In this document: in pieces, positions 1-64,000 of the stretch | How the letters are laid out: every line of letters begins with the position of its first letter | How positions within the stretch are numbered: position 1 is the stretch's first letter | Origin: Chloroflexota bacterium | Lineage (GTDB): Bacteria > Chloroflexota > Limnocylindria > P2-11E | Assembly: GCA_005887995.1 (NCBI GenBank) | Contig: VBJD01000026.1 | Coordinates: forward strand, 438-64,437 | Direction: 5' to 3' | Length of the DNA: 64,000 nucleotides | Notes under the pieces: generated by a model | Told to the model about the DNA's origin: nothing | Seen by the model: the letters and a program-made list of their open reading frames with translations, nothing else | Databases searched by the model: none | Position numbers and translations under genes: made by a program

Positions 1-1
1 G

Positions 2-1090
2 GCGTTCGAGCGCATCTCGTCGACCGGCTGGACCGTCTTCGTCGAGCAACCGCTGGACGAAGCGTTCGCGCCGCTCACGTCCTCGCTGTTGCGAGCGATC
101 GGGATCATCGCGATCGGCCTTGCGGTCTCGCTCGCAGTCAGCCTGATGCTCACACGGCGGCTCATCGAGCCGATCGAGGCGCTTCGATCCGGAGCCGCGC
201 AAATCGGCGCGGGCGCGCTCGGCCAACGGATCGACATCCACACCGACGACGAGCTCGAGGATCTCGCCGACGAGTTCAATCAGATGACCGCGCGACTCAG
301 CGAGTCATACGCGACCCTGGAGCAGAAGGTCGAAGATCGCACCCGCGCTCTCGGCGTCGCGCTCGGCGAGATCGCCGAGAAGGGCCGTCAGCTCGAGGTC
401 GCGAGCAAGAACAAGAGCGAGTTCCTCGCGAACATGAGCCACGAGCTCCGCACGCCACTCAACGCGATCATCGGATTCTCCGAGTTGCTCCTTGAGAAGC
501 TATTCGGCGACCTCACGCCTCGACAGACCGAGTACCTCCACGATATCCACGACGCCGGCCGGCACCAACTGGCCGTGATCAACGACGTGCTCGATCTCGC
601 GAAGGTCGAGGCGGGCTACCTCGAGCTCGAGCGCTCGAGTTTCGCGCTCTCTCGGACGATGAGTGATGCCGTCGCCTTCGTGCGTGCGCGCGCCGCGCAA
701 CATGGGATCGCGCTGAATGAGCAGTACGACCCCGCGATCGGCGACGTGAGCGCCGATCAGCGCAAGCTGAAGCAGGTGCTGGTGAATCTGCTCTCCAACG
801 CGGTCAAGTTCACACCTGACGGCGGGCAGGTAGGCGTGAAGGCGGATCGGACGAACGGCGTTGTCACGATCGCCGTCAGCGACACCGGACCGGGCATCGC
901 GGCAGATGACCTCGCGAAGCTCTTCCGGGAGTTCGGCCAGACCGCGTCAGCACGCGGTCATGAAGGCACGGGCCTCGGTCTCGTGCTCGCGAAGCGGATC
1001 GTCGAGCTCCATGGCGGTCGTATCTGGGTGGACAGCGAGCTTGGTCGCGGCAGCACGTTCCGGTTCACTCTCCCGGTCGGGGCGAAGTAG
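2..1090 (+). CDS. Sensor histidine kinase, 5'-truncated by window edge (TM, HAMP, HisKA, HATPase_c)
   Basis: The frame is open back to nt 2 ([22 protein letters not shown]...), so track ORF 89..1090 is only the tail. HAMP-like [15 protein letters not shown]-box [18 protein letters not shown] boxes [22 protein letters not shown]. Confidence 0.9.
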
Positions 1091-1104
1091 CAGCAGCGGC
1101 CGCA

Positions 1105-2109
1105 TCAGCGGATGACTTCCGTCGCCTGAGCGAGGACCGCCGGCGGGATCGCCAGCCCGATCCGCTCCGCCGTCGTGAGGTTGAGGATCACGTCGAACTT
1201 TGTTGGGAGCTCGACCGGGAGGTCGGCGGGTCGCGCTCCGCGCAAGATCTTGTCAACGAATACCGCGGCGCGCTGCATCTCGGCGGCGGAGTTAGCGCCG
1301 ATCTCCATGAGGCCACCGGCCGCTGCCCACGGGAGATCGCTGCTGAAAACATGGGGCAGCTTCGCGTCGATCGCGAAATTCGAGATGAGCTTCACATCGA
1401 AAGCGATGTTGAAGGCGGGCGCGATCAGGAGCCCGTCGGGCAAGGACGTTGCGATCTTCTCTAGCGCTTGGCTCAACTCCTGCGCGTCGTGGATCGCGAA
1501 CGCGTCTATGCGCACATCCAGAGCCCGCGCTCCTTCTTCGATATCCCCGAGTTGGATCGCGGCGCCAGGGTTATTCGCATTCCACAAGACACTTATGCGT
1601 TTCAAGTTGGGCACCACCGCTTTGAGGAACTCGACCTGCTTCGGTCCGACTGAAGCCGCGGATATGCCGGTCAGATTGCCGCCGGGACGCGCAAGACTCG
1701 CGACAAGCCCCTGGCGGACGGGCGTGGACGCGCGGACGAAGACGACCGGAATGGTGGTCGTCGCTTGTCGCGCCGCGAGCGCGGCCGGACTGCCCGTCGT
1801 GACGATGACGTCCGACGGGAGTGCCACAAGCTCTTCGAACAGAGCAGGAATGCGGCTCAGATCCGCGTCCGCGGCCCGCGTGTCGACGCGGATGTCCCGT
1901 CCCTCAACGTATCCGAGAGCGACCAGCGATTGCCGCAGCGTCTCGGCGTTCGTCGCGATCTGTGCGGCAACGCCACCACCGAGATAACCGATGCGCTTTA
2001 CTCTCACGCCGTTTGGCACGGCGGTCGGAGCGCAGCTTTGCACCAGCGCCGCCGCGCTCAGCGACGCGAACGCTCGCAGTACGCCGCGACGGGACAGTCC
2101 TCTGGTCAT
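1105..2109 (-). CDS. Periplasmic substrate-binding protein, ABC_sub_bind (COG2984-type) family, orphan
   Basis: Track ORF 1105..2346 trimmed to ATG 2109 (MTRGLSRRGVLRAFASLSAAALVQSCAP, Tat-like RR plus lipobox-like Cys). Family motifs IGYLGGG, GLVASLARPGGNLTG, ADLPVELPTKFDVILNL. Confidence 0.8.
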   Translation of the reverse strand: MTRGLSRRGVLRAFASLSAAALVQSCAPTAVPNGVRVKRIGYLGGGVAAQIATNAETLRQSLVALGYVEGRDIRVDTRAADADLSRIPALFEELVALPSDVIVTTGSPAALAARQATTTIPVVFVRASTPVRQGLVASLARPGGNLTGISAASVGPKQVEFLKAVVPNLKRISVLWNANNPGAAIQLGDIEEGARALDVRIDAFAIHDAQELSQALEKIATSLPDGLLIAPAFNIAFDVKLISNFAIDAKLPHVFSSDLPWAAAGGLMEIGANSAAEMQRAAVFVDKILRGARPADLPVELPTKFDVILNLTTAERIGLAIPPAVLAQATEVIR

Positions 2110-2140
2110 CGGATCACCGTGGTCGCTCGTGCAGCGCCGT

Positions 2141-3154
2141 TCAACGAGTCCACGCCGAGACGCGCGACGAGACCGAGGGCGGAATGGTGAGGCCGAGCGC
2201 TTGCGCCGTCGTGCTGTTGATGACGAGCTCGAAGTCGGTGGACTGCTCGATCGGCAGGCCCGCGGGGTTGACGCCGCGCAGGATCTTGTCGACGTAGATC
2301 GCGGCCCGGCGAAAAATCTCGGTGACGTTCTCTCCATAGGCCACAAGCACGCCCGACTCGACGTACTGCTTCTCGATCGCCATGGAGGGAAGCCGAGCCC
2401 TCACCGCGAGATCCGCGAGGATGCGCGTGCTCGTTACGGGCGCGCCGAACAGCGGGCCGTGGAGCGTCACTGCCTCGGCCCGCCCGCGACTCGCGGCCGC
2501 GACAGCGGCTTCGAAGTCACGGAGGGACTTCGCGGTCAGCACTTGGATCTGCAGGCCCAACCCCGGCGCCGCGGCCTGCGTCTCATCGAGCTGGAGCCCG
2601 GCCCCCGCGGAGAGGTCCCACAGCGCGGCGACACGGACGAGGCCGGGGAGCATCTCCTTCAGGATTTCCAGACGCTTCGCGGCGAGCTGCGCCGGGAGGC
2701 GCGCCAGCCCGGTGACGTTGCCGCCCGGATACGCCAAGCTTCCCACAAGGCCGACCGAGACGGGCTCGGCGACGCCGGCCAGGACGATCGGGGTCGTCCT
2801 CGTCGCCCGTTGGGCCGCTTGAGCGGCCGGGAGGTTCCCCGTCACGATCACATCCACAGGCAGACCCAGCAGCTCAGCCACGAGGCTCGGCAACTTAGTG
2901 GTGTCGCCCTCGGATGCACGGACCTCGAACGTCACGTTCTGACGCTCGACCCAGCCCAGGCCCCGCATGCCCTGGTAAAAGGCGTCGTTGTTGTGGCTTT
3001 GGATGGCTCCGCCAGCGAGGACGCCAACGCGCGCGACCTTGACCGAACGCGCGCCGCTGTTCGCAGGTCGCACGTCGCAGGCACTGAGCGCGCCGAGTCC
3101 CGCGGCTGAGGCGCCCAACATCGCCGCACCGCGCAAGAAGCTGCGCCGGTTCAT
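2141..3154 (-). CDS. Periplasmic substrate-binding protein, ABC_sub_bind family, orphan (paralog 2)
   Basis: MNRRSFLRGAAMLGASAAGLGALSAC Tat/lipoprotein-type signal. Motifs GLVGSLAYPGGNVTG and AGLPIEQSTDFELVINS. Confidence 0.85.
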   Translation of the reverse strand: MNRRSFLRGAAMLGASAAGLGALSACDVRPANSGARSVKVARVGVLAGGAIQSHNNDAFYQGMRGLGWVERQNVTFEVRASEGDTTKLPSLVAELLGLPVDVIVTGNLPAAQAAQRATRTTPIVLAGVAEPVSVGLVGSLAYPGGNVTGLARLPAQLAAKRLEILKEMLPGLVRVAALWDLSAGAGLQLDETQAAAPGLGLQIQVLTAKSLRDFEAAVAAASRGRAEAVTLHGPLFGAPVTSTRILADLAVRARLPSMAIEKQYVESGVLVAYGENVTEIFRRAAIYVDKILRGVNPAGLPIEQSTDFELVINSTTAQALGLTIPPSVSSRVSAWTR

Positions 3155-4137
3155 CGAATCACTTCGGTGGCCTGCGCAAGAACGCTGTCTGGAACGGTGA
3201 GGCCGATCCGGCGGGCGGCTGCGAGATTGACGGCAAAGAGGAATTGGGTGGGCTGCTCCACGGGAAGGTCCGCCGGATGAGCGCCTTTGAGGATCTTGTC
3301 GACGAGGACGGCCGCCCGGCGATGCCCGTCCGCGTAGTCAGGGCTGCGATGCATGAGACCGCCAGCTCTGACGATCTGCACCTCCGAGTAGACAGCTGGT
3401 AGCTGAATCTTTGCCGCGAACTCAGGGACGTGACTGAAGTCGCGAATCACGGACAGCGTTGGCAGCATGAGCAGTCCGTCGGGCCGCGTCCGCGTGATGG
3501 CATCCAGCGCGGCGTCAGTCTCGGCCGGATTGTGGAGGCCGACCACCTGGGTTTCGATTCCGAGAACCCGAGCTGCCTTCTCGGTCGCGCTGACCTGCAC
3601 ATCCTGATCGGACTGATTCGCGTTCCACAGGAGGGCGACGCGCGCGAGCCGCGGCACCGTCTCGTTCAAGAGTTCCACGCGTTTCGCGGCCCCCTCAACG
3701 TTGCCGGTGGTCACGCCGGTGATGTTTCCGCCGGGCCGCGACAAGCTGGCAACGAGGCCCGATCCAACGGGATCAGCCGCGAGCGTGAAAACGATCGGGA
3801 TCGTGGTTGTCGCGCTTTTGGCTACGCGCTGCGCCGGCCCGGCCTCGGCGACGATCACATCCACCGGGAGAGCGACGAGCTCGGCGGCCATCGCGGGTAA
3901 CCGATCCATCTCTTGGTTCGCGATCCGGAAAAGGACTTCTACATCGCGACCCTCGACGTACCCAAGGTCGCGGAGCTTCTGGAGAAACGGCGCGCTGAAC
4001 TCCTCGACCGATTTTTGTACGTTGCCGGAGAGGTAGCCAATCCTCCGTAGACGTCGCTGCGATGAGGTGCCGGCCGGCGCAGCGCATGCGAGAAGAGACG
4101 CGCCGACACCCGCGATGAATGCGCGCCGGGTCGCCAT
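3151..4137 (-). CDS. Periplasmic substrate-binding protein, ABC_sub_bind family, orphan (paralog 3)
   Basis: Track ORF 3151..4350 trimmed to ATG 4137 (MATRRAFIAGVGASLLACAAP). ATGA stop/start overlap with the downstream paralog. Motifs GLVASLSRPGGNITG and ADLPVEQPTQFLFAVNL. Confidence 0.8.
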   Translation of the reverse strand: MATRRAFIAGVGASLLACAAPAGTSSQRRLRRIGYLSGNVQKSVEEFSAPFLQKLRDLGYVEGRDVEVLFRIANQEMDRLPAMAAELVALPVDVIVAEAGPAQRVAKSATTTIPIVFTLAADPVGSGLVASLSRPGGNITGVTTGNVEGAAKRVELLNETVPRLARVALLWNANQSDQDVQVSATEKAARVLGIETQVVGLHNPAETDAALDAITRTRPDGLLMLPTLSVIRDFSHVPEFAAKIQLPAVYSEVQIVRAGGLMHRSPDYADGHRRAAVLVDKILKGAHPADLPVEQPTQFLFAVNLAAARRIGLTVPDSVLAQATEVIR

Positions 4138-4368
4138 GGGTCGCCTTCCTCTGCCGACGGAAGGGCTCCGGGTCAGGCGCTGCCCCGCCGCCGACCGCTC
4201 CTGCACCCTGGAGCGCCGAAAGTCTACGCGCGGACCGTCTGTTGAAGGAGGCCGGACGGCGATCGGGTGCCGATCGCCGCCGACCTTACGTCGCTCGAGC
4301 GGCGTGGCCGGGGACGGCTCGGGGGTGCAGCCTCTGCCGCCACCGGCCACGCCGCTCGAACACCATTG

Positions 4369-4590
4369 CTAGGGGTCCTCATCGCAGAGGACCCCGCAGT
4401 AGGTCCCGTCCGGCATGAGCGTTCCGAAGGAGGAATCCGGCGGGTTTGTTGGGATGACGATCCAGACGTGTGCCGGCTGCGGCGCGGGGCTGGCTGCCTG
4501 AGTCTCGCCGGGCGTCGTCCATCCGGCGCCGAGTGCGAGCACTCCGCTGAACGCGAGCGTGAACGCTATCAAGAAGACTCGGCGCTGCAT
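4369..4590 (-). CDS. Small secreted protein (73 aa), unknown function
   Basis: N-terminal signal-peptide-like MQRRVFLIAFTLAFSGVLALGAG. The mature part is Pro-rich and has two Cys near the C-terminus. Co-directional between the REC regulator and the SBP triplet. No homology recognised. Confidence 0.4.
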   Translation of the reverse strand: MQRRVFLIAFTLAFSGVLALGAGWTTPGETQAASPAPQPAHVWIVIPTNPPDSSFGTLMPDGTYCGVLCDEDP

Positions 4591-4679
4591 CTCTGTCCCG
4601 TCCCTTCGAGCCCGTCTGGGCTTCTATCCACTGGGCGTGGAGTGGGCTGGAACGGTCGTTCAGTCCGAACGAACGGCGG

Positions 4680-5714
4680 CTAAAGCTCCCATTTGAGAGC
4701 GGAACGAGGATCCGGCGCGTAGACGCAGAAGGTGCCGGTCTTCAGCGTCGACTCGAAGTGCTTCGCGAGCGCGGGGCTGTTCTCCGCGATCCGGTCCACG
4801 ACCGCCTTGATCGCGCGCGTCACGTTGATCCGCGCGCGCTCGGCGTCGGAGACCGCCTTTCGGTCACGTCCGCCGAGCCCGACCGCAGCCGCGAGCTCGT
4901 GTGCGATCGCTTCGCGCTCATCGCGCGCGCGCCCCGCGCGCTCGGGATCGTTGAAGCGTTCGGCCTCGGCCATTTCGTCCTCGAGCTCGTCGAGCCGCGA
5001 TTTGTACTGAGCCTTCGCCTCCGCATCAAGTACCGCGCCCGCGTCGCTGCCGGCCGGGATGGGCCGGTCGTCGGCGGGTGCAGATGTCACGAGATCGAGC
5101 GCGTGGATCTCGCGATCAGGTTGCCGCAGCAACGCCGCGATGTAGTGGAGGCCCTTTGTGTCCTTCAAACGGAATGCGCTGCCCTCGAAGGCGATCGTCC
5201 AGACCTCGCCCTCGCGACGGAAGAGAGCGGTGCCGCCGAGTCCGCGAAGAGAAAGGATCTCGTTGACCTGCGCCGCGACGCGTTGCTCAAGGGTCTGGTT
5301 CAGCGCGGTGAGCTCATGTGCTTGCCGCTCGATCGTGTCGTGGTAGCGCTTGATGCGCAACAGGGAGCGGATACGGGCGAGGAGCTCCTGCTTGTCGAAC
5401 GGCTCGAGGACGAAGTCGTCCGCGCCTGCCTCGAGGGCTGCGATCTTGTCTTGGTCGGGGTTCGCGGTGACCATTACGATCGGCACGAACTTCGTCGCTT
5501 CGTTCGCTCGGAGCTGACGGCAGACGTCGTATCCGCCGATGCCCGGCATGACGACGTCGAGCAGGATGAGATCGGGCGTTTCAGTCGTCGCGGTGCGTAT
5601 CGCCTCGTCACCGGAGGAGGCCGAACTCAGCCGATAACCGTACGGGCCGAGCATCGCTTCGAGCAGCCGAAGGTTCTGCGGCTGGTCGTCCACCAGCAGG
5701 ATGCGCCCTTCCAT
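4680..5714 (-). CDS. Response regulator: REC domain, coiled-coil, unassigned C-terminal domain
   Basis: ILLVDDQPQNLRLL...LILLDVVMPGIGGYDV...KFVPIVMVTA...GADDFVLEPF is a canonical receiver. The C-terminal 200 aa (GEVWTIAFEGSAFRLKDTKGLHYIAALLRQPDREIHALDLV...) matches no classical output domain that I can name. Confidence 0.85.
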   Translation of the reverse strand: MEGRILLVDDQPQNLRLLEAMLGPYGYRLSSASSGDEAIRTATTETPDLILLDVVMPGIGGYDVCRQLRANEATKFVPIVMVTANPDQDKIAALEAGADDFVLEPFDKQELLARIRSLLRIKRYHDTIERQAHELTALNQTLEQRVAAQVNEILSLRGLGGTALFRREGEVWTIAFEGSAFRLKDTKGLHYIAALLRQPDREIHALDLVTSAPADDRPIPAGSDAGAVLDAEAKAQYKSRLDELEDEMAEAERFNDPERAGRARDEREAIAHELAAAVGLGGRDRKAVSDAERARINVTRAIKAVVDRIAENSPALAKHFESTLKTGTFCVYAPDPRSALKWEL

Positions 5715-5794
5715 CGCGGCGGAGCCTACGACGGAGTCACCGGTGTATCCGCCGCGCTGTCCTCATGCCCTCGTGGCGTGAGCTACGACGGAAC

Positions 5795-5819
5795 GCTCGT
5801 TCACCGCCGGTGAACGAGC
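5795..5819. promoter_or_regulatory. Perfect 11-bp inverted repeat (GCTCGTTCACC-gcc-GGTGAACGAGC) in a divergent intergenic region
   Basis: Read directly. It lies between the REC regulator start (5714, minus) and the SBP start (5848, plus). Candidate operator or RNA hairpin. Confidence 0.35.
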
Positions 5820-5847
5820 ACTTGCAACGTCGGCGTAGGTTCTTCGC

Positions 5848-6900
5848 ATGCGCGATCCGGTGCTTATGTCTCGACGCCTCCTGCTGAAGTCCGCGGCCGG
5901 AGCCGTTCTCGCGACGGCGTGCCGTACGGCGAACCCGTCGGCTCCGAAACGGCCGCGGCAGATCGGCTATCTGTCAACGGGCCCGCGCCTCCCGGCAGAT
6001 CACCCGGCGTACGTCGCGTTCCGGGACGGCATGCGCGCCGAGTCGTTCGTGGAGGACACCAACTACGAGATGACATATCGCTATTGCGAGGGCGATCCGG
6101 ATCGCGCCGTGCCGCTGGCCGTGGACCTCGTGTATGCCGGTGCCGAGGTGCTCGTGGTCACGTCAACCGGCGCGACGCAAGCAGCGCGCGTCGTGACGCC
6201 GAACGTGCCCATCGTGATGATCGCGAGCCATGACCCGATCGATGCCGGCGTCATCAAGGAGCTCGTGAAGCCGGGAGAGAACGTCACCGGTCAGAGCCTC
6301 GCCGGCGCGACGCTCATGCCAAAGCAGCTCGACTACCTGCTCCAGCTCGCACCCGTGCGCAGACTGGGCTATCTCTCGCCGACGTTCCCGACGTACGCGC
6401 AGGCGTACCCGAGCGTCACCGACGCATTCGAGCGCTCGATGCGCGCAGCAGGTAAGCCCCTGGGGATCGAGGTCATCTCACCGAAGGTGCCAAAGACAGG
6501 CGATGTGGGACAAGCGCTCGCGACGCTCGCCGCTGAATCGGTGGACGCGCTCTTTGTTATCGAGTCGCCGACGTGGTTCACCGGCGCGGTGTCGCAGAAG
6601 CCGATCAATCAGATCGTCGATTTCGCGACACGCCGGCGGCTTCCGCTGATAGGCGCGCAGCGCATGTATGCAGCGGACCAAGGATTCCTGCTCACGTACG
6701 GCGACGTCCGATCCGCCGTCGATATGCATCGCAGCGTCGCGCGCTACGTCGCCCGGATCCTTCGCGGCGAGCGGCCCGGCGACCTCGCTGTAGACGTGCC
6801 GAAATTCTGGGAACTCGTCGTCAACGCGAAGACCGCGTCGGCGATCGGTCTCGACGTGCCTCAGCCGGTCATCGCTGAGGCTGCGCTCGTCATCCACTGA
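5848..6900 (+). CDS. Periplasmic substrate-binding protein, ABC_sub_bind family, orphan (paralog 4)
   Basis: Tat-like MSRRLLLKSAAGAVLATAC. IGYLSTG, PIVMIASHDP, VKPGENVTG, GDLAVDVPKFWELVVNAKTA. Confidence 0.8.
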   Translation: MRDPVLMSRRLLLKSAAGAVLATACRTANPSAPKRPRQIGYLSTGPRLPADHPAYVAFRDGMRAESFVEDTNYEMTYRYCEGDPDRAVPLAVDLVYAGAEVLVVTSTGATQAARVVTPNVPIVMIASHDPIDAGVIKELVKPGENVTGQSLAGATLMPKQLDYLLQLAPVRRLGYLSPTFPTYAQAYPSVTDAFERSMRAAGKPLGIEVISPKVPKTGDVGQALATLAAESVDALFVIESPTWFTGAVSQKPINQIVDFATRRRLPLIGAQRMYAADQGFLLTYGDVRSAVDMHRSVARYVARILRGERPGDLAVDVPKFWELVVNAKTASAIGLDVPQPVIAEAALVIH

Positions 6901-6927
6901 CACCCGCGCACAAGCCATAGACGCACC

Positions 6928-8078
6928 GTGATCTCGATGGCATGGATGCCGAATGCGGGGGACCTACCATGGCTCAACTTGTTCCCCCGTGATCCAAACC
7001 GGCAGGCGGAACGTCAGCTCAGCACACGAAGGCAGTTGTTGATCCGAACGCTGGCCACCGGCGCGACCGTCGCGGCGGGGGCTGCGCTCGCGTCGTGCGC
7101 GCCTAGCGGCGCGGCATCGGGCACCGCCGCGGAGCTCCCGCCGCCCGAGACGACGACACTGCGGATCACGAGCCCGTTCGCCTGCGATCCGCCGTTGTGG
7201 CTGGCGAAGGAATTCCTTGTCGACGAGGGCTTCCGAGACGTGCAGTACCTGGGCGGCTCGGGTCGCCCACGAGACTGGGCGACATCGGGGGCCGCAGACT
7301 TCGGCGCCGCCCACCCGGAGGAGCTGGTCGCGGCGATCGATGCCGGCGCACCGCTCGTGGCGCTCGCCGGTCTGCACGCCGGCTGTCAAGAGGTGTGGGT
7401 CGGGCCGGGCATCACATCCCTGCGCGACCTGCGTGGCAAACGGATCGGTGTCGGCCACAAGAGCACGGAGGATCAGTTCTTCACGTTCTTCGCGACCACG
7501 CTCGCCTACGTCGGCATCGACCCGGTGAAAGACGTGTCGTTCTTCGAGGTCGGACCGACGTACGAGGCAATGATGAAGGCCTTTACCGAGGGTCGCTCGG
7601 ACGCGTTCCTTGCCGCTGCGGAAGGGGCGGCGGTCTTGCGGCGGAATCCCAGGAGTCAGAGCACGAAGATCCTCGATCAGTCGGCCGACAAGCCATGGTC
7701 GCAGTACGTCTGCTGCATGCTCGTCGCGAACCGCGACTGGACGCGGCAGAACCCGGTAGCGACCAAGCGCGTCACGCGCGCCATCATGCGGGCGGCCGAC
7801 GCGACCGTGAAGGACCTGCCGCGCGCGGCACATGAGGGCGCGACGCGGCACTTTCAGCCCCTGCTCCAGCATCCGACCGCGTTGTCCGACGAGCAGGTCC
7901 TGAACGAGACGATCGCCACGATCTCCTATGACTGGCGGGAGCTTGACCCCGAGGAGACGCTGCGCTTCTTCGCGCTCCGTCTCGGAGATGTGAAGCTGAT
8001 CAAGAGCACGCCGCAACAGATCATCAACCTCGGCTCGGACGTCGCGTACGTCCGCCAGCTCCGCACCCAGTTGAAGGC

Positions 8079-8082
<4 letters not shown>
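6928..8082 (+). CDS. NMT1/SsuA/TauA-like periplasmic substrate-binding protein (COG0715-type), orphan
   Basis: Tat signal STRRQLLIRTLATGATVAAGAALASC. Body resembles nitrate/sulfonate/taurine-type SBPs. The exact start (M1/M4/M7) is uncertain. Its stop overlaps the kinase start (GTGA). Confidence 0.7.
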
Positions 8083-9611
<1,529 letters not shown>

Positions 9612-10634
9612 TCAGTTCGCGCGCGGATATTGGCGCTTCAGCTCCTGCAGGAAGGCGAAATTCGAAGCCAGCTTGACGAGCTGCTGAGGCGTGTTCTTCA
9701 CGAGCTTCGCTTGTGACAGCTGCACTGCGTTGAAAAGGAGACTCGCCTCCGCGTCGAGTTCGCGCCACTCGAAGGTGCAGTTCTTGAGCGTCGCGAGATA
9801 GGTGTCATACGTCTCGGGACTGAACATTCCCGCCTTCACGCCCGCCATGACCGCGGCTGGCAGATCCTTGGCGACGCGATCGTTCGCGCGAAGGAGGGCT
9901 CTGGTGACGCGCTTCGTCGCGTTCGGGTTCTGCTGCGCCCAGTCGCGGTTCACGATGAGCTGGCAGCAGTAGTACCTCGACCAGGTCCCGTCGGTGTGCA
10001 TGTCGATGAGCAGCTTGCCCGGATTTTTCGCTGAAGCGCGCAGGATGGGCACCTGATTGGACAGTGCCAGGATCGCGTCCGACCGGCCTTGCACGAAGGT
10101 GTCGACCGTATTGGTATCGAGAACGAAATTCACGTCCTTTCGCGGGTCGATCCCGACGTACGCGAACATCGCTGCCCAGACGCCATACCACGCGTCGACG
10201 ACGGGATCGGTCGAATTCACCGTGATCGTCTTGCCTTTGAGGTCGCGGATCGAGGCGATCTCCGGCTTGGTCCACACCTCGCCACAGCCTGTATGCAACC
10301 CGCCAAGAGCCTGGATCGGCTTGCCCGCGTCGACATTGGCGACGACCCACTGCGCGTAGCCGATACCGATGTCGCCCTCGCCTCGCGCGACCGCCCCCAC
10401 TGACAGGGGCAGGATCTTCGCGTCGAAGCCTTCCTCCGCGAGGTAGTCGCCGGCGCTCCAGAGAGCCGCGTCGCACGCCACCGACACGATCCGCACCGCG
10501 GTGGTCTCGGGCGGACCCAGCGTCCCGCCCACACCCGACGAAGGCGACGCTGGGCCGCACGCCGCGGCCAGGCCCGCGCCGATGACGCTGCCGCCTAAGG
10601 CGAGGCTCGAGCCAAGCAGCTGCCGCCTCCTCAT
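9612..10634 (-). CDS. NMT1/SsuA-like periplasmic substrate-binding protein, orphan (paralog of 6928..8082)
   Basis: MRRRQLLGSSLALGGSVIGAGLAAAC Tat/lipobox. Shares WSRYYCCQLIVNRDW / WSQYVCCMLVANRDW and C-terminal motifs with 6928..8082. Its stop codon abuts the kinase stop with 0 nt gap. Confidence 0.75.
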   Translation of the reverse strand: MRRRQLLGSSLALGGSVIGAGLAAACGPASPSSGVGGTLGPPETTAVRIVSVACDAALWSAGDYLAEEGFDAKILPLSVGAVARGEGDIGIGYAQWVVANVDAGKPIQALGGLHTGCGEVWTKPEIASIRDLKGKTITVNSTDPVVDAWYGVWAAMFAYVGIDPRKDVNFVLDTNTVDTFVQGRSDAILALSNQVPILRASAKNPGKLLIDMHTDGTWSRYYCCQLIVNRDWAQQNPNATKRVTRALLRANDRVAKDLPAAVMAGVKAGMFSPETYDTYLATLKNCTFEWRELDAEASLLFNAVQLSQAKLVKNTPQQLVKLASNFAFLQELKRQYPRAN

Positions 10635-10672
10635 GCGCGAAGCGTATGCGGCGATGACAGCGTCAACGTTTT

Positions 10673-11542
10673 CTAGCGCTTGGCATAGGTGTCGAGGAAC
10701 GCGATCGCACGTCGGACTGCATCGTCAGTGGTTGCTGGGGCAACGAGGACAATGTGCGCGCCGCCGTCGTAGTAGTGCGACTCGACGACTGACCCATGAG
10801 CGCGCAACGAGCTCTCGAAGGCCTGGCCTTGCGCAACGCTATCGGCAATGACCCCATCACTCCGAGTGGCGAGGATCAGAACGGGTGCCGCCGGGTAGTC
10901 AAGTCCGACACCCGAATCGGCGACGATCGCCGAGATGTCACTTCGTCTTGCGGCCAGATAGAGAGCGCTGGTCGCGTTCGTCGAGGCGCCAACCAGCGCG
11001 ACGCTCTGACCGCGAGCGCGTGGCGCACGCTTCGCGAGCTCGATGAATGCGGCATCCGTCTCGAACAGACTGCGCCGGCGCTGGCATTGCACCCGCGCGA
11101 AACCTTGGTCACAGCCCGCGACTACGACGAAGCCACCGTCAGCGATGCGGCGAGCGACATCGAGCTGCGCTTGCGTGAGTCCTGCGGCCTCTGACATGTA
11201 GACGACAGCGGGAAACGGACCTGAGCCGGGAGGCACGAAGATCGCCGCTGTTGTCGTGTAGCGATCGGGCCACGTTCCCTTGACCCACGAAGCGACTCCC
11301 GCCACCGCGGGGCCCGGAGGCTCGTCGATCCCCTCCCATACGACTCCCAGAGCATCGGTCAGGGTCGTAAAGCTCGGACGCACGGTGCCCGCGGACGTCG
11401 GGCTGGCGCTCGCGATTGCCGCGGTCGACGAGGGCGGTCGCTGCGCTGGGCTCAAGGCCGTGCACGAGGCGAGGAGAGCAACGACCACGTACGACAGCAG
11501 CGCAATGATGCGAAGCTCAGTGCGGCTCGAGCGCCGCTCCAC
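10673..11542 (-). CDS. Alpha/beta-hydrolase lipoprotein (dienelactone-hydrolase-like)
   Basis: Signal plus lipobox (VVALLASCTA). PFPAVVYMSEAAGLTQAQLDVARRIADGGFVVVAGC resembles the DLH-family core. Catalytic residues not verified. Confidence 0.5.
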   Translation of the reverse strand: MERRSSRTELRIIALLSYVVVALLASCTALSPAQRPPSSTAAIASASPTSAGTVRPSFTTLTDALGVVWEGIDEPPGPAVAGVASWVKGTWPDRYTTTAAIFVPPGSGPFPAVVYMSEAAGLTQAQLDVARRIADGGFVVVAGCDQGFARVQCQRRRSLFETDAAFIELAKRAPRARGQSVALVGASTNATSALYLAARRSDISAIVADSGVGLDYPAAPVLILATRSDGVIADSVAQGQAFESSLRAHGSVVESHYYDGGAHIVLVAPATTDDAVRRAIAFLDTYAKR

Positions 11543-11564
11543 GTCGCGAGTCTAAGCGCGCCGA

Positions 11565-12227
11565 CTAGCGCGCTCCCACAACGCCGATACGCGGACAGAG
11601 ATCGTTCACCGGACACCGCGAGCAGAGCGGACGGCGCGCGAGACAGACCTCGCGTCCATGGCGGATGAGCAGCATGTGCAGGTCATAGACCTCCGCGGGC
11701 GGCGCTCCTTCCTGGATGAGCTCCTGCGCGCGGACGGCGTCAGCGTCCTCGGGCACAAGGCCGAGACGCCGCGACACGCGATGCACATGCGTGTCGACCG
11801 GAAAGTATGGACGGCCGAGCGAGAAGAGCAGCACGCAGGCCGCGGTCTTCGGACCGACGCCTTTCAGGCCGACAAGCAGATCCCACAGAGCGGCAGAACG
11901 CATTCGCGCGAACGCGCGCTCGTCCAGCGGGATGCCGCGATCGCGTAGCGTCCGCAGGATCTCGCGCAGCCGCACCGACTTCGTCGGGCCGAGCCCACCG
12001 TGCCGGATCGCGCGCGCGATCGCGGGCAGCGGCGCATCGGCGACCTCATCCCACGTCGGGAGCTTCGCACGTAGGTCGGCGTAGGCGCGGTCGCGATTGA
12101 CGTCGTTCGTGTTCTGCGACAGCACCGTGAGGATGAGCTCGTCGAGTGGCGCTAAACGCCTGGGGGCTGCTGGATCTCCGTAGGCGCGACGAAGCCGCCG
12201 CAGGATCGCAAGGAGACGTCGGCGCAC
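11565..12227 (-). CDS. Endonuclease III-like HhH-GPD DNA glycosylase with 4Fe-4S loop
   Basis: Track ORF 11565..12608 has an Arg-rich, implausible N-terminus. Trimmed to in-frame GTG 12227. LILTVLSQNTND, HhH LKGVGPKTAACVLLF, VDTHVHRV, C-x6-C-x2-C-x5-C (CLARRPLCSRCPVNDLC). Start uncertain. Confidence 0.75.
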   Translation of the reverse strand: MRRRLLAILRRLRRAYGDPAAPRRLAPLDELILTVLSQNTNDVNRDRAYADLRAKLPTWDEVADAPLPAIARAIRHGGLGPTKSVRLREILRTLRDRGIPLDERAFARMRSAALWDLLVGLKGVGPKTAACVLLFSLGRPYFPVDTHVHRVSRRLGLVPEDADAVRAQELIQEGAPPAEVYDLHMLLIRHGREVCLARRPLCSRCPVNDLCPRIGVVGAR

Positions 12228-12287
12228 CCTCCGAGTATCGACGCACCTGTAGGCTCTGCCGAATCTTCGGAATGTGGGGAGGGATCT

Positions 12288-12965
12288 ATGCGATTCAAAC
12301 GAGACCTGCTCATCGCGATCCTGGCGTTCACGCTCGGCAGCACGACGGTCATCGCCGCGGGCGGACTCATCGGTCCCGATGGCGTGATCCACGCGTGTGC
12401 CAACGGTGCCGGCGTCGTTCGCGTGCTCCAGCCCGGTGAATCGTGCCGGGGAAGCGAGACGGCGCTCTCGTGGAGCGCGTCGGGGTCGCAAGGCGGAACA
12501 GGGCCGACCGGTGCTACTGGTCCGACGGGTGCCACCGGTGCGAGCGGACCGACGGGGCCTTCTGGATCGTTCCCGCTCACCAGCCCGAATGGCCAGTACT
12601 CGATCCAACTGACGGACGCGGGGATCGTGCTCGGCGGACCAACCAGCTCGATCATGCTCGCGGGTGGTGTCGTGACCATCCGCGCGACGTACATCGACAA
12701 CAGGTCGGATCTCGACTACCGAGTCAACGCTGGACGGACATTCAACGTGGACGCGGACAGCCAGGCCAACATCCGCGCGTCGGCGAGCGCAAGCCTGCAG
12801 GCGAGCGGGTCAGTTCTTGTCAGCGGCTCGCAAACGATCGTCGGCGCCGGGTCCTGCGGTCCCGCGCTGCGAACGTCAGACATCGCGCTGGTCGACGTGA
12901 ACCACGGGAACGCGGTGTATCCCGTCCAGTACACATCGAGCTCACCGGACGTCCTCGTGTGCTAG
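12288..12965 (+). CDS. Secreted protein with short collagen-like (G-X-Y)8 repeat
   Basis: Signal/TM MRFKRDLLIAILAFTLGSTTVIAAG. Cys-containing N-module. GGTGPTGATGPTGATGASGPTGPSG. Then a 130-aa beta-rich tail. Confidence 0.6.
   Translation: MRFKRDLLIAILAFTLGSTTVIAAGGLIGPDGVIHACANGAGVVRVLQPGESCRGSETALSWSASGSQGGTGPTGATGPTGATGASGPTGPSGSFPLTSPNGQYSIQLTDAGIVLGGPTSSIMLAGGVVTIRATYIDNRSDLDYRVNAGRTFNVDADSQANIRASASASLQASGSVLVSGSQTIVGAGSCGPALRTSDIALVDVNHGNAVYPVQYTSSSPDVLVC
12492..12566 (+). repeat. Gly-X-Thr/Ser triplet (collagen-like) coding repeat
   Basis: ggc gga aca ggg ccg acc ggt gct act ggt ccg acg ggt gcc acc ggt gcg agc gga ccg acg ggg cct tct gga, read directly. Confidence 0.8.
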
Positions 12966-12973
12966 CGGCGGAG

Positions 12974-13001
12974 CGAGGAGTACCCGTGAGGGTGCTCCTC
13001 G
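12974..13001 (+). terminator. Hairpin after the collagen-like gene (12-bp stem, 1 mismatch, GTGA loop)
   Basis: CGAGGAGTACCC-gtga-GGGTGCTCCTCG followed only by tt. Weak U-tract. Confidence 0.3.
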
Positions 13002-13015
13002 TTCGCGATACGGTC

Positions 13016-13043
13016 GGGAATGACCGGAGGGGCGACAGCTGTT
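13016..13043 (+). promoter_or_regulatory. Candidate SigH/SigR-type promoter GGGAAT-N19-GTT overlapping the annotated sigma start
   Basis: GGGAAT 13016-13021 and GTT 13041-13043. Compatible with the actinobacterial SigH/SigR consensus GGAA(T)-N17-20-GTT. The ATG at 13020 lies inside the -35 element. Confidence 0.3.
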
Positions 13044-13631
13044 GGCTACAGTGGGCAGGTGTCCAGCGACACGTTCGAGACCGAAGCGCTGTCCTTCCTC
13101 GACGCGCTGTACCGCACCGCCCTGCGGATGACCCGTTCAGAGGCGGACGCGGAGGACCTCGTGCAGGAGACCTACATCAAGGCGTTCCGGTTCCGCGAGC
13201 AGTTCACGCCGGGCACGAATCTCAAGGCGTGGCTCTTCCGCATCCTCACGAACACCTTTATCAACTCCTACCGCCGACGCCAGGCGCAGCCGGAGATGAC
13301 CGAGCTCGACGACGTGAGCGAGTTCGACCTCTACCGGAAGATGTCCGATGCGCGGGCCACGTCGAGCGGCGATCCAGAGTCGGAATTCCTCGAACGGATC
13401 GTCGACACCGAGGTCAAGGACGCGCTTGGCGAGCTGCCTGAGAAGTTCCGGACGGTCGTGCTCCTCGACGTTGAGGGCTTCTCCTATAAGGAGATCGCCG
13501 AGATGCTCGAGATCCCGATCGGTACGGTCATGTCGCGCCTTCACCGGGGCCGGAAGTTCCTGCAGAAGCGTCTCTACGACCACGCGCAGGAGCACGGCAT
13601 CGCGGCGCTGCGGACGCCGCAGAAGGGGTGA
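13020..13631 (+). CDS. sigH: ECF sigma factor, SigH/SigR-like
   Basis: Region 2 ([44 protein letters not shown]) and region 4 ([39 protein letters not shown]). Followed 3 nt later by an RsrA-type anti-sigma. An alternative in-frame GTG start exists at 13059. Confidence 0.85.
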
Positions 13632-13634
13632 GCG

Positions 13635-13880
13635 ATGGACTGCGATGACTGCGTCGAGCGGCTCTACGCCTTCCTCGACACTGAGTTGACCAAGGCCGAG
13701 ATCATCGAAGTGCGCTCGCACCTCGAGGGCTGCGACGACTGCGACGACAACTTCCTCTTCGAAGCCCGCTTCCTCCAGCAACTACGCGACTGCTGCACCA
13801 CCGATGTCGCTCCAGCGGAGCTCCGTCAGCGGGTCATCCTCAAGCTACGAGCAGCGTCAGCACCGCCGACGACGACATGA
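13635..13880 (+). CDS. rshA: Zinc-binding anti-sigma factor (ZAS), RsrA/RshA family
   Basis: H-x3-C-x2-C motif (HLEGCDDC) plus N-terminal Cys. LYAFLDTEL...RDCCTTDVAPAELRQRV aligns with RsrA as I remember it. Confidence 0.8.
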   Translation: MDCDDCVERLYAFLDTELTKAEIIEVRSHLEGCDDCDDNFLFEARFLQQLRDCCTTDVAPAELRQRVILKLRAASAPPTTT

Positions 13881-13908
13881 CGGAGAGCGACGTAGTACCC
13901 ACCAAGTG

Positions 13909-13939
13909 TTGACATTCGTGACGTAGATGTGTCTATATA
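13909..13939 (+). promoter_or_regulatory. Sigma-70-like promoter TTGACA-N18/19-TATAT(A)
   Basis: TTGACA 13909-13914 and ctATATA(c) 13933-13939, in a conspicuously AT-rich patch of a GC-rich genome. Lies upstream of the micro-ORF. Confidence 0.4.
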
Positions 13940-13972
13940 CCGAGAACGCGTGGCCAGAAGGAGGTGATCCTG

Positions 13973-14014
13973 GTGCCAGCGAAGAAGAAGAAGAGCTCGA
14001 AGAAGAAGCACTAA
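13973..14014 (+). CDS. 13-codon poly-lysine micro-ORF MPAKKKKSSKKKH with a 13-nt Shine-Dalgarno
   Basis: AAGGAGGTGATCC (13958-13970) is perfectly complementary to the canonical 16S 3' tail. GTG 13973 lies 8 nt after GGAGG. 7 of 13 codons are AAG. TAA at 14012. Terminators follow. The ORF is below the track cut-off. Confidence 0.45.
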   Translation: MPAKKKKSSKKKH

Positions 14015-14019
14015 GGTCT

Positions 14020-14043
14020 GCGACGCCATCGCGTCGCTGTTTG
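14020..14043 (+). terminator. Hairpin GCGACGC-catc-GCGTCGC followed by TGTTTG
   Basis: Read directly, 5 nt after the micro-ORF stop. Short stem and poor U-tract. Confidence 0.3.
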
Positions 14044-14075
14044 AACCCAGACTCTCGACACCTTTCGCGAACCCA

Positions 14076-14111
14076 CCGATCCGCGTAGGCCTCGCGGATC
14101 GGTTTCTTTTT
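14076..14111 (+). terminator. Intrinsic terminator CCGATCCGCG-taggcct-CGCGGATCGG-TTTCTTTTT
   Basis: Perfect 10-bp GC-rich stem, 7-nt loop and 9-nt T-rich tail on the plus strand. Confidence 0.75.
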
Positions 14112-14230
14112 GAGCGGGACATGACACGCGCTCACCTACTCTTCGATCCATCGAACGACGATCGCTCCCACGGCTTCGTTGGCGTGCGGTCCTCGCGGGG
14201 TTCGCGGTCGCGGTCATCGTCGTCGTTCTC

Positions 14231-14536
14231 GTGGAAACCCTTCTCGCTCCCATCCCTGGCATCGTCGCCACCATCCTCGGTGTCGCCCTCGGCGGGTTCG
14301 TGTCCGGAAAATGGGCCAATTACGCCGGTATTTACCACGGCGCGGTCGTCGGGATGGCCTGGATCGCGTTCGAGGCGCTCGGCCCCGTTCCTGGTGCGAG
14401 CTATTCGAATGACGTCCTCAGCGACACGGTGATCGTCATCGCGATCGACGCGCTGACCCTCGTCGCGGCTTCGCTCGGAGGTTGGCTCGCGCGGCCGGAT
14501 CCTTCGTCTTCTTCGGGTACGGGCACAGCGCGTTGA
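14231..14536 (+). CDS. Small polytopic membrane protein (YrzE/TIGR04086-like); N-terminus unresolved
   Basis: The first canonical start is GTG 14231. The same frame is open from 14114 and encodes a plausible positive-inside segment plus TM1 (RSLPRLRWRAVLAGFAVAVIVVVLV) with no ATG/GTG/TTG. ATG 14121 is in another frame. Confidence 0.5.
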   Translation: METLLAPIPGIVATILGVALGGFVSGKWANYAGIYHGAVVGMAWIAFEALGPVPGASYSNDVLSDTVIVIAIDALTLVAASLGGWLARPDPSSSSGTGTAR

Positions 14537-15158
14537 TCGGGCACTCGTAGCACTTCGGCCTCGGCTGACAAATGCGCCGGCCGTGCAGCACGAGACACCA
14601 TGTCGCCTTCACCCAGTCCTTGCGCGGGAAGATCGCGCGCAGGTCCATCTCCGTCGCGTCCTCTTGCTTGGCCCTGCCTCCGACCTTGAGACGGAGCCGG
14701 TCCGCCACGCGGTAGACGTGGCGGTCGACGGCGACCGCGGGGACGCCGAAGGCGTTCCCAAGGACGATCGATGCCGTCTTGCGACCGACACCGTGGAGGC
14801 TGGTCAGCCCCTCCATGGTCGGAGGCACCTCTCCCGCGAAGCCGTCGAGGATCTGCTGGGACGCGGCGCGGATCGTCTTGGTCTTCTGCCGGAAGAAGCC
14901 GGTCGCGTGGATGTCCTGTTGGAGCTCGGTCTCGGGGACGCGGACGTAGTCCGCCGGTGACCGGTACTTCTTAAAGAGGTCGCGCGTCACGAGATTGATG
15001 CGTTCGTCCTGTGCCTGCGCCGCCAGGATCGTCGCGACGAGCAGCTCGAACGGGTTGCTGAACTCGAGCGTCGGCCCCCAGTCCGGGTACGCCCTGGCGA
15101 GGAGCCTCAGAATTGCGCGCGCGCGGGCGCGCACCTGCTGGAGGGTCTCTTTGGGCAC
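14436..15158 (-). CDS. nth: Endonuclease III
   Basis: FELLVATILAAQAQD, HhH SLHGVGRKTASIVLGNAFG, VAVDRHVYRV, Fe-S Cys cluster CQPRPKCYECPINALC, basic C-terminal tail. Confidence 0.9.
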   Translation of the reverse strand: MPKETLQQVRARARAILRLLARAYPDWGPTLEFSNPFELLVATILAAQAQDERINLVTRDLFKKYRSPADYVRVPETELQQDIHATGFFRQKTKTIRAASQQILDGFAGEVPPTMEGLTSLHGVGRKTASIVLGNAFGVPAVAVDRHVYRVADRLRLKVGGRAKQEDATEMDLRAIFPRKDWVKATWCLVLHGRRICQPRPKCYECPINALCPYPKKTKDPAARANLRAKPRRGSARRSR

Positions 15159-15184
15159 GGGCCGAAGCCTAGCGGCCGGTCGCG

Positions 15185-15213
15185 TTGACGCTGGGCGGGC
15201 CGCTCCTTACGCT
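15185..15213 (+). promoter_or_regulatory. Sigma-70-like promoter TTGACG-N17-TACGCT upstream of the Liv-type operon
   Basis: TTGACG 15185-15190 and TACGCT 15208-15213. About 75 nt upstream of the TTG start with GGAGGGAGG RBS. Confidence 0.35.
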
Positions 15214-15289
15214 CGGAACCCACGCGGGCGCACGCTCGTACGGGGGGCAGGACCCGCAGAAGACACCCAAACTCGGAGGGAGGACTCCT

Positions 15290-16534
15290 TTGTCTAAGCG
15301 ATTCATCAGAGGGCTCGGGCTCTTGCTTGCCGGCACCTTCCTCGCCGCCGCCTGTGCACAGGGCGGCGGGGCAGGCGGCGACAAGGGCGAGATCATCATC
15401 GCGACGAACTTCCCGACCTCGGGCGCCGACCGCGCGAGCGGCCGCGGCCCGGAGGCCGGCGCGAACTACGCGGTCCAGACGGCAGCGACGGTCAAGGGCT
15501 TCAAGCTGTCCGTCAAGAACTACGACGACGCGGTCAATGGCGTCCACGACCCGCAGAAGGGCGCGCAGAACTTCACCGATATGGTGAACAACAGCAAGAT
15601 CCTCGGCGTCGTCGGGCCGTTCAACTCCAACGTGGCACGCGCGACGATCCCGGTCGCCAACAAGGCAAACCTCGTCATGATCAGCCCGTCGAACACGAAC
15701 GAGTGCCTCACGCAGGACTTCCCGTACTGCGACCCGAAGCCAGCGGCACTCCGTGACGCAAGCCAGCCGAATAACTATTTCCGCATCGCCGCCCCGGACA
15801 CCGTCCAGGGTCCCGCGATGGCGGACTTCGCGATCGACACACTGAAGATCACGAAGATCGCGGTGTGGTCGGACAACGAGACGTTCGGTAAGGGCGTCGC
15901 CGACAACTTCGCGAAGCGCTTCACCTCCAAGGGCGGCACCGTCGTCGTCCGTCAGGACTTCGACACGAAGACCACCTCGGACTTCAAGCCGTTCCTCCAG
16001 CGGGCCAAGGACGCGGGCGCGGCTGGCATCTACGCCGGCGCGACGTCGGCCACCAAGGGCTGCATCCCGAGGGCGCAGAGCAAGGGCATCCTCGACGTCC
16101 CGTACCTCGGACCCGACGGCATCGGCGACAGCCAGTGCGTCAAGGACGCGGGTGACCAGGCGACGGACAAGATGTACTTCACGAACGCGGCCGCAGATGC
16201 GTCGCAGGACGCGTCGAACAAGGACCTCATCGACGCGTTCAAGAAGGCCTTCCCGCAGAAGGACGACTCGGGCGCGTACACGTTCCCGGGTTACGACTGC
16301 GCGAAGATCCTCATCGACGCGATCGGTCGCGCGATCGACGCCGCGGGCGGCAACATGCCTACCCGCAAGCAGGTCCTTCAGGCGGTGCAGGACACCAAGA
16401 ACCTGAAGTTGTCCACCGGCACGTACAGCTTCGACAAGAACGGCGACCCGACCTCAGCGACGATGGCCTTCTACCAGTACAAGCCCTCGAAGTCCGACTG
16501 GGACTTCGTGAAGCAGTTCGGAGTCGGCCAGTAG
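15290..16534 (+). CDS. Branched-chain amino acid (HAAT-family) ABC transporter substrate-binding lipoprotein
   Basis: Track ORF trimmed to TTG 15290, preceded by GGAGGGAGG (15275-15283). LSKRFIRGLGLLLAGTFLAAAC lipobox. Peripla_BP_6-like body (VVGPFNSNVA, MISPSNTN). Confidence 0.85.
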   Translation: MSKRFIRGLGLLLAGTFLAAACAQGGGAGGDKGEIIIATNFPTSGADRASGRGPEAGANYAVQTAATVKGFKLSVKNYDDAVNGVHDPQKGAQNFTDMVNNSKILGVVGPFNSNVARATIPVANKANLVMISPSNTNECLTQDFPYCDPKPAALRDASQPNNYFRIAAPDTVQGPAMADFAIDTLKITKIAVWSDNETFGKGVADNFAKRFTSKGGTVVVRQDFDTKTTSDFKPFLQRAKDAGAAGIYAGATSATKGCIPRAQSKGILDVPYLGPDGIGDSQCVKDAGDQATDKMYFTNAAADASQDASNKDLIDAFKKAFPQKDDSGAYTFPGYDCAKILIDAIGRAIDAAGGNMPTRKQVLQAVQDTKNLKLSTGTYSFDKNGDPTSATMAFYQYKPSKSDWDFVKQFGVGQ

Positions 16535-16564
16535 CGTTCAGCAACTGATCGCGACATTGAGAGA

Positions 16565-16594
16565 GGGGGCAGCGCAAGCTGCCCCCTTTCATTT
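16565..16594 (+). terminator. Intrinsic terminator GGGGGCAGC-gcaa-GCTGCCCCC-TTTCATTT between the SBP and permease genes
   Basis: Perfect 9-bp stem, GNRA-like loop and T-tract, read directly. Confidence 0.75.
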
Positions 16595-16626
16595 GTGCGC
16601 ACTGCCACGCCTACTCCCCTATAAAG

Positions 16627-17685
16627 GTGGCCGTGGGGGCCGTCGGGGAAGCGATCCGCCGTCGTCGGAGCGATCTTCGCTCTGGTCTGACGGGTCGGGC
16701 CCTCGACGTCGGGCTCTATGTCCTGATCCTCGCGTTCCTCTTCCTCCTTGGGACGCGCGTCATTGAGCACGGACCGGACTATCTCCTGCAGATCTTCTTC
16801 TTCGCGCTGGCGAACGGCGCGATCTACGCGCTCATCGCGCTGGGCTACACGATGGTCTACGGGATCATCGAGCTCATCAATTTCGCGCACGGCGACGTGT
16901 TCGCCTTCGGTGCCTTCGCGTCCGCGAGCCTCATCCCACTGTTCGGTCTTTCTGAGGGCCAGGTCTGGGGACCCTTCACCATCCTCCAGCTCCTCGCCGT
17001 GTTCGTCGTCACGATGCTGCTCTGCGCCGTCCTTAACGTCTCGATAGAGCGCATCGCCTACCGGCCGCTCCGCCACGCACCACGCCTGGCGCCGCTCATC
17101 ACGGCGATCGGCATGTCGTTCTTCCTCGAAGGCGCGATGTTCCTGTGGAAGGGGCCGTCGAGCGTCCATTACCCAGACGTGCTGCCGGATCTGAGCTTCA
17201 CCATCCTCGGGGCGCGCGTCGGCGTGAAGGAGATCACCGTCTGGATCACGACCATCGTCCTCGTGGTGGGGCTAGCCCTCTTCATCGACCGGTCGCGCCT
17301 CGGCAAGGCGATGCGCGCGACGGCGCAGGACCGCGATGCCGCTCAGCTCATGGGCATCGACATCGACCGGACGATCGCGGCGACGTTCTTCATCGGCGCG
17401 GTCCTCGCTGGCGCCGGCGGCATCATGTACGGCCTCTCATACAACACTGCCGTCTTCGACCTCGGCTTCTCGGCCGGTCTCGTCGCGTTCACCGCGGCGG
17501 TCTTCGGCGGGATCGGGAACATCTACGGGGCCGCCATCGGGGGACTCGTCCTCGGGCTCATCCGCACGTTCTGGGACGGCTACTTCGATTCGGCCTGGTC
17601 CGATGTCGTGATCTTCGCGATCCTCATCATGGTCCTCGTATTCCGTCCGACGGGCATCCTCGGCATGCGGGTCCCGGAGAAGTGA
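16627..17685 (+). CDS. livH: Branched-chain amino acid ABC transporter permease
   Basis: ALANGAIYALIALGYTMVYGIIELINFAHGDVF and the overall LivH pattern. Has an N-terminal extension with an extra TM. Start uncertain. Confidence 0.85.
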   Translation: MAVGAVGEAIRRRRSDLRSGLTGRALDVGLYVLILAFLFLLGTRVIEHGPDYLLQIFFFALANGAIYALIALGYTMVYGIIELINFAHGDVFAFGAFASASLIPLFGLSEGQVWGPFTILQLLAVFVVTMLLCAVLNVSIERIAYRPLRHAPRLAPLITAIGMSFFLEGAMFLWKGPSSVHYPDVLPDLSFTILGARVGVKEITVWITTIVLVVGLALFIDRSRLGKAMRATAQDRDAAQLMGIDIDRTIAATFFIGAVLAGAGGIMYGLSYNTAVFDLGFSAGLVAFTAAVFGGIGNIYGAAIGGLVLGLIRTFWDGYFDSAWSDVVIFAILIMVLVFRPTGILGMRVPEK

Positions 17686-17686
17686 C

Positions 17687-18898
17687 GTGATCGGCTGGTT
17701 CCGGCGGGTGTGGGAGAACGATCCGCGGAAGGACCCGAACGCCGTCGTCTACTTCCTCCTCGCGATCTTCGCGGTCCTTTTCCCGCTCTTCGCGAGCGTC
17801 GTCACCGGCGGCAGCCCAAACTTCCTGCTCTCGGTCGCCGGCGACGCCGGCGTCTACGTGCTGCTCACGCTCGGGCTCAATGTCGTCGTCGGCATGGCCG
17901 GGTTGCTCGACCTTGGCTACGCGGCGTTCTTCGCTATCGGCGCGTACACGTACGCGTTCATCGCGAGCGATCATCTCGCGGTCACGCCGCTGCAGACGAC
18001 CCTGCATGTCCCGTTCTGGATCGTTCTGCTCATCGCCCTGTTCGTCGCCGCGTCGTTCGGCGTCATCCTCGGCGCGCCGACCCTGCGACTGCGCGGTGAC
18101 TACCTCGCCATCGTGACGCTCGGATTCGGCGAGATCGTGCCGCGCGTGTTCAAGAACACGTCGACCTGGACGAGCGGCGTGAACGGTATCTCCGCGCTCG
18201 ACACGCCCGAGCTGCCGATCTGGTTCAAGGGTCCCTGGTCAGGTGATCCGCTCGCCGTCGTGCAGAACTTCAAGATCTTCGACCCGCTTGGCTACTACGT
18301 GATCATGGTCGTCCTCCTCGTGATCTGCGTCGTTCTCGTGCGCAACCTGCAGAACTCGCGCATGGGCCGCGCGTGGGCCGCGATCCGCGAGGACGAGGTC
18401 GCCGCCGCGGCCATGGGCGTGAACACCGTGCAGGCGAAGCTCCTCGCCTTCGCGATCGGCGCCGCCTTCAGCGGTTTCGCGGGTACGTTCTACGGCGCGA
18501 AGCTCTCGCTCGTGTCGCCGGAGAACTTCGGCTTCTCGGTCTCGATCACGGTGCTCGTCATGGTCGTGCTGGGCGGCATGGGCAACATCCCCGGTGTGAT
18601 GCTGGGCTCGCTGCTCATCTACCTCGTCATTTTCATGGTGCTTCCCAGCCTGCCGGATACCGTGACGAGCATCGCGAACGCGATCGGGCTCACCGGCCTG
18701 ACGCAGGCGAGCGGCGACTTCCCCGGGATCGGTGAGTTCGCCGCGCGCCTGAAGTTCCTGATCTTCGGGTTGATCCTCGTACTCGTCATGCTCCTGAGGC
18801 CGCAGGGCCTCCTCCCCAGCCGTGAGCGCGAGCAGGAGCTCACGAAGGGGACGCACGACGACACGATCATCGAAGACGTCCAGGCGGAGACAGGCTAG
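17687..18898 (+). CDS. livM: Branched-chain amino acid ABC transporter permease
   Basis: LTLGLNVVVGMAGLLDLGYAAFFAIGAYT and TLRLRGDYLAIVTLGFGEI are typical of LivM. Confidence 0.85.
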   Translation: MIGWFRRVWENDPRKDPNAVVYFLLAIFAVLFPLFASVVTGGSPNFLLSVAGDAGVYVLLTLGLNVVVGMAGLLDLGYAAFFAIGAYTYAFIASDHLAVTPLQTTLHVPFWIVLLIALFVAASFGVILGAPTLRLRGDYLAIVTLGFGEIVPRVFKNTSTWTSGVNGISALDTPELPIWFKGPWSGDPLAVVQNFKIFDPLGYYVIMVVLLVICVVLVRNLQNSRMGRAWAAIREDEVAAAAMGVNTVQAKLLAFAIGAAFSGFAGTFYGAKLSLVSPENFGFSVSITVLVMVVLGGMGNIPGVMLGSLLIYLVIFMVLPSLPDTVTSIANAIGLTGLTQASGDFPGIGEFAARLKFLIFGLILVLVMLLRPQGLLPSREREQELTKGTHDDTIIEDVQAETG

Positions 18899-19694
18899 TG
18901 AGCATGCAAACCGCGAGCGGACCCGCGAGCGACGCCGCCATCCTTCGGCTCGATCACGTGACGAAGCGCTTCGGCGGACTCGTCGCGGTCAACGACGTCA
19001 CGTTCGATGTGAGAAAAGGCGAGGTGTTCGCGCTCATCGGGCCGAACGGCGCCGGCAAGACGACGCTCTTCAATGGCGTGACCGGCCTCATCCCGCCGAC
19101 GAGCGGGTCGGTGGTCTTCGAGGGCCGCGAGATCGCCGGCACGAAGCCGTTCAAGGTCGCCGAGCTCGGAATCGCACGGACCTTCCAGAACATCCGACTC
19201 TTCGAGTACATGAGCGCGGTCGAGAACATCCTCGTCGGCGAGCACTGTCGCATGCACGCGAAGCTCTGGGACTCGCTCTTCAAGCTGCCACGCGAGCGGC
19301 GCGAGGAGAAAGAGGTCACCGACCACGCGATGGAGCTGCTCAGGTTCGTCGGCATCGAGCGCTGGGCGCACTCCTACGCCCGCAACCTCCCGTACGGCGG
19401 CCAGCGCCGTCTCGAGATCGCCCGCGCGCTCGCGACCAGGCCCCGCCTCCTGCTCCTGGACGAGCCGGCGGCCGGCTTCACGCCGCAGGAGAAGGTCGAG
19501 CTCATGCGCCTCGTCGGCAAGATCCTCGACTCGGGCGTGACCGTGTTCCTCATCGAGCACGACATGAAAGTGGTCATGGGCATCAGCAAGCGCATCGTGG
19601 TCCTCGACCACGGCGAGATGATCGCCCACGGCACGCCAGAGGAAGTGCGGCGCAACCCGCGGGTCATCGAGGCGTACCTCGGGAAGCAGCACTG

Positions 19695-19695
<1 letters not shown>
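18898..19695 (+). CDS. livG: Branched-chain amino acid ABC transporter ATP-binding protein
   Basis: Walker A GPNGAGKTT. LPYGGQRRLEIARAL. Walker B LLLLDEP. TAGTG overlap with livM. Confidence 0.9.
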
Positions 19696-20429
<734 letters not shown>

Positions 20430-20431
20430 GA

Positions 20432-20479
20432 GCGCAGCTACCGCTGCGCCTGTCATCGGTTGGCTGCGCCCAACCGATG
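20432..20479 (+). terminator. Two tandem GC hairpins after livF (7-bp and 10-bp stems), no clear U-tract
   Basis: GCGCAGC-tacc-GCTGCGC and CATCGGTTGG-ctgcgc-CCAACCGATG, read directly. Confidence 0.35.
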
Positions 20480-20541
20480 CTGTAACAATGCCGAAGGTCC
20501 GACCGGCGCAGGCCTAGACGCGGCATGCGGCGAGGACTAGC

Positions 20542-21156
20542 GTGCCGCGCATGCGTGCGACCGGGATAGTGCTCGCCGTGTTGCTTGCCTGTGCGTGTGG
20601 CACGCCGGCGGCAGCGCCGAGCCCTGCGCCGACCGAAGCGCCGACGCCTTCGCCCACGCCTTCGCCGAGCCCAACACCATCGCCCTCGCCGACGCCAGCA
20701 CCGACGCCGGCGGGCGCTGCGTCGTACTTCGTCCAGTCGGGTACGTACGTGTACGTGTCGCTTCCTCCCGCAGTCGAGGCGCAGGCGCTCGCAGGACTGC
20801 AGACCGACGAGATCAAGGTCTTCGCGAAGTCGAGCGCCGTGCGGTCCGTGACGAAGGGTGGCGAGCCGGTCGGTGCCGCGGTCCTCGTTATCGGCGTCGA
20901 CGAGGCCTTCGCCGCGCTGCCTAACGCATTCGATGGATTCGTCAAGGGCTTCACGAGCGGCGCGGGTGGCGTCGTCATGACGCAGCAGCAGAACAAAACG
21001 ATCGGCGGCCGCCCCGTCGTGTTCATGTTCCAGAGCGATCAGAAGCTCTGGTATGCGGTCTGGCAACAACGCGTGTTCTTCGTCTCCACGTTCGCCGCCA
21101 CACAGGCCGCGGCCGAAGAGGTCGCGAACGCGCTCATCACGGCGAACACCCGCTAA
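20542..21156 (+). CDS. Lipoprotein with Pro/Thr/Ser-rich linker, unknown function
   Basis: MPRMRATGIVLAVLLACACG lipobox. 39-aa PT/PS linker. 145-aa globular tail without recognisable motifs. Confidence 0.55.
   Translation: MPRMRATGIVLAVLLACACGTPAAAPSPAPTEAPTPSPTPSPSPTPSPSPTPAPTPAGAASYFVQSGTYVYVSLPPAVEAQALAGLQTDEIKVFAKSSAVRSVTKGGEPVGAAVLVIGVDEAFAALPNAFDGFVKGFTSGAGGVVMTQQQNKTIGGRPVVFMFQSDQKLWYAVWQQRVFFVSTFAATQAAAEEVANALITANTR
20602..20718 (+). repeat. Low-complexity Pro-Thr/Pro-Ser coding repeat
   Basis: TPAAAPSPAPTEAPTPSPTPSPSPTPSPSPTPAPTPAGA, encoded by reiterated ccg/acg/tcg/gcc units. Confidence 0.7.
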
Positions 21157-21238
21157 CCGCGGCGTCCCCGCGGAGGGGAGTGCCATACTGCCGTCGATCT
21201 CCGGACGTATCCGGATCCTCTGTCGGGGGAGGACGCAG

Positions 21239-22840
21239 ATGAGCGGTGTTCTTCGTTTCATCCCAGTCGTCGTTCTCGTCCTGGCGGCCTGCGCGCCACA
21301 GGCAACGCCGCCCGGCCCGTCCGGGACAGCGGCAAGCAAGGTCGGCGGGTCCGTGACCTTCGTCGCCACGACGGATCCAGATACGCTCGACCTCCACCAG
21401 ACATCGAACCCGGTCTCGTCGACGATCTTCGGCTGGATCTACGAGCCGCTCGTGTACCAGGACCTGGACAACTCGTACAAGGGACTGCTCTCCGAGAGCT
21501 GGGCGGTAAGTCCCGACAGCAAGACGATCACCTTCAAGCTGCGCTCGGGCATCACCTTCACCGACGGCACGCCGTTCAACGCGGACGCCGTGAAGTTCAC
21601 CTTCGAGCGCCTTCAGCGCGTGGGCGCGAAGTCGCCGATCTTCGAGACGTTCAAGAACGTCGCGAGCATGGAGGCGAAGGACGCGACGACGTTCGTCATG
21701 AACATGAAGGAGCCGTATGCGCCGATCTTCCATGACCTGCAGACGGCGTACGCGGGGATCCTCTCCCCGACGGCGGTGAAGGCCGCGAACGACAACATCG
21801 GCCGCGCGGCGGTGGGTACCGGCCCGTACAAGCTGAAGGACTTCCAGACCGGCCAGCAGATCACGCTCGAGCGCAACAGCGACTACAAGTGGGCGCCGGC
21901 GCTCTTCGCTAACCGCGGGGCGCCATACATCGAGGAGCTGCGCTACCGCGTCATTGCCGAGCCGGCGACGCAGCTCGCCGCCCTCGATGCGGGCGAGGTC
22001 GACGCGCTCGGGCTGCGCGCGCAGGACATCGCGAAGTATGCGTCCGATGCGCGCTTCAAGGTCTTCGACAGCTTCACGTTCGGCCTCACCTACCTCGGCT
22101 TCGACGCGAAGCGGCCTCCGTTCGATAACCCGAAGCTGCGCGCCGCGCTCGCGAAGGCTGTGAACAAGGACGAGATCGTGCAGGTCGTCTTCGAGAGCAA
22201 GCTCGCCAAGGCGCAGTGTTGCCCGATCGCCGAATCGATCCAGGGCTACGACCCCAAGCTGAAGGACTTCGAGCAGAAGTACGACCCGGCGAAGGCCAAG
22301 ACCGAGCTCGACGGTCTCGGCTACAAGCCTGGTGCCGACGGCATGCGCACGTCGCCGGACGGCAAGCCGTGGAGGCCCGTCCTCTACACGACGACCTCCG
22401 ACACGCACGGAAAGATCTCGACGCTGCTGCAGGCGCAGTTCAAGACGGTCGGCGTCGACCTGCAGATCAAACAGCTCGAGTCGGGCGCGCTCCTCGCGGC
22501 GACGCCGAAGGCGGAGCACGATCTCTACCTCAACGGCTACTCGTGGAACGAGCCGGACATGTTCAGCCTGTTCCTGTCATGCGACCGCATCACGAGCTCG
22601 AACCGCGTCCTCTACTGCAACCAGCAGCTCGAGGACCTCATCCGCAAGGGCCGCACGGAGCTCGACCAGGCAAAACGGATGCAGATCTACTTCGACGCGC
22701 AGAAGCTGGTCATGCAGGAGTCGCCGTGGCAGCCGCTGTACATGCCGGTGTCGAAGACCGCGGTGAACGTGAAGATCCAGGACCTGAGGCAGGGCCAGGC
22801 CGGCGGCCTCTACTGGCACGACGCCTGGGTGAAGCGATAG
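21239..22840 (+). CDS. Peptide/nickel ABC transporter substrate-binding lipoprotein (SBP family 5, DppA/OppA-like)
   Basis: Track ORF trimmed to ATG 21239 (MSGVLRFIPVVVLVLAACAP). Family-5 pattern (LVYQDLDNSYKGLLSESW, FKLRSGITFTDGTPFNADAV, GTGPYKLKDF). Confidence 0.85.
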   Translation: MSGVLRFIPVVVLVLAACAPQATPPGPSGTAASKVGGSVTFVATTDPDTLDLHQTSNPVSSTIFGWIYEPLVYQDLDNSYKGLLSESWAVSPDSKTITFKLRSGITFTDGTPFNADAVKFTFERLQRVGAKSPIFETFKNVASMEAKDATTFVMNMKEPYAPIFHDLQTAYAGILSPTAVKAANDNIGRAAVGTGPYKLKDFQTGQQITLERNSDYKWAPALFANRGAPYIEELRYRVIAEPATQLAALDAGEVDALGLRAQDIAKYASDARFKVFDSFTFGLTYLGFDAKRPPFDNPKLRAALAKAVNKDEIVQVVFESKLAKAQCCPIAESIQGYDPKLKDFEQKYDPAKAKTELDGLGYKPGADGMRTSPDGKPWRPVLYTTTSDTHGKISTLLQAQFKTVGVDLQIKQLESGALLAATPKAEHDLYLNGYSWNEPDMFSLFLSCDRITSSNRVLYCNQQLEDLIRKGRTELDQAKRMQIYFDAQKLVMQESPWQPLYMPVSKTAVNVKIQDLRQGQAGGLYWHDAWVKR

Positions 22841-22857
22841 CGATGGCGTAGCCGAGC

Positions 22858-23778
22858 ATGGGCAGGTATGTCCTGAGGCGTCTGCTCCTCGCCATACCGG
22901 TACTGCTCGGCGTGTCCCTCGCGGTCTTCCTCATGGCGGCCGCTGTTCCCGGTGATCCCGCGACCGTGCTCGCCGGCGACACCGCATCGGCAGCGCAGGT
23001 CGAGCGCATCCGCCACGACCTCGGCCTCGATCAACCGCTCCCGATCCAGTACCTGCGCTTCCTCGAGCGGCTCGCGCACGGAAGTCTCGGCGAGTCGACA
23101 CGCACGCACCGTGAGGTGCTGCTCGAGATCGCGGATCGCTTCCCGTACACGCTCGCGCTCACCGTCGGCGCGGTGACGCTGTCGACCCTCCTCGGCCTCA
23201 CCCTCGGGACGTTCGCCGCCCTGCAGCGCGGGCGCGCCGGGGACTACCTCACGATGGGTTTCGCGATCGCGGGCCTCTCCATCCCGACGTTCCTGATCGC
23301 GATCGTCGGGATCATCGTCTTCTCGCTGCAATTGCGATGGCTTCCCGTCTCGGGCGCGTTCTCGCCCGCGAGTTACATCCTGCCGACCGTGACGCTCTCA
23401 CTTCACTCGGCCGCGGTGAAGGCGCGCATCACGCGTTCGAGCATGCTCGAGGTATTCGGCCAGGATTACCTGCGCACCGCGCGAGCGAAGGGCCTTCGCG
23501 AGCGAGTGGTGATAGTCCGACACGCGCTGAAGAACGCACTCATCCCGATCTCGACGATCGTGGGGATCCAGTTCGGCGCGCTCCTCGGCGGCGCGTTCAT
23601 CATCGAGAACATCTTCGGTTGGCCGGGCATCGGCCGGCTCGCGACGCAGGCGATCTTCAATCGCGACTTCCCGGTCGTCCAGGGCACAGTGCTCGTCGGC
23701 GCGGTCACGTTCGCGCTCGCGAATCTCGCGGTGGATCTGCTGTATGCATGGCTTGATCCGCGTATCCGCTACTCCTGA
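22858..23778 (+). CDS. Peptide ABC transporter permease (DppB/OppB-like)
   Basis: MGRYVLRRLLLAIPVLLGVSLAVFL. EAA-loop region DYLRTARAKGLRERVVIVRHALKNALIP. Confidence 0.9.
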   Translation: MGRYVLRRLLLAIPVLLGVSLAVFLMAAAVPGDPATVLAGDTASAAQVERIRHDLGLDQPLPIQYLRFLERLAHGSLGESTRTHREVLLEIADRFPYTLALTVGAVTLSTLLGLTLGTFAALQRGRAGDYLTMGFAIAGLSIPTFLIAIVGIIVFSLQLRWLPVSGAFSPASYILPTVTLSLHSAAVKARITRSSMLEVFGQDYLRTARAKGLRERVVIVRHALKNALIPISTIVGIQFGALLGGAFIIENIFGWPGIGRLATQAIFNRDFPVVQGTVLVGAVTFALANLAVDLLYAWLDPRIRYS

Positions 23779-24643
23779 GCTGTCGCCGGCGCTCGAGCGC
23801 CGGCCCGGCGCGTTCGTCGCGTTCCTGCTGCGGGCGCGAGGCTCGCCGCCGATGGTCATCGGTTTCGCGTTGTTCTGCGGCGTGCTCCTCATGGCGGCGT
23901 TCGCGCCGCTCATCGCGCCGTACGACCCGGTCGCGATCAACGTGCGCGAGCGCCTCGCCGCGCCATCACTCGGGCACCTCTTCGGCACGGACGACTTCGG
24001 CCGCGACGTGTTCAGCCGCGTCGTGTGGGGATCGCAGCTCGCCGTACGCCTCGGCACGCTCTCGGTGGTCGTCGCGCTCGCCGGCGGGATCGTGCTCGGC
24101 CTCGTCGCCGGGTACTACGGCGGCTGGGTCGATCAGCTCGTGTCGCGGCTCTTCGATCTCATCTTCGCCTTCCCCTCGCTCCTGTTCGCGATCGCGATCG
24201 TCGCGATCCTCGGCCCGAGCCTCGACAACCTCGTCGTCGGACTCGGCCTGTTCGGGTGCGCCGGCTACGGCCGCCTCATCCGGGGTTCGGTGCTCTCCGC
24301 GCGGCAGCGTGAGTACGTCGAGGCGGCCCGCGCGATCGGCGCGCGCGCGTCGCGCATCATGCTGCGGCACATCCTCCCGAACGTGATCGCGCCCGTGATC
24401 ATCCTGTCGGCCACGCGATTCGGCGGCGCGCTGCTCGCCGGCAGCGGACTGTCGTTCGTCGGGCTCGGCGTGCCGATCCCGCAGCCGGAGTGGGGCGCGA
24501 TCATGGCGACGGGGCGCGAGTACCTCGCCACCGCCTGGTGGATCACGCTGTTTCCGGGCGCGCTCATCGCCGTCGCCGTGCTCGGTGTGAATCTGCTCGG
24601 CGACGGACTTCGCGACGTGCTCGACCCCCGACTGCGCGACTAA
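23744..24643 (+). CDS. Peptide ABC transporter permease (DppC/OppC-like)
   Basis: APLIAPYDP, HLFGTDDFGRDVFSRVVWG, EYVEAARAIGARASRIMLRHILPN. ATG 23744 overlaps the upstream gene by 35 nt. Start uncertain. Confidence 0.85.
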   Translation: MHGLIRVSATPELSPALERRPGAFVAFLLRARGSPPMVIGFALFCGVLLMAAFAPLIAPYDPVAINVRERLAAPSLGHLFGTDDFGRDVFSRVVWGSQLAVRLGTLSVVVALAGGIVLGLVAGYYGGWVDQLVSRLFDLIFAFPSLLFAIAIVAILGPSLDNLVVGLGLFGCAGYGRLIRGSVLSARQREYVEAARAIGARASRIMLRHILPNVIAPVIILSATRFGGALLAGSGLSFVGLGVPIPQPEWGAIMATGREYLATAWWITLFPGALIAVAVLGVNLLGDGLRDVLDPRLRD

Positions 24644-24651
24644 GAGCGGAG

Positions 24652-25131
24652 ATGAGCGCACCAGCGGAGCTCACGACCCAGGAAGACATCGAGCGGCTCG
24701 ACCTCTCGCCCGTCGCGAAGCGCGGCGCGCTGGCACTGCATGCCGCACATCCCGAGGTCCGATTCGTCAGCGGACGGCGGACCCTCACGCGGCAGGCCCG
24801 CGCGATGGCAAGGAACATCCTCGAGAGCGGCGATCGCCACTGGATCGCGAACGTGTACGTCGCGGCCGCGCCGCTGCAGGACTGGGTAGACGAGCATGCG
24901 GACGCGGTCACCGTCGACGCGCTCGCCGCCGGTCTGGAGTCGACGCTGCTCACCATGAGTCCCGCCGACCGGGCGCGCGTGAGCAAGCACCTTTCGGGAG
25001 ACGCGTTCGACCTGCGCCCGGTCCACGGCGAGAGCGAGGCCGCGATACGCCGGACGATCAACTCACTGCCAGGCCTGGTGAAGTTCCTGGACCGCGAGGG
25101 CGGCCTCGAGCGCTGGCACGTCCAGTTCTAA
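24652..25131 (+). CDS. Cytoplasmic LAS-type zinc peptidase, M15 (VanY/VanX-like) family
   Basis: Inside track ORF 24490..25131. ATG 24652 lies 8 nt after the permease stop. SGRRTLTRQ (cf. SGYRS..Q). S-x-H-x-x-G-x-A-x-D motif SKHLSGDAFD. Terminal WH (ERWHVQF). No signal peptide. Confidence 0.65.
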   Translation: MSAPAELTTQEDIERLDLSPVAKRGALALHAAHPEVRFVSGRRTLTRQARAMARNILESGDRHWIANVYVAAAPLQDWVDEHADAVTVDALAAGLESTLLTMSPADRARVSKHLSGDAFDLRPVHGESEAAIRRTINSLPGLVKFLDREGGLERWHVQF

Positions 25132-25156
25132 CGATGCTTCTCCCTAGACTCGGCTC

Positions 25157-26509
25157 GTGGCCACCGCACTCGAGCTGAAGGTCCCCGCCGACGTCGAGAA
25201 GGTCGTCGATGTGCTGCTCGACGCAAAGCACGACGCGTACGTCGTGGGTGGGAGCGTCCGCGACGCGCTCCGCGGGGTCGACCCGCACGACTGGGATGTG
25301 ACGACGGACGCGAAGCCCGAGCAGATCGAGAAGCTCTTCAAGCGCGCGCTCTACAACAACCGTTTCGGCACGGTGGTCGTGCAGTCGGGTGACCATGTGG
25401 TCGAGGTGACGACGTATCGCACCGAGGCTGGGTACGCGGACCATCGCCGGCCGGACGCGGTCGCATTCACCGCATCGCTCGAAGAGGATCTGGAGCGGCG
25501 TGATTTCACGATGAACGCGATGGCGTGGCGGCCGCCGCGCGGCGCGAAACCGGGTGAGCTCATCGATCCACACCATGGGCGTAAGGATCTCGAGGGCCGC
25601 GTGCTGCGCGCTGTCGGCGACCCCGACGAGCGCTTCGGGGAAGACGCGCTGCGCATGCTTCGCGCGATCCGCTTCGCGACGCTGCTCGACCTGCACATCG
25701 AGCCGCGCACCGCCGAGGCGATCCGGCGCAACGCCGCCCTCACCGCGGACCTGTCGGGCGAGCGCATCCAGCAGGAGATCACGAAGATGCTGTCGGCGCC
25801 GCGCCCGTCGGTGGCGTTCCAGATGATGTCGGAGCTCGGCGTGCTCGCCGTGATCTGCCCCGAGCTCGAGGATTCGAAGGGCACGCCGCAGGAAAAGGCC
25901 GCCGCGTTCAACGTGTTCGACCACCTGCTCGCGACGCTCGACGCGACGCCGCAGGACGATCTACCGCTACGCCTCGCCGGGCTGTTTCACGACATCGGCA
26001 AGCCGGAGACATTCGCGGATGGCCACTTCCATCAACACGAGTTCGTCGGCGAGGCGAAAGCGCGCGCGATCCTCCGGCGCTGGAAGTTCGACAAGGACAC
26101 GATCGCCGAGGTGACGCACCTCATCCGGCACCACATGTTCTGGTACCAGATGGAGTGGACCGGCTCGGCGGTGCGTCGCTTCATCCGAAAGGTGGGACTT
26201 GAGAACATCCCCGCGCTGTTCGCGCTCCGGCGCGCCGACAACATCGGCAGCGGCGCGCGGTCGCCGCGCATGTACGCGCTCGATGCGCTCTGGCAGCGCG
26301 TCCAGGAGGAGATCGCGGCGGCGACCGCATTCTCGCTACGCGATCTCCAGATCGACGGCAACGACATCAAGCGCGAGCTCGGCCTGGAGCCCGGTCCGGA
26401 AGTCGGCCGCATCCTGAATGAGCTCTTCGAGCGCGTGACGGACAATCCGGCGCTCAACGAGCGCGACAAACTGCTCGCGCTCGCGCGCGAGATCCACAGA
26501 GCGCGCTAA
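25157..26509 (+). CDS. cca: CCA-adding tRNA nucleotidyltransferase with HD domain
   Basis: VVGGSVRDALRG, DWDVTT, RRDFTMNAMA, GEDALRMLRAIRFA, HD region FHDIGKP. Confidence 0.9.
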   Translation: MATALELKVPADVEKVVDVLLDAKHDAYVVGGSVRDALRGVDPHDWDVTTDAKPEQIEKLFKRALYNNRFGTVVVQSGDHVVEVTTYRTEAGYADHRRPDAVAFTASLEEDLERRDFTMNAMAWRPPRGAKPGELIDPHHGRKDLEGRVLRAVGDPDERFGEDALRMLRAIRFATLLDLHIEPRTAEAIRRNAALTADLSGERIQQEITKMLSAPRPSVAFQMMSELGVLAVICPELEDSKGTPQEKAAAFNVFDHLLATLDATPQDDLPLRLAGLFHDIGKPETFADGHFHQHEFVGEAKARAILRRWKFDKDTIAEVTHLIRHHMFWYQMEWTGSAVRRFIRKVGLENIPALFALRRADNIGSGARSPRMYALDALWQRVQEEIAAATAFSLRDLQIDGNDIKRELGLEPGPEVGRILNELFERVTDNPALNERDKLLALAREIHRAR

Positions 26510-26519
26510 GCCGCGCGGT

Positions 26520-26894
26520 CTAGCTGCGCTCGAGGTTCGCGGCCGGCGACGAGTAGCTCGACGACGGCGAGCTGTACACGGTCGGCCCGGTCGTCGCGCC
26601 AAAGCCGTTCGTCTCGGCCTCCTCGCGCGCCTTGCGGACCTTCTCGACCTGCTCGCTGAGCTTGTTCCGCGCCTGCTCTCCGGTGAAGGGAGTCATGAGG
26701 AACGCGATGGCCACACCGGCGAGCGCGCCGAAGAGCAGACCGATGGAGAAATAGAGAAATCCCGGCGTCGGGTCGCGGCCGATGCTCACGCTGGGGATGC
26801 TCACGCTGGGGATCTTCGCGTCACCGAGGGCGTCGCTCGCCTTCTTCGTCGCCTCGTCGAACATGTCGCGCAGATCCTTCGTCCTGATCATCAA
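26520..26894 (-). CDS. YtxH-domain membrane-associated protein
   Basis: GLLFGALAGVAIAFLMTPFTGEQARNKLSEQ matches the YtxH signature (G..G..AG.LFAP.SG.E.R). Contains the in-frame duplication IPSVSIPSVS. Confidence 0.65.
   Translation of the reverse strand: MMIRTKDLRDMFDEATKKASDALGDAKIPSVSIPSVSIGRDPTPGFLYFSIGLLFGALAGVAIAFLMTPFTGEQARNKLSEQVEKVRKAREEAETNGFGATTGPTVYSSPSSSYSSPAANLERS
26781..26810. repeat. Perfect 15-bp tandem duplication (gatgctcacgctggg x2) inside the ytxH-like gene
   Basis: Read directly. In frame, it duplicates five residues. Confidence 0.9.
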
Positions 26895-26949
26895 TAACCT
26901 CCCGCGCTCGTCCTACACGCCCTGCGGCGCGCCGTGACCGCATCCCTCG

Positions 26950-26964
26950 GCAGAAGCGGTGCCA
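26950..26964 (-). promoter_or_regulatory. Candidate sigma-54 promoter TGGCAC-N5-CTGC
   Basis: The minus strand reads TGGCACCGCTTCTGC with correct GG-N10-GC spacing. Located 56-70 nt upstream of the ytxH-like ATG (26894), just after the prfB stop. Confidence 0.4.
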
Positions 26965-26975
26965 GCAGTCGCCGG

Positions 26976-28071
26976 TCAGTCCGCTTCTTCGGGCTTGCGG
27001 TGGGAGAGGGCGGCCTCGATGAACGCGTCGATGTCGCCGTCGAGCACTCGTGTCGGGTCGCCGACCTCGACGCCGGTGCGATGGTCCTTCACGACGGTGT
27101 ACGGGTGCAGCACGTAGGAGCGGATCTGGCTGCCCCAATCGGCGGCCCGCATCTCGCCGCGCTCTAGCGCTTGTTCCGCTTCCTGTTCGCGTACGCGCTG
27201 CTCGAGCAGGCGAGCTTTCAAGATCTTGAGCGCCGTTTCACGGTTCTGTAACTGCGAGCGCTCGTTCTGGCACGAGACGACCATGCCGCTCGGCAGATGG
27301 GTGATGCGTACCGCGGTCTCGGTCTTGTTGACGTTCTGACCGCCCGCACCGGTGGAGCGGTACGTGTCGATCTTAAGGTCCTCCGGCCGCACCTCGATCT
27401 CGCCTTCGTCCTCGATCTGCGGCGTCGGATCGACGAGCGCGAACGATGTCTGCCGGCGGCGCTGCGCGTCGAAGGGTGATATGCGGACGAGACGGTGGGT
27501 GCCGCGCTCCGTGCGGAGATAGCCGTACGCGTACGGGCCGTCGACCGTGAGCGTCGCGCTGCGGATGCCGGCCTCGTCCCCTGGCGTCGTCTCGACGACT
27601 TCCGCCTTGTACCCATGCCGCTCGGCCCAGCGGAGATACATGCGCACGAGCATCTGCGCCCAATCGGCTGCGTCGGTCCCGCCGACGCCGGCGCTGATCG
27701 CGAGCACCGCGTCGCGCTCGTCGTACGGGCCCGAGAGCTGCGCCTCGAGGCTCGCCTTCTCGACCTCATCCCTGAGCACGGCGAACTCGCTGTCGATATC
27801 GGTAGAAAGCGACGCGTCGTCGAGGGAGAGGAGCTCTGCGAGATCGTCGGCGCGTTTGGTGAACCCGTCCCAGCGCTCGACGCGTGTGCGCAGGAGGCCG
27901 AGCCGCTTCAGGACGTGCTGCGCGCGCTGTCGGTCGTTCCAGAGATCCGGACGCGAAGACTGTGCTTCGAGCTCTGCTAGCTCCTTGCGGACGCGGGGGA
28001 GGTCAAAGGAACACCGCCATGCGGGCGACGCGCTCGCGGAGCGCCGCGAGCACGTCCAGATCGAGCGCCAC
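26976..28071 (-). CDS. prfB: Peptide chain release factor 2, with programmed +1 frameshift at CTT TGA C
   Basis: Frame 0 runs from GTG 28071 (VALDLDVLAALRERVARMAVFL) to an in-frame TGA at 28005-28003. The +1 frame from GAC 28004 continues DLPRVRKELAELEAQSSRPDLWND... into track ORF 26976..27779, which carries the SPF and GGQ motifs. SD-like GGCGGTG lies 3 nt before CTT. Confidence 0.9.
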
Positions 28072-28274
28072 TAGCGCTTTGTGCTACGCGGACGCTCGAA
28101 CGTGGTCATGACCGGCTGGGCGACGGGAGCTAGCTTGCCGGCAGCGAAGCTCACAAAGGTGACGCAGGGGCAGTAGGTATTGCGTGGGCACCGCGGGCAA
28201 TCGCCATCGCAGTCAAGGGTGGCGCCGTAGGAGCACTTGAGGCAGTTGTCCTCGCAGACGATCCATTCCTTCAT
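28071..28274 (-). CDS. Cys-rich small protein (67 aa, 8 Cys, two C-x3-C-x2-C motifs), unknown function
   Basis: MKEWIVCEDNCLKCSYGATLDCDGDCPRCPRNTYCPC... GGGGAG RBS 6 nt before the ATG. Its TAG overlaps the prfB GTG (TAGTG). Confidence 0.55.
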   Translation of the reverse strand: MKEWIVCEDNCLKCSYGATLDCDGDCPRCPRNTYCPCVTFVSFAAGKLAPVAQPVMTTFERPRSTKR

Positions 28275-28357
28275 ACGGGGCTCCCCACTAGAAAAGTCGG
28301 CTTTGTGCCGCTTTCCGTACGAAGATTACCGGTCTAAAACCGCTTTGTGAAGGGGTT

Positions 28358-29140
28358 TTAGAGGCGATTTGGCCGAGTTGTCCGCATGGAGAGCACCCAA
28401 AGCATCAAGGCTCCTGCAACGGCGTAGACGAGACCGAGGACGTGAGCTTCCTGGAGACCGAAGAGGACGACCGGATCGTCACGGACGAAAGACTCGACGA
28501 AACGGCCCGCGCCGAGCCCGAGCAGGTACGCCCAGTAGATGCGGCTCTCCGGCGGCTGTCCGCGCGCGCGACGCCAGTACCAGAAGAGGACGAGAAAGAT
28601 CGTGAGCATGAGCATGCCGTCATAGACGCCGATCGGGTGGACGGGCGTCGACTGGCCGAGGGTGCTTGGGCTCGTGTACCGCACGCACCACGCGAGCGAG
28701 CACGGCGTCCCGTGGTGCTCACCGTTGATGACGTCGCCGATGCGGCCGATGGCCTCACCGAGCGCGATGCCGATGACCGTGATGTCGAACATGAAGCCCA
28801 TCGGCAGTCGCAGCCAGCGGCACCCGAGATATCCCGCGATCGACGATCCGATGGGCGCGCCCATGGTCGCGATGCCGCCGCGGCTCAAGTCGAAGATGCG
28901 TGCGGGATCGCCGGCGTACGTGGGCCAGTTGTCGACGACGTGCGCGATACGCGCCGTCAGGAGCCCGCCGACGATGACGAGGATCGCGAACGGATAGATA
29001 CGCTCGTCGCGCACGAGGTAGCGCGCGAGGCGGATGGAGAGCGTCCCGCCGACGACCATGCCGACGAACGCGAAGAGCGAGTGCCACGAGATGCGCACCG
29101 ACCCGATGACGAGGTTGGGATCGAACGGGATGTCGATCAC
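28358..29140 (-). CDS. lgt: Prolipoprotein diacylglyceryl transferase (paralog 1)
   Basis: SWHSLFAFVGMVVG, GGIATMGAPIGS, GEAIGRIGDVINGEHHG, HPIGVYD. The GTG start overlaps the doc stop (GTGA). Confidence 0.9.
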   Translation of the reverse strand: MIDIPFDPNLVIGSVRISWHSLFAFVGMVVGGTLSIRLARYLVRDERIYPFAILVIVGGLLTARIAHVVDNWPTYAGDPARIFDLSRGGIATMGAPIGSSIAGYLGCRWLRLPMGFMFDITVIGIALGEAIGRIGDVINGEHHGTPCSLAWCVRYTSPSTLGQSTPVHPIGVYDGMLMLTIFLVLFWYWRRARGQPPESRIYWAYLLGLGAGRFVESFVRDDPVVLFGLQEAHVLGLVYAVAGALMLWVLSMRTTRPNRL

Positions 29141-29484
29141 TCGGGTTCACTCTCGTCGATCGGTGGGCGCGCGACGAGATGAGCTCGTATCCGCTTCGTG
29201 ACACCCTCGACGGTGAGCCCCTCAGCGATCTCGTACATCAATTCGACGCGCTCGTCCTCCGAGAGATCGACGGTACAGCCGTTCAACTCCAGGAACGTGA
29301 GTGTGACGACCAGCGCGATCCGCTTGTTGCCGTCGACGAACGGCTGGTTCTCCGCGATGCCCCACAGGAGCGTGGCGGCCTGCTCCGCGATGTCGGCATC
29401 CGCGTAGCCCGCCGCGTGCTTTGGGCGCGCGAGTGCCGACTCGAGCGCGGCCGGGTTGCGGAGTTGATCGCGCGCGGCCGACAC
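29137..29484 (-). CDS. doc: Doc (death-on-curing, Fic-fold) toxin; N-terminal helix is encoded in another frame upstream
   Basis: LESALARP...QPFVDGNKRIALVVTLTFLELNG (Fic motif variant). The conserved N-terminal TVYVEFEEA is in a different frame at 29518-29563. See findings. Confidence 0.8.
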   Translation of the reverse strand: MSAARDQLRNPAALESALARPKHAAGYADADIAEQAATLLWGIAENQPFVDGNKRIALVVTLTFLELNGCTVDLSEDERVELMYEIAEGLTVEGVTKRIRAHLVARPPIDESEPE

Positions 29485-29549
29485 AGTGAGGCCCCTGGTC
29501 TCCGCGAAGAGAACAAGGGGCCTCCTCGAACTCGACGTAGACGGTGCGG

Positions 29550-29804
29550 TCAGCGTCGGCCAGTGGCAGGCCTCCGACGCTCGTCTCTAGCGAGACGATC
29601 GAGGACGCGCCGGTTCTGGTCGATAACGCGACGCCCCAAGGCGAGCGTACGTGGCCGGATATCCACGGGCGTCAGCACGATCGTGCCATTGCGAACGCTT
29701 GGAGCGACAAGGTCGCCTTCGCGCAGGTGCGCTTCGCCAAGCGTGCGCTGGTCGAGCGTCACACCGAGGCTGTTGCCTTGCTTACGGATCTTGACAACCT
29801 CCAT
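29550..29804 (-). CDS. AbrB/MazE/SpoVT-fold antitoxin (Phd-equivalent partner of Doc)
   Basis: MEVVKIRKQGNSLGVTLDQRTLGEAHLREGDLV is a typical swapped-hairpin AbrB-type N-domain. Lies directly upstream of doc. Confidence 0.75.
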   Translation of the reverse strand: MEVVKIRKQGNSLGVTLDQRTLGEAHLREGDLVAPSVRNGTIVLTPVDIRPRTLALGRRVIDQNRRVLDRLARDERRRPATGRR

Positions 29805-29827
29805 CTCGCCTTGACCTCCGCCGTTAC

Positions 29828-29844
29828 GTCATTACCGTAATGAC
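29828..29844. promoter_or_regulatory. Perfect palindrome GTCATTAC-c-GTAATGAC upstream of the antitoxin (candidate TA operator)
   Basis: Read directly. AT-rich, 24-40 nt upstream of the antitoxin start codon (29804). Confidence 0.5.
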
Positions 29845-29885
29845 CGAGATGACAGTACCAACAGCATGATCGCCTAGCAATGGCG

Positions 29886-30698
29886 TCAGGCTGGTGCCAC
29901 GACCTCCGCCCTGCCACGCACGGTCAGCACGACGAGCATCGGCAGCGCGACGGCGAGCACGATCACGCCGATCGCCTGGTCTTCGCGGAGGTTCAGGATG
30001 TACGTCGGCTCGCCGACGCGCAGGAAACCGAGCGCGATGCGCCCGACCGAGTACCAGGCCATCCACAGCCAGAAGATGAGGCCGTCGGGCAGGCCGCGGC
30101 CGCGCAGGACGATCGCCCACACGACCGCGAGCGCGTTCCAGAGCATGTCGTAGCCCACGGCGAGGTGGACCGGCCCCGGCTGCCCGAGGGTCGCGGGGTT
30201 CGTGTAGCCGACGCAGATACCGATCGGGGCATCGCACGCCGTCGCGTGGTGCTCGCCGTTGATGATGTCGCCGATGCGGCCGACCGCGAAGCCGAGCGCG
30301 AGGCCCGGCGCGGCCGCGTCGGCGCCGAAGCCGATCGGTACGGTCCGGCGCCGCAGCGCGACGATGAGACCACCGAGCACGCCACCGATCGCCGCGCCCC
30401 ATACCGCGATGCCGCCGCTCCAGATCTGCGGGATCAGTTCCGGGTGCGCGGCGTAGCCGCCGGGGATGCCCGTGCAGCCGCTCCAGCAGTCAAAGACGTG
30501 GAAGATGCGCGCGCCGAGGATCCCGCCGACGACGCCCCAGAACGCCACCGCGTTCGCGTCGGGCTCGGACACGCGCTGCATGACGAGCTTCACCGACACC
30601 GTGACACCGGCGAAGATCCCGACCGCGGTGAAGATGCCGTGCCACGCGAGTGTGATCGGGCCGAGGTGAATGCTCGGGTCGAGATCGATGACGATCAC
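29886..30698 (-). CDS. lgt: Prolipoprotein diacylglyceryl transferase (paralog 2)
   Basis: AWHGIFTAVGIFAG, GGIAVWGAAIGG, GFAVGRIGDIINGEHHA, HLAVGYD. Roughly one-third identical to paralog 1 by eye. Confidence 0.9.
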   Translation of the reverse strand: MIVIDLDPSIHLGPITLAWHGIFTAVGIFAGVTVSVKLVMQRVSEPDANAVAFWGVVGGILGARIFHVFDCWSGCTGIPGGYAAHPELIPQIWSGGIAVWGAAIGGVLGGLIVALRRRTVPIGFGADAAAPGLALGFAVGRIGDIINGEHHATACDAPIGICVGYTNPATLGQPGPVHLAVGYDMLWNALAVVWAIVLRGRGLPDGLIFWLWMAWYSVGRIALGFLRVGEPTYILNLREDQAIGVIVLAVALPMLVVLTVRGRAEVVAPA

Positions 30699-30726
30699 TG
30701 CGGCTGAGACTAGCCGCGCATCTTGG

Positions 30727-31838
30727 TCAACGTAAGCGAACGAACCAGCCGCCGACGGGCAGGGTCGCGGTGCGTGTGCTCGCGACGTCGACGACGATGA
30801 GCGACTCCGGAGCGACGCGTTGCCAGGTCATCGCGGCCGACCCATCGACGCGGAAGCCCACGAGCGACCCACCGAATGTCCCGCGGATCGATCTCCGCGC
30901 GCCCGTAACGACATCCAATGCGACCAACTCCGTTCCGACACACGGTGGAACCCGACAGCCGGCCGGCGTTAGACCGGCGAGCCACCAGATCTCGCTCGTG
31001 CCCGGTCTCCACTCGGCGCCGCTGCCGTCGAACGGCACATCCTGCCGCTTCTGCGGCTCAGCGAGCGGCCACCAAGACAAAGTGTCGGCGGTGGCACCGT
31101 ACGCGCGGAGAAGCACGTATCGAGCATCGCTCGACGCTCGGAGCTGGCCCAGGAGCGCCGGTTCGTATCCGGTGACCTTCGAAACGTATGGCTTGAGCCG
31201 CGTATCGATGATGTCGTAGCCGATGAGGTAGCCGCCGGGACCGGTGAGCCCAGCGGCGATGAGCTTGGCGGTGCGATCCCATGCCACCGGGAGCCAGTAC
31301 CGACCGGTCGCGATCTTTTCGGTCGCGCCAGTCGGCAGATCCACAGTCCAGAGCTCCTGCTTCGGTGTACCGCCTTGGACCGCGCAGATCTCTTGGCAGT
31401 TGTTGTCGATCGCGATCACGAGGCCGGTACCGTCCGACGACCAGGCGAACGTGTTGCCCGACATGTCCGAAGCCGCAGTGAAGACCGCGCGATCCGCACC
31501 GGTGGCCGCGGAACGCACGTGCAGGACCGCACCGTCGTTGACGGGCGCCCAATACGCGATCGCGCCGCCATCGGGTGCGACCGTCCGCGAGAGCGATGTC
31601 CATGACCTGCCTTGAGGGACGAAGGACGTGATCGCCGCGTCGCTCGTCTCGCTCCGCACCTTCAACTCCCGCTCGCCGACGACGTAGCCGAAGCGGTCGT
31701 CCAAGATGCCCGGGCCGGCGGACGCAGCGACCGAGGCCGCTGCGATCGGCGAGATGGTCGGAACGGAAGTCGAAGGTCCGCCGATGTCGTCCGAGCCGCG
31801 AGCACAGGAGACGACGGCGCCGAGGATGAGTACGGCCG

Positions 31839-31854
<16 letters not shown>
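30727..31854 (-). CDS. Lipoprotein, TolB/PD40-like beta-propeller (predicted)
   Basis: Trimmed to GTG 31854 (VSRPLAAVLILGAVVSCARG lipobox). Repeated W/Y-containing blade-like segments (APDGGAIAYWAP, WSSDGTGLVIA). Overlaps the secA stop by 16 nt. Confidence 0.5.
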
Positions 31855-34448
<2,594 letters not shown>

Positions 34449-34456
34449 GGGAGCGG

Positions 34457-35467
34457 CTAGGTGACCTGGAGCGGCAGCTGCAACCCCGGTGGATTAAAAA
34501 GCGCGCCGACGGACTCTCCCTCGTGGATGCGGCGGATCGCCTCCGCGAAGAGAGGAGCGACGCTAAGCACGCGGATCCGTGGGTCGTTGCGGACAACCGG
34601 TCGGAGTGGGCAGGTATCGGTGGTCACGAGTTCGACGATACCGCTCGCCAGGAGGCGCTCCGCCGCATCGCCGGAGAGCACGGCGTGCGTGCAGGCGACC
34701 CAGATCTCACCCACCCCATGCTCCTGCAGGACGCGGATGGTGTTCAGCATGGTGGTCCCGCGGTCGATCTCATCGTCGAGGATGATCGCCTTGCGGCGGT
34801 CGATGTCGCCGATGACGCCGACGATCTCGCTGCGGCCGCTGTTGTCGCGATGGGTCTTCTGCATGAAGACGAGCGGCACGTCGAGGATCTCGGCGATGCG
34901 GCGCGCGACGTTCGCGTAGCCGAGGTCAGGCACGACCATCGAGAAGTTGTCGCGGTCCTTCGCGACGATCGGGCGCAAGTACTCGATGAGATGCGTGCGC
35001 GCCGTGAGCTCGTCGCCGGGGATGCTGAAGAAGCCCTGGATCTGCATCTGGTGCATGTCCATGGCGAGGAAGCGGTCCGCGCCGGCGACGGTGATGAGGT
35101 CCGCGAGCAGGCGCGCCGTGATCGGCACGCGCGGCTGGTCCTTCTTGTCGGAGCGGCCGTAGGCGTAGTACGGCATGACCGCGGTGATGCGCGCCGCGGA
35201 CGCGCGCTTGAACGCGTCGATCATGATCAGCAGCTCCATGATCGAATCGGAGACTCCGATACCCGAGCCTGAAACGCCCATGCACAGCGACTGGACGACG
35301 TAGACGTCGTGTTCGCGGACGTTGTCATTGATCTTCACGAAGATGTTGTCGTTCGCGAACTTGAAGACGTCCATCGAGCCGAGAGGGATCTCGAGAGTGC
35401 GGCAAATGTCCCGGGCAAAGTTCGGGTGGGCGTTCCCGGTGTAGACGGCGAGTCCCCCGTACTGCAT
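34457..35467 (-). CDS. prs: Ribose-phosphate pyrophosphokinase
   Basis: PYYAYGRSDKKD, DMHQMQIQGFF, PRPP loop ILDDEIDRGTT. Confidence 0.85.
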   Translation of the reverse strand: MQYGGLAVYTGNAHPNFARDICRTLEIPLGSMDVFKFANDNIFVKINDNVREHDVYVVQSLCMGVSGSGIGVSDSIMELLIMIDAFKRASAARITAVMPYYAYGRSDKKDQPRVPITARLLADLITVAGADRFLAMDMHQMQIQGFFSIPGDELTARTHLIEYLRPIVAKDRDNFSMVVPDLGYANVARRIAEILDVPLVFMQKTHRDNSGRSEIVGVIGDIDRRKAIILDDEIDRGTTMLNTIRVLQEHGVGEIWVACTHAVLSGDAAERLLASGIVELVTTDTCPLRPVVRNDPRIRVLSVAPLFAEAIRRIHEGESVGALFNPPGLQLPLQVT

Positions 35468-35523
35468 GGCTCCCCTCCAAAAGCCTCGGTGCGGAGCGCG
35501 CGTCGCTGCGTAGCGAGTCTATC

Positions 35524-35703
35524 GTGTCGGCTGTGAGCCCCGCGCTGGGACACCGCATCCGCTGGATCGCCGTCTGGGTGCTCATCTTCGCGTGGTTCGC
35601 GGCACTCGCCGTGAACGTCGGCGGGAATGCCGTTCACGTCCTGTTACTCGGCGCGATCGCGATCCTGGCCTACGAGCTGCTCATCCCTGAGGCGACGTCC
35701 TGA
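35524..35703 (+). CDS. Small two-TM membrane protein (59 aa), lmo0937-family-like
   Basis: Not in the track (below 60 aa). GTG 35524 (or 35533) to TGA 35701-35703. RIRWIAVWVLIFAWFAALAVNVGGNAVHVLLLGAIAILAYELL resembles the GGN..H.LL small-membrane-protein family. Confidence 0.45.
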   Translation: MSAVSPALGHRIRWIAVWVLIFAWFAALAVNVGGNAVHVLLLGAIAILAYELLIPEATS

Positions 35704-35707
35704 GGCG

Positions 35708-36499
35708 CTAGACCGCCTCGCGAACGCGACGTCCGGCGAGGAAACGGGACTCGTCGAGCGACGCCCCGCGGATCATCGCCATCGTCTTGTCCAGCGGTCG
35801 GAGCTCGAAGTGCGTGTCCGATCCGACCGAGAAACGCGCACCGAGCCGCTGCGCGCGCTCGAGGAACTCGCGGTGCGGGACGCCGTAGGCCTCGTTCACC
35901 TCGATCGCGACGTCGGCATCGACGCACGTCCGGATGAGACGTTCCTGCCATTCCGCGGGGAGCGCCCTCTCGGGGTCTCCGAGCGCGGCAAGGGGACCCA
36001 TCGTGGCGTGCCCGAGGATGTCGATGCGCTCGGTCTCGATGCCCTCGCGGACGACCTCGAGCGTGCGCTCTCGGATGCGGCGCTGCAGGTCGGCGTCGAG
36101 GTAGCGCTGGGCTTCGCCATACGCGTGCACGCGGCCTTTGAGGAACGCGCCGGCGTCGTCGTAGCGGATCCACTCACCGGGCGCGACCTCGACCTGGTGC
36201 AGTGCGCCGATGACGTAATGGAGCGCGTCGCGCGTCGACGGGCGGAGCGACGGCGCGACGCCGAGGTCGAACTCGAGACCGACGCGCAGCCCCAGGCGCG
36301 CGGCGTCGTCGAGGTAGCGCAGCACATCGTCGTCGTCACGCATCTTCTCCTTCCACGGGTAGTGGTCGGAGACGCCGTGCGGGCGGACGCTGACGGTCTT
36401 CGCGCGACCTTGGAGGCTCACCGTGCCGTCGCTGCGATCGCTGTGGATGTGATGGTCGAACAGCTCGCCTACCTCGCGATGGTAGGTCGGGGCTAGCAT
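35708..36499 (-). CDS. PHP-domain metal-dependent phosphoesterase
   Basis: Trimmed to ATG 36499. FDHHIHSDRSDG PHP motif 1. Later GHAT and GSDTH motifs. Confidence 0.7.
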   Translation of the reverse strand: MLAPTYHREVGELFDHHIHSDRSDGTVSLQGRAKTVSVRPHGVSDHYPWKEKMRDDDDVLRYLDDAARLGLRVGLEFDLGVAPSLRPSTRDALHYVIGALHQVEVAPGEWIRYDDAGAFLKGRVHAYGEAQRYLDADLQRRIRERTLEVVREGIETERIDILGHATMGPLAALGDPERALPAEWQERLIRTCVDADVAIEVNEAYGVPHREFLERAQRLGARFSVGSDTHFELRPLDKTMAMIRGASLDESRFLAGRRVREAV

Positions 36500-36509
36500 C
36501 GTTCGCTCG

Positions 36510-37502
36510 ATGCCGCGGCGTCTCGTGAACCTCTTCCTCCTGGCGTGCACCGCGACGCTCATCGCGACCGGCGTCGTTCCCTGGCTCCTGCCCGAGACGG
36601 TCGCGCTGCCGCTGTACACGGTGCACCGGATCTCCGGTGTCGCGCTGCTGCTCGCGCTGGTGTGGAAGTACGCGATCGCGCGCGCGTCGCTGCGCCGACG
36701 TCTCCGATCGCCTCATGCCGATCGCACGCTCCTCGTCGCGGTCACAGCGTCGGCAACGCTCGTCTTCGTGCTCGCGAGCGGCGTCGCGTGGACGACGGGC
36801 CTCGTCTCGTTCGATCGGCCGATCCCCTACTCGACGCTGAACCTGCACGTGTTCGCCGGTGCGCTCCTGCTGCCGCTCGTCCTCGTGCACAGCCTGCAGC
36901 GCTGGGAGCGCCGCCCTGCGTTCGGACGCCTCGTGGGCCGGCGCGCGGCACTGCGGCTCTTCGCGCTTGGCGCAGCAACGGCCGTGACGGCGGTGGCGCT
37001 CGATCTCATCGACCCGCTGCGCCGCTTCAGCGGATCGCGACACGCCGGATCGTTCACCGGCAACGAGTTCCCGCTCACGATCTGGCGTTTCGATACGGTG
37101 CCGTTGATCGACGCAGCCGCGTGGCGGCTCGTCGTGTCGGGCTCGGTCGCGGCACCGGGGGCCCTGCGCCTCGCGGATCTCGATCGAATGCCGGAACGCG
37201 AGCTCGACGCGGTCATCGACTGCACGGGCGGCTGGTGGAGCGAGCAGCGCTGGCGCGGCGTCAGCCTGAGCGACGTCATCGCCGCGAGCGCTCCGACGAG
37301 CTCGGCATCGCGCGCGACAGTCACGTCGGTCACCGGGCACGCCTGGTCGTTCGACCTCGACGAGGTCGGCGATGTGCTGCTCGCGACGCACGTCGGCGAC
37401 GAGCCGCTATCGGCTGGTCATGGCTACCCGCTGCGTCTGGTCGCTCCGGGACGGCGAGGTTTCCAGTGGATCAAGTGGGTCGTCCGGATCGAGGTGTCCT
37501 GA
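36510..37502 (+). CDS. Membrane-anchored molybdopterin-dependent oxidoreductase (polytopic His-containing N-domain fused to YedY/MsrP-like Moco domain)
   Basis: 4-5 TM segments with His in the TMs (TVHRISG, NLHVFAG, LVHSLQ). Then DCTGGWWSEQRWRGVSL and GYPLRLVAPGRRGFQWIKWVVRIEV, typical of the sulfite-oxidase-fold family. Confidence 0.7.
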   Translation: MPRRLVNLFLLACTATLIATGVVPWLLPETVALPLYTVHRISGVALLLALVWKYAIARASLRRRLRSPHADRTLLVAVTASATLVFVLASGVAWTTGLVSFDRPIPYSTLNLHVFAGALLLPLVLVHSLQRWERRPAFGRLVGRRAALRLFALGAATAVTAVALDLIDPLRRFSGSRHAGSFTGNEFPLTIWRFDTVPLIDAAAWRLVVSGSVAAPGALRLADLDRMPERELDAVIDCTGGWWSEQRWRGVSLSDVIAASAPTSSASRATVTSVTGHAWSFDLDEVGDVLLATHVGDEPLSAGHGYPLRLVAPGRRGFQWIKWVVRIEVS

Positions 37503-37503
37503 C

Positions 37504-38610
37504 CTACTCCTCGGGGTGACCTGCCCATGCTGCGTCGACGAGCGTCCACAGGACGCCGCTCACGAGCGCCTGGCCGCCCATGAGCAGCGGATGCGGCCAC
37601 GTCGCGGCCGCGGCGGTGAACGCGGCGAGCGGCTCCTCGGCGATGTCCGTCGCTCGGAACAGATCCGATGCGAAACGGTCGGGCGCGGCGACGCGCCAGC
37701 CCATGTGCGCGAAGAGGACGCGCGTGTCGAAGAGCATGCCATCGCCGAGCTCGGACATCCTTTCGAAGAACGCCCTTGGACCGACCTCTTGGTAGAGGAA
37801 GCCGAGCGCGGTACGCGCTTCGTGGCTGACGTCGCGGCCGGCGGCCTGCATTCCGCGCTCCTCAGCGAGCATGCGCACGCGACAGGCGGTCTGCGATTCG
37901 AGGTAGGACCATACCGGCGCGCCAACGCGACCGGCGACCACGAGCTCGCGCTCGGGGGTCGTGACGAGCCGCATGAGCGCGTCGATCCGATCACCGAGCT
38001 CGCGGTCCCAGGTGTCGAGCGCGCGCAAGTCATCGGGGCACGCGGGATGGCGTTTGAGCACTGCGGCGTCGGCGGGCGTGTCGACGTCGAGTAGCGTCGC
38101 GGCCGATCGCTCGAGTTGACGCGACGACAGCCCGCCCTGTTGGTGAAGCCGCCGCGGCAGCGGATTGTCCGTCGCCGGGAGGTCGATGACACCAAGCGCC
38201 GACGCGGGCGTGAACGCGACGAGATCCGCCGAGTAGTAGTTGTTCGAGAGCACCAGCGCCTCGCTCGTCTCGAGCTCGGTGCGCAGCTTCTCGAGGTCGG
38301 CCGCGGTGAAGAGCGCGCCCGCACCGGCGCCGACGGAGCAGATGCGCTCGAGCCGCCGCGACTGCGCGAGCGCGTGCACCTCCTTCCCGAGATGGAACGG
38401 CTCGGTCGTCGGCGGCGCGACCTCCGCGCCCGCCTTCGCGAACGAGTGTGACGCGGCATTGTCGGTGGTCACGGCGATGCGCGGCGCGAACCCTGCGTCG
38501 CGCGCGCGGCGCAACACCGACGAGCCGATCGCGATCTTGATGTCGTCGAGCTGCCGCTCGACCGCGGACTCGCCGCCGCGTCCGAAGAACAGGAGGAACG
38601 CCGTGGTCAT
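37504..38610 (-). CDS. Hypothetical protein (368 aa), possible nucleotidyltransferase-like N-domain
   Basis: Trimmed to ATG 38610 (MTTAFLLFFGRGGES...). Good codon bias. No motif I can name with confidence. Confidence 0.55.
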   Translation of the reverse strand: MTTAFLLFFGRGGESAVERQLDDIKIAIGSSVLRRARDAGFAPRIAVTTDNAASHSFAKAGAEVAPPTTEPFHLGKEVHALAQSRRLERICSVGAGAGALFTAADLEKLRTELETSEALVLSNNYYSADLVAFTPASALGVIDLPATDNPLPRRLHQQGGLSSRQLERSAATLLDVDTPADAAVLKRHPACPDDLRALDTWDRELGDRIDALMRLVTTPERELVVAGRVGAPVWSYLESQTACRVRMLAEERGMQAAGRDVSHEARTALGFLYQEVGPRAFFERMSELGDGMLFDTRVLFAHMGWRVAAPDRFASDLFRATDIAEEPLAAFTAAAATWPHPLLMGGQALVSGVLWTLVDAAWAGHPEE

Positions 38611-38626
38611 GGGACCGCCGACGCTA

Positions 38627-40126
38627 CTACGAAGCCGGAGGCGAAGAAGCAGGACGGTCCGGCGCCGACGGCGCCGGACCACCTATCACCACGCCCTTCC
38701 GACCGATGAGCCCCTCGACGCGGGCGAGGAAGAGAAGGATCAGCAGCGAGAGTCCGATCGCGATGACGACGCGCGGACCGCCTTCCGGCAGTGCACGCAG
38801 CACCGCGAGCCACTGCGGATCCGACCATGAGAAGAGGCGTGACGGATCGTCGTTGATGTTCGTCGGCGCCAGGTCCCAGGTGTTCTGGTCGTACACGAGC
38901 GCGGCGGCGCCAAAGAGCAGCAGCGACCAGCTCACGGCGAGCCAGAACACGCCGCGCATGAACCCAAGAGCGAACCAGCCGCCGCGCACGCCCCACGCGA
39001 GTCCGGCGATGAGCAGCGGCGCGAAGTCGTCGAGGAAGCGCGGACCGAAGACCCGCCCGCCCCACCACTCCGCGTACGTGGCGTACGCGCCGAGCAGCAC
39101 CGCCCACGGGATGAGCAGACCCGCGATGCGCTCGGAGATGCGTCCGCGCGTCGTGTTCGCGAAGCGCGCGATAACGCAGGACGCGAGCGCGAGGAAGGCC
39201 CATGGCTCGTAGATGAAGAGGCCGCGACTGGGTGACAGCAGCAGCCCGTAGAGGCCCTCGAGTATCGGCGTGTCGAATGGCTTCACGCCGTAGCCCTGCT
39301 CGACCGCCGATCCGTACACGAGCTGGTTGAACACGAGGAGCGGCAGGATGCCTACGAGCAGGCCGACCGCGAGCGCGATGAAGTAGCGCGACGGCGACCG
39401 CGTCGCTGGGAGCGCGAGCGCAACGAGCGCGGTCGTCTGTCGCACGACGCTCCCGAGCCCGAGCGCGACGCCGGCGACGAACTCGTTCCGCCGCGGCAGC
39501 CAGCGCTCCTGCAACAACAGCCACAGCGCGCTCGCGACCGCGAGGTGCACGCCGGCGTGCTGCCAGAGCGCCTGCGATGAGACGGTGCGCACGCTCGTGC
39601 CGAGCCAGTAGAGGAGGACGAGGCCCAGCGCCTGACGCTCGCTCGAGTAGCGACGGATGACCGCCCAGAGAAGGAGCGCGGCGAGCGTCTCGTAGAAGGC
39701 GGCGGCGAGGTGACCGACGCGGAGCAGGAGGCCGAGGTCGAGCGCCTCCGACCCGGCGAGCACGAAGGGCAGGAAGAACGGCAGCGCGAGCAGACCCATC
39801 CCCGGAGGGAACACCGAGCACACGTGATCGTTCGGTCCCGGTGCGGGTGGTCCGCCTTTGCTGCGCGGCACTTTCGGTGGTGCGGTCGCCGTGGACTTGC
39901 CGCAGGCGCGGAAGAAGTACGCCTCCGAGTCGAGGCGCATGTCCAGGGCGTTGCGGCTCGTCTGCAGCTCCGTCTCGCGGTCGGCCGGGCGGAACACGAA
40001 CTCGTCGTAGTCGACGTTCCCCTCCCGCAGCAGCGTGAAGGGCAGCAGCGCGTTCGGGAGGACATCCGGCGACCAGATGTCGTGAAGGTTTGCGAACGCG
40101 AGCGCGAAAAGGAGCAGCCCGCGCAT
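38627..40126 (-). CDS. Polytopic membrane protein, GT-C-fold glycosyltransferase-like (ArnT/PMT_2-like)
   Basis: Track ORF 38627..40672 trimmed to ATG 40126 (MRGLLLFALAF). The first loop carries the acidic VDYDEF motif. At least 10 predicted TM segments. Family assignment tentative. Confidence 0.5.
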   Translation of the reverse strand: MRGLLLFALAFANLHDIWSPDVLPNALLPFTLLREGNVDYDEFVFRPADRETELQTSRNALDMRLDSEAYFFRACGKSTATAPPKVPRSKGGPPAPGPNDHVCSVFPPGMGLLALPFFLPFVLAGSEALDLGLLLRVGHLAAAFYETLAALLLWAVIRRYSSERQALGLVLLYWLGTSVRTVSSQALWQHAGVHLAVASALWLLLQERWLPRRNEFVAGVALGLGSVVRQTTALVALALPATRSPSRYFIALAVGLLVGILPLLVFNQLVYGSAVEQGYGVKPFDTPILEGLYGLLLSPSRGLFIYEPWAFLALASCVIARFANTTRGRISERIAGLLIPWAVLLGAYATYAEWWGGRVFGPRFLDDFAPLLIAGLAWGVRGGWFALGFMRGVFWLAVSWSLLLFGAAALVYDQNTWDLAPTNINDDPSRLFSWSDPQWLAVLRALPEGGPRVVIAIGLSLLILLFLARVEGLIGRKGVVIGGPAPSAPDRPASSPPAS

Positions 40127-40175
40127 CACCCAGCGCGACGCCGACACCGTCACGCGGGCAGTGTGACCGAACGTC

Positions 40176-40811
40176 CTATTCGTCGAGCGCCACCACATAC
40201 ATGCGCACCTCGCGCGCGCCCCCGTCGCGGAGGGCGCCCGCCGCGGCGGAGAGCGTCGCGCCGGTCGTCGCGACGTCGTCGATGAGCGCCACACGCAGAC
40301 CGCGCGCGGCACCCGCTTCGGCGACGAACGCGTTGCGCATGTTCGCGACGCGAGCGGCGCGGTCGAGCTGCACCTGCGGCGTCGCGGCACGGATTCGCCG
40401 GAGGGGCGCCCGCAGCGGCAGCCCAACGCGCAGAGCGACCTCGGCCGCGAGCAGCGCCGCCTGGTCGTAGCCGCGGACCCGGGCGCGGTCGACGTGCAGC
40501 ACTGCGGGGACGACGACGTCGAGCACGACGCCGCGAGCGACATCGCGCGCGACACACGCCGCGACGAGGCCGCCCAGCTCCGCGGCGAGGCCGCGCTCGC
40601 CGTCGTACTTGAAGCGATGGATCGCCCTGCGTAGCGGGCCACCGAACGCGGCTGCGGCCTGCAGCCTCCCACGCCGGATCGGGTCGCAGAGATCGCGGCA
40701 GTCGAGGCAGAGCCACTCGCCCGGCGCGTCGCAGCCGGCGCAGCGCGGTGCTAGGAGGGCGTCGAGCAACGAGCGCGCGTCACGAGAGGGCCTCGATGAC
40801 GAGTTCGTCAC
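40176..40811 (-). CDS. comF: ComF-family phosphoribosyltransferase-like competence protein
   Basis: N-terminal Cys pairs (APRCAGCD...WLCLDC). RAIHRFKYDGERGLA. PRTase loop LIDDVATTGATL. Start is GTG 40811 or TTG 40769. Confidence 0.8.
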   Translation of the reverse strand: MTNSSSRPSRDARSLLDALLAPRCAGCDAPGEWLCLDCRDLCDPIRRGRLQAAAAFGGPLRRAIHRFKYDGERGLAAELGGLVAACVARDVARGVVLDVVVPAVLHVDRARVRGYDQAALLAAEVALRVGLPLRAPLRRIRAATPQVQLDRAARVANMRNAFVAEAGAARGLRVALIDDVATTGATLSAAAGALRDGGAREVRMYVVALDE

Positions 40812-41046
40812 CGGCTTGCGTGCCGGTGCGCGCGACCGTTCCAGCCGGGAGCTCGAGCACGTCCTGCGCGCCGCGGGCGCCGATCGAGAACGTCCACGGC
40901 GCAAGTCGCTCGGCAGTCCGGACGACCCGGCGCGCGCGATCGACGAAGACCGCGTCGATCGGGAAGCGCATAAACCACATGGTGATGAGCGACGTCTTCG
41001 TGATGAGCAGGCCCTCGCCGTCATCGAGGCGCGACCGCGGGATCAA
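40780..41046 (-). CDS. DUF192 (COG1430) domain protein; conserved N-terminal part lies upstream of the first canonical start
   Basis: WFMRFPIDAVFVD...DVLELPAGTVARTGTQAGDEL fits DUF192. The conserved CDIADNFFSRAFGL precedes TTG 41046 and is in frame with tadC across the TAG at 41149-41151. Confidence 0.65.
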   Translation of the reverse strand: MIPRSRLDDGEGLLITKTSLITMWFMRFPIDAVFVDRARRVVRTAERLAPWTFSIGARGAQDVLELPAGTVARTGTQAGDELVIEALS

Positions 41047-41148
41047 GCCGAAGGCGCGGGAGAAGAAGTTGTCCGCGATGTCGCAGCGCGTGGCGAGGTC
41101 GACCTCACGGGTGCGGTTGCGGACGCGGTGCGGCGCGGACGATCCTCG

Positions 41149-42066
41149 CTAGCCGGTCTGAGAGCAGGAGCTGAGCGCGGACAGCGCGGCGGGTGCGAGG
41201 ATGACGATGAAGAGCGACGGAAAGATGCAACCGACCGTCGGCAGCATGATGAGGATCGGCGCGCGCGCGGCCTTCTCCTCGGCGCGCTGGCGGCGCTCCT
41301 GACGCAGCTGGTCCGACTGGATGCGCAGCACCTTGGACATCGAGACGCCGAGCTGATCGGCCTGGATGATCGCGGAGATGAAGTTCTGGAGCTCCTTCAC
41401 CTCGACGCGCTCGGAGATGCCGCGCAGCGCCTCCTGCCGCGCCTTACCGATGCGCTGCTCCGCGGCTGCGCGCTTGAACTCATCGCACAGCGGCCCCTTC
41501 ATCTTCTCGGTGACCTTCACGACCGCAGCGTCGAAGCCGAGGCCGGCCTCGACCGAGATGGTGAGGAGATCGAGCGCGTCCGGCAGTTGATCGAGGACGG
41601 AGTTCGAGCGGCCGCTGGCCTTGCTCGACAGGTAGAGGTCCGGCGCCATGAAGCCGAGGATCAGACCGCCGAACGCCCCACCGATCGTGAAGGTGAAGTC
41701 GTTGCTCAGCAGGTTCACGATCGCGGACCCGGCGACCGCACCGACGAGCGCGGCGAAGCCCTTCACGCCGATGAAGAACTCGGTGCTCGTGTCCTCCATG
41801 CCGGCGCGCTTGAGCTTCAGGCCGATGCTGTTGGCGGTATTGGCCGGGTAGAACCGCCCGAGGAGCCGCGAGATGCCCTGGATGATCGGCTTCAGCGTGC
41901 GCTCAGAGAGCGGGCGCTGCAGCTCGAGCTCCTCGAGGGTCCGCGGGCGTACCGCGATCTGCTGCAGGCGGGCCTGCACCGGATCGAGCTCCGAGCCCAT
42001 GTTCATCGAGACGACGATGAGGATGACCCCGAGCATGACGACGAGACCAAGGGCGATCGGTGCCAT
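41149..42066 (-). CDS. tadC: Tad pilus inner-membrane platform protein (T2SSF domain)
   Basis: One T2SSF domain (LPDALDLLTISVEAGLGFDAAV...). Follows tadB. Confidence 0.85.
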   Translation of the reverse strand: MAPIALGLVVMLGVILIVVSMNMGSELDPVQARLQQIAVRPRTLEELELQRPLSERTLKPIIQGISRLLGRFYPANTANSIGLKLKRAGMEDTSTEFFIGVKGFAALVGAVAGSAIVNLLSNDFTFTIGGAFGGLILGFMAPDLYLSSKASGRSNSVLDQLPDALDLLTISVEAGLGFDAAVVKVTEKMKGPLCDEFKRAAAEQRIGKARQEALRGISERVEVKELQNFISAIIQADQLGVSMSKVLRIQSDQLRQERRQRAEEKAARAPILIMLPTVGCIFPSLFIVILAPAALSALSSCSQTG

Positions 42067-42069
42067 CGC

Positions 42070-43035
42070 CTAGACCTTGATGCTCACGATCTTCTGGATC
42101 ATGAAGAAGCCGATGACCATCATCACGCCGCCGACGCCGAGCAGGATCTGTCCGAGCAGCTGCGTGAACAGCGGCTGCATGAACGCCGGGTTGATGAAGT
42201 TCAGCGTGATCGCGATACCGATCGGGAGGAACGCGACAAGGTAGCCCGACATCCGGCCCTGCGCGGTGAGCGTGTTGATCTCGCCCTTGATGCGCACGCG
42301 CTCGCGGATGGTGAACGCGATCGTGTCGAGGATCTCGGCGAGGTTGCCGCCGACCTGCTGCTGGACGCCGATCGCGGTGACCATGAGGTCGAGGTCGTCG
42401 CTGCGGATGCGGCGCACAAGGTTCGCGAGCGCCTCCTCCATACCGAGACCGAGGTTCACCTCGCGGACGACCCGGCCCATCTCCTCGCCCATCGGTGAGG
42501 GCGTCTCTCGCGAGACGAGCTCGATCGACTGAAGGAAGCTCGAACCGGCGCGCAGCGAGTTCGAGAGGAGCGTGATCGTGTCCGCGAGCTGCTTGTTGAA
42601 TGCGCTGAGGCGTCCGCCGATGCGGCGGCCGACGTATAGGCGCGGGATCATGTAGCCGAGGATGAGTCCGATGGCCCCGGAGAGCGGGTCGCGGAGCACG
42701 CCGAGCACGAGCCCGAGCCCGAGCGCCGTGCCGACGCGGATGTAGTAGTACTCCGAGACCTTCAGCTTGAGGTTGGCGCGCGCCAGGTCGCGCTGCACCT
42801 TCGTCGAGAACTTCTTGTCGGCGACGTCGCCTGAGAGCGTCGCGAACGGGTCAATGACGTCCTTCTTCTTCTTTTCTTTCTTCGCGACGGACTTCTGCGC
42901 TTCGGCGCCGCCGGCGTAGCGCGCCATGCGGTCCTGGACGCTCATGCCCGAGCCCTTGATCAGGCCGTAGATGCCCGAGAAGAAGAGCAGTACGCCGAAG
43001 AACGCGGCGGCCGGGAGCGCGTACTGCATTGGCAT
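42070..43035 (-). CDS. tadB: Tad pilus inner-membrane platform protein (T2SSF domain)
   Basis: One T2SSF domain (LADTITLLSNSLRAGSSFLQSIE...). ATGA-type overlap with cpaF. Confidence 0.85.
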   Translation of the reverse strand: MPMQYALPAAAFFGVLLFFSGIYGLIKGSGMSVQDRMARYAGGAEAQKSVAKKEKKKKDVIDPFATLSGDVADKKFSTKVQRDLARANLKLKVSEYYYIRVGTALGLGLVLGVLRDPLSGAIGLILGYMIPRLYVGRRIGGRLSAFNKQLADTITLLSNSLRAGSSFLQSIELVSRETPSPMGEEMGRVVREVNLGLGMEEALANLVRRIRSDDLDLMVTAIGVQQQVGGNLAEILDTIAFTIRERVRIKGEINTLTAQGRMSGYLVAFLPIGIAITLNFINPAFMQPLFTQLLGQILLGVGGVMMVIGFFMIQKIVSIKV

Positions 43036-44456
43036 CAGCGGCTGAGCAGGCCGGTCATGTCGCCGAAGACGCCCTGCGGCAGCTTGATGCCGGCAGCCTC
43101 GAACTTCTCGCTGAACTTCGGACGGATACCTGTCGGCCGCATGCGGCCCTGGACCTTGCCGTCGACGTACGCCGTCTGCTCGAAGATGAAGACGTCCTGA
43201 AGGACGACCTGGTCACCTTCCATGCCCTGGACCTCGGTGACGTTCGTGATCTTGCGCGAGCCGTCCTTGAGGCGGCTGATCTGCACGATGAGGTCGAGAG
43301 CAGATGAGATCTGCTCGCGGATCGCGCGCTGCGGCAAGTCGACGCCGGCCATGAGGCACATCGTCTCGATGCGGCTGATCATGTCTCGCGGCGAGTTCGC
43401 GTGACCGGTCGAGAGCGAGCCATCGTGGCCGGTGTTCATGGCCTGGAGCATCGAGAGCGCCTCGCCACCACGGATCTCACCCACGACGATGCGCTCAGGA
43501 CGCATACGGAGGGAGTTCTTCACGAGGTCCATGATCGTGACCGCGCCCTTGCCCTCGATGTTCGCGGCGCGCGACTCGAGGCGCACGACGTGGTCCTGGA
43601 CGAGGCGGAGCTCGGCAGCGTCCTCGATGGTGACGATGCGCTCGTCCTCGGGGATGAAGCCGGACATGATGTTCAGGAGCGTCGTTTTACCGGAGCCCGT
43701 GCCACCGGAGATGAAGATGTTGAGCCGGGCCTCCACGCACGCGCGCATGAACTCCATCATCTCGGGAGTGGCTGTTCCGAACTTGATGTAGTCGTCGACC
43801 GAGATGCGGTACTTGGGGAACTTTCGGATCGTGACGACGGGCCCGTTGAGGGCGAGCGGCGGGATGATGATGTTCACGCGCGAGCCGTCCGGAAGACGCG
43901 CGTCCTCATAGGGCTTCGACTCGTCGACTCGCCGGCCGATCGGCGCGATGATCCGCTCGATGATGCGCATGACGTGCTCGTCGTTCTGGAACGTCGTGTC
44001 GGTGAGGACGAGCTTTCCCTTGCGCTCGCAGTAGACGCGGAACGGGCCGTTGACCATGACCTCGGTGATGGTGTCGTCGTTCAGGAGCGGCTGGATCGGC
44101 CCGAAGCCGAGGATCTCGTCGAGGATCGCTTCGAGCATCTTCTGACGCTCGACGCGTGTGATGACCGCGCCCTCCTCGTCGAGGAACTTGTTGAACATCT
44201 CTTCGATCGAGGCGCGCACGGCCTTCGCGTCGGAGAGGTCGAGGCGGGGGTCGAGGTTGTTGATGATCTTGGTCTGGAGCTTGATCCGGACGTCGCGGTT
44301 GGTGTCGCGGGCCGGGGCGACGCTTTGGGTGAGCGGGCCGGTCTCGGGCGTCTTCGGCGGCTGCTGGCCCGGGGGTTGGGGTGCGCCCGGAGCGGCCGGG
44401 GCGGCCGGCTGCTGACCGGCGGGACGCTGGCCCTCGATACGCCGCAGAAGACTCAT
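43035..44456 (-). CDS. cpaF: CpaF/TadA secretion ATPase
   Basis: Walker A GGTGSGKTT. Asp box VTIEDAAEL. IVVGEIRGGEA. His box TGHDGSLSTGHAN. Confidence 0.95.
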   Translation of the reverse strand: MSLLRRIEGQRPAGQQPAAPAAPGAPQPPGQQPPKTPETGPLTQSVAPARDTNRDVRIKLQTKIINNLDPRLDLSDAKAVRASIEEMFNKFLDEEGAVITRVERQKMLEAILDEILGFGPIQPLLNDDTITEVMVNGPFRVYCERKGKLVLTDTTFQNDEHVMRIIERIIAPIGRRVDESKPYEDARLPDGSRVNIIIPPLALNGPVVTIRKFPKYRISVDDYIKFGTATPEMMEFMRACVEARLNIFISGGTGSGKTTLLNIMSGFIPEDERIVTIEDAAELRLVQDHVVRLESRAANIEGKGAVTIMDLVKNSLRMRPERIVVGEIRGGEALSMLQAMNTGHDGSLSTGHANSPRDMISRIETMCLMAGVDLPQRAIREQISSALDLIVQISRLKDGSRKITNVTEVQGMEGDQVVLQDVFIFEQTAYVDGKVQGRMRPTGIRPKFSEKFEAAGIKLPQGVFGDMTGLLSR

Positions 44457-44607
44457 CGCTGAATCAACCCTCGCTTCCGGCTGGCGTTATGTGCCCGCCT
44501 GCTCCCTCGCCGTCGGAGTGTACGTCGCATGTATCGCTTTCTGACCACCCTGGCGGGGGTCTAACCCGTCGCATTCGCCTCGGCCCGCCTTGCGGCAGGA
44601 CTATCGG

Positions 44608-45882
44608 CTATCGCGCGCCGAAGAGCTTGAGGCCGCCCGGTCGCGCCGCTTGCTTGCCCGCCGCGGCACCCGCTTCCGAAGCGACGGGCGCACCGGCAAG
44701 CTTCGCCGCGAGGCTGAAGATGTCCTTACTGACCTGGCTGTCCTTGTGGCTGATGACGAACGGCACGCCGCGGTTCACGGCGAGCACAAGGGTGCGGCCG
44801 TCCGAAACGATGGTGTGCGGGATCTTGCGGCCGAGGCTCGCCTCGACGTCGCTCGCCTTGATGCCGCCCGACGAGTCGTTACGGTTCGCCACGAGCTGCA
44901 CCTTGTCCTGGCTGTAGCCGAGCTTCTCGACGACCTCCATGAAGACGCGGATGTTCTTCAGGCTGGTGATCTCGAGAGTCATGAGCGAGAGGACGACGTC
45001 GGCCGCGTCGAGCATCGTGATGACCTGCTCGCCGTACGACGGCCACGTGTCCACGATGACGTAGGCGTAGCGCTGCCTGAGGATCTCAAGCACGTGCTTG
45101 ATGTGCGCGCCGGTGATGAGCTCGGTCGACTCGGGCGTCGGCGGCGCGAGGAGCACCTTGATGCCGGTCGAGTGCTGCACGAGGATCGATTCGACGACGT
45201 CGGCGTCGGTCTGCTCGAACGAGCCGATGAGATCGGCGATCGTCTTCGCCTTGGGGCTCATGTTCAGGATGACGGCGATGTCGCCGAACGGCAGGCTGCC
45301 GTCGACGAGGACGACCGGCTTCTCGGTGGACTGATGGAGGGCGACCGCGAGATTCGTCGCGATCGTGGTGCGCCCGACGCCGCCCTTCGGTGAGAAGAAC
45401 GAGATGATCTTGCCCGTCTCGACGGCCGGCGCCGCGGCAGCACCGGCGACCTGAGTACCCGCAGCTGGCGCGAGCGGCGCGTAGCGCGCGCGGCGCACCT
45501 TCTCGAGCTCGTGGACGTGGCGGATCGCGTTGATGAGCTCGTCGGCGGAGAACGGCTTCACGAGGAACTCACGCGCGCCGGCGAGCATCGAGCGGCGCAG
45601 GTAATCCTGCTCTCCCTGAACGGACATCATGATGATCGGCGACTCGGGGACGGTGTTCGAGATGATCTCGGTCGCGGTGATCCCATCCATGTCGGGCATG
45701 TTGATGTCCATGAGGATCACGTTCGGCCGTTCCTTCTTCGCGAGGGTCACGGCCTCCTGACCGCCGCCAGCGGTGCCGGCGACAGTCATGTCGGGCTCGA
45801 ACCCGATCAGCTTGGCAAGGTTCTCACGCGTGTCGGCGATGTCGTCGACGATGAGAATGCGGATCTTTTCGCCATCAGCCAC
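44608..45882 (-). CDS. Response-regulator receiver fused to CpaE/TadZ-like ParA/MinD ATPase
   Basis: REC (ILIVDDIADTRE...VILMDINMPDMDG...FLVKPF). Then the deviant Walker A SPKGGVGRTT. Confidence 0.9.
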   Translation of the reverse strand: MADGEKIRILIVDDIADTRENLAKLIGFEPDMTVAGTAGGGQEAVTLAKKERPNVILMDINMPDMDGITATEIISNTVPESPIIMMSVQGEQDYLRRSMLAGAREFLVKPFSADELINAIRHVHELEKVRRARYAPLAPAAGTQVAGAAAAPAVETGKIISFFSPKGGVGRTTIATNLAVALHQSTEKPVVLVDGSLPFGDIAVILNMSPKAKTIADLIGSFEQTDADVVESILVQHSTGIKVLLAPPTPESTELITGAHIKHVLEILRQRYAYVIVDTWPSYGEQVITMLDAADVVLSLMTLEITSLKNIRVFMEVVEKLGYSQDKVQLVANRNDSSGGIKASDVEASLGRKIPHTIVSDGRTLVLAVNRGVPFVISHKDSQVSKDIFSLAAKLAGAPVASEAGAAAGKQAARPGGLKLFGAR

Positions 45883-45965
45883 GCGTCAATATCGCTCCCC
45901 TCAGTTGAGTCCCGGCCGAGTTTACAGGCGCTGGTCGGGTCCGGCGCCACCTGTACGGGTGACCA

Positions 45966-46454
45966 TCAGGATGTTCCGAGCGCGATGACGCCCGTGATCT
46001 CGAGCGCCAGCGCGAGCAGACCACCAAGACCGAGCGCGACCCCGTACGGGATGGACTGCTTCATCAATCCGGAAACGCTCGGCGCGCTCGCGCCGTTCGC
46101 CGGACGCAACCGGCGGGTCGCGATGAACCCGACGGCGATGAGCCCGCCGAGCAGCGCGCCGTACAAAGCCGATACGAGGAAGAAACTTGTGCCGCGCACG
46201 GCGCCGACCGCCATGAGCAGCTTCGCGTCGCCCGCCTTGAGCCCGCCCGCGGCGTAGAAGGGATAGGACAACGCGAACGCGAGCACCAGCGCCGCGACGT
46301 GATCGACGAGCCCGCCGGTGAAGAGACCGCCCGGGATGCCTTCGACGACGCCGAACACAAGGCCGATGAGCATCGCCGGATAGGTGACGGCGTTGGGGAT
46401 CCGGAGCCAGCGGAAATCCGTGTACATCACAACGAGAAGGAGGGCGGCGAGCAC
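45966..46454 (-). CDS. cpaA: Prepilin peptidase, A24 family (CpaA/TadV type)
   Basis: Two catalytic Asp contexts (YTDFRWLRIPN and GLKAGDAKLL). Polytopic. Confidence 0.85.
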   Translation of the reverse strand: MLAALLLVVMYTDFRWLRIPNAVTYPAMLIGLVFGVVEGIPGGLFTGGLVDHVAALVLAFALSYPFYAAGGLKAGDAKLLMAVGAVRGTSFFLVSALYGALLGGLIAVGFIATRRLRPANGASAPSVSGLMKQSIPYGVALGLGGLLALALEITGVIALGTS

Positions 46455-46507
46455 CGTGTCTTCGACGATTCGTCCAGCGTCGATGCTCGTCGCCCTCCTC
46501 GGACCTT

Positions 46508-46660
46508 CTAGGTGAGGTTGTTGCCGATGTTGCTGAAAATGTTCTGGATCTGACCGCGGAGGAACACCATGGCCACGATGACCGCGATCGCAATCACAGC
46601 GATGATGAGAGCGTACTCGACCAGGCCCTGCCCTTCGTCTTCACGGATGAATGTCAACAT
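46508..46660 (-). CDS. flp: Flp-family type IVb pilin (50 aa prepilin)
   Basis: Inside track ORF 46508..46903. ATG 46660 is preceded by GGAAGGAGGGAG. MLTFIREDEGQG/LVEYALIIAVIAIAV carries the Flp G-x4-EY processing motif. Confidence 0.9.
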   Translation of the reverse strand: MLTFIREDEGQGLVEYALIIAVIAIAVIVAMVFLRGQIQNIFSNIGNNLT

Positions 46661-46784
46661 GCATCTCCCTCCTTCCGCTGAGGTTGTGCAACGCGAAGCC
46701 TGCTCGCCTGCCCGTGCCAGCAGCAATGAGAAGGATGTACTAGTCCGGTCGGCGGTGGCTAGAGTCGCGCTGAAAAAGCGAACG

Positions 46785-47201
46785 ATGACCACCGCGAATG
46801 GCACGACGACGCGCATCGCAAAGGCGAGTTTTGGCACACGTGCCCTCGCACTGCTCATCGATGTTCTCGGTTTGGTCATCGTCGAAACGATCATCGCGAG
46901 CATCCTCTACGGCGGGAATCTGAACGGTCCCGAGCCCTTCGGGTTGATCGTCGCGCTCGCGTACTTCGTGTACTTCTGGTCCGCGTCGGGCGGCGGACAG
47001 ACGCTGGGCATGAAATCGCTGAACATCAAGGTCGTGAAGGCCGATGGCTCGATGCTCGATCACATCGGGGCGTTCATCCGCTTCGGCGGCTTCGTCGTCT
47101 CATGCGTCGCGCTCTTCATCGGTCTGATCTGGGCAGCGTTCGACGCGCAGGGACAGGGCTGGCACGACAAGATCGCGGGCACGTACGTGGTGAGAGCGTA
47201 A
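46785..47201 (+). CDS. RDD-family membrane protein
   Basis: Trimmed to ATG 46785. ASFGTRALALLIDVLGLVIV...GGGQTLGMKSLNIKVV...WHDKIAGTYVV is a typical RDD domain. Confidence 0.75.
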   Translation: MTTANGTTTRIAKASFGTRALALLIDVLGLVIVETIIASILYGGNLNGPEPFGLIVALAYFVYFWSASGGGQTLGMKSLNIKVVKADGSMLDHIGAFIRFGGFVVSCVALFIGLIWAAFDAQGQGWHDKIAGTYVVRA

Positions 47202-47881
47202 CCAGACTCACTTCGCGCACCGAGGGAGAGCCCCTGCCGCCGATCCTCGCTCGCGGACGGGATGCGAGCGTGTACGCGCTCGACGAGCACACGGTGCTCC
47301 GACATTACGAGCGGCGCGATGTCCCCGAGTACGAAGTCAACGTCATGCGCTACGCCCGTGCACACGGCTATCCCGTTCCCGAAGTGAAGGAGGTGTCCGG
47401 CCCGGACATGGTGCTCGAGCGCGTCGACGGGCCGACGATGCAGGAAGCGCTCGAGTCCGATCGGACCCAGCTCGATCGCAACATCCGATTGCTCGCCGCG
47501 CTGCATGAGCGTCTGCACGAGATCGCCGCACCGCCGGGCCTCGCCTCGGTCGGCGAAGGGGACGCGCTGCTGCACCTCGATCTCCATCCGAAGAACGTGC
47601 TGCTGTCGACGAACGGCCCGTACGTCATCGACTGGGCGAACGCCCGGCGCGGTCACTGGGCCGATGACGTCGCGCAGACGATCGTCGTTTTCTGGAGCGC
47701 GCTCGCCGACCCTGCGTTCGCGGATCGCGAGGCGATCGTGCACCACGTCGTCGAGACGTTCCTCGCATCGTTCGATCGCGACGCTGTGCGCGCGCATCTT
47801 CCCGCGGCGATCGCGCGACGCGTCGCGGACGCGAACGTCGGCGACGCGGAGCGCGCGGTCACGCGGCGAGGCCGCATCTGA
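47102..47881 (+). CDS. Aminoglycoside/choline-kinase-type phosphotransferase (APH family)
   Basis: LLHLDLHPKNVLLSTNGPYVIDWANA (Brenner motif and DxD-like region). The only canonical upstream start (ATG 47102) overlaps the RDD gene by 100 nt. Start uncertain. Confidence 0.7.
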   Translation: MRRALHRSDLGSVRRAGTGLARQDRGHVRGESVTRLTSRTEGEPLPPILARGRDASVYALDEHTVLRHYERRDVPEYEVNVMRYARAHGYPVPEVKEVSGPDMVLERVDGPTMQEALESDRTQLDRNIRLLAALHERLHEIAAPPGLASVGEGDALLHLDLHPKNVLLSTNGPYVIDWANARRGHWADDVAQTIVVFWSALADPAFADREAIVHHVVETFLASFDRDAVRAHLPAAIARRVADANVGDAERAVTRRGRI

Positions 47882-47892
47882 GCTTGTGAGCG

Positions 47893-49149
47893 CTAACCGC
47901 TGCTAGCAGGCAGCGCTTCGAGATCCGCGCGGTAGCGAGCGAGCTGTGGCACAAATCCTTGCGTCGCGATGACCACGCCGACACACGCGAGCCCACCGGT
48001 GATCACAGAGAGCTCAGGCGTGAGCAGCTCCGCGACGACGCCGGATTCGAACTGCCCCAGATAGGGACCGCCGGCGACGAAGACGAGGTTGATCGCGGAC
48101 AGGCGGCCGCGGAGTGCGTCCGGCGTTTCAAGCTGCAGGATCGTGTGGCGGAAGATCGCGCTCACCGTATCGGCGCCTTGCGCGATCGCGAGGAGGACCA
48201 AGCCCAAGAGGAACCCAGTCGGCGGAAGGAAGCCGAAGGCGGCGATCGCGAGTCCGAAGACCGCGACCGCGACGAGGATCCCCAGGCCCTTCCGCGATAC
48301 GCCAGCGGTCCATCCGCTCGTGAGCGCGATCACCGCGGCGCCGACGCCCGGCGCGGCGTAGAGCACGCCGAGTCCTTCCGGCCCGACCGCGAAGACGCGG
48401 TCCGCGAAGTACGGCATCACCGCTCGTGACACCGCGAAGAACGTCGCGAAGAAGTCGACCGACATCGTCGCGAGGAGGAGCGGCCGTGACCAGAGGAAGG
48501 CGATGCCTTCGGCCAGCGCGCGCAGCGGCGGCGCGTGCACGACGGTGAGGTCGGCACGCGGAACGCGCATCAGCAGCAGGGCCACCGTCGCGCCGGCGAA
48601 CGTCGCGACGTCGATCCAGTAGGCCGACGCGAGCCCGAGTTGCGCGATGAGGAGTCCCGCGGCGGCCGGGCCGATAACCGACGCCAGCTGCCACTGCGTC
48701 TGCGTCAGCGCCATCGCCGCCGGGATGAGACGGCGCTGGACCAGACTCGGTGCGAGCGCGCTGCGCGCGGGTTGATCGAGTGCGCCGATGCCGGCTCCGA
48801 CCGCCGTTAGCACGTAGAGCAGCGGCAACGTCGCGGCGTCAAGTTGAGTCGCGATCGCGAGCGCGACAGATACGAGCGCGAGGCCGACGTTCGTTGTGAG
48901 GAGCAGGCGCCGACGGTCGACGCGATCCGCGATGACGCCGCCCCAGAGCGAAAGGACGATGAGCGGCACGGCCTGGAAGAGCCCGAGCAGACCCACGGCG
49001 AAGGTGGACCCGGTGAGCAGGTAGACCTGGTACGGGAGCGCAACGAACCGCACCGCCGAGCCGACCTGCGAGATGAGTTGACCGCTCCAGAGAAGACGGA
49101 ACTCGCGGGACGTGCGAAGCGGCGAGATGTCGGGGAGGAGCGAGGGCAC
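47893..49149 (-). CDS. MFS transporter (MFS_3/EntS-like)
   Basis: FRLLWSGQLISQVGSAVRFVALPYQVYLLTGS, GGVIADRVDRRRLL, 12 TM pattern. Confidence 0.85.
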   Translation of the reverse strand: MPSLLPDISPLRTSREFRLLWSGQLISQVGSAVRFVALPYQVYLLTGSTFAVGLLGLFQAVPLIVLSLWGGVIADRVDRRRLLLTTNVGLALVSVALAIATQLDAATLPLLYVLTAVGAGIGALDQPARSALAPSLVQRRLIPAAMALTQTQWQLASVIGPAAAGLLIAQLGLASAYWIDVATFAGATVALLLMRVPRADLTVVHAPPLRALAEGIAFLWSRPLLLATMSVDFFATFFAVSRAVMPYFADRVFAVGPEGLGVLYAAPGVGAAVIALTSGWTAGVSRKGLGILVAVAVFGLAIAAFGFLPPTGFLLGLVLLAIAQGADTVSAIFRHTILQLETPDALRGRLSAINLVFVAGGPYLGQFESGVVAELLTPELSVITGGLACVGVVIATQGFVPQLARYRADLEALPASSG

Positions 49150-49173
49150 TCGCCGGGAGCATAGGTGCCGTGA

Positions 49174-50256
49174 TCAGCCGATGAGCGTGAGCAGCGGCGG
49201 GCCAAGGAACACGAGCAGCAGCGCCGGCAGGATGCAGAAGGTGAGTGGGAAGAGCATGAGGACCGGAAGCCGGCGCGCGCGGGCCTCCGCGCGGTGACGT
49301 TCGGTCGTGCGGATCGAGTCGGCCTGGAGCACGAGAAGCCGCGCGAGCGGCGAGCCGAACCGCATCGACGCGACGACGAGCGCCGTGATGCGGGCTTCGT
49401 CCGGCCCGCGCGCGAAGGTCGCGAGCGCATCGCGCAGCGGCCGGCCGAGCGCGAGGTCCGCGAGGAGTCGACGCGCATCCGCGTCGCGCGTCGTGAGTGA
49501 TGCGCGCTCGACGAGACCCGCGAGCGCGCGCTCGAAGGTGAGGCCGGCCTCGAGTCCGACGACCATGGCGTCGAGGAACGACGCGAGATCAGCGGGCGCG
49601 AGCGTCGAGCGCACGATGCGCCACAGCCACGCAGCTCCGGCGCACTCGAACGCGAGCGCGAGGACCAGCACGATGCGCCCGGCGTCGAACAGCGTCGCGA
49701 GGTAGCCGTCCATCGCGAGCGAGAAGAAGACCACACCGAGCGGCGCGAGCGCGACGAGCACGAGGGCCGATGCCTGACTTTGGGCGAGGAGTGCGGCGCG
49801 CTCCGCGGCGAGCGCAAGCCGGCTTCGCAGCAGCGCGGCGATGCGCTCGAGACTCGCGCTCACGCGACCCCCGCTGCGCGCGAACGCCGAGAGCACGACC
49901 GCGAGCGGCGCGATGTCCTCCGCGGGCACGACGGCGTGGTACTCCACGAGCGCGACGCTTGGCGACGCGCCGAGGGTGAGCGATGCGGCAACGCGTCTCG
50001 TCGCTGCGGCGAGGCGGGGTTCGAGCGTCGGCGCGATCTCGGCGAACGCGACCGAGAGCGACACCCCGCCCGCGAGCGCTCCGGCGAGCGCCTCGATGAG
50101 GCCGGGCAGAGCAGCGCGCGATGCGCTCGTGCCGCACGAGCGACGCGGCCACGCGAGCAGCCGGATCGCGCGCCCGCGGCGCTGGCTCGACCCTCCATCG
50201 ACGAACGTCGCCGCGAACAACGCCGTCGCGGCGAGCCCGAGGATCGCGGCGATCAC
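49174..50256 (-). CDS. Tad-like platform protein with two T2SSF domains in one polypeptide (TadB-TadC fusion-like)
   Basis: Two repeats: PGLIEALAGALAGGVSLSVAFAEI... and FLDAMVVGLEAGLTFERALAGL... Each is followed by TM pairs. ATGA overlap with the upstream ATPase. Confidence 0.7.
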   Translation of the reverse strand: MIAAILGLAATALFAATFVDGGSSQRRGRAIRLLAWPRRSCGTSASRAALPGLIEALAGALAGGVSLSVAFAEIAPTLEPRLAAATRRVAASLTLGASPSVALVEYHAVVPAEDIAPLAVVLSAFARSGGRVSASLERIAALLRSRLALAAERAALLAQSQASALVLVALAPLGVVFFSLAMDGYLATLFDAGRIVLVLALAFECAGAAWLWRIVRSTLAPADLASFLDAMVVGLEAGLTFERALAGLVERASLTTRDADARRLLADLALGRPLRDALATFARGPDEARITALVVASMRFGSPLARLLVLQADSIRTTERHRAEARARRLPVLMLFPLTFCILPALLLVFLGPPLLTLIG

Positions 50257-51365
50257 AGGATGGGCCGCAGCTCGTATGTATCGCGCGCGTCGGGGACGAC
50301 CTCGACGACGTGCGTGATGCGCCGCCGTCCGTCGGGCAGGCGCTGCTGCTGGATGACGATCTCGATCCCGCGGCGGATCTGCTCGCGTATGGCGGCGAGC
50401 GGCAGATCGACGCCTGCCATGAGCGCCATCGTCTCGAGCCGCAGGAGCGCTTCATACGGTCCGTTCGCGTGCGCGGTGGTCAGCGAGCCGCGGTGACCGG
50501 TGTTCATCGCCTGGAGCATGTCGAGCGCCTCGCCACCACGGACCTCACCGATGACGATGCGGTCCGGACGCATGCGGAGCGCGGCGCGAAGCAGCGTGCG
50601 GACGTCGATCGCGCCCGTGCCCTCGACGCTCGGCGACCGCGTCTCGAGTGACACGACGTTGGGCTGCGGCAGCCGGAGCTCGGCCGCGTCCTCGATCGTG
50701 ACGATGCGCTCGCTCTCGCCGATCGCGAACGCGAGCGCGTTGAGCGTCGTCGTCTTACCGCATGATGTCCCGCCGGAGACGAGGATCGAGCGGCGATCGC
50801 GCACGGCACCGACGAGCACGTCCATCGTCGCGGCATCGCACGTGTCGAGACGCACGAGGTCCTCCGGGCCAAGCGCGCGCTGCGTGAAGCGACGGATGGT
50901 GAGGATCGGTCCGGCGAGCGAGATCGGAGGGATCGCCGCGTGCACGCGCGAGCCGTCGGCGAGACGCGCGTCGACAAGCGGATTCGCAAGGTCGATGCGT
51001 CGCCCGAGCGGTGCGACGAGGCGCTCGATGATGAGGACGATCTCGTCCTCAGACGCGAACTGCACTGCCGCACGTTCGAGGCGGCCCTCGCGCTCGACCC
51101 ATACGCCGCGCAGTCCGTTCACCATCACCTCGCTCACGCGTTCGTCGCGCAGCAACGGTGCGAGCGGGCCGAGGCCGAAGAGCCGATCGTCGAAGAAGCG
51201 CTCGAGCTCCACGAGCTCGACGGAGGGCGCGACGATCCGCTCGGCGGTGAGCGTGTCGCGGAGCGCCGCCTTCAGCATCTCGCGGCGCGGCCGCCCGTCT
51301 TGTGCTTCGCGCAAACGCGAGACGAGACCGCGTTCGATGCGCTGCTTCGTCGACTCGGTCGTCAC
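50253..51365 (-). CDS. CpaF/TadA-like secretion ATPase (short form, variant Walker A GGTSCGKTT)
   Basis: VTIEDAAEL, IVIGEVRGGEA, TGHRGSLTTAHAN. Lacks the long N-terminal region of the 43035..44456 paralog. Confidence 0.9.
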   Translation of the reverse strand: MTTESTKQRIERGLVSRLREAQDGRPRREMLKAALRDTLTAERIVAPSVELVELERFFDDRLFGLGPLAPLLRDERVSEVMVNGLRGVWVEREGRLERAAVQFASEDEIVLIIERLVAPLGRRIDLANPLVDARLADGSRVHAAIPPISLAGPILTIRRFTQRALGPEDLVRLDTCDAATMDVLVGAVRDRRSILVSGGTSCGKTTTLNALAFAIGESERIVTIEDAAELRLPQPNVVSLETRSPSVEGTGAIDVRTLLRAALRMRPDRIVIGEVRGGEALDMLQAMNTGHRGSLTTAHANGPYEALLRLETMALMAGVDLPLAAIREQIRRGIEIVIQQQRLPDGRRRITHVVEVVPDARDTYELRPIL

Positions 51366-52291
51366 GACGTGTCGATGAGGAGCAGCTCGCTGAGGTCGTC
51401 GTAGGCGCGACCGAGCGCGCCGCGCACGGCCGCGCGCCCCGAGATCGCCGCGGCGACCGCAGGCTCGTCGCGCGGCAGGGCGCGGAACACGTTGCGTTCA
51501 CCGACGCGCGACCGCGCGCACTGCGAGCCGATGAGCCACACGTCATCGCTCTCGCTCGGCAGCGCCGCGGCGGACATCGGCTCGTCGTACGCGAGGAAGA
51601 GCGTCCGCTGTGCAAGCTGTGCGAGCGATGCCGTGAGCGCGTCGAATGCGATCGGCGCATCGACCAGCACGAGGTCGTCGGATGCGAGGGCGACGCGCAC
51701 GACCGCGAGAAGCAGCGCTCGCGTTGGCGCGAGACCCACGCCGCCGACGCAGCGGACGCCGGCGACGGGTTCGTCGGCCGCGAGCGCCAGCTGCTCGACG
51801 GACATCTCGTCCGCGAGCGCCTCGAGCGACGGCCACGATCGTGGATCGGCGCCGAGCCACCACGCCGCGGCGCCCGATCCGGTCGCGTCGAGGAGCCACA
51901 CGCGGCGCTGCTTCGCGATGCGACGCGCGACGTTGGTCGCGAGGAGCGTTCGTCCGACGCCGCCGCGCGCGCCGGTGACGACCATCATCCGCGTCGCGGC
52001 TCGGGTCCGCGTGGGGAGGATACGAACGAGCGCGGGCCCGAGTCGCGCCGGCTCGATGCCCGCGACGAACGACGCGTCGAGGCCCAGCGCCGCGACGAGC
52101 GGTCGCTCCACGTCGCCGCCGACGAAGACGCGCGGGACGCCGGTCATCGCGGCGGCCCGTCGTACCGCGGCGGCGTCGCGCAGATCCACGACGAGCGCCT
52201 CGGGGCTCGTGTCGCACGGCTCGAAGCCGAGCGCGAGCACCGCTGCATGCAGCGCCTCGTCGCCGAGCACCGCGACGCGCGCCGACGGCAT
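51362..52291 (-). CDS. CpaE/TadZ-like ParA-fold protein with degenerate receiver-like N-domain and degenerate P-loop
   Basis: Trimmed from track ORF 51362..52855 to ATG 52291 (TGATG overlap). VVTGARGGVGRTLLATNVA has the signature Lys replaced by Arg. The N-terminal 100 aa is receiver-shaped but has no acidic pocket that I can see. Confidence 0.65.
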   Translation of the reverse strand: MPSARVAVLGDEALHAAVLALGFEPCDTSPEALVVDLRDAAAVRRAAAMTGVPRVFVGGDVERPLVAALGLDASFVAGIEPARLGPALVRILPTRTRAATRMMVVTGARGGVGRTLLATNVARRIAKQRRVWLLDATGSGAAAWWLGADPRSWPSLEALADEMSVEQLALAADEPVAGVRCVGGVGLAPTRALLLAVVRVALASDDLVLVDAPIAFDALTASLAQLAQRTLFLAYDEPMSAAALPSESDDVWLIGSQCARSRVGERNVFRALPRDEPAVAAAISGRAAVRGALGRAYDDLSELLLIDTS

Positions 52292-52707
52292 CACCGACTC
52301 GAGCGGAGCAGCGCGATGAGCTGCATGCCGCCGGCGCGCGCGCTCGCGAGCGCGGCCGCGTCGCTCTCGTCGACCTCGAGCAAGAGGCCACGGTCGTCGG
52401 CGAGGATCACCGCGGCGCCGTACACGAGAGGCGTCGCGAACGCGCGATCGCCGATCTTCATACCGAAGACATCGAGCAGATCGCCACGTCGGAGGCGCGG
52501 TACCGGCGCGGCGAGCCAGGTCGATGGGACGAGGATCGCCCACGTCGCGGGATGCAGCTCGTCGGCGAGGCTCGTCTGCGCGGCCGCGGGCGCAGTCGCG
52601 GATTGTGACGATGCGAGTGCGCCGAGCGCGAGGAGCGCGGACGCGATCCCGAGCGCGATGCGCCGTCGATCGGGAAACCGCGACCGGACCGTCAGCGACG
52701 GGAGCAT
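52291..52707 (-). CDS. Mini CpaB/RcpC-like pilus assembly protein (138 aa)
   Basis: Trimmed to ATG 52707. N-terminal TM (RRIALGIASALLALGAL). RRGDLLDVFG...VILADDRGLLLEVDESDAAALASARAGGMQLIALLRS resembles the RcpC C-terminal beta-clip domain. No full SAF domain. Confidence 0.5.
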   Translation of the reverse strand: MLPSLTVRSRFPDRRRIALGIASALLALGALASSQSATAPAAAQTSLADELHPATWAILVPSTWLAAPVPRLRRGDLLDVFGMKIGDRAFATPLVYGAAVILADDRGLLLEVDESDAAALASARAGGMQLIALLRSSR

Positions 52708-53117
52708 TCGCCCGCGGGGAATCCGGCGCGGTACGACGCGCCGGACGAGAGGATCGTGACCTCGACGCGGCGGTCGGCGCAGCGGAGCGTGACATCGTCG
52801 ATCGCGCTGCCGCCGTTCGCGGCGCTGGCCTCGGCGGCTGCGGCACGCGCGGCATCGTTCGTCGCGGCGGAGCCGATGACGCGGCCGATGTCCATCACGC
52901 GCTTCTTCGCGACGGCCTCGCGGAGCGCCGCCGCATACGCGTCCGCGACCGCGGTCGTCGCGGCCTCGGCCGCGGCCTCGCCCGCGCGGCGCGACCGTTC
53001 GAGCGCGAAGGCGCGAGCCTGCTGGAGCTGGAGACCGATGAGGACGGCGGCGGCGATCGCGATGATGAACGCCGCGAGCAGGACCGCCTGTCCGCGGTCG
53101 TCCCTCACGGCGTCCAT
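52692..53117 (-). CDS. TadG-like (Tad_N) pseudopilin-like protein
   Basis: RGQAVLLAAFIIAIAAAVLIGL is an N-terminal Tad_N-type segment. Confidence 0.6.
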   Translation of the reverse strand: MDAVRDDRGQAVLLAAFIIAIAAAVLIGLQLQQARAFALERSRRAGEAAAEAATTAVADAYAAALREAVAKKRVMDIGRVIGSAATNDAARAAAAEASAANGGSAIDDVTLRCADRRVEVTILSSGASYRAGFPAGECSRR

Positions 53118-53500
53118 TCGATGCGCCGCGCGGACGACGCCGTGACGACGACCTGCGAGAGACCGACGAAGCGCAGCGGCATCGGGATCGCGTAGCTCGC
53201 GCGCACCACGAGCAGCGAGCCGCGCGGATCGCTGTTGCGCGGCGGCACTCCTGCTGCCGGCTCGATGGCGGTGACGACACGCTCGGCTACCAGCGGCGTC
53301 ACGGCGGCGGCAAGCGTGGAGCGGATCGCCTCGTCGTCGTTCGTGAGCGCGCCGGCGCGCGCCGCTTCGGCGGTCGCATGCTGCAGCGAAAGACGGGCGA
53401 CGCCGACCTCGGCCGTGAGCAGGATCGCGAAGGTCGCGATCATGAGCACGGGTAGCACGAGCGCGAATTCGACGAGCGCCTGGCCGCCGTCGCGCGTCAC
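53105..53500 (-). CDS. TadE-like pseudopilin
   Basis: Trimmed to GTG 53500. GGQALVEFALVLPVLMIATFAIL is the TadE N-terminal signature. Confidence 0.7.
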   Translation of the reverse strand: MTRDGGQALVEFALVLPVLMIATFAILLTAEVGVARLSLQHATAEAARAGALTNDDEAIRSTLAAAVTPLVAERVVTAIEPAAGVPPRNSDPRGSLLVVRASYAIPMPLRFVGLSQVVVTASSARRIEWTP

Positions 53501-53522
53501 GCGCGTGCGCTGCGCCGTCGTC

Positions 53523-54584
53523 TTACGGACATGGTTTTCGCGTCGCGCGCGGCAGCAGCTCACGCAGTCCCTGCACGATGGGGATGCGGAAGATCGGGTT
53601 CGTCTTGCTCGCGTACACGCACGCAAGCACGGTGAGCACGCAGATCGCACCGAAGACATGCCAGCCGAGCTCATCCGACCGGTCCTCGATCGCCTGAACG
53701 AGCAGCGGGCCGCGGTGCTCCGGCGGGACGGCTCTCGTCGTGATCGTGCGGAACGTCAGATCGATCGCTTCGGGATCGTCGAGGATCCCACCGTGACCTT
53801 CGAGCGCGCGACCGAGCGTGCGCGATGCGACACCGGGATCGCGTGCATCGCGCGGCGTGACGAGCGTGTCGTTCGCCTCGCGCAGATCGAGGCGGACGAC
53901 GCCCTTCGGCGGCGGAATCGGCCGCGTGCTCGCGAGATCGCGCACCGCCTGCGACTCGCTCTCCATCCGCAGCCAGAGCAGGCTCTCGTGGATGGCCGGG
54001 TTCGGTCCGCGCGCCACGCTGTTCGCGAGCACGAATCCGCGCGCCGCGTCGCTCCCGCTATGCGGCGCGGACCAGGCGACGTACGTTGCGACGCCGTCCT
54101 CGTGCGACAGTCCTTGGGCGAAGGCACGATCGGCGACGACGCCGCCCATCGAATGGGTCACGATGTGGACGACGGAGTGCGTGGGCGCGAGGGAGCGGAT
54201 GTGATCGCGCAGGTTGATCGCGCTCGCGTCGATCGATCCGAACGTGTCGAACGGGAAGCGCGGATCGGTGCCGAAGCGGACGACGTCCGTGTTCGGCAGC
54301 GCGGCAAGGCGTTCACGCAGCGTGTCGAACGTCCCGTCATCGGGACACGCGCAGGACTGATAGCCGCCGACAAGGATCACGAGCTCCGGGAGCTCCGCGT
54401 CGGTCGGTGCCGGGCTTGCGGTCGGTGCATCGACGTGGCGCAGAACGCCCAGCGGCGGGCGGATGTGAGGGCTCGCAGTGGCATTGCCCCTGGAGCCCTC
54501 GTCCGCTGAGGCGACGAGCGCTGCGGACGCCAGGAAGGGAAGGGTGAAGGCCATGACGACCGCGGCGCGAAGGAGCCGTCGCAT
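53523..54584 (-). CDS. Secreted alpha/beta-hydrolase (lipase/esterase-like, PGAP1-like) with C-terminal TM anchor
   Basis: Signal MRRLLRAAVVMAFTLPFLASAALVASA. Nucleophile elbow VTHSMGG. C-terminal TM WHVFGAICVLTVLACVYA. Lies 22 nt upstream of the TadE-like gene. Confidence 0.7.
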   Translation of the reverse strand: MRRLLRAAVVMAFTLPFLASAALVASADEGSRGNATASPHIRPPLGVLRHVDAPTASPAPTDAELPELVILVGGYQSCACPDDGTFDTLRERLAALPNTDVVRFGTDPRFPFDTFGSIDASAINLRDHIRSLAPTHSVVHIVTHSMGGVVADRAFAQGLSHEDGVATYVAWSAPHSGSDAARGFVLANSVARGPNPAIHESLLWLRMESESQAVRDLASTRPIPPPKGVVRLDLREANDTLVTPRDARDPGVASRTLGRALEGHGGILDDPEAIDLTFRTITTRAVPPEHRGPLLVQAIEDRSDELGWHVFGAICVLTVLACVYASKTNPIFRIPIVQGLRELLPRATRKPCP

Positions 54585-54647
54585 CGCGGCGCAGTGAACG
54601 CGCGTGCCGAGCGAGCGCGGAGAGGAGAGGCGGTCGGTACCGGGGTA

Positions 54648-55373
54648 CTAAGGGCGAGCGCGGGCGACCGCGGCGGCCTGCTCGTTCGCGAGACGCTCCT
54701 CGCGATCTTCAAGTGGCGAAAGACGCACTGTCCCGTGGCGGCGCTCGAGCGCCCAAGTGAGGAGCTTGTCGGCGAGCCACGGATTCTTCGGAAGGCACGA
54801 TCCATGGCTGTACGTCCCGACGAGCTTTCCCTGCACGGCGCCTTCGGTGTGGTCCTCGCCGTTGTTGCCGTGACCCACGACGACCGCACCGAGCGGGACC
54901 GCGCGCGGACCGAGATACGTGCGACCGCTGTGGTTCTCGAACCCGACGAGCAGACCCTCGGGCGTCTCCGCCACGAGGTTACCGACGAAGCGCTGCTTTC
55001 CCGCCTTCGTGTGCACATCGAGCACGCCGAGCCCCGGGATCGGGTCACCGACCTCGGGCAGGTACTCCGTGCCGAGCAGCTGGTACCCACCGCAGACCGA
55101 GAACGCGGCCGCGCCGCCCGCGATGGCCTTGCGCACCGCGTCGCCGTTCGGGCCCTGCAGGTCGGCGCCGACGACGTCCTGCCCGATGTCCTGTCCGCCA
55201 CCGAAGAAGAACAGATCGGGCCAATCGGGATCGAACGTCATGCCCGTCGTGTACGCGCGCACCTCGACGGCGATGTCGCGCCAGCGCGCACGCTGCGACA
55301 GAGCGATGACGTTGCCGCGATCGCCGTAGATCCCCATGAGGTCCGGGTACAGGTGAGCGATGCGCAGATCCAC
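54648..55373 (-). CDS. gatD: Lipid II isoglutaminyl synthase, glutaminase subunit GatD
   Basis: Aligns along its full length with GatD as I remember it (IAHLYPDLMGIYGDRGNVIAL, FFGGGQD, CGGYQLLG, VGFENHSGRT, GNNGED, GTYSHG). GTG start, TAGTG overlap with the upstream gene. Confidence 0.9.
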   Translation of the reverse strand: MDLRIAHLYPDLMGIYGDRGNVIALSQRARWRDIAVEVRAYTTGMTFDPDWPDLFFFGGGQDIGQDVVGADLQGPNGDAVRKAIAGGAAAFSVCGGYQLLGTEYLPEVGDPIPGLGVLDVHTKAGKQRFVGNLVAETPEGLLVGFENHSGRTYLGPRAVPLGAVVVGHGNNGEDHTEGAVQGKLVGTYSHGSCLPKNPWLADKLLTWALERRHGTVRLSPLEDREERLANEQAAAVARARP

Positions 55374-55777
55374 TACTTGTTCGCCTTCTTGCTCGTGTTC
55401 TTGCTCGCGGTCTTCTTCGTCTTCGCGGTCTTCGCCGGAAGCGTCTCCGCATACGCGAGGCCGTCGGCGATCCAGCGCTTGAGCGAGGCGCCCTTCATGT
55501 CCTTCGCCGGCACCTCGACGTACTCGCCCATCGGTCGCCCCGGCATCGGCTCGAATCGGCGCGCGCCGGCCTTCGTGGCTTTCGCCCGACCGGTCTCGTC
55601 GAGGCGCACCGCGATCTTCGGTCCGAATGTGAACGCGAACATGTTCCCGTTCACGAAGAGCGCCGGGTAGCTGAACATCGTCTTCCGCGCGATGTCGCTT
55701 CGCGCCGGCGACGCTCCGTCGAACGCCGCGACCACCTCCGGCGGCGTCTTCGTGAACTTCGGCATCTCCCGCGGCAT
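55373..55777 (-). CDS. TfoX N-terminal domain protein with Lys-rich tail
   Basis: KTMFSYPALFVNGNMFAFTFGPKIAVRLDE...YVEVP fits the TfoX_N pattern (MFGG..lf.nG.mFa.v....l.lK). Tail AKTAKTKKTASKNTSKKANK. Confidence 0.65.
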   Translation of the reverse strand: MPREMPKFTKTPPEVVAAFDGASPARSDIARKTMFSYPALFVNGNMFAFTFGPKIAVRLDETGRAKATKAGARRFEPMPGRPMGEYVEVPAKDMKGASLKRWIADGLAYAETLPAKTAKTKKTASKNTSKKANK

Positions 55778-55900
55778 GTCCCCTAATCCTCTCTCAATCT
55801 CTCGCCTTCGCCTTGAGACCGCTCATGGCTGGTGGAGTCGCTCCTCCCGCACGCGCTTCGCGACTGAACCCCCACCCCTGAGCCTTTCGTCGCTCCCATT

Positions 55901-57313
55901 TCAATCCTCCCAGAACGGCGGCACGTGGCCGCGGCGCGCGAGCTCGCCGCGCAGCGCGAGCATCGCCGTGTACGTCGCCAGCACGACGAGCTCGCCGTCG
56001 CGCGCGACGCTGCCGACCGCGCGATCGATCGCGCTTCCCCACTCATCGACGACCTCGATGGCGTCGAGCGGGACGCCCGCGTACTTGAAACGGTTCGCGA
56101 GGTCTCGTGAGCGAATCCCGGTGACGACGACGTGTTCGATCGACGGTGCGAGCGTCTCGAAGTCGGCGTCCCAGATCCACGACACATCACGGCCATCGGC
56201 GTCGCGGTCGTTCAGCGCCGCGAGCAGCTTGGGATGCCGGCCGGTCTCGAGGAGCGCGCCGACCGCGGCATTGAAACCCGCCGGGTTCTTCACGAGGACG
56301 AGGCGCACGAGCCGTCCGTCAACGGGCAGCTGCTCGAGTCGACCGAACGCCGGACGGAACGCGGCGATCGCGCGCGCCGCGGTCACGAGGCTCACATCGA
56401 GCGCGCGCGCGGCCGCGAGCGCGGCGAGCGCGTTGTAGGCGTTATAGAGGCCGGGGACTGGGACGCGGATGGGATCGAATGCGGAGGACACCGCGACGCG
56501 GAGTTCGATCTCGCTCGCCGATGGCTCAAGACGGATCGTCTTCGCGCTCACGTCGCGCGGCGGACGCGCGAGGCCGCACTGACCGCAGGACCAATCGCCC
56601 TCATGCGCGAGGACGACACGCTCGTAGCGCAGCGGCGCCTTGCAGCGGGGGCAGCGCGTCGCGTCGCTGATCGCCTGCGGGATCTTCCCACCGACGGACG
56701 GATCGTCGACGCCGAAGTACGTGACGGGACCCCGATGTCGCGTGCCGATGAACGCGACGATCGGATCGTCCGCGTTGAGCACGAGTGCGGTCGAAGGGTC
56801 GAGCTCCGCGATGGCATCGCCGATGCGCTTCGCGAGCTGGTCGATCTCGAAATACCGATCGAGCTGATCGCGGAAGAGATTCGTGATCACGACGATGCGC
56901 GGCTTGATCCGACCGAGCACTCGGGGGAGTGATGCCTCGTCGACCTCGAACAGGCCGAGGTTGCCGCTCAGCGCGCCACGCCACGATGAATCGGCGAGAA
57001 GGGCGCCCGCGATGCCGCGTTCGAGGTTCGAGCCGGAGCGGTTGTGGATCGGGTACCAGCCGCTGCCTTTCGCGATATCCGAGAGCATCCGCGCGGTCGT
57101 CGTCTTCCCGTTCGTCCCTGACACGAGCACGACGCCGTGCGGCAGCGCGCGAGTGAGCGCGGCGATGTAGTCGGGGTCGAGCTGCAGCGTGACGAGCCCG
57201 GGGAGTGCGGTGCCGCCGCGTCCGGCGATCTGGAGGCCCATGAGTGTGACCTTCCCCGCGGCGTTCGCGACGAGCGCGAGGGCGTCAGGCACGACGCGAA
57301 GCGTATCCGTCAC
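55901..57313 (-). CDS. murT: Lipid II isoglutaminyl synthase, Mur-ligase-like subunit MurT
   Basis: P-loop VSGTNGKTTT. Cys4 ribbon CPRCKAPLRY...WSCGQCG. C-terminal DUF1727-like region. Confidence 0.9.
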   Translation of the reverse strand: MTDTLRVVPDALALVANAAGKVTLMGLQIAGRGGTALPGLVTLQLDPDYIAALTRALPHGVVLVSGTNGKTTTARMLSDIAKGSGWYPIHNRSGSNLERGIAGALLADSSWRGALSGNLGLFEVDEASLPRVLGRIKPRIVVITNLFRDQLDRYFEIDQLAKRIGDAIAELDPSTALVLNADDPIVAFIGTRHRGPVTYFGVDDPSVGGKIPQAISDATRCPRCKAPLRYERVVLAHEGDWSCGQCGLARPPRDVSAKTIRLEPSASEIELRVAVSSAFDPIRVPVPGLYNAYNALAALAAARALDVSLVTAARAIAAFRPAFGRLEQLPVDGRLVRLVLVKNPAGFNAAVGALLETGRHPKLLAALNDRDADGRDVSWIWDADFETLAPSIEHVVVTGIRSRDLANRFKYAGVPLDAIEVVDEWGSAIDRAVGSVARDGELVVLATYTAMLALRGELARRGHVPPFWED

Positions 57314-57319
57314 GCGCGA

Positions 57320-57907
57320 TCAGATCGCGGCCGACGAGACCTCGCGCAGCAACATCTCGAGCTCGTCGACGGCGCGACCGAGACGGAGCACGAGCGCTTT
57401 CGCACCCTCGCCACTCGAACCGGCGCTCGCGAGCGCGCCTTGCTCCTCGAGCCGCGCGAGCTCGGCGGTCGCGCGTCGCAGACGCGCGAGCGAGAGCGTC
57501 GCCGGAAGGCTCCGGCGCAGCTGTGCGACACGCTCCTCGAGCTTCTCGAGTCGGCGGCGCAGTTCGTCCTCGAGCTCCTCAGCGGAGAGATCGTCGAGAC
57601 GCTTCACTTCGCTCTGCAGCGTCGCGATGTCGCGCTGCACGAGCTGCGCGGCCTTCTCGAGCGAGTACCCCTTCGCGAGCGCCTGGCGAATGCGGATGAC
57701 CTTCTCCATCGCATAGACGTCGTAGTCGTGATCGCCCTCTGCGGACGCTTTCACGAGGCCCTTCTTCGTCCAGTAGATGAGTTGCCGCGGCGTGACGTTG
57801 CAGACGCGGGCGGCCTCGGCGGCAGAGAGGCGCAGGCGCGTGAGGACCTCGCCGTCGTTGGCGATGAGGATCCGGCTCAGGACCTCCCGTGTCTCTGTTT
57901 CGCCCAT
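57320..57907 (-). CDS. MerR-family transcriptional regulator with long coiled-coil
   Basis: HTH LSAAEAARVCNVTPRQLIYWTKKGLV. ATG 57907 (GAAGGGGAG RBS) is preferred over ATG 57940, which has no SD. Confidence 0.8.
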   Translation of the reverse strand: MGETETREVLSRILIANDGEVLTRLRLSAAEAARVCNVTPRQLIYWTKKGLVKASAEGDHDYDVYAMEKVIRIRQALAKGYSLEKAAQLVQRDIATLQSEVKRLDDLSAEELEDELRRRLEKLEERVAQLRRSLPATLSLARLRRATAELARLEEQGALASAGSSGEGAKALVLRLGRAVDELEMLLREVSSAAI

Positions 57908-58009
57908 GTGCTCCCCTTCGCTTGATAACGCCATGGGCATGTTCGGCGGCGCGGCTGTGGAATGTCAATAACAGAGACAGATGCATTGTTCCGACCCCAA
58001 AAGGGGCGC

Positions 58010-58258
58010 TCAGCGGGGGGCTTGGAGACGCTGGCGGTAGGCGACCTTCACGGTGACCCGGTAGCGCGAGAGCCTGCGGCCGTCCCAGTCGGCCCACATG
58101 CGCGCGACCTCGACGCCGACCGGCGCGTTGACGTCGGCGGCCTTGACCGCCGCGGCGACCGCCGAGTCCCAACTGCGTGGCGATTCGCCGGTCGCTTCGG
58201 TGATGCGGACGACCGAGGCGGGCGAGGGACGCGACGACTTCTTACGACGAACGGGCAT
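58010..58258 (-). CDS. Dodecin-family flavin-binding protein
   Basis: Inside track ORF 58010..58492, trimmed to ATG 58258. VVRITEATGESPRSWDSAVAAAVKAA...RYRVTVKVAY matches the dodecin pattern. Confidence 0.75.
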   Translation of the reverse strand: MPVRRKKSSRPSPASVVRITEATGESPRSWDSAVAAAVKAADVNAPVGVEVARMWADWDGRRLSRYRVTVKVAYRQRLQAPR

Positions 58259-58499
58259 CGGTGTTCGCGGGGCGGCTCGGTTTCGGTGTCGTCGACGGAC
58301 GCTCGGTGTGGCCATTCGTTCGCGCCTGTTCCGGCTGCACCGGTGGCAGCGCGGCGAGCTCGAGCAGCTGGTTGATCGCGTTCGTGATGCGCTCGTTGAG
58401 CATGCGGCGCGTCTCGGCGCCGGGGCGCGGCGCGAACAGCACGCCCATAGCCACACCGACGACGAACGCTCGGATCGATGCACGGATGACACCGAACAT
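58242..58499 (-). CDS. YtxH-domain protein (second copy)
   Basis: FVVGVAMGVLFAPRPGAETRRMLNERI is the YtxH signature. Starts 9 nt after the stop of the sigma-54 activator. Confidence 0.7.
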   Translation of the reverse strand: MFGVIRASIRAFVVGVAMGVLFAPRPGAETRRMLNERITNAINQLLELAALPPVQPEQARTNGHTERPSTTPKPSRPANTDARSS

Positions 58500-58508
58500 G
58501 CTGTCCTC

Positions 58509-59906
58509 CTACCGGCCCTTGGGCGGATAGCCCTCGAGCGCGTACTCCTTGATCTTCGCGTAGAGCAGACGACGGTAGATGCCGAGCATCTCCGCAGCCT
58601 TCGAACGATTCCCGCCGGCGTCGCGGAGTGCCTTCATGATGAGGTCCTTCTCAAACTGCGCGACCGACTTCTTGAAGAACGACTTCTCGGCCGAGATCTC
58701 GTCGCCACCCTCGCCCTCGCCATCGTGCTCAGCATCGTGCTCGCCGAACGGGAGCTCGCGGCTCGTGATGACCTGGCCGCGCGAGAGGACGACAGCACGC
58801 TCGATGACGTTCTCGAGCTCGCGCACGTTGCCGGGCCAGTTGTATTCGTTAAGGCGCCTGAGCGCCTCCTCGCTGATCGTCGCGGGCTGCGCGCTCGCGC
58901 TGTACCGGTGCTTGGCGAGGAAGTGCTCGACGAGCGCAGGGACGTCCTCCTTGCGCTCGCGCAGCGGCGGCATGTGGATGTTGATGACGTTCAGCCGGTA
59001 GAAGAGGTCGTCGCGGAACCTGTTCGCCTCGACCTGTTTCCCGAGATCCTTGTTCGTGGCGACGATGACGCGGATGTCGACCTTGATCGGGATCGATGAG
59101 CCGACGCGCTCGATCTTTCGCTCCTGAAGAACGCGCAACAGCTTCGTCTGCGTCGCGAGGCTCATCTCGCCGATCTCATCGAGGAAGATGGTTCCTTTGT
59201 CAGCGAGCTCGAACCGTCCCTTGCGCGTGGCCATCGCGCCGGTGAACGAGCCCTTCTCGTGACCGAAGAGCTCGGCCTCAAGCAACGTCTCCGGCAATGC
59301 GGCGCATGAGACCTTCACGAGTGGACCGCTGCGACGCGTCGAGTTGTAGTGGAGCGCTTCGGCGACGAGCTCCTTGCCGGTACCGCTCTCGCCGGTGATG
59401 AGAACGGTGGCATCGGCCTTCGCGACCTTGCCGATGGTCTTGTAGACCTCCTGCATCGCGGCGGAGTTGCCGACGATACGCTCGGTCTGCACGAGCGAGG
59501 AGATCTCGTCACGCAGCACCTCGACCTCCTGCGTGAGGTCCTGGTACTGGAAGGCGCGTTTGACGGTGTACGAGATCTTGTCGAGCTCGAACGGCTTGGT
59601 GATGTACTCGAACGCGCCGAGCTCCATCGCCTTGATCGCGGCGTTGGAGGTGCCGAAGGCGGTCATGATGAGCACCGCGGTCCGGGGCGAAGCGGTCTTC
59701 ACCTTCTGGAGCGCCTCGATGCCGTCGAGCTCCGGCATCCGCAGGTCCATGATTACGAGGTCAGGCCCCGAGTCCTTGACTTGTTCGACGACCTCGCTGC
59801 CTGTCGCCGCCTCGAGCACGGCGTAGCCTTGGTCGGTCAGGAGCTGCTTCAAAAGGGAACGGATCGAGGCGTCGTCATCGGCCACCAAAATCGTCCGCTG
59901 GGCCAT
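58509..59906 (-). CDS. Sigma-54-dependent response regulator (NtrC family: REC, AAA+, Fis-type HTH)
   Basis: REC ([12 protein letters not shown]...[13 protein letters not shown]). Walker [15 protein letters not shown] variant [15 protein letters not shown]-terminal [23 protein letters not shown]. Confidence 0.95.
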
Positions 59907-60048
59907 CTTCTGTACGGTTCCTTCTCAAACGGGCCACTTTAGCCGCTCTGCAACGGCTCTTCCCGCCGACCATGGCTAGTTTGTGTCCCGCGAAGCGTAC
60001 ATGTCAAATCGCCCGCAGACTCGCCTGTCGACCGGAATCGCGGACGGA

Positions 60049-61749
60049 TTAGGGGACGTCGCGGACGGCGGGGATGAACGCGGCGACGATGGCGGCACTG
60101 AACGTCACGAGGCCGGCGATGGCGAGGAAGACATGGACTCCGATGGCGTCGGCGATGAAGCCACCGAGAAAGATGATCGGCAGCCAACTCAAGTTCGTCA
60201 GTGCGATTCGCGCCCCGAACACGCGTGCCGTGAGCTCCTGCGGCGTGCCCTCTTGGAGGATCGTCACCGTCGGCACGTAGAACAGGACGTTGGTAAAGCC
60301 GAGGATCCCAAAGAAAACGGCTGCGACCGGATACGTCGCGGTCTGCGAGATCGCGACGATCACAAGTCCCGTCGCCGCGAACCCCAAAATCAGCGATCGA
60401 CCTTTGGGCACTCGCTCCAGATAGCGGGGCAGGATCGCGCTGCCGACGACCGCGCCGAGTGCGATCGCGGCTTCCGACCCCGCGTAGAGGACGGCGCCGG
60501 CGACGGCGTCGTTGCCGGCGAAACGGCGGATCAGGAACGCCGGCGTCAGCGTGTTGATGACCGGGTTCGCGAACTGCGCAACGAGCGAGAAAACGGTGTT
60601 CGACCATAAGCGCGCGGACCTACGCAAGAACAGAAATCCCTCGCGCGCGTCGTTCCACACCTTCGACCAAGTCACGGACTTCATCGGTTCGCGCAGGACT
60701 ACGCGCGCGAGCAGGACGGCGCTCAAGGCGAACGTCAGCGCGTCGACGTAGAAGGCGCCATCACCGATTGACGCGACCAGGGCGCCACCCGCGAGCGCGC
60801 CGCCGATCTCGACCGCACGGTCAGACGCGAAGACGAGTGAGTTTCCTTGTGCGAGATGGTCGCGTCGCAAGAGTGCAGGGATGACCGCGCCGCGAGCGGG
60901 CGCGAAGATCGCCGCACCGATCCCGGCAACGAAGGCGAGCGCGAAGATCAGAGCGAGCGGCGCATTGAAGATGAGCAGGATCGGAATCGTGCCGACGATG
61001 ACCGCGCGCACGAGGTCACACCAGAACATTGCGCGGCGTGGACCCACCGCATCAGCAATGGCACCGCCGAAGAATCCGAAGAGCGCATTGGGAATGCTCG
61101 CGACGCCAACCGCGAGAGCTGTCAGCAGCGCCGATTGTGTTGCACGGTACGTTACGAAGGTGAGCGCGATGAGCGTGATCGGGTCACCGAAGCGGCTGAT
61201 GACCTGGGCGAGCCAGAAGAACGCGAAGTTCGCCGATCGCACGCTGTGTGTTCGTGGGTCCGCTTCTTCCTGCAGCCACACGAACGGGATGAGGAAGCCG
61301 CCGAACGCGATCAACAGATCCCCAACGCTGTAGACGGCGCGGCCTAGACCAAAGGGAATGATGTCCGAGAGAAACGGCAGCCTCGTGTCTTCATTGAGGA
61401 GGACGTGCAATGCGTCAGTCGGTGGAGGCGCACCGACCGCTGTCGCGGTACTTGGGTCATACGGCATGCCGGCGTTCGCGAGAACGACCAGCACATTCGC
61501 GAACGTGCCGATCGCGATCAGTGCCGCGCCGGCGACACGCCAGTTCACCGCGGAGACGATCCCAATACCAATGAGGCCCGCGAGGTAGACGGCTAGGTCG
61601 GCGCTCGGAACGAAGAACGTCCACAGCCGCAGGGCCGAGGCGATGACCAGAAGCGGCCACCAACGGAGGCTGAACGTTGCGAGTCGTCGCCAGTCGCCGC
61701 CGAATGCGATTCCGGCGGCAATTCCGATAGCTACACCACTAGCCAGCAT
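60049..61749 (-). CDS. Fusion protein: DUF5317-like membrane domain (about 160 aa) plus MFS transporter (MFS_3-like)
   Basis: The N-terminal part (4-5 TM, ANAGMPYDP) resembles DUF5317 (N.G.MPV motif as I remember it). From FFWLAQVISRFGDPITLIALTF onward it is a 12-TM MFS. 11-nt overlap with the HD-GYP gene. Confidence 0.7.
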   Translation of the reverse strand: MLASGVAIGIAAGIAFGGDWRRLATFSLRWWPLLVIASALRLWTFFVPSADLAVYLAGLIGIGIVSAVNWRVAGAALIAIGTFANVLVVLANAGMPYDPSTATAVGAPPPTDALHVLLNEDTRLPFLSDIIPFGLGRAVYSVGDLLIAFGGFLIPFVWLQEEADPRTHSVRSANFAFFWLAQVISRFGDPITLIALTFVTYRATQSALLTALAVGVASIPNALFGFFGGAIADAVGPRRAMFWCDLVRAVIVGTIPILLIFNAPLALIFALAFVAGIGAAIFAPARGAVIPALLRRDHLAQGNSLVFASDRAVEIGGALAGGALVASIGDGAFYVDALTFALSAVLLARVVLREPMKSVTWSKVWNDAREGFLFLRRSARLWSNTVFSLVAQFANPVINTLTPAFLIRRFAGNDAVAGAVLYAGSEAAIALGAVVGSAILPRYLERVPKGRSLILGFAATGLVIVAISQTATYPVAAVFFGILGFTNVLFYVPTVTILQEGTPQELTARVFGARIALTNLSWLPIIFLGGFIADAIGVHVFLAIAGLVTFSAAIVAAFIPAVRDVP

Positions 61750-63100
61750 GGGCGTCGCGAACTAGAGGTTCGCGCGCGAGGCGCCGACGCAACTCGGCGA
61801 GTGTTTCGTAGTTGATCGGTGGAAGGTCGCTCACTTCGAACGCTGCCGAACCGCGCTTGCGGACGATGTCATGGAGGGCGCGCACGACACGCGGATCGAA
61901 TTGGGCGCCCTTGTACTTAGTCAACTGCTCCATAGCTCTGTCATGACCGATCGCCTTGCGGTAGATACGGTCGGAGGTCATCGCTTCGTATGCGTCGGCG
62001 ACGATCATGATTCGTGAGCCGATCGGAATCTCTTCGCCCTTTAGTCCCTCGGGATAGCCGCTGCCGTCGAAATTTTCGTGGTGATGCAGAACGATCGGAA
62101 CAAGTGGCCGCAAAGCTGCGGACGGCTCGAGAATCGATGCACCATAGATCGGGTGGCGACGCATGAGTTCGGTTTCGTCCGGATCGAGTCGACTCGGCTT
62201 CATCAGCACGCGGTCTTCGACGCCGATCTTGCCGATGTCGTGCAACAGACCCGCCAGCTCGATCTCGTCGATCTGCTTTTCGGATAGCCCGAGCTCACGG
62301 GCAATCGCGCCCGCAATCCGCGATACGCGATCCGCGTGGCCGCGCGTGAATCCGTCCTTTGCATCGATTGCTTGCGACAGCGCCTGGATCGTTCCGAGGA
62401 AAAGCTCGCGCGTCTCGGCGTACTTGCTAAACGAGAATCGCGCGAGGTAGAGCGGCACGAGGAATAAGAACGCGCCCCACAGCCCTACCTTCTGCGCAAT
62501 CTCGGACATGAGCCATCCGAGCGGAACAAGCGCAACGACACCGACAACAACATTGCCGACGCCGAGAGCCCAGATTCGACCGGAGGGCGTCTGGGTCCTG
62601 AGACTCGCGAGGCTCACACCCAGAACTAAGTTGACGCCGCTAAAAGCTAAACCAGCTAAAGCGATTTGCGCGATGGTCCCGAGTGGATCTCCCGGGCGAA
62701 CCGCACCGTCCGACAGTTGGACGGCTGCGTACGCCGCGACCGAGGAAAGAACGAAGTCCGAACGGTTGTAGAGCGTTCCCCAAAGCGGCAACTGCCGACG
62801 CAGGTCGCGCACTTCGATCGTCCCCAGCAGTGCGATCCAGCACAGAGCAAATGGATTCGGAAGACCGGCGTCAAAGACCGCAGCAATCAACGGCGCTGTA
62901 GTCGTGAAGGCAAGCATCCCGCCAGGAAGACGTACAGGAATTGCGCCTAGCGCTAGGGTCATCGCGACCCAAAAGAAGATTCGACCTAAGTCAATGCCGT
63001 GTGGCAGCGGAACCGAAACTGAGACAAGGACGAGGCCGGCTGCTGTGATCACGCCGCCGACAAGCAGACGCAGCTTCACACCGTTGGCCGATTGGGACAC
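61739..63100 (-). CDS. Membrane-anchored HD-GYP domain protein (putative c-di-GMP phosphodiesterase)
   Basis: Polytopic N-domain. Then GHADRVS, LLHDIGKIGV, HHHENFDGSGYPEGL, ADAYEAMTSDRIYR. GTG start at 63100. Confidence 0.9.
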   Translation of the reverse strand: MSQSANGVKLRLLVGGVITAAGLVLVSVSVPLPHGIDLGRIFFWVAMTLALGAIPVRLPGGMLAFTTTAPLIAAVFDAGLPNPFALCWIALLGTIEVRDLRRQLPLWGTLYNRSDFVLSSVAAYAAVQLSDGAVRPGDPLGTIAQIALAGLAFSGVNLVLGVSLASLRTQTPSGRIWALGVGNVVVGVVALVPLGWLMSEIAQKVGLWGAFLFLVPLYLARFSFSKYAETRELFLGTIQALSQAIDAKDGFTRGHADRVSRIAGAIARELGLSEKQIDEIELAGLLHDIGKIGVEDRVLMKPSRLDPDETELMRRHPIYGASILEPSAALRPLVPIVLHHHENFDGSGYPEGLKGEEIPIGSRIMIVADAYEAMTSDRIYRKAIGHDRAMEQLTKYKGAQFDPRVVRALHDIVRKRGSAAFEVSDLPPINYETLAELRRRLAREPLVRDAHAG

Positions 63101-63146
63101 GGGCGGAAGGATAGCGGGGCAAATTTGCCTGGCCGGTATCCAGCCA

Positions 63147-63174
63147 GAAACGAAAAGAGAGCCATAGGGCTCCC
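63147..63174 (-). terminator. Intrinsic terminator (7-bp stem with one G-U, CTAT loop, TTTTCGTTTC tail) after the 25-codon ORF
   Basis: The minus strand reads GGGAGCC-ctat-GGCTCTC-TTTTCGTTTC. Lies between the micro-ORF stop (63219) and the HD-GYP start (63100). Confidence 0.5.
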
Positions 63175-63218
63175 TTCTCGCGCGCTTTCATGCGCCTCTA
63201 GAGGACGCTAACTACCCG

Positions 63219-63296
63219 TTAGATGCCGACAACTCCAGCGCCGCCGCCCAGGACGAGAGCCGCGAGGGCTGCAACAGCCGCGATCACCCGACGCAT
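63219..63296 (-). CDS. 25-aa hydrophobic micro-protein MRRVIAAVAALAALVLGGGAGVVGI
   Basis: Inner ATG 63296 of track ORF 63219..63401, preceded by AAGGGAGGT with a 7-nt spacer. Single TM-like helix. Has its own terminator downstream. Confidence 0.4.
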   Translation of the reverse strand: MRRVIAAVAALAALVLGGGAGVVGI

Positions 63297-63466
63297 AATT
63301 CGACCTCCCTTCGCTGGCCCATCCAGGCGGTGCATCGGCCCACTGCTCGGCTGGCTTAAGGGGGACCGGCCTGGCGATACCTCGTCGATAGGTATTTCCA
63401 ACCGTAATGGGGCCAGTCCGGAGCTGCGTCGTAGAGTCGGTGGCTCTAGCGCAGGGGAGGGCGGGC

Positions 63467-64000
63467 GTGCCTCAGGTGCTTCCTGAACTGCCGGACGTCT
63501 GGGCCGCGGTTGGTACGAATGAGCTGCCCATCGGTCTGACGTCGGCCTTTGAACGCGAAGACTGGACCGGCGTTCGTCAGGAATTGAGGTCGGTGATGGA
63601 CGGCGCCATTACCGACGGTGTGTATGGCCGCGAGCTTCTACAACTCGTGCTTGCCCTGCCTCGCGGTGTCGACCCAGTCTTCGACAAGTACAGGAGTTCA
63701 GCGATGCTCGACCACGGCGACTGGGACGGCATTCGGGCACTCGCAGACGGAGCGGCGGAGCCAGAAGAGGTGCGCGGCGTCCGCGACATCTTGATGGCAC
63801 CACTTGATCGGGTGACGTTGCCAGACGCGTCAGGTCTCTATCCGCGGACGCTTTGGGAAATAATCGAGTACCAAGCGCGACGTCATCCGGCTGCGATTAG
63901 GCATTGGACGCAGCGCATCACCGGAGTTGTCCCGCAGAGTCTTTGGCAGCGAGACGATGTCGCAATTGGTCGTCACGTTCGCTACCGACAGCTCCACGAT
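63467..64000 (+). CDS. Hypothetical protein, 3'-truncated by window edge
   Basis: GTG 63467 lies 6 nt after GGGGAGGG. The frame is open for all 178 codons to the window end (VPQVLPELPDVWAAVGTNELPIGL...). Not in the track. No homology recognised. Confidence 0.5.
   Translation, partial: MPQVLPELPDVWAAVGTNELPIGLTSAFEREDWTGVRQELRSVMDGAITDGVYGRELLQLVLALPRGVDPVFDKYRSSAMLDHGDWDGIRALADGAAEPEEVRGVRDILMAPLDRVTLPDASGLYPRTLWEIIEYQARRHPAAIRHWTQRITGVVPQSLWQRDDVAIGRHVRYRQLHD

Follow-up and report, generated by a model that had tools for sequence, protein, structure and literature searches.

A candidate micro-gene for a lysine-rich peptide, with a near-invariant 3' RNA segment, conserved downstream of sigH-rshA in soil Limnocylindria

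Introduction

Classical leader peptides are marked by the density of a single amino acid, with 7 Phe among the 15 residues of pheL and 7 His among the 16 of hisL. Other small elements act at the level of RNA, as in the STAB-SD, where 30S binding near the 5' end would protect the RNA. Among polycationic protein segments, the Lys/Ala-rich H1-like tails prefer Lys over Arg, GC-rich genomes included. At the smallest end of the protein scale, micro-proteins of the bS22/eL41/bL37 class fill an rRNA pocket (PMC10618245). Such genes escape annotation as well; bS22 was overlooked in Borrelia, where a GUG start is possible and the protein shows one residue difference across species (PMC10618245).

The current analysis concerns a 64-kb stretch of DNA (hereafter the window) from an uncultured member of the Limnocylindria (Chloroflexota), which is not an actinobacterium. 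A reading of the sequence alone had placed a complete, free-standing expression unit in the gap after rshA and had offered three roles for it: a basic micropeptide of the bS22, bL37 or Thx class, a ribosome-titrating or stalling leader, or a small RNA whose open reading frame (ORF) is incidental. Comparison with relatives indicates that the interval between sigH-rshA and a gene for a small membrane protein holds a new, unannotated and self-contained small gene of soil Limnocylindria.

Results

Distribution and genomic setting

The whole unit was found again at ~100 related loci, far above chance, and the gene order in these is SigH, RshA, the unit, a DUF3792-like gene and nth without exception. 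Both the ORF and its Shine-Dalgarno (SD) sequence are kept across the ~100 loci downstream of sigH and rshA, and the unit recurs as one block with an ORF selected as coding sequence, in agreement with the free-standing unit proposed from the sequence alone. The gap itself, previously put at about 240 bp, is actually ~270–350 bp, depending upon the start assigned to the next gene. A 19-mer from the 3' block described below served to retrieve approximately 90% of the loci. An unbiased view of how far the family extends, and of how invariant those 19 positions are, therefore comes only from eight synteny-only loci (L009, L089–L091 and L200–L203), which are free of search-pattern bias because SigH homology alone led to them. 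A scan of genome contigs, saturated by SigH of actinobacteria, supplied a single useful relative. The sole locus with a disrupted ORF, L141, was set aside as unreliable because its contig is an inverted duplicate rich in indels, with 82 gap openings over 2.1 kb.

Source annotations do not call the micro-ORF on the near-identical contigs, nor on most of the related ones. Artefactual products were annotated in two of the synteny-only loci, namely a 190-aa product spanning the unit in L091 and, in L200, a 29-aa product that shares the frame of the micro-ORF and is extended upstream. Among 79 other SigH loci, mostly from Actinomycetota plus other Chloroflexota, there is no K-rich micro-ORF downstream of rshA, and nhmmer returned only chance-level matches, the strongest being five chance matches to the 19-mer (L095, L115, L140, L143 and L156). 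Within the 64-kb window, neither a second copy of the unit nor any tRNA or tmRNA was found. Searched over the full 64 kb, Rfam gave no match at gathering score, and over 13700–14400 it gave none even at E <= 10. A literature search yielded no paper carrying MPAKKK as a peptide, and none of the papers listed for Limnocylindria appears, from titles and abstract openings, to concern small genes.

Promoter region

All coordinates below refer to the plus strand of the window unless otherwise stated. The unit opens with a -35 box, TTGACA (13909–13914), which can be read directly and is invariant in 85 of 85 related sequences. This is followed by an AT-rich -10-like box, TATATA (13934–13939), with a per-position conservation of 89–100% and the variants CTAAAT, CTGAAT, CTAACT, GTGAAT and TTATTA in relatives. 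The two boxes are separated by 19 nt, or by 18 nt if the alternative CTATAT (13933–13938) is used, and transcription probably starts near A13945/13946. A simple sigma-70 consensus scan called no promoter at 13909–13939, because the spacing and the last hexamer base are off consensus. The strong promoter claimed earlier thus stands as regards the conservation of the two boxes, while its strength is demonstrated only in part, because the -10 box is off consensus and the scan was negative. The same reading correctly noted an unusually AT-rich patch, as the GC content is 0.544 at 13909–14112 versus 0.669 for the window. A palindromic operator in the promoter spacer, ACATT-N9-AATGT, was considered and rejected, since it occurs in only 32 of 85 sequences and is therefore not conserved.

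Translation initiation region

Downstream of the promoter lies an extended SD, AGAAGGAGGTGATCC (13956–13970), whose 13-nt core AAGGAGGTGATCC (13958–13970) is a perfect complement of the 16S tail, as had been claimed, with the proviso that this tail is the canonical bacterial one and may not be that of the host. The core has one exact copy in the window, and 3 matches with up to 2 mismatches against 0.87 expected. Upstream of the 55 other long ORFs, the best complement to the anti-SD reaches at most 8 nt, even with the most favorable of many candidate starts chosen, so the description of this SD as far longer than the others in the window holds with a margin of 5 nt. Relatives keep the SD as CCAGAAGGAGGTGATCC or, in a second subgroup, as CCAAGAGGAGGTGATTCA; in both subgroups 13–15 contiguous pairs can be formed with the canonical 16S tail, in the second by way of a G-U pair. 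The predicted duplex with that tail has a stability of -27 to -32 kcal/mol, compared with approximately -12 for GGAGG alone, and the SD stands 8–10 nt from the conserved start codon.

Both the SD and the start codon are enclosed in a 5' hairpin (13947–13981), which appears in the MFE fold and in the RNAalifold consensus with a predicted stability of -9 to -15 kcal/mol. Its 3' strand consists of the G of the start codon together with the Pro and Ala codons, and its closing pair covaries (CG 15, UA 5, UG 3), the U-G/U-A alternation tracking a synonymous CCG/CCA change. For this hairpin and the post-stop hairpin described below, both of which exhibit compensatory changes, the observed number of cells with both sides changed was reached in 0 of 500 shuffles. 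On the predicted energies, and with a canonical 16S tail assumed, the duplex between SD and anti-SD can outcompete the conserved hairpin around the ribosome-binding site.

The micro-ORF and its peptide

The micro-ORF (13973–14014) is exactly as first described: GTG at 13973, 12 further codons and TAA at 14012–14014, encoding MPAKKKKSSKKKH with 7 AAG codons. It is unbroken in all ~90 usable relatives, with starts of ATG (74) or GTG (9) at a position common to all loci and stops of TAA (77) or TAG (6) just 5' of the post-stop hairpin in every locus. The frames range from 42 to 60 nt and comprise 36 distinct coding sequences and 22 peptide variants of 13–19 aa (20 tabulated first and 2 more later). 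Variation within the Pro and Ala codons is nearly confined to the third position; all four Ala codons are used, and Ser is encoded by five codons that include both AGC and TCN. Interruptions of the AAG run measure 3 or 6 nt without exception and code for A, S, G or T only. The peptides draw upon K, A, S, G, T and H, their Lys codons number 320 AAG and 6 AAA, and Arg codons are entirely absent (0), in a local proteome with 10.7% Arg versus 2.3% Lys (Arg ~4.6 times Lys). The Lys content ranges from 7 of 13 to 11 of 19 codons, the net charge from +8 to +11, and many relatives have peptides that terminate in KKK rather than in the KKKH of the window.

This comparative pattern establishes that the ORF has been under purifying selection as a coding sequence, and specifically for lysine; the unit is very probably a translated micro-gene. 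The proposal of a small RNA with an incidental ORF is contradicted by the same signature, because third positions change, interruptions come in 3 or 6 nt, Arg is absent and Ser alternates between AGC and TCN. Certain components of the signature admit other contributions. Slippage in an AAG repeat would by itself yield some indels of 3n, the 5' hairpin can account for part of the conservation of the Pro and Ala codons, and a function at the level of codons or tRNA instead of the peptide would explain equally well why Lys alone is used. Two other frames were rejected. A start at GTG 13964, inside the SD, is excluded because in L091 one additional base shifts it into another frame. The minus-strand ORFs 13826–14122 and 13857–14135 have their frame broken by the variable spacer downstream of the micro-ORF, and their complete conservation irrespective of codon position runs counter to what a coding sequence would show.

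A tiny, very basic and unannotated peptide with a strong ribosome-binding site invites comparison with bS22, bL37 and Thx, although family membership is very improbable. BLASTP of the 19-aa variant MPAKKKAAKKSAKKTSKKK against Mycobacterium smegmatis bS22 gave no alignment at E <= 100; the bS22 query had been checked against PDB chains, among which it finds those of bS22 and mS38. When 20 variants were combined into a profile, it had 0 matches at E <= 10 among all PDB chains, a library that includes the chains of bL37 and Thx, and for so short a peptide this is a weak test. Neither search, then, ties the peptides to bS22. Their length of 13–19 aa compares with ~30–33 for bS22, and they have 0 Arg, no conserved hydrophobic positions and 22 variants of varying length, whereas bS22, an AURKAIP1/COX24-domain protein that occupies the h2/h27/h44/h45 pocket of the 30S subunit, mixes Arg with Lys and is near-invariant within a lineage. 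The faint bS22-like reading through the TAA (KKKH-x-GLRRHRV) is likewise not upheld, as the post-stop frame, GLRRHRVAV in the window, becomes *VPRRYRVAIFVF... in L009, the "LRRxRV" likeness is not conserved, the final H before the stop is lacking in many relatives, and what is conserved past the TAA is an RNA hairpin with compensatory changes. Stop-codon readthrough into a bS22-like extension was accordingly discarded, the post-stop frame being unconserved and the length changes of the spacer not being multiples of 3.

The 3' region and its possible functions

The small hairpin reported after the ORF was found at 14020–14037 (GCGACGC-CAUC-GCGUCGC, approximately -13 kcal/mol). It is present in every relative, 5–13 nt past the stop, with compensatory changes from AU to GC in 3 sequences and from GC to CG in 1. 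It is followed by a variable A/U-rich spacer (14038–14056; mean majority frequency 0.67, no invariant column), which changes freely in sequence and in length and not by multiples of 3, and then by an invariant segment, G(A/G)CACCUUUCGCGAACCC (14057–14074), identical in 8 of 8 synteny-only loci and mostly predicted to be single-stranded (mean unpaired probability 0.3–0.7). The unit ends in an intrinsic terminator detected by a terminator scan (14075–14111; -20.5 kcal/mol), with a stem ACCGAUCCGCG/CGCGGAUCGGU spanning 14075–14103, a 7-nt loop UAGGCCU and a T-run to 14111. The textbook stem and T-run of the sequence-only reading are both present, and the stem has 11 pairs instead of 10. All 11 pairs are invariant in 30 of 30 representatives, and the loop varies only in its last base, at three loci (L111, L155 and L201).

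Taken together, the 3' 53 nt (the single-stranded CACCUUUCGCGAACCCACC plus the terminator including its loop) are essentially invariant. In the 3' block, 48 of 55 columns are invariant, a conservation above that of the ORF. Over the 52–55 nt compared, relatives are 96–100% identical to the window, except for L091 at 95%, which has a shifted U-tract register; the only other difference is A14058, which is G in relatives. At fourfold-degenerate sites of sigH and rshA, identity is 0.38–0.69. This disparity between a near-invariant block and fourfold-degenerate sites at ~40–70% establishes, on alignment evidence, that selection at the RNA level imposes a second constraint, specific to sequence, on the last 53 nt. 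A by-eye resemblance of the terminator to 16S helix 45 plus tail was rejected as mimicry, since the shared GUAGG, GCGG and GAUC lie in different structural contexts.

Such a constraint raises a minor possibility, namely that the unit is mainly a riboregulator whose function resides in the invariant 3' module (seed CACCUUUCGCGAACCC plus terminator), with the peptide having none of its own. To a similarly limited degree, the active form could be the full-length RNA or a ~55-nt fragment derived from its 3' end. Translation of the tiny ORF would then only stabilise or gate the transcript by loading ribosomes at a very strong SD close to its 5' end, in the manner of STAB-SD elements. The 3' block, as the most conserved part of the unit, fits this account, and so do its first 16–18 nt, which are predicted to be largely unpaired, and the A/U-rich, freely varying spacer preceding it, which is like the processing sites of RNase E/Y. 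The distal face of Hfq binds motifs of the A-R-N type; (AAG)n is also such a motif and together with the U-tail resembles an Hfq module. The low-complexity length variation of the peptide is also consistent with a riboregulator. However, mere ribosome loading would let codon identity drift, which sits poorly with a peptide restricted to so few residues, and AGG would suit an A-R-N motif and yet is absent throughout. Rfam offers no match, and the search for targets of the seed was equally negative: in the 64-kb window the best interaction (-26.6 kcal/mol) lies within the range of the best shuffled seeds (-25.7 to -30.7), with none above background, and complementarity to E. coli 16S, 23S and 5S rRNA, taken as a proxy for the host rRNA, does not exceed that of shuffles.

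The same terminator also bears upon the regulatory-leader idea, according to which the ORF would work like hisL or pheL, the speed of the ribosome over 7–11 AAG codons reporting on charged tRNA-Lys. We consider this unlikely, and similarly unlikely that it would control whether transcription continues past the terminator into the DUF3792-like gene or, alternatively, what becomes of the RNA. The density of Lys and the length of the peptide are like those of hisL and pheL, the ORF has its own strong SD, a strong terminator follows it, a same-strand gene follows the unit in every locus, and only Lys is used despite an Arg-rich proteome. Nevertheless, three independent hairpins and no conserved antiterminator are seen both in the RNAalifold consensus and in ten individual folds, a result that applies to the earlier stalling or titrating leader as well. 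The segment linking the post-stop hairpin and the 3' block varies in length and sequence, the terminator is very stable, and only small residues accompany Lys, a restriction that a pure codon sensor would have no need of. The next gene matches DUF3792/TIGR04086 only weakly and encodes a membrane protein unconnected with lysine. A conserved TAnnnT box of its own lies 6–7 nt upstream of its start codon, predicted to be AUC, and this position fits a leaderless transcript; because of this box, the unit is regarded as free-standing and not simply as the leader of the downstream gene.

Discussion

By a modest margin of confidence, we favor the interpretation that the unit is a micro-mRNA for a lysine-rich peptide acting as an effector, conserved in a soil Limnocylindria clade; that the peptide itself is the effector is held with the same slight preference. 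According to this proposal, an independently transcribed micro-mRNA of ~165 nt, bounded by the conserved promoter-like region and the strong terminator, would be translated into a peptide of 13–19 residues rich in Lys, Ala and Ser. The layout of the transcript, with a 5'-terminal hairpin, a very strong SD, a tiny ORF and two 3' hairpins, would be that of a stable message translated very efficiently and repeatedly. Since such a layout suits stable, repeated translation, the peptide is probably an abundant free polycation, and it would bind a polyanion electrostatically. By analogy to bS22 and eL41, one candidate is ribosomal RNA, whereas the Lys/Ala-rich H1-like tails of HupB/Hlp would point to nucleoid DNA as the other. 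The invariant 3' module could serve either as a platform for a factor controlling the stability or translation of its own message or as a base-pairing seed, which may be freed by cleavage in the A/U-rich spacer.

It is also conceivable, though in our estimation improbable, that the unit is a two-in-one element, which would couple a hyper-translated micro-mRNA for a lysine-only polycation of 13–19 aa to a 3' riboregulator gated by transit through the AAG codons. In this scheme, the peptide would either bind ribosomes or the nucleoid as a structural ligand or serve as a sacrificial amine nucleophile tied to the adjacent SigH/RshA thiol-stress system. Ribosome transit over the AAG run would gate the release or accessibility of the invariant 3'-derived riboregulator, such that a single device sensing lysine or translation would have both the peptide and the RNA as its outputs. 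The peptide would in that event rank among the shortest free-standing gene products of bacteria.

The unit is of interest in several respects. A strongly conserved gene of an abundant, uncultured soil lineage, the class Limnocylindria, escapes ordinary gene callers, and an ORF of only 13 codons is evidently able to exhibit a clear comparative coding signature. If made at the level that its signals suggest, the peptide would represent a novel class among the small, polycationic constituents of the cell, and its use of Lys only within an Arg-rich proteome is a specific and testable oddity. The invariant tail of 53 nt fits no known family, and the searches yielded no target for it; it hints at a new interaction of RNA with protein or with other RNA in the Chloroflexota, a phylum whose post-transcriptional regulation has received little attention. 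The unit also presents a clean test case for the discovery of small ORFs and dual-function RNAs from metagenomes alone.

When the unit is compared with known systems, partial parallels emerge with each. Like the bS22/eL41/bL37 class, it is a tiny, extremely basic and free-standing gene of the sort that is often unannotated and sometimes has a non-AUG start, but its peptide has no sequence relationship to these proteins, is half their length, contains Lys only, and is length-variable and of low complexity. Known ribosomal micro-proteins are highly conserved and Arg-rich, which makes the length variation and low complexity of the peptide unlike them. In composition (K, A, S, P) and in motifs such as PAKKK, AAKK and SAKK, it resembles the C-terminal PAKKA/KAAKK repeats of HupB/Hlp as well as Hc1 and AlgP, although those tails are domains of larger proteins, whereas the free peptide amounts to one or two repeats. 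With hisL, pheL, thrL and leuL, it shares an ORF of 13–19 codons in which at least half encode one amino acid, an SD of its own, a terminator and a same-strand gene, the difference being that its 3' segment is invariant in sequence and not merely in pairing potential. The dual-function RNAs SgrS/SgrT, RNAIII/hld, SR1/SR1P and Spot 42/SpfP are likewise small transcripts with their own promoter and terminator (here predicted from conserved sequence signals), and such RNAs also combine a small translated ORF (here a comparative signature) with a conserved unpaired segment by the terminator. Relative to these, the present ORF is much shorter and polycationic and belongs to no Rfam family. Finally, a near-perfect extended SD close to the 5' end of the transcript is shared with the STAB-SD of Bacillus thuringiensis cryIIIA, but here the SD is correctly spaced (8–10 nt) from a conserved start codon and is evidently meant for initiation.

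Results

All sequence elements named in the sequence-only reading are present when 13000-14800 of the window is read directly, and their description is accurate. On the forward strand, a -35 box (TTGACA, 13909-13914) precedes an AT-rich -10-like box (TATATA, 13934-13939), the extended Shine-Dalgarno (SD) sequence AGAAGGAGGTGATCC (13956-13970), a micro-ORF that opens at GTG 13973, encodes MPAKKKKSSKKKH and closes at TAA 14012-14014, and a 7-bp post-stop hairpin (14020-14037), while a terminator scan places an 11-bp stem at 14075-14103 with a T-run up to 14111. The proposed promoter stands only in part: both boxes exist, but a simple sigma-70 scan called none for the unit, because the -10 box lies 18-19 nt from the -35 box and lacks the consensus last T. 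An Rfam search returned no family match for the unit.

The 13-nt SD core occurs once in the 64-kb window and, as had been claimed, is far longer than the other SDs there, exceeding the best anti-SD complement upstream of 55 other long ORFs by 5 nt. Its predicted duplex with the canonical 16S tail amounts to -27 to -32 kcal/mol, versus about -12 for GGAGG alone. In a second subgroup of relatives the SD is GAGGAGGTGATTCA, where a G-U pair preserves the long pairing; this suggests that the extended complementarity is itself under selection. Among near-identical population contigs, the sole polymorphism in 400 nt lies at 13961 (G/A), inside the SD core; the change from GGAGG to GAAGG (L004 and L007) weakens pairing with CCUCC, but the CACCUUU segment of the transcript itself would pair more strongly.

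The unit recurs well beyond the window. The RshA protein of the window was found unchanged on many soil-metagenome contigs and in two NCBI MAGs, and the unit on these contigs is virtually identical. Both the named SigH homologues and the best genome match are 'Candidatus Limnocylindria bacterium', which makes the source organism an uncultured member of the Chloroflexota and not an actinobacterium. A genome scan with a SigH alignment, dominated by actinobacterial SigH, yielded one Limnocylindria relative (L009, SigH identity 80%), and seven more SigH homologues were followed to their contigs. The unit is present at each of these eight synteny-derived loci, with synonymous and in-frame changes (start GTG to ATG, CCA to CCG, CAC to CAT) and peptides of 13, 14, 15, 16, 18 or 19 residues; the synteny check proposed earlier finds both ORF and SD conserved in Limnocylindria relatives. 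Scanning metagenomes with a 19-mer taken from the unit's 3' part gave 107 stretches, five of which were discarded as chance matches inside coding regions; all others share the order SigH, RshA, unit, DUF3792-like gene and, on the opposite strand, nth. At 79 other SigH loci, mostly from Actinomycetota but with other Chloroflexota among them, no comparable ORF or element was found downstream of rshA. One public contig, L010 (JANXXG010000076.1), resembles an assembly artefact, as the 3' end of its sigH is repeated in reverse complement at the contig end.

The elements tabulated number 83 and comprise 36 distinct coding sequences. Their start lies at one position throughout (ATG in 74, GTG in nine), the stop is TAA or TAG, 5-13 nt upstream of the post-stop hairpin, and the micro-ORFs, 42-60 nt in length, encode 20 distinct peptides, with two more from the later synteny-derived loci. 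Variation in Pro and Ala codons is almost confined to the third position, all four GCN codons occur, and both AGC and TCN are used for Ser. Non-Lys interruptions of the AAG runs measure 3 or 6 nt in every case, so that the reading phase is preserved across up to four of them, and the residues they add are limited to A, S, G and T. Lys accounts for 326 codons, six of them AAA. Arg codons number zero, in a local proteome of 10.7% Arg versus 2.3% Lys, although a single transition would suffice to convert K to R. This codon pattern points to selection acting on the protein. Repeat slippage could be the source of some 3n indels, and the 5' hairpin described below could partly explain the Pro-Ala conservation. 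A constraint on the RNA cannot account for the restricted residue set and the exclusion of Arg, because AGG would suit any purine-repeat motif. We conclude from sequence comparison that the micro-ORF is translated and selected, and with this we reject an sRNA with an incidental ORF, one of the roles first considered.

The only locus with a broken ORF, L141 (Ga0137417_1496063), was set aside as an indel-rich, inverted-duplicate contig; it resembles an assembly artefact, with the locus present twice, inverted, and indels roughly four times as dense as usual. At L200 (2333-2422), the source annotation calls the micro-ORF as a 29-aa product, where a chance in-frame ATG in the -10 region lengthens the frame upstream (MSKSRTRRGQKEVIPVPAKKKKAKKAKKH), an extension absent elsewhere.

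An RNAalifold consensus of 30 representatives with pairwise identity below 95% consists of three independent hairpins: 5', post-stop and terminator. The 5' hairpin (13947-13981, + strand; predicted stability -9 to -15 kcal/mol) encloses the SD and start codon, and its closing pair covaries (CG 15, UA 5, UG 3), with the U-A/U-G pair tracking the synonymous CCA/CCG change. The post-stop hairpin changes from AU to GC in three sequences and from GC to CG in one, and none of the 11 terminator pairs varies. By pair counting, 98.5% of cells are paired versus 28-48% in slid controls, and none of 500 shuffles had as many cells in which both sides had changed.

The alignment has 55 columns from C14059 to the T-run, and 48 of them are invariant, including the 7-nt terminator loop save for its last base, which changes in three loci. 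Identity of this tail to the window is 96-100% over the compared 52-55 nt, except in L091 (95%), where the U-tract lies in a shifted register; otherwise the window differs only at A14058, which is G in relatives. At fourfold-degenerate sites of sigH and rshA, identity in these same locus pairs is only 0.38-0.69. The search pattern fixed 19 tail positions and a filter eight more, yet the free positions are equally invariant, and the eight unbiased loci show this for the entire block. A tail that is invariant throughout and lacks compensatory changes does not behave like a terminator or a coding region, which indicates sequence-specific recognition. Complementarity to the tail did not rise above the shuffled background, either in the window or in the E. 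coli rRNAs that served as a proxy, and a likeness to 16S helix 45 fails structurally. The spacer between post-stop hairpin and tail is A/U-rich and freely variable, and might suit a processing site freeing a 3'-derived fragment.

Upstream of the unit lie a SigH-like ECF sigma factor (226 bits versus TIGR02947, under the cut-off of 251.55) and a ZAS anti-sigma factor (67.5 bits versus TIGR03988, over the cut-off of 62.5). The downstream membrane-protein gene, with weak DUF3792/TIGR04086 matches, is on the same strand as the unit in all loci. Its listed start is GTG 14231, the first canonical one, but in a comparison of 14137-14536 (+) with L200, L120, L151 and about 85 other loci, amino-acid conservation (I-E-R-R-S-L-P-R-L-R-W-R-A-V-L-A-G...) continues upstream as far as an in-frame codon at 14150-14152. 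Most loci have ATC at this position, whereas L120 and L151 have GTG and L200 has ATG. The codon is preceded at 6-7 nt by a conserved TAnnnT box, which in the window is TACTCT (14137-14142), and the gene looks like a leaderless transcript with its own promoter and, in most members, an AUC start codon. These observations bear on whether the unit is a hisL/pheL-type attenuator of the downstream gene, as the leader-peptide appearance of its product would allow; the apparently separate promoter, a very stable terminator and the absence of any conserved antiterminator pairing argue against it.

The membrane-protein gene (+) converges on the endonuclease III gene (14436-15158, -), and their 3' ends overlap by about 100 nt (14436-14536), an arrangement kept in relatives. 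In most relatives, the cluster of sigH, rshA and micro-gene is bordered by two different HhH-GPD DNA glycosylase genes, at 11565-12608 (-) and 14436-15158 (-), of which nth scores at its TIGR01083 cut-off. Taken with the redox-sensing sigma/anti-sigma pair, they hint at an oxidative-damage neighbourhood. Directly upstream of sigH, a 225-aa ORF (12288-12965, +) with a collagen-like GPTGATGPTGATGASGPTGPSG tract weakly matches Pfam Collagen (E = 8e-4); of the related loci, only the closest, L133 and L172, share it, at 67% identity.

Discussion

The unit is a genuine finding, and the evidence best supports reading it as a free-standing micro-gene, presumably efficiently translated into a lysine-only polycationic peptide, whose transcript would carry in its 3' 53 nt a second, sequence-specific function alongside coding. 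The literature searched held no earlier description of the unit, and no family match was found.

The peptide is similar in composition to one or two repeats of the H1-like tails, rich in Lys and Ala, that are seen in bacterial nucleoid proteins. Membership in bS22, raised in the sequence-only reading, is not supported, as BLASTP and a profile search showed no relation of the M. smegmatis protein, in a comparison sequence identical to PDB chains, to the micro-ORF peptides. A functional analogy is possible: bS22 has about 30 aa, is Arg/Lys-rich and near-invariant within a lineage, and proteins of this kind are overlooked by annotation (PMC10618245). We place the unit with small-protein genes or with dual-function small RNAs, and it resembles the latter in combining a small translated ORF with a conserved segment, predicted to be unpaired, beside the terminator.

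Follow-up and report, generated by a model that had tools for sequence, protein, structure and literature searches.

A Tad pilus operon ending in DUF192 and comF keeps its gene order across much of Chloroflexota and hints at DNA uptake

Does a comF gene at the tail of a pilus operon mark a machine for taking up DNA? Proteins of the ComF family help, in model bacteria, to move single-stranded DNA through the ComEC channel or away from it, although comF is, to our knowledge, near-universal in bacteria, known to be competent or otherwise. The question is raised here by Chloroflexota, a phylum abundant in soil for which genetic tools are scarce and among which we know of no naturally transformable member. 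A window of 64,000 nucleotides (the whole stretch of DNA analysed) from an uncultured soil Limnocylindria bacterium of this phylum had been described, in a preliminary description, as carrying tad, DUF192 and comF genes on one strand with small gaps. That layout holds: the minus strand carries, between 46660 and 40176, flp, an A24 prepilin peptidase gene, REC-cpaE, cpaF, tadB, tadC, DUF192 and a comF-family gene, in this order. Successive intergenic gaps measure 53, 83, 151 (the largest), −1, 3, 0 and 10 nt, and the stretch from tadC to the gene that follows comF contains no terminator-like site.

The operon opens with a prepilin of 50 residues (46508–46660, minus strand) that scores 31.9 bits against Pfam Flp_Fap, where the cut-off is 32.2; a processing motif of the expected G/XXXXEY type is readable in it as GQG/LVEY, and public gene callers also predict this 50-residue Flp_Fap protein. 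On the same strand follow a TadV-type A24 prepilin peptidase (45966–46454; Peptidase_A24, 53 bits), a REC-CpaE/TadZ protein in which a receiver is fused to a ParA/MinD-type ATPase (44608–45882; Response_reg 100.5 and AAA_31 55.2 bits), the motor ATPase CpaF/TadA (43035–44456; T2SSE, 216 bits), whose stop overlaps the tadB start by 1 nt, and the platform proteins TadB (42070–43035; T2SSF, 69.6 bits) and TadC (41149–42066; T2SSF, 70.1 bits; stop codon TAG at 41151–41149). The receiver of REC-CpaE is canonical, with D13, D14, D59, S87 and K109 present in the translation, and the protein is matched over its full length across Chloroflexota loci; the top NCBIfam family for CpaF is TIGR03819 TadA, at 338.8 bits, under the cut-off of 373. 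The co-directional gene after comF (38627–40126, minus strand) encodes a polytopic membrane protein without a match in Pfam and NCBIfam searches, whose homologues occupy this place in same-genus loci and otherwise only in loci L095 and L096, a position kept within the family only. The preliminary description had also reported the absence of a secretin, and the genome, which is 86.7% complete, indeed has no match to RcpA/CpaC (PF00263). Its gene content marks the locus as the main (pilin and motor) module of a Tad/Flp pilus operon of the monoderm type.

Behind tadC, the frame of a type-A DUF192 protein (40780–41148, minus strand; DUF192, 70.7 bits) opens directly after the TAG and in frame with tadC; no canonical start (ATG, GTG or TTG) precedes its conserved N-terminus in the sequence. 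Domain match and fold both place it in PF02643: its AlphaFold2 model (pLDDT 95.7) is closest to 3m7a and 3pjy (TM 0.76–0.78, rmsd 1.6–1.7). The domain, of about 115 residues, leaves no room for a signal peptide, and the protein is probably cytoplasmic. The comF-family gene (40176–40769, minus strand; 197 residues) begins with TTG 10 nt past the DUF192 stop and encodes an N-terminal Cys4 zinc ribbon and a PRTase-like domain; C10, C13, C21, C24 and a DDVxTTGAT motif are invariant in alignments of 18 and 20 sequences, and the PRPP-binding loop is intact. Its scores lie far below the curated cut-offs (79.5 against 233.55 bits for TIGR00201, 82.3 against 304 for NF008616, GntX), a ComF cut-off exceeded in just 2 of 14 control genomes; GntX and TIGR00201 nonetheless lead all other families by an E-value margin of 18 orders of magnitude, and its homologues are annotated at source as 'ComF family protein'. 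Structure points the same way: the AlphaFold2 model (pLDDT 94.7) finds Helicobacter pylori ComF (7p0h) as top PDB fold, with TM 0.69 over 203 columns, the next matches (PurF) reaching TM 0.49 at most. The protein thus shares a zinc ribbon and type-I PRTase-like fold with ComFC of H. pylori (7p0h, PMC9005727) and Bacillus subtilis and with Escherichia coli GntX, but sequence identity is only about 18%, the host's genus has lost the second of the two ribbons in the 'double zinc ribbon', comFA and comFB are lacking, and the gene sits within a pilus operon.

The linkage of comF to tad, when traced through relatives, proved tight and is kept from the genus to the phylum level in Chloroflexota and Dormibacterota. 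The order tadC–DUF192–comF recurs in all 23 same-genus comF loci for which flanking DNA was available, as well as in family f3 and the two same-order genomes; insertions separate tadC from DUF192 in family f4, with DUF192 and comF still together, and the two remain joined even in two loci without tad nearby (L082 and L065). Of 66 type-A DUF192 loci in Chloroflexota and Dormibacterota, 31 carry comF downstream within 1.6 kb, as against none of 40 from other phyla. Lineage-specific neighbours (the polytopic membrane protein gene, a 368-residue protein gene and prs) are lost past the family or order level, while DUF192–comF persists. [quoted passage not shown] The tie is not universal: among the Chloroflexota families sampled, roughly one in two has comF elsewhere.

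We then asked what the rest of the genome offers for DNA uptake. It encodes a ComEC of full length that includes both the competence and the metallo-beta-lactamase domain (185 bits), an adjoining ComEA (HHH_3, 46.7 bits) and DprA (199 bits), the three proteins that the preliminary description had proposed to look for. That description had staked its uptake reading on the presence of comEC and comEA and on the recurrence of the comF–tad linkage in relatives; since the genes are present and the linkage is conserved, the reading survives on both counts. Presence of ComEC, ComEA and DprA discriminates weakly, however, because they also occur in 10–11 of 14 control genomes, and their genes lie away from tad in the 162 loci surveyed, with one exception. 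A double GTCAC-N8-GTGAC operator stands upstream of comEA and is absent from the window, from tad loci and from 200 other loci; neither a shared upstream motif nor a further com gene was found at the tad locus. All three T2SSE ATPases of the genome are TadA-type, and no other motor for a type IV filament turned up; a PilB-type ATPase was found neither here nor in 28 of 32 Chloroflexota tested, and the four genomes with an additional PilB-type pilus still have comF beside tad.

A second Tad module (49174–54584, minus strand; Pfam matches to PGAP1-like, TadE, T2SSE at 185 bits, and T2SSF) comprises an alpha/beta-hydrolase, TadE-like pseudopilins, a CpaE-like protein, CpaF2 and a fused TadB/C; its TadE-domain protein at 53105–53674 (36.6 bits) qualifies as a TadE/TadF-type pseudopilin. 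In eight loci spanning several deep lineages (L062, L063, L067, L073, L074, L130, L143 and L157), comF lies between the first Tad module and the second, with CpaF2 directly after comF. The preliminary description had placed the second module just downstream of a TfoX_N gene and taken this as a sign of linkage to competence. A TfoX_N gene does lie upstream of the second Tad operon on the same strand, at about 0.8 kb, but gatD intervenes, and the TfoX_N gene (55373–55777, minus strand; 134 residues with a Lys-rich tail) is inserted between murT (55901–57313) and gatD (54648–55373). That its product controls the second Tad cluster as a competence-type regulator is highly improbable: the domain is genuine (46.1 bits, cut-off 30.1), but there is no TfoX_C, the gene was found in only 33 of 61 genomes from the class and is missing from a same-genus genome of 97% completeness, and none of 29 TfoX_N loci in relatives adjoins murT, gatD or the hydrolase gene of the second module. 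The murT–TfoX_N–gatD arrangement is found only in the host genome, and the argument from it fails; with TfoX_C lacking and the linkage unconserved (0 of 29), the candidate regulator is near refuted, and the TfoX_N protein is not part of the Tad/competence system.

Among the closest known counterparts is Micrococcus luteus, in which two separate Tad clusters build one Flp pilus needed for natural transformation (Angelov et al. 2015, PMC4322843). The resemblance extends to a monoderm envelope, tad-1 and tad-2 clusters, no secretin, and comEA and comEC alongside; the differences are the phylum, the canonical receiver domain on the host's CpaE, and the nature of the evidence, knock-outs in M. luteus and the genome only in Chloroflexota. 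No physical comF–tad link has been described in M. luteus, and comF goes unmentioned in PMC8467076. Liberibacter crescens requires a Tad pilus to take up double-stranded DNA and requires ComEC to be transformed (PMC8513845), and comEA and dprA are likewise encoded away from tad; that organism differs in being diderm with a secretin and in having comF unlinked to tad (PMC8513845). For the 3' DUF192 the nearest parallels are the monoderm tad operons of the Firmicutes Bulleidia extructa and Helcococcus ovis, where a DUF192 gene of about 112 codons stands consistently at the 3' end and is followed by a coiled-coil protein gene rather than comF (PMC12786226).

With these precedents, we tentatively read the locus as part of a Tad-pilus-based DNA-uptake machine, to which we assign a probability of roughly 0.4. 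The preservation of gene order across much of the phylum hints at DNA uptake through Tad pili, and of the arguments first offered for it the linkage, the presence of comEA, comEC and dprA, the Tad-only motors and the missing secretin stand; the TfoX_N argument does not. Under such a scheme, comF would be expressed together with the cell's only type IV filament; the Tad pilus would serve as DNA-capture pilus, as in M. luteus; captured DNA would pass to ComEA, ComEC, ComF and DprA, all but ComF encoded away from the tad locus; and the canonical receiver on CpaE would place pilus assembly under two-component control. The Tad–comF tie would then be regulatory, through co-expression, rather than structural, given that streamlined relatives without Tad keep ComF. 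If the reading is correct, the competence role of Tad pili known from M. luteus would reach a second monoderm phylum. The conserved Tad–DUF192–comF operon offers a concrete candidate, open to testing, for a competence machine in a phylum abundant in soil. A bolder version, in which DNA uptake in Chloroflexota (including Dormibacteria) ancestrally ran through Tad pili and the cytoplasmic type-A DUF192 protein, as a hitherto unrecognised Tad platform accessory, physically couples the pilus in this phylum to a ComF/ComEC translocase, seems to us unlikely; it would provide a direct pilus-to-translocase link new to competence systems.

The same conservation could have a less functional origin, Tad and DUF192 having landed just upstream of an ancient comF–secA housekeeping neighbourhood in an early Chloroflexota ancestor, with no functional tie since and the order having lasted in part of the phylum, and we take this inherited synteny to be a real, if doubtful, possibility. 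Several deep lineages, with 13 loci in all, have secA co-directional with comF and at most 8 kb downstream of it, and long-lived adjacency alone is weak evidence because this old neighbourhood carries no known functional meaning. Inherited synteny is also consistent with the five of five tested genomes having tadC–DUF192 without an adjoining comF, in all of which comF lies away from tad, with the tad locus holding no other com gene or shared motif, and with the streamlined family f5, which lacks any T2SSE ATPase and DUF192 and retains comF and comEC after the loss of Tad. Yet gene order seldom outlasts phylum-scale divergence save among co-expressed genes, unrelated neighbours of this locus vanish past the family or order level, and DUF192 and comF stay together despite the f4 insertions or the absence of tad; moreover, in the eight loci with comF between two Tad modules the second module separates comF from secA, which puts comF among Tad genes and not in the company of secA. 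Alternatively, ComF and DUF192 might act on the Tad machine itself, for instance as a nucleotide- or PRPP-sensing cytoplasmic accessory of TadB/TadC independent of DNA uptake. The Tad association of DUF192 in many phyla (PMC12786226), its disappearance along with Tad in family f5, the attachment of comF to DUF192, tightest of any gene in the phylum, and the intact PRPP-binding loop all fit this idea. We nonetheless think it improbable, as ComF is kept where Tad and DUF192 are absent, comF and tad are unlinked in half of the families and in 40 of 40 loci from other phyla, no DUF192–ComF or TadC–ComF fusion occurs among the best 120 homologues, and the known role of ComFC is the handling of single-stranded DNA (PMC9005727).

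In weighing the uptake reading itself, we counted in its favour the co-directional array, the conserved order, the position of comF between Tad modules and the likeness of the ComF fold to H. pylori ComFC. Counted against it were the comF–secA link, the location of comF elsewhere in about half of families, family f5 and the absence of the comEA operator from tad, as well as the near-universality of comF and the PilB-bearing genomes that keep comF beside tad.

The DUF192 gene carries an interest independent of DNA uptake. In the literature searched we found no mention of type-A DUF192 in current Tad models, and it is a widespread Tad-linked gene, so associated in Chloroflexota, Dormibacterota, Actinomycetota, Acidobacteriota, Bacillota and several diderm phyla. 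Judged from gene neighbourhoods, type-A DUF192 as a companion of Tad loci in many phyla is a more robust result than the DNA-uptake reading.

The preliminary description had reported a co-directional Tad–DUF192–comF array, and we confirm it. On the minus strand, genes for Flp (46660–46508), an A24 prepilin peptidase (46454–45966), a CpaE/TadZ protein fused to a receiver domain (45882–44608), CpaF (44456–43035), TadB (43035–42070) and TadC (42066–41149) are followed by a DUF192 frame (41148–40780) and a ComF-family gene (40769–40176), separated, from flp to comF, by gaps of 53, 83, 151, −1, 3, 0 and 10 nt. The next gene, ~50 nt past comF, encodes a polytopic membrane protein, and a consensus scan from tadC to that gene found no terminator-like site. 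The window, with a G+C content of about 67%, is contig C30 of a 3.02 Mb genome (231 contigs, 86.7% complete) whose class NCBI taxonomy assigns to Chloroflexota. The receiver domain described for TadZ is atypical and lacks the canonical phospho-acceptor residues; the set read from this CpaE sequence is complete (D13, D14, D59, S87 and K109).

The array is kept in relatives. A ComF orthologue occurs in 23 of 24 same-genus genomes (the lone exception is 81% complete), with DUF192 directly upstream at every same-genus comF locus and tadC next upstream wherever the contig permits. The tadC–DUF192–comF order is shared by the two same-order genomes and by family f3 of the class; in family f4 tadC is followed by an insertion comprising a stand-alone receiver gene and about 4.5 kb, beyond which DUF192 and comF are still adjacent or 2.7 kb apart. 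As a yardstick, the membrane protein, a 368-aa protein and prs beside the locus are kept within the family or order only. With HMMs built from proteins of the source class we annotated two sets of DUF192 loci, 40 drawn from some 35 families of the phylum and 80 from named genomes across Bacteria. DUF192 comes in two types: type A, of about 115–120 aa, and type B, a roughly 200-aa frame with weak matches only that is never near tad in the annotated loci. Chloroflexota and Dormibacterota together contribute 66 type-A loci: tadB, tadC or cpaF lies on the same strand ≤3 kb upstream in 50 and comF ≤1.6 kb downstream in 31; in other phyla comF accompanies type-A DUF192 at 0/40 loci. Near-complete Chloroflexota genomes carrying tadC–DUF192–comF include G188, G222 and G158. 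CpaF2, which in the window belongs to the second Tad module (Tad-2), directly follows comF at eight of the collected loci, spread over several deep lineages (L062, L063, L067, L073, L074, L130, L143 and L157), where comF thus sits between two Tad modules. The linkage of comF to tad is real, and we found no paper tying the two together. The comparative signal is strong, but it is confined to one phylum and is explained in part by an older comF–secA neighbourhood.

The two top NCBIfam matches of the ComF-family protein are GntX and TIGR00201 comF (E about 1e-22, other PRTases reaching only about 1e-4), both scoring far below curated cut-offs, as they do for most control genomes. In alignments, relatives share with it an invariant Cys4 zinc ribbon, as well as an RGY(N/D)Q motif and a PRPP loop, DDVxTTGAT; a second zinc ribbon is deleted in the source genus. 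Because a sequence search of solved structures gave PRTase-loop matches only, with Helicobacter pylori ComF (7p0h) at E = 0.006, fold comparison was needed: the top PDB match of an AlphaFold2 model (pLDDT 94.7) is the same 7p0h, over its full length (TM 0.69), and PurF-type PRTase domains reach TM ≤0.49. The best 120 of 3626 homologues are all 184–260 aa long, and the ones with a source name are labelled ‘ComF family protein’, ‘double zinc ribbon domain-containing protein’ or, in two cases, ‘predicted amidophosphoribosyltransferase’. We accept membership of the ComF family at the level of motifs and predicted fold. ComFC transports and handles single-stranded DNA (PMC9005727).

Further competence genes had been named as worth seeking, and all three are present: the genome encodes ComEC (competence and metallo-beta-lactamase domains), adjoining ComEA, and DprA. 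Its three T2SSE ATPases all match the TadA family best. A third Tad-like set (G000, the window's own genome, C16:18860–24120) comprises a TadE/TadG-like protein, a CpaF-type ATPase (C16:22098–23429; TIGR03819 at 251.7 bits) and a T2SSF-like protein. A PilB-type ATPase was found neither in the source genome nor in 28 of the 32 Chloroflexota tested, and the secretin already noted as missing was not found in the 86.7%-complete genome. The idea that genomes with comF–tad linkage would be those lacking a type IVa pilus was rejected, since PilB is rare (4/32 genomes) and all four genomes that have it are comF-linked. If these bacteria use a filament for DNA uptake, no candidate other than the Tad pilus was seen; uptake of DNA that depends on Tad pili is established in Micrococcus luteus (PMC4322843) and Liberibacter crescens (PMC8513845).

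We tentatively favour the reading that ComF is co-expressed with a DNA-capturing Tad pilus, at a probability of roughly 0.4. That the synteny was simply inherited, with no functional tie, is also quite possible, if short of probable, and several observations argue for it. A same-strand secA follows comF at a distance of ≤8 kb in 13 loci, which belong to several deep lineages of Chloroflexota and Dormibacterota (L044, L046, L062, L063, L065, L067, L073, L074, L095, L096, L130, L143 and L157); it comes immediately after comF in L065, and in many CpaF2 lies in between. This order resembles that of Firmicutes and Actinobacteria, in which comF, hpf and secA are neighbours; HPF (PF02482) has no match in the window's own genome. 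The comF–secA adjacency is old and we know of no functional meaning for the comF–hpf–secA neighbourhood, so that long-lived adjacency is no proof of shared function. Nor is comF tied to tad wherever tad occurs: in all five tested genomes with tadC–DUF192 but without linked comF, comF is located elsewhere, convergent with another cpaF in one and beside a mutase-like gene in two. The remaining DNA-uptake genes likewise speak for inheritance, as in 162 loci comEA, comEC and dprA were not found near tad except in L059 (genome G059), the sole case, where comEA–comEC lies about 5 kb from tadC–DUF192 on the opposite strand. The sequence upstream of comEA points the same way: two tandem GTCAC-N8-GTGAC palindromes joined by GGCTT (G000:C194:11600–11640) precede the gene, and this double palindrome is absent from the window and 200 other loci, recurring in the genome scan only as a near-identical 45-bp element at G000:C77:16383–16440, upstream of a LAGLIDADG-like ORF starting MDRFELAWAAGFFDGEG. 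An upstream motif common to com and tad genes was accordingly rejected; the actinobacterial box TTGTCCACAG gave scattered matches only (≤1 mismatch), none of them at com or tad loci.

Inheritance without a functional tie also draws on family f5 of the same class, represented by three streamlined genomes (G033, G288 and G300; 1.1–1.2 Mb, 91–93% complete). No T2SSE ATPase was found in any of them and no DUF192 in the two searched for it (G033 and G288), yet G033, the only one searched for comF, has it, and two of the three have comEC. ComEC and ComF are thus kept where no type IV filament is detectable; DUF192 therefore tracks Tad, and ComF tracks ComEC. A role for both ComF and DUF192 inside the Tad system itself strikes us as improbable; Rosetta-stone fusions of ComF to DUF192 or to Tad proteins are absent among the best 120 of 3626 ComF homologues. 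The preliminary description had further linked Tad-2 to competence through TfoX_N, a proposal that did not hold. The protein, 134 aa long, consists of a genuine TfoX_N domain without TfoX_C and is encoded between murT and gatD (54648–57313, minus strand) with its stop abutting the gatD start. Homologues occur in 33/61 genomes of the class, one is missing from a 97%-complete same-genus genome, and at 0/29 relatives' TfoX_N loci does murT, gatD or the Tad-2 hydrolase lie within 1.5 kb. Because the linkage is not conserved, we reject a regulatory role of TfoX_N for Tad or competence, and a competence-type control of Tad-2 by it is highly implausible. The same-genus genome G003 retains only a decayed TfoX_N remnant, on the contig that carries comF.

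Type-A DUF192 is the wider companion of Tad. In our neighbour survey (L095–L174 and L047–L086), Tad or flp genes lie near it at 8/10 loci in Actinomycetota, 4/7 in Acidobacteriota and single loci in Bacillota, Geomonas, Gemmatimonadota, Verrucomicrobiota, Bdellovibrionota and Planctomycetota. It stands directly after tadC in Chloroflexota, Dormibacterota, Geomonas, Gemmatimonadota, Verrucomicrobiota, Bdellovibrionota and one Bacillota genome, is divergent from flp, about 2 kb away, in Gaiellaceae and other Actinomycetota, and was lost together with Tad in the streamlined Limnocylindria searched (G033 and G288). The sole matches of a fold search were two DUF192 entries from structural genomics, 3m7a and 3pjy, which offer no hint of function. 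Outside the close-kin group a canonical start lies at most a few codons from the domain start in 103/106 type-A loci, too close to accommodate a signal peptide, which makes a cytoplasmic location probable. We found no paper describing DUF192 as a Tad component; a 2025 study mentions in passing that Tad operons of Erysipelotrichales and Helcococcus have a DUF192 gene at their 3′ end (PMC12786226).

The DUF192 frame of the window (40780–41151, minus strand) lacks an ATG, GTG or TTG codon either at or ahead of its conserved N-terminus and continues the reading frame of tadC past a TAG; loci L006–L030, L095, L096 and L144 are start-less too, and third-position variation shows the stretch to be coding. 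Relative to the tadC stop (TAA or TAG), DUF192 is in frame at 18 of 23 same-genus loci, at +1 in four and at +2 in one, many having ‘TAA GTC CGA’ at the junction. With five of 23 off-frame, and more distant kin often overlapping the tadC stop with a GTGA or TTGA start, a conserved TadC–DUF192 read-through fusion is unlikely as a general mechanism; non-canonical re-initiation and read-through are candidate mechanisms for the start-less frames. Identical copies of CpaF occur on contigs of several soil metagenomes, where the locus has received the same annotation from public gene callers, with a ComF of 197 aa and a DUF192 of 88 aa called from an internal TTG. After comF, L087 and L089 have a 510-aa membrane protein and a 368-aa protein, unlike L088, a soil metagenome contig with the identical CpaF, where short genes of 237, 118 and 167 aa are called, which suggests strain-level variation or disruption of the 510-aa and 368-aa genes.

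Follow-up and report, generated by a model that had tools for sequence, protein, structure and literature searches.

A flp-less Tad gene set headed by a membrane-anchored lipase-like hydrolase is a candidate second module of a bipartite type IVc pilus locus in Ca. Limnocylindria

The main finding of this report is that seven minus-strand genes in a Ca. Limnocylindria (Chloroflexota) MAG appear to form the second module (module 2) of a Tad or type IVc pilus locus that is bipartite, of the monoderm type without a secretin, and ancestral to the class Ca. Limnocylindria, a reading toward which we lean rather than one that we hold firmly. All seven open reading frames are present between positions 49174 and 54584, and they are co-directional and overlap or abut, as the initial annotation had it. 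That annotation had offered two explanations for them, either two halves that complement each other in one system, with two ATPases and two platforms retained, or a T2SS-like piston with the hydrolase as its cargo, and comparative data favor the first: the two gene sets are contiguous in many related loci, and their nonmotor parts occur only once. A two-part layout is already known from Micrococcus luteus, and the new element is a membrane-anchored lipase-like enzyme that always heads the operon.

Table 1. Features of the two gene sets in the 64-kb window (the whole stretch of DNA analyzed)
Feature	Coordinates	Strand	Basis
Module 2: lipase-like α/β hydrolase	53523..54584	-	Pfam PGAP1, invariant catalytic columns, AF2/Foldseek, synteny
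Module 2: TadE minor pilin (pseudopilin), class III signal G/QALVEF	53105..53530	-	PF07811, motif
Module 2: pilin-like protein, "TadG-like"	52692..53117	-	TadE-like N terminus, AF2 architecture
Module 2: mini CpaB/RcpC-like protein, 138 aa	52291..52707	-	RcpC in orthologs
Module 2: CpaE/TadZ-like ParA/MinD-fold protein (CpaE2)	51362..52294	-	profile vs PDB, hhalign, Walker A
Module 2: short CpaF/TadA ATPase (CpaF2)	50253..51365	-	T2SSE 1.8e-54, motifs
Module 2: fused TadB-TadC inner-membrane platform (TadBC), 360 aa	49174..50256	-	PF00482, two stretches, 1e-26
Module 1: Flp major pilin, sole one in window	46508..46660	-	motif scans, Flp_Fap in L001
Module 1: A24 prepilin peptidase (TadV-type), sole one in locus	45966..46454	-	Peptidase_A24 in orthologs, synteny
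Module 1: motor	41149..45882	-	REC-CpaE, CpaF1, TadB, TadC; synteny
Module 1: REC-CpaE (CpaE1)	44608-45882	-	bona fide Response_reg domain
Module 1: full-length CpaF1	43035-44456	-	
Module 1: TadB (TadB1)	42070-43035	-	
Module 1: TadC (TadC1)	41149-42066	-	

The distribution of parts between the two sets is a first argument for a single system. In the 64-kb window Flp, the prepilin peptidase, TadE, the TadG-like protein and CpaB are all single-copy, and only the ATPase, the platform and the CpaE-like protein are duplicated. Open reading frames and motif scans on both strands gave neither Flp nor peptidase within 49174-54584, and motif scans of all six frames of the window for G-x4-E[YF] returned two proteins only, TadE and the Flp encoded outside module 2, in line with the claim that the cluster has no flp or peptidase gene. 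TadE, TadG and CpaB are in turn absent from the neighboring module 1 locus, whose gene content (Flp, peptidase and ATPase, with no pseudopilins or CpaB) is as originally described. Pfam Flp_Fap was matched in one related locus (L001), and the median identity of Flp across the class is 92%. The A24 peptidase is presumed to process both Flp and TadE. Our comparison of related loci, all from MAGs of uncultured soil Chloroflexota, covered 20-kb neighborhoods, beyond which further minor pilins, Flp genes or peptidases could sit elsewhere in these genomes. As we picture it, the sole Flp and the sole prepilin peptidase would come from module 1, along with a full-length motor resembling that of Caulobacter (REC-CpaE, CpaF1, TadB and TadC), and module 2 would supply the sole minor pilins (TadE and the pilin-like "TadG-like" protein) together with a CpaB/RcpC-like membrane protein. 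Module 2 would also add a second, streamlined and nonredundant motor, in which CpaE2 is without Walker lysines, CpaF2 is short and TadB-TadC is re-fused.

Synteny is a second argument. The order hydrolase-TadE-TadG-CpaB-CpaE-CpaF-TadBC, whose conservation the initial annotation had wished to see checked, is kept with identical start/stop overlaps and the hydrolase first in 42 of 42 related loci, counting those whose sequence extends more than 1.2 kb beyond TadE on the upstream side, and the overlaps (-4, -13, -16, -4, -4 and -4 nt) are fixed across species. The Flp-peptidase-CpaE-CpaF-TadB-TadC set always lies downstream of module 2 on the same strand. In 23 of the 54 related loci over which the spacing was judged, Flp begins less than 300 nt after TadBC and the two sets are contiguous and co-directional, and therefore the 2.5-kb spacer in the window represents sequence inserted into a single locus of 13 genes. 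Within one class, genes may stay adjacent through inherited synteny and not functional coupling. One genome (L065) keeps module 1 but has other genes where module 2 and its hydrolase would be; module 1 may work alone, or this lineage may have lost the function.

The pilin-like part of module 2 consists of two proteins. TadE is the pseudopilin it was thought to be, with a PF07811 match (E=2.2e-9) and a G/QAxVEF motif invariant in 47 sequences. Its start codon is a GTG at either 53500 or 53530, the latter overlapping the hydrolase stop, and in relatives this overlap is 4 nt. No second, TadF-type protein with Glu5 was found in module 2. The adjacent protein had been described as TadG-like with a Tad_N domain, and of this description only the pilin-like character stood. 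Tad_N (PF13400) gave no match in 22 orthologs, nor was there any other consistent Pfam match or a significant PDB or Foldseek match. However, its N terminus, and that part alone, aligns to TadE (hhalign 76%) with a similar RGQA leader (DxRGQA, without Glu5), and its AF2 model (pLDDT 90.6) has a long N-terminal helix followed by a small three-stranded sheet. The TadG-like label is thus plausible on sequence and model features; the 13-nt overlap of its gene with TadE is conserved. The mini-CpaB, in which an N-terminal TM precedes the β-clip domain, was correctly named, although this emerges from its orthologs, 22 of 28 of which match RcpC (PF16976, best 8.3e-7), while the window copy is below threshold. 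Its gene overlaps the preceding TadG-like gene by a conserved 16 nt.

The motor of module 2 has all its expected parts, in unusual form. The proposal of a short CpaF-like ATPase proved sound: the Walker A and B motifs, Asp box and His box of CpaF2 are intact and conserved in 61 sequences, and its best PDB sequence match is C. crescentus CpaF (2.2e-86). Likewise, PF00482 recovers the two T2SSF domains reported in TadBC, the N-terminal half matching TadB1 (9e-7) and the C-terminal half TadC1 (9e-17). Their presence in one polypeptide departs from the Tad two-gene rule (TadB and TadC), and this fused family was found in Limnocylindria only. CpaE2 matches Soj (2.9e-7) and also MinD in profile searches against the PDB, aligns to CpaE1 over the ATPase domain only (hhalign, 94.7%), and matches the KGGVGR-variant family NF047398 (8.8e-5). 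Its Walker A motif, ARGGVGRT, in which both lysines are replaced by Arg, is conserved in 52 sequences. The Lys-to-Arg change noted in its P-loop is therefore real, but it is not special to module 2, since the canonical CpaE1 carries KGGVGRT too. The N-terminal domain of CpaE2 (~100 aa) had been called a degenerate receiver, a label that stays tentative, as the domain could not be aligned with the CpaE1 REC domain.

The two motors differ in features linked to retraction. The alignment of CpaF1 to C. crescentus CpaF runs to residue 489 of 501, through the C-terminal motif, whereas that of CpaF2 ends at residue 441 of 501 and the motif is absent. CpaF1 keeps SPR (the Arg387 equivalent), where CpaF2 has Tyr, with GPYE replacing SPRE; CpaF2 keeps the β13-β14 turn. 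Approximately 46 residues precede the first T2SSF domain in TadBC, versus ~150 in TadB1 and TadC1. A 2026 preprint ties the CpaF C-terminal motif and Arg387 to retraction, and describes "single-orientation" Tad motors, predicted to be capable of extension only, in which the motif and Arg387 are lost and the platform N termini are short (10.64898/2026.02.24.707734). CpaF2 and TadBC carry all of these marks. By the AF3-derived criteria of that preprint, CpaF2 would be a motor for extension only, paired with a CpaF1 of the bifunctional type, because the C-terminal motif and the Arg387 equivalent are absent. The difference from the motors of Whitfield et al. (2026, 10.64898/2026.02.24.707734) is that here such a motor sits beside one of dual-orientation type in one locus. 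In a working model of the bipartite locus, TadE would first be cleaved at G/QALVEF by the module 1 peptidase, the translationally coupled module 2 proteins would then form an assembly-only platform on which a TadE/TadG-like stub for priming or for the tip, or else a short pseudopilus, is built, and the Flp fiber would finally be polymerized and retracted by the CpaF1 motor.

The hydrolase is the most distinctive component of module 2. It had been described as a signal-peptide α/β-hydrolase with a THSMGG elbow and a C-terminal TM anchor, all of which our analysis upholds. It matches Pfam PGAP1 (E=7.5e-6; score 26.3 vs a gathering score of 24.3) and, more weakly, Palm_thioest and DUF676. The THSMGG elbow and residues H144, S145, G147, G148, D233, D239 and H264 are invariant in 43 homologs, and Ser145 and His264, plus the invariant Asp233 and Asp239, are the predicted catalytic residues of an extracytoplasmic domain. 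The structures nearest to its AF2 model (pLDDT 83.4) are small secreted lipases, the best Foldseek matches being Streptomyces lipase 5h6g and B. subtilis LipA 1isp (probability 1.0 for both) and CALB. The predicted enzyme therefore has the xHSMGG elbow, Ser-Asp-His triad and fold of a small lipase/PGAP1-like α/β-hydrolase. It has a Sec signal peptide with an ASA/D site, and its C terminus is a TM helix followed by a short basic cytoplasmic tail ending LPRAxRKPCP; the N-terminal hydrophobic signal is found in 40 of 42 homologs, and so is the C-terminal TM. The protein thus reaches its site by Sec and stays membrane-bound, and its sequence and model suggest an outward-facing, membrane-anchored lipase/esterase with a predicted-intact catalytic site. 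Although MurT/GatD peptidoglycan-amidation genes lie upstream, with GatD 63 nt from the hydrolase in the window, GatD and the hydrolase are separated by anything from 65 nt to 4.5 kb in related loci, insertions of 0.6-4.5 kb splitting this linkage in 12 of them, and the hydrolase is never split from TadE, directly upstream of which it lies in all 42 loci. Hence, the hydrolase travels with the Tad genes, which answers the initial concern that it might not be conserved beside such clusters. Most likely its target would be an ester-linked component of the envelope in the immediate surroundings of the machine, which would make it a functional analog of the dedicated wall hydrolases in other trans-envelope machines.

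The position of the hydrolase also lends some appeal to the other explanation first offered, in which module 2 works on its own as a Tad-derived pseudopilus and borrows only the peptidase from module 1. In this T2SS-like role in a monoderm, a TadE (and TadG-like) piston on CpaF2/TadBC would export, release or position the hydrolase. Lipases are classical T2SS substrates, and module 2 resembles type II secretion in having an ATPase, a two-domain platform, pseudopilin-like proteins and a neighboring lipase-like gene. It has its own complete motor, platform, CpaE-like and pilin-like proteins, TadE and the hydrolase show translational coupling in 42 of 42 loci and the hydrolase was lost together with module 2 in L065, and the extension-only marks of CpaF2 would suit a piston that needs no motor retraction. 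We nevertheless consider this explanation unlikely. The components are of Tad and not Gsp lineage, domain searches among the module 2 genes gave no equivalents of GspG-K, GspC, GspL or GspM and there is no secretin, and the supposed substrate is TM-anchored, with a cytoplasmic tail behind its Sec signal and anchor, in 40 of 42 homologs; a type II secretion system was rejected on these grounds. Because the enzyme is bitopic and membrane-anchored, the cargo idea is unsupported, and the hydrolase is not likely to be secreted. Furthermore, Chloroflexota Tad systems are without secretins in a phylum without an outer membrane (PMC12488501), and Flp directly follows TadBC in many genomes.

It is similarly doubtful that the two motors share one Flp fiber in a PilB/PilT-like manner, serving extension versus retraction or answering different signals. 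The CpaF paralogs are 49% identical, each with its own platform, CpaE1 bears a Response_reg domain to which the CpaE2 N-domain does not align, and the M. luteus paralogs are nonredundant (PMC6916266). However, CpaF2 is without the retraction-linked surfaces defined in the preprint, which makes a dedicated retraction role for it unlikely, CpaF1 has all that is needed for both directions, and this reading would not account for how tightly CpaF2 is coupled to the minor pilins. Least credible, and largely refuted, is that module 2 is a redundant or decaying motor duplicate kept by linkage, with the hydrolase belonging to the upstream MurT/GatD genes: its proteins do evolve faster (median identity 42-74% vs 75-92% for module 1 proteins), CpaE2 has lost both Walker lysines, L065 lacks the module and GatD is close in the window, but module 2 is free of frameshifts and stops in ~45 species, all seven genes are under purifying selection (dN/dS 0.06-0.26, with about 0.06 for CpaF2 and 0.20 for the hydrolase), the catalytic residues of both these proteins are intact, the gene overlaps are fixed, insertions break the hydrolase from GatD and never from TadE, and the sole minor pilins are encoded here.

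The bipartite Tad locus that we favor shows important similarities and differences with known systems. As in canonical Tad/Flp pili (Aggregatibacter tad, Caulobacter cpa, Bifidobacterium breve), module 2 has a CpaF/TadA-clade ATPase, a T2SSF platform with TadB and TadC domains, a ParA/MinD-type CpaE/TadZ-like protein, a TadE bearing a G/XXXXEF signal, and an RcpC-like domain. In contrast to these systems, it has no Flp-type major pilin and no dedicated A24 peptidase (TadV/CpaA), TadB is joined to TadC in one protein, the first gene of the operon encodes a hydrolase, CpaE2 is without both Walker lysines and CpaF2 without the N- and C-terminal extensions. The RcpC-like protein is also at odds with a review that lists RcpC as missing in monoderms (PMC6916266). 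The closest parallel is M. luteus, another monoderm with two tadA-tadB-tadC sets (Angelov et al. 2015, PMC4322843), which undercuts the initial remark that such an arrangement had not been seen described. In M. luteus, tad-1 has tadA-B-C and only TadE/F-like pilins (~150-aa proteins with G/XXXXE[FS]) with no flp, tad-2 has flp and a fused tadBC (PMC4322843), the peptidase gene lies at another site, and transformation depends on both clusters (PMC4322843; PMC6916266). The locus described here has the same layout, with flp in one set, TadE-like pilins in the other, a single shared peptidase outside the flp-less set, one fused platform and translationally coupled genes, although it is in M. luteus that both sets are genetically required for one function. 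Unlike in M. luteus, where the loci are separate, the fusion lies in the flp-bearing tad-2 and there is no CpaE/TadZ-like gene, our two sets lie side by side (without a break in many genomes), the fused platform belongs to the set without flp, each set includes a CpaE/TadZ-like gene, and the locus also contains a CpaB/RcpC-like gene and a gene for a lipase-like hydrolase. Module 2 is also reminiscent of the actinobacterial "helicase/secretion neighborhood" Tad clusters (Rv3654c-Rv3660c type), such as L069 from Acidimicrobiia, which are compact and encode a short CpaE-like protein, a ~350-aa TadA, short TadB and TadC, and then small TadE and TadG-like proteins. CpaF1 scores higher than CpaF2 on TIGR03819 (339 vs 308 bits), so no specific membership in this cluster type is shown. 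The L069 order (CpaE-TadA-TadB-TadC-Flp-TadE-TadG) differs: the cluster includes a Flp of its own, TadB and TadC are encoded separately, and genes for a DEAH helicase and a HAD hydrolase flank it. The L069 ATPase is closer to CpaF2 (47%) than to CpaF1.

A central finding of this analysis is that the two Tad gene sets, which the initial annotation treated as clusters 3 kb apart, are, judging from gene order in relatives, a single 13-gene locus into which an MFS gene and two others were inserted in this lineage. Module 2 (49174-54584) consists of seven tightly packed minus-strand ORFs and belongs to the Tad (type IVc) assembly modules of monoderm type, while module 1 extends from Flp to TadC. 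Exact protein matches (TMC30977 among them) assign the window to Ca. Limnocylindria, a class of Chloroflexota represented here by soil MAGs. A TadBC profile run against a single genome from each GTDB species gave 67 loci, and those above 53% identity were all from Limnocylindria or unclassified Chloroflexota, save for a few evidently mis-binned contigs. Tblastn mapping and ORF reconstruction recovered one order on one strand—MurT-GatD-hydrolase-TadE-TadGl-CpaB-CpaE2-CpaF2-TadBC, then 0 to 7.5 kb, then Flp-peptidase-CpaE1-CpaF1-TadB-TadC, TadGl being the "TadG-like" protein—and in 23 of 54 loci fewer than 300 nt separate TadBC from the start of Flp, which argues for a single locus.

Features of the Tad locus and its neighbourhood, in order from upstream to downstream
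Feature	Position	Strand	Evidence or remark
Sigma-54-type response regulator	58509-59906	(-)	REC, Sigma54_activat, HTH_8
TfoX_N-domain protein	55373-55777	(-)	5.6e-12; upstream of hydrolase, between MurT and GatD
MurT, GatD	upstream of hydrolase		
Hydrolase, 353 aa	53523-54584	(-)	Pfam PGAP1 above gathering score
TadE	53105-53500/53530	(-)	PF07811 2.2e-9
"TadG-like" protein, 141 aa	52692-53117	(-)	RGQA leader and hydrophobic helix, without Glu5
Mini-CpaB, 138 aa	52291-52707	(-)	no Pfam match of its own; orthologues match RcpC
CpaE-like protein (CpaE2)	51362-52294	(-)	C-terminal two-thirds ParA/MinD-like
CpaF2, 370 aa	50253-51365	(-)	T2SSE 1.8e-54, catalytic boxes intact
TadBC platform, 360 aa	49174-50256	(-)	two T2SSF stretches
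MFS transporter	downstream of module 2, before Flp	(-)	
Kinase-like gene, RDD gene	downstream of module 2, before Flp	opposite	
Flp	46508-46660	(-)	G-x4-E[YF] scan
A24 peptidase	45966-46454	(-)	
CpaE1	44608-45882	(-)	genuine receiver domain
CpaF1, 473 aa	43035-44456	(-)	
TadB (TadB1)	42070-43035	(-)	
TadC (TadC1)	41149-42066	(-)	
DUF192 gene	40780-41046	(-)	Pfam 2.9e-15
ComF-like phosphoribosyltransferase	40176-~40750	(-)	

The seven-gene set first noticed in the sequence is real and far beyond chance. Homologue counts are alike for the hydrolase (363) and TadBC (416), several lying on common contigs, and gene order is preserved in three contexts around hydrolases that are 49-60% identical. 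The hydrolase is immediately 5' of TadE in all 42 loci with enough flank, and start/stop overlaps within module 2 are near-constant among relatives (-4, -13, -16, -4, -4 and -4 nt). Since the GatD-hydrolase spacer varies from 65 nt to 4.5 kb, the hydrolase is part of the Tad operon and not of MurT/GatD. The absence of flp and peptidase genes from module 2 also held: across the whole 64 kb, six-frame motif scans, run in a strict and a relaxed form, gave only Flp and TadE as G-x4-E[YF] proteins, together with one RGQA-type N terminus. Conversely, module 1 has Flp, peptidase and CpaF, as claimed, and no TadE, TadG or CpaB. A promoter and terminator scan gave no signal above shuffles, and the region 5' of flp, where upstream conservation is slight, has no convincing -24/-12 match to a sigma-54 promoter. 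The sigma-54-type response regulator gene is found upstream in 57 related loci.

Every gene of module 2 is under purifying selection, since dN/dS, computed on pairs with unsaturated dS, ranges from 0.06 (CpaF2) to 0.26 (TadGl), with 0.20 for the hydrolase. Module 2 nevertheless evolves faster than module 1, with median identities to the window of 42-74% versus 75-83% among the motor proteins of module 1. For the 50-aa Flp, identities within the class reach 100%, with a median of 92%; by these comparisons, the constraint is unusually tight for the subunit of a surface filament. GC content in the window is high (about 0.65-0.72), and a foreign origin of module 2, considered because of its GC of 0.72 versus 0.65, was rejected: GC3 is not above that of module 1 (0.83-0.91 versus 0.82-0.94). 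The excess lies at codon positions 1 and 2 of genes for Ala/Arg-rich proteins and recurs in all relatives, and thus gives no sign of recent acquisition. In one related genome, L065 (JBBPIQ010000001, a 1.19-Mb contig, 2780-10423), module 2 including the hydrolase has been replaced by lower-GC genes (a Ser/Thr kinase, a subtilase and unknown genes), leaving as remnants a C-terminal piece of CpaF2 and a 163-aa TadC-like half of TadBC, with module 1 intact from Flp to TadC. Some Limnocylindria-type loci (L008, L035, L051 and L064) lie on contigs from MAGs with the labels Acidiferrales, Udaeobacter, Bathyarchaeia and Saccharimonadales, which points to binning contamination, and the locus is present twice in the MAG SMAG_U4607, as diverged versions on separate contigs (L024 and L040).

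The usual picture of a Tad pilus has a single motor, one CpaF serving both extension and retraction. Here there are two motors, and they are not equivalent. CpaF1, 49% identical to CpaF2, aligns with C. crescentus CpaF over residues 39 to 489, C-terminal motif included, and keeps "SPR" at Pro386-Arg387 (C. crescentus numbering), whereas CpaF2 has "GPY" at this place and its alignment stops at residue 441, the protein ending ~12 residues later. In the platforms, ~150 residues precede the T2SSF domain in TadB1 and in TadC1; TadBC has ~46 ahead of its first T2SSF domain and almost none ahead of its second. According to a 2026 preprint, exactly these losses separate "single-orientation" from dual-orientation Tad motors, and retraction in Caulobacter requires Arg387 and the C-terminal face (10.64898/2026.02.24.707734). 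By those criteria, the module 1 motor would be bifunctional, and the module 2 motor, given the C-terminal and Arg387 losses in CpaF2 and the short N-termini in TadBC, would be assembly-only. CpaF2 was also considered as a specifically actinobacterial TIGR03819 type, which was rejected because CpaF1 outscores it on the same model.

The two-domain layout of the fused platform was initially read as GspF/PilC-like. The N-terminal half of the protein resembles TadB1 (E=9e-7) and its C-terminal half TadC1 (E=9e-17), an order opposite to that of the ancestral archaeal two-domain platform, in which the TadC-like part is N-terminal (Denise et al., PMC6668835). This argues for a secondary fusion of neighbouring tadB and tadC genes and against a GspF-like relic. 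A whole-library HMMER search found only 14 matches below 1e-30, plus scattered two-domain proteins that are 30-36% identical; in the one context examined, L072, the protein is encoded by a lone gene outside any Tad cluster.

The remaining Tad components of module 2 are a mixture of recognisable and unusual proteins. CpaE2 matches Soj in the PDB (2.9e-7) and CpaE1 with an hhalign probability of 94.7%. The arginine noted in its P-loop is genuine, ARGGVGRT being the Walker A motif throughout the family; the proposed degenerate receiver gained no support from the alignment to CpaE1, which covered the ATPase domain alone and left the N-domain unaligned to the CpaE1 receiver. In CpaE1, the canonical REC-CpaE, the Walker A motif KGGVGRT already has Arg in place of the P-loop Lys, a KGGVGR variant covered by the NCBIfam model NF047398, which CpaE1 matches; CpaE2 goes further in that its signature lysine is lost too. 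TadE has an invariant G/QAxVEF prepilin-peptidase motif, and RcpC is matched in Pfam by 22 of 28 mini-CpaB orthologues (best 8.3e-7). Neither Tad_N nor any other consistent Pfam family was found in the "TadG-like" protein and 21 orthologues, and neither a PDB profile search nor Foldseek on a confident AF2 model (pLDDT 90.6) gave a significant match. In the model, residues 2-70 form a helix, and there are two short helices and a three-stranded sheet; by hhalign only the first 18 residues align with TadE, and comparison with an actinobacterial TadG-like protein gave no family assignment. The predicted architecture is thus pilin-like, and TadG is a putative label.

The hydrolase is predicted to be an outward-facing, membrane-anchored lipase/esterase-like enzyme, on the basis of its signal, its TM anchor, and its fold and catalytic residues. 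Weak Palm_thioest and DUF676 matches accompany the PGAP1 match. The H144-S145-x-G147-G148 elbow, D233, D239 and H264 are invariant in 43 homologues, as is an A-x-A/D signal-peptidase site. A hydrophobic signal at the N-terminus is present in 40 of 42 sequences and so, again in 40 of 42, is a C-terminal TM helix with a basic tail (LPRAxRKPCP) behind it. The AF2 model is a plain alpha/beta hydrolase (pLDDT 83.4), whose nearest PDB structures are Streptomyces lipase MAS1 (5h6g), B. subtilis LipA (1isp, TM 0.73 on the target) and CALB. Sec-exported and still anchored, the enzyme may act locally to modify the envelope, and there is no support for a role as cargo. We found no literature on Limnocylindria pili or on Tad operons headed by a hydrolase.

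The closest precedent is Micrococcus luteus, which has two clusters each with tadA-tadB-tadC: tad-1 lacks flp and encodes only ~150-aa TadE/F-like proteins with G/XXXXE[FS], tad-2 combines flp with a fused TadB-TadC ORF, the sole peptidase is encoded outside both clusters, and gene deletions in either cluster abolish transformation (PMC4322843). A review by Pelicic treats these paralogues as non-redundant (PMC6916266). This counterpart makes complementary halves of one system an established pattern, and of the two interpretations first offered it is the one favoured here. Limnocylindria differ in that the two sets are physically joined, both have CpaE-like genes, a hydrolase heads the operon, and an RcpC-like protein is present although RcpC is listed as missing in monoderms (PMC6916266). 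Translational chaining ties the motor genes of module 2 to the CpaB-like protein and to the sole minor pilins of the locus. The most economical model runs in three steps: Flp and TadE would be matured by the shared peptidase, module 2 would build a minor-pilin stub, which could be a short pseudopilus or could serve for priming or as a tip complex, and module 1 would then drive the Flp fibre. We hold this model to be slightly better than an even bet.

We consider a PilB/PilT-like or signal-specific split of work on one fibre unlikely. An independent pseudopilus deploying the hydrolase is, in its broad form, just as improbable. Its more specific version, in which module 2 is a self-contained, extension-only, Tad-derived machine deploying the co-encoded anchored enzyme, an "enzyme-on-a-piston", is a little more doubtful still; if true, the hydrolase would be pushed or presented through the thick monoderm wall, or released by cleavage, in a secretin-free T2SS-like use of Tad parts beside and independent of the Flp pilus. 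The invariant pairing with the hydrolase would fit such a machine, but the anchored state of the enzyme leaves a T2SS-like reading unsupported. The "T2SS/Tad" of a Gardnerella preprint is an annotation label only. A decaying duplicate beside an unrelated hydrolase is very improbable, being largely refuted by selection and synteny.

Three aspects of the locus are new: the fixed association of module 2 with a lipase-like ectoenzyme throughout the class, the presence of CpaE-like and RcpC-like genes within a flp-less set, and a motor of predicted dual-orientation type beside one of predicted single-orientation type around one pilin/peptidase set. The locus is a strongly conserved, class-wide natural case of a two-motor Tad system, in which a full-length Caulobacter-like motor and a stripped-down one with extension-only marks are hard-wired together and have one Flp, one peptidase and one minor-pilin set in common. 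Together with M. luteus, this points to a pair of non-redundant Tad motors for each filament system as a recurrent monoderm solution and no curiosity. The impact is limited, as these are uncultured organisms and roles are read from genes alone. The locus offers a sequence-defined motor pair for probing whether the second motor acts in priming, tip assembly or a pseudopilus, and its invariant, translationally coupled ectoenzyme adds a new candidate for an accessory factor that would help the pilus across the monoderm envelope.

An Acidimicrobiia MAG (L069, 1-8459) carries a textbook compact actinobacterial Tad cluster—HAD hydrolase, CpaE-like, short TadA, TadB, TadC, Flp, TadE and TadG-like, followed by a DEAH helicase on the opposite strand—and is a useful outgroup for module 2. 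The DUF192 gene comes ~110 nt after TadC, as it also does in each of the 25 related loci whose flank is long enough, and may be a 14th gene of the pilus locus; the ComF-like gene follows it, in at least 10 loci. The TfoX_N protein, just upstream of the Tad locus, was detected by tblastn at 1e-5 in only 7 of 41 relatives, yet Pfam shows it in the related loci L001-L004. By analogy with M. luteus, the TfoX_N and ComF-like genes give a weak hint of a role in DNA uptake.
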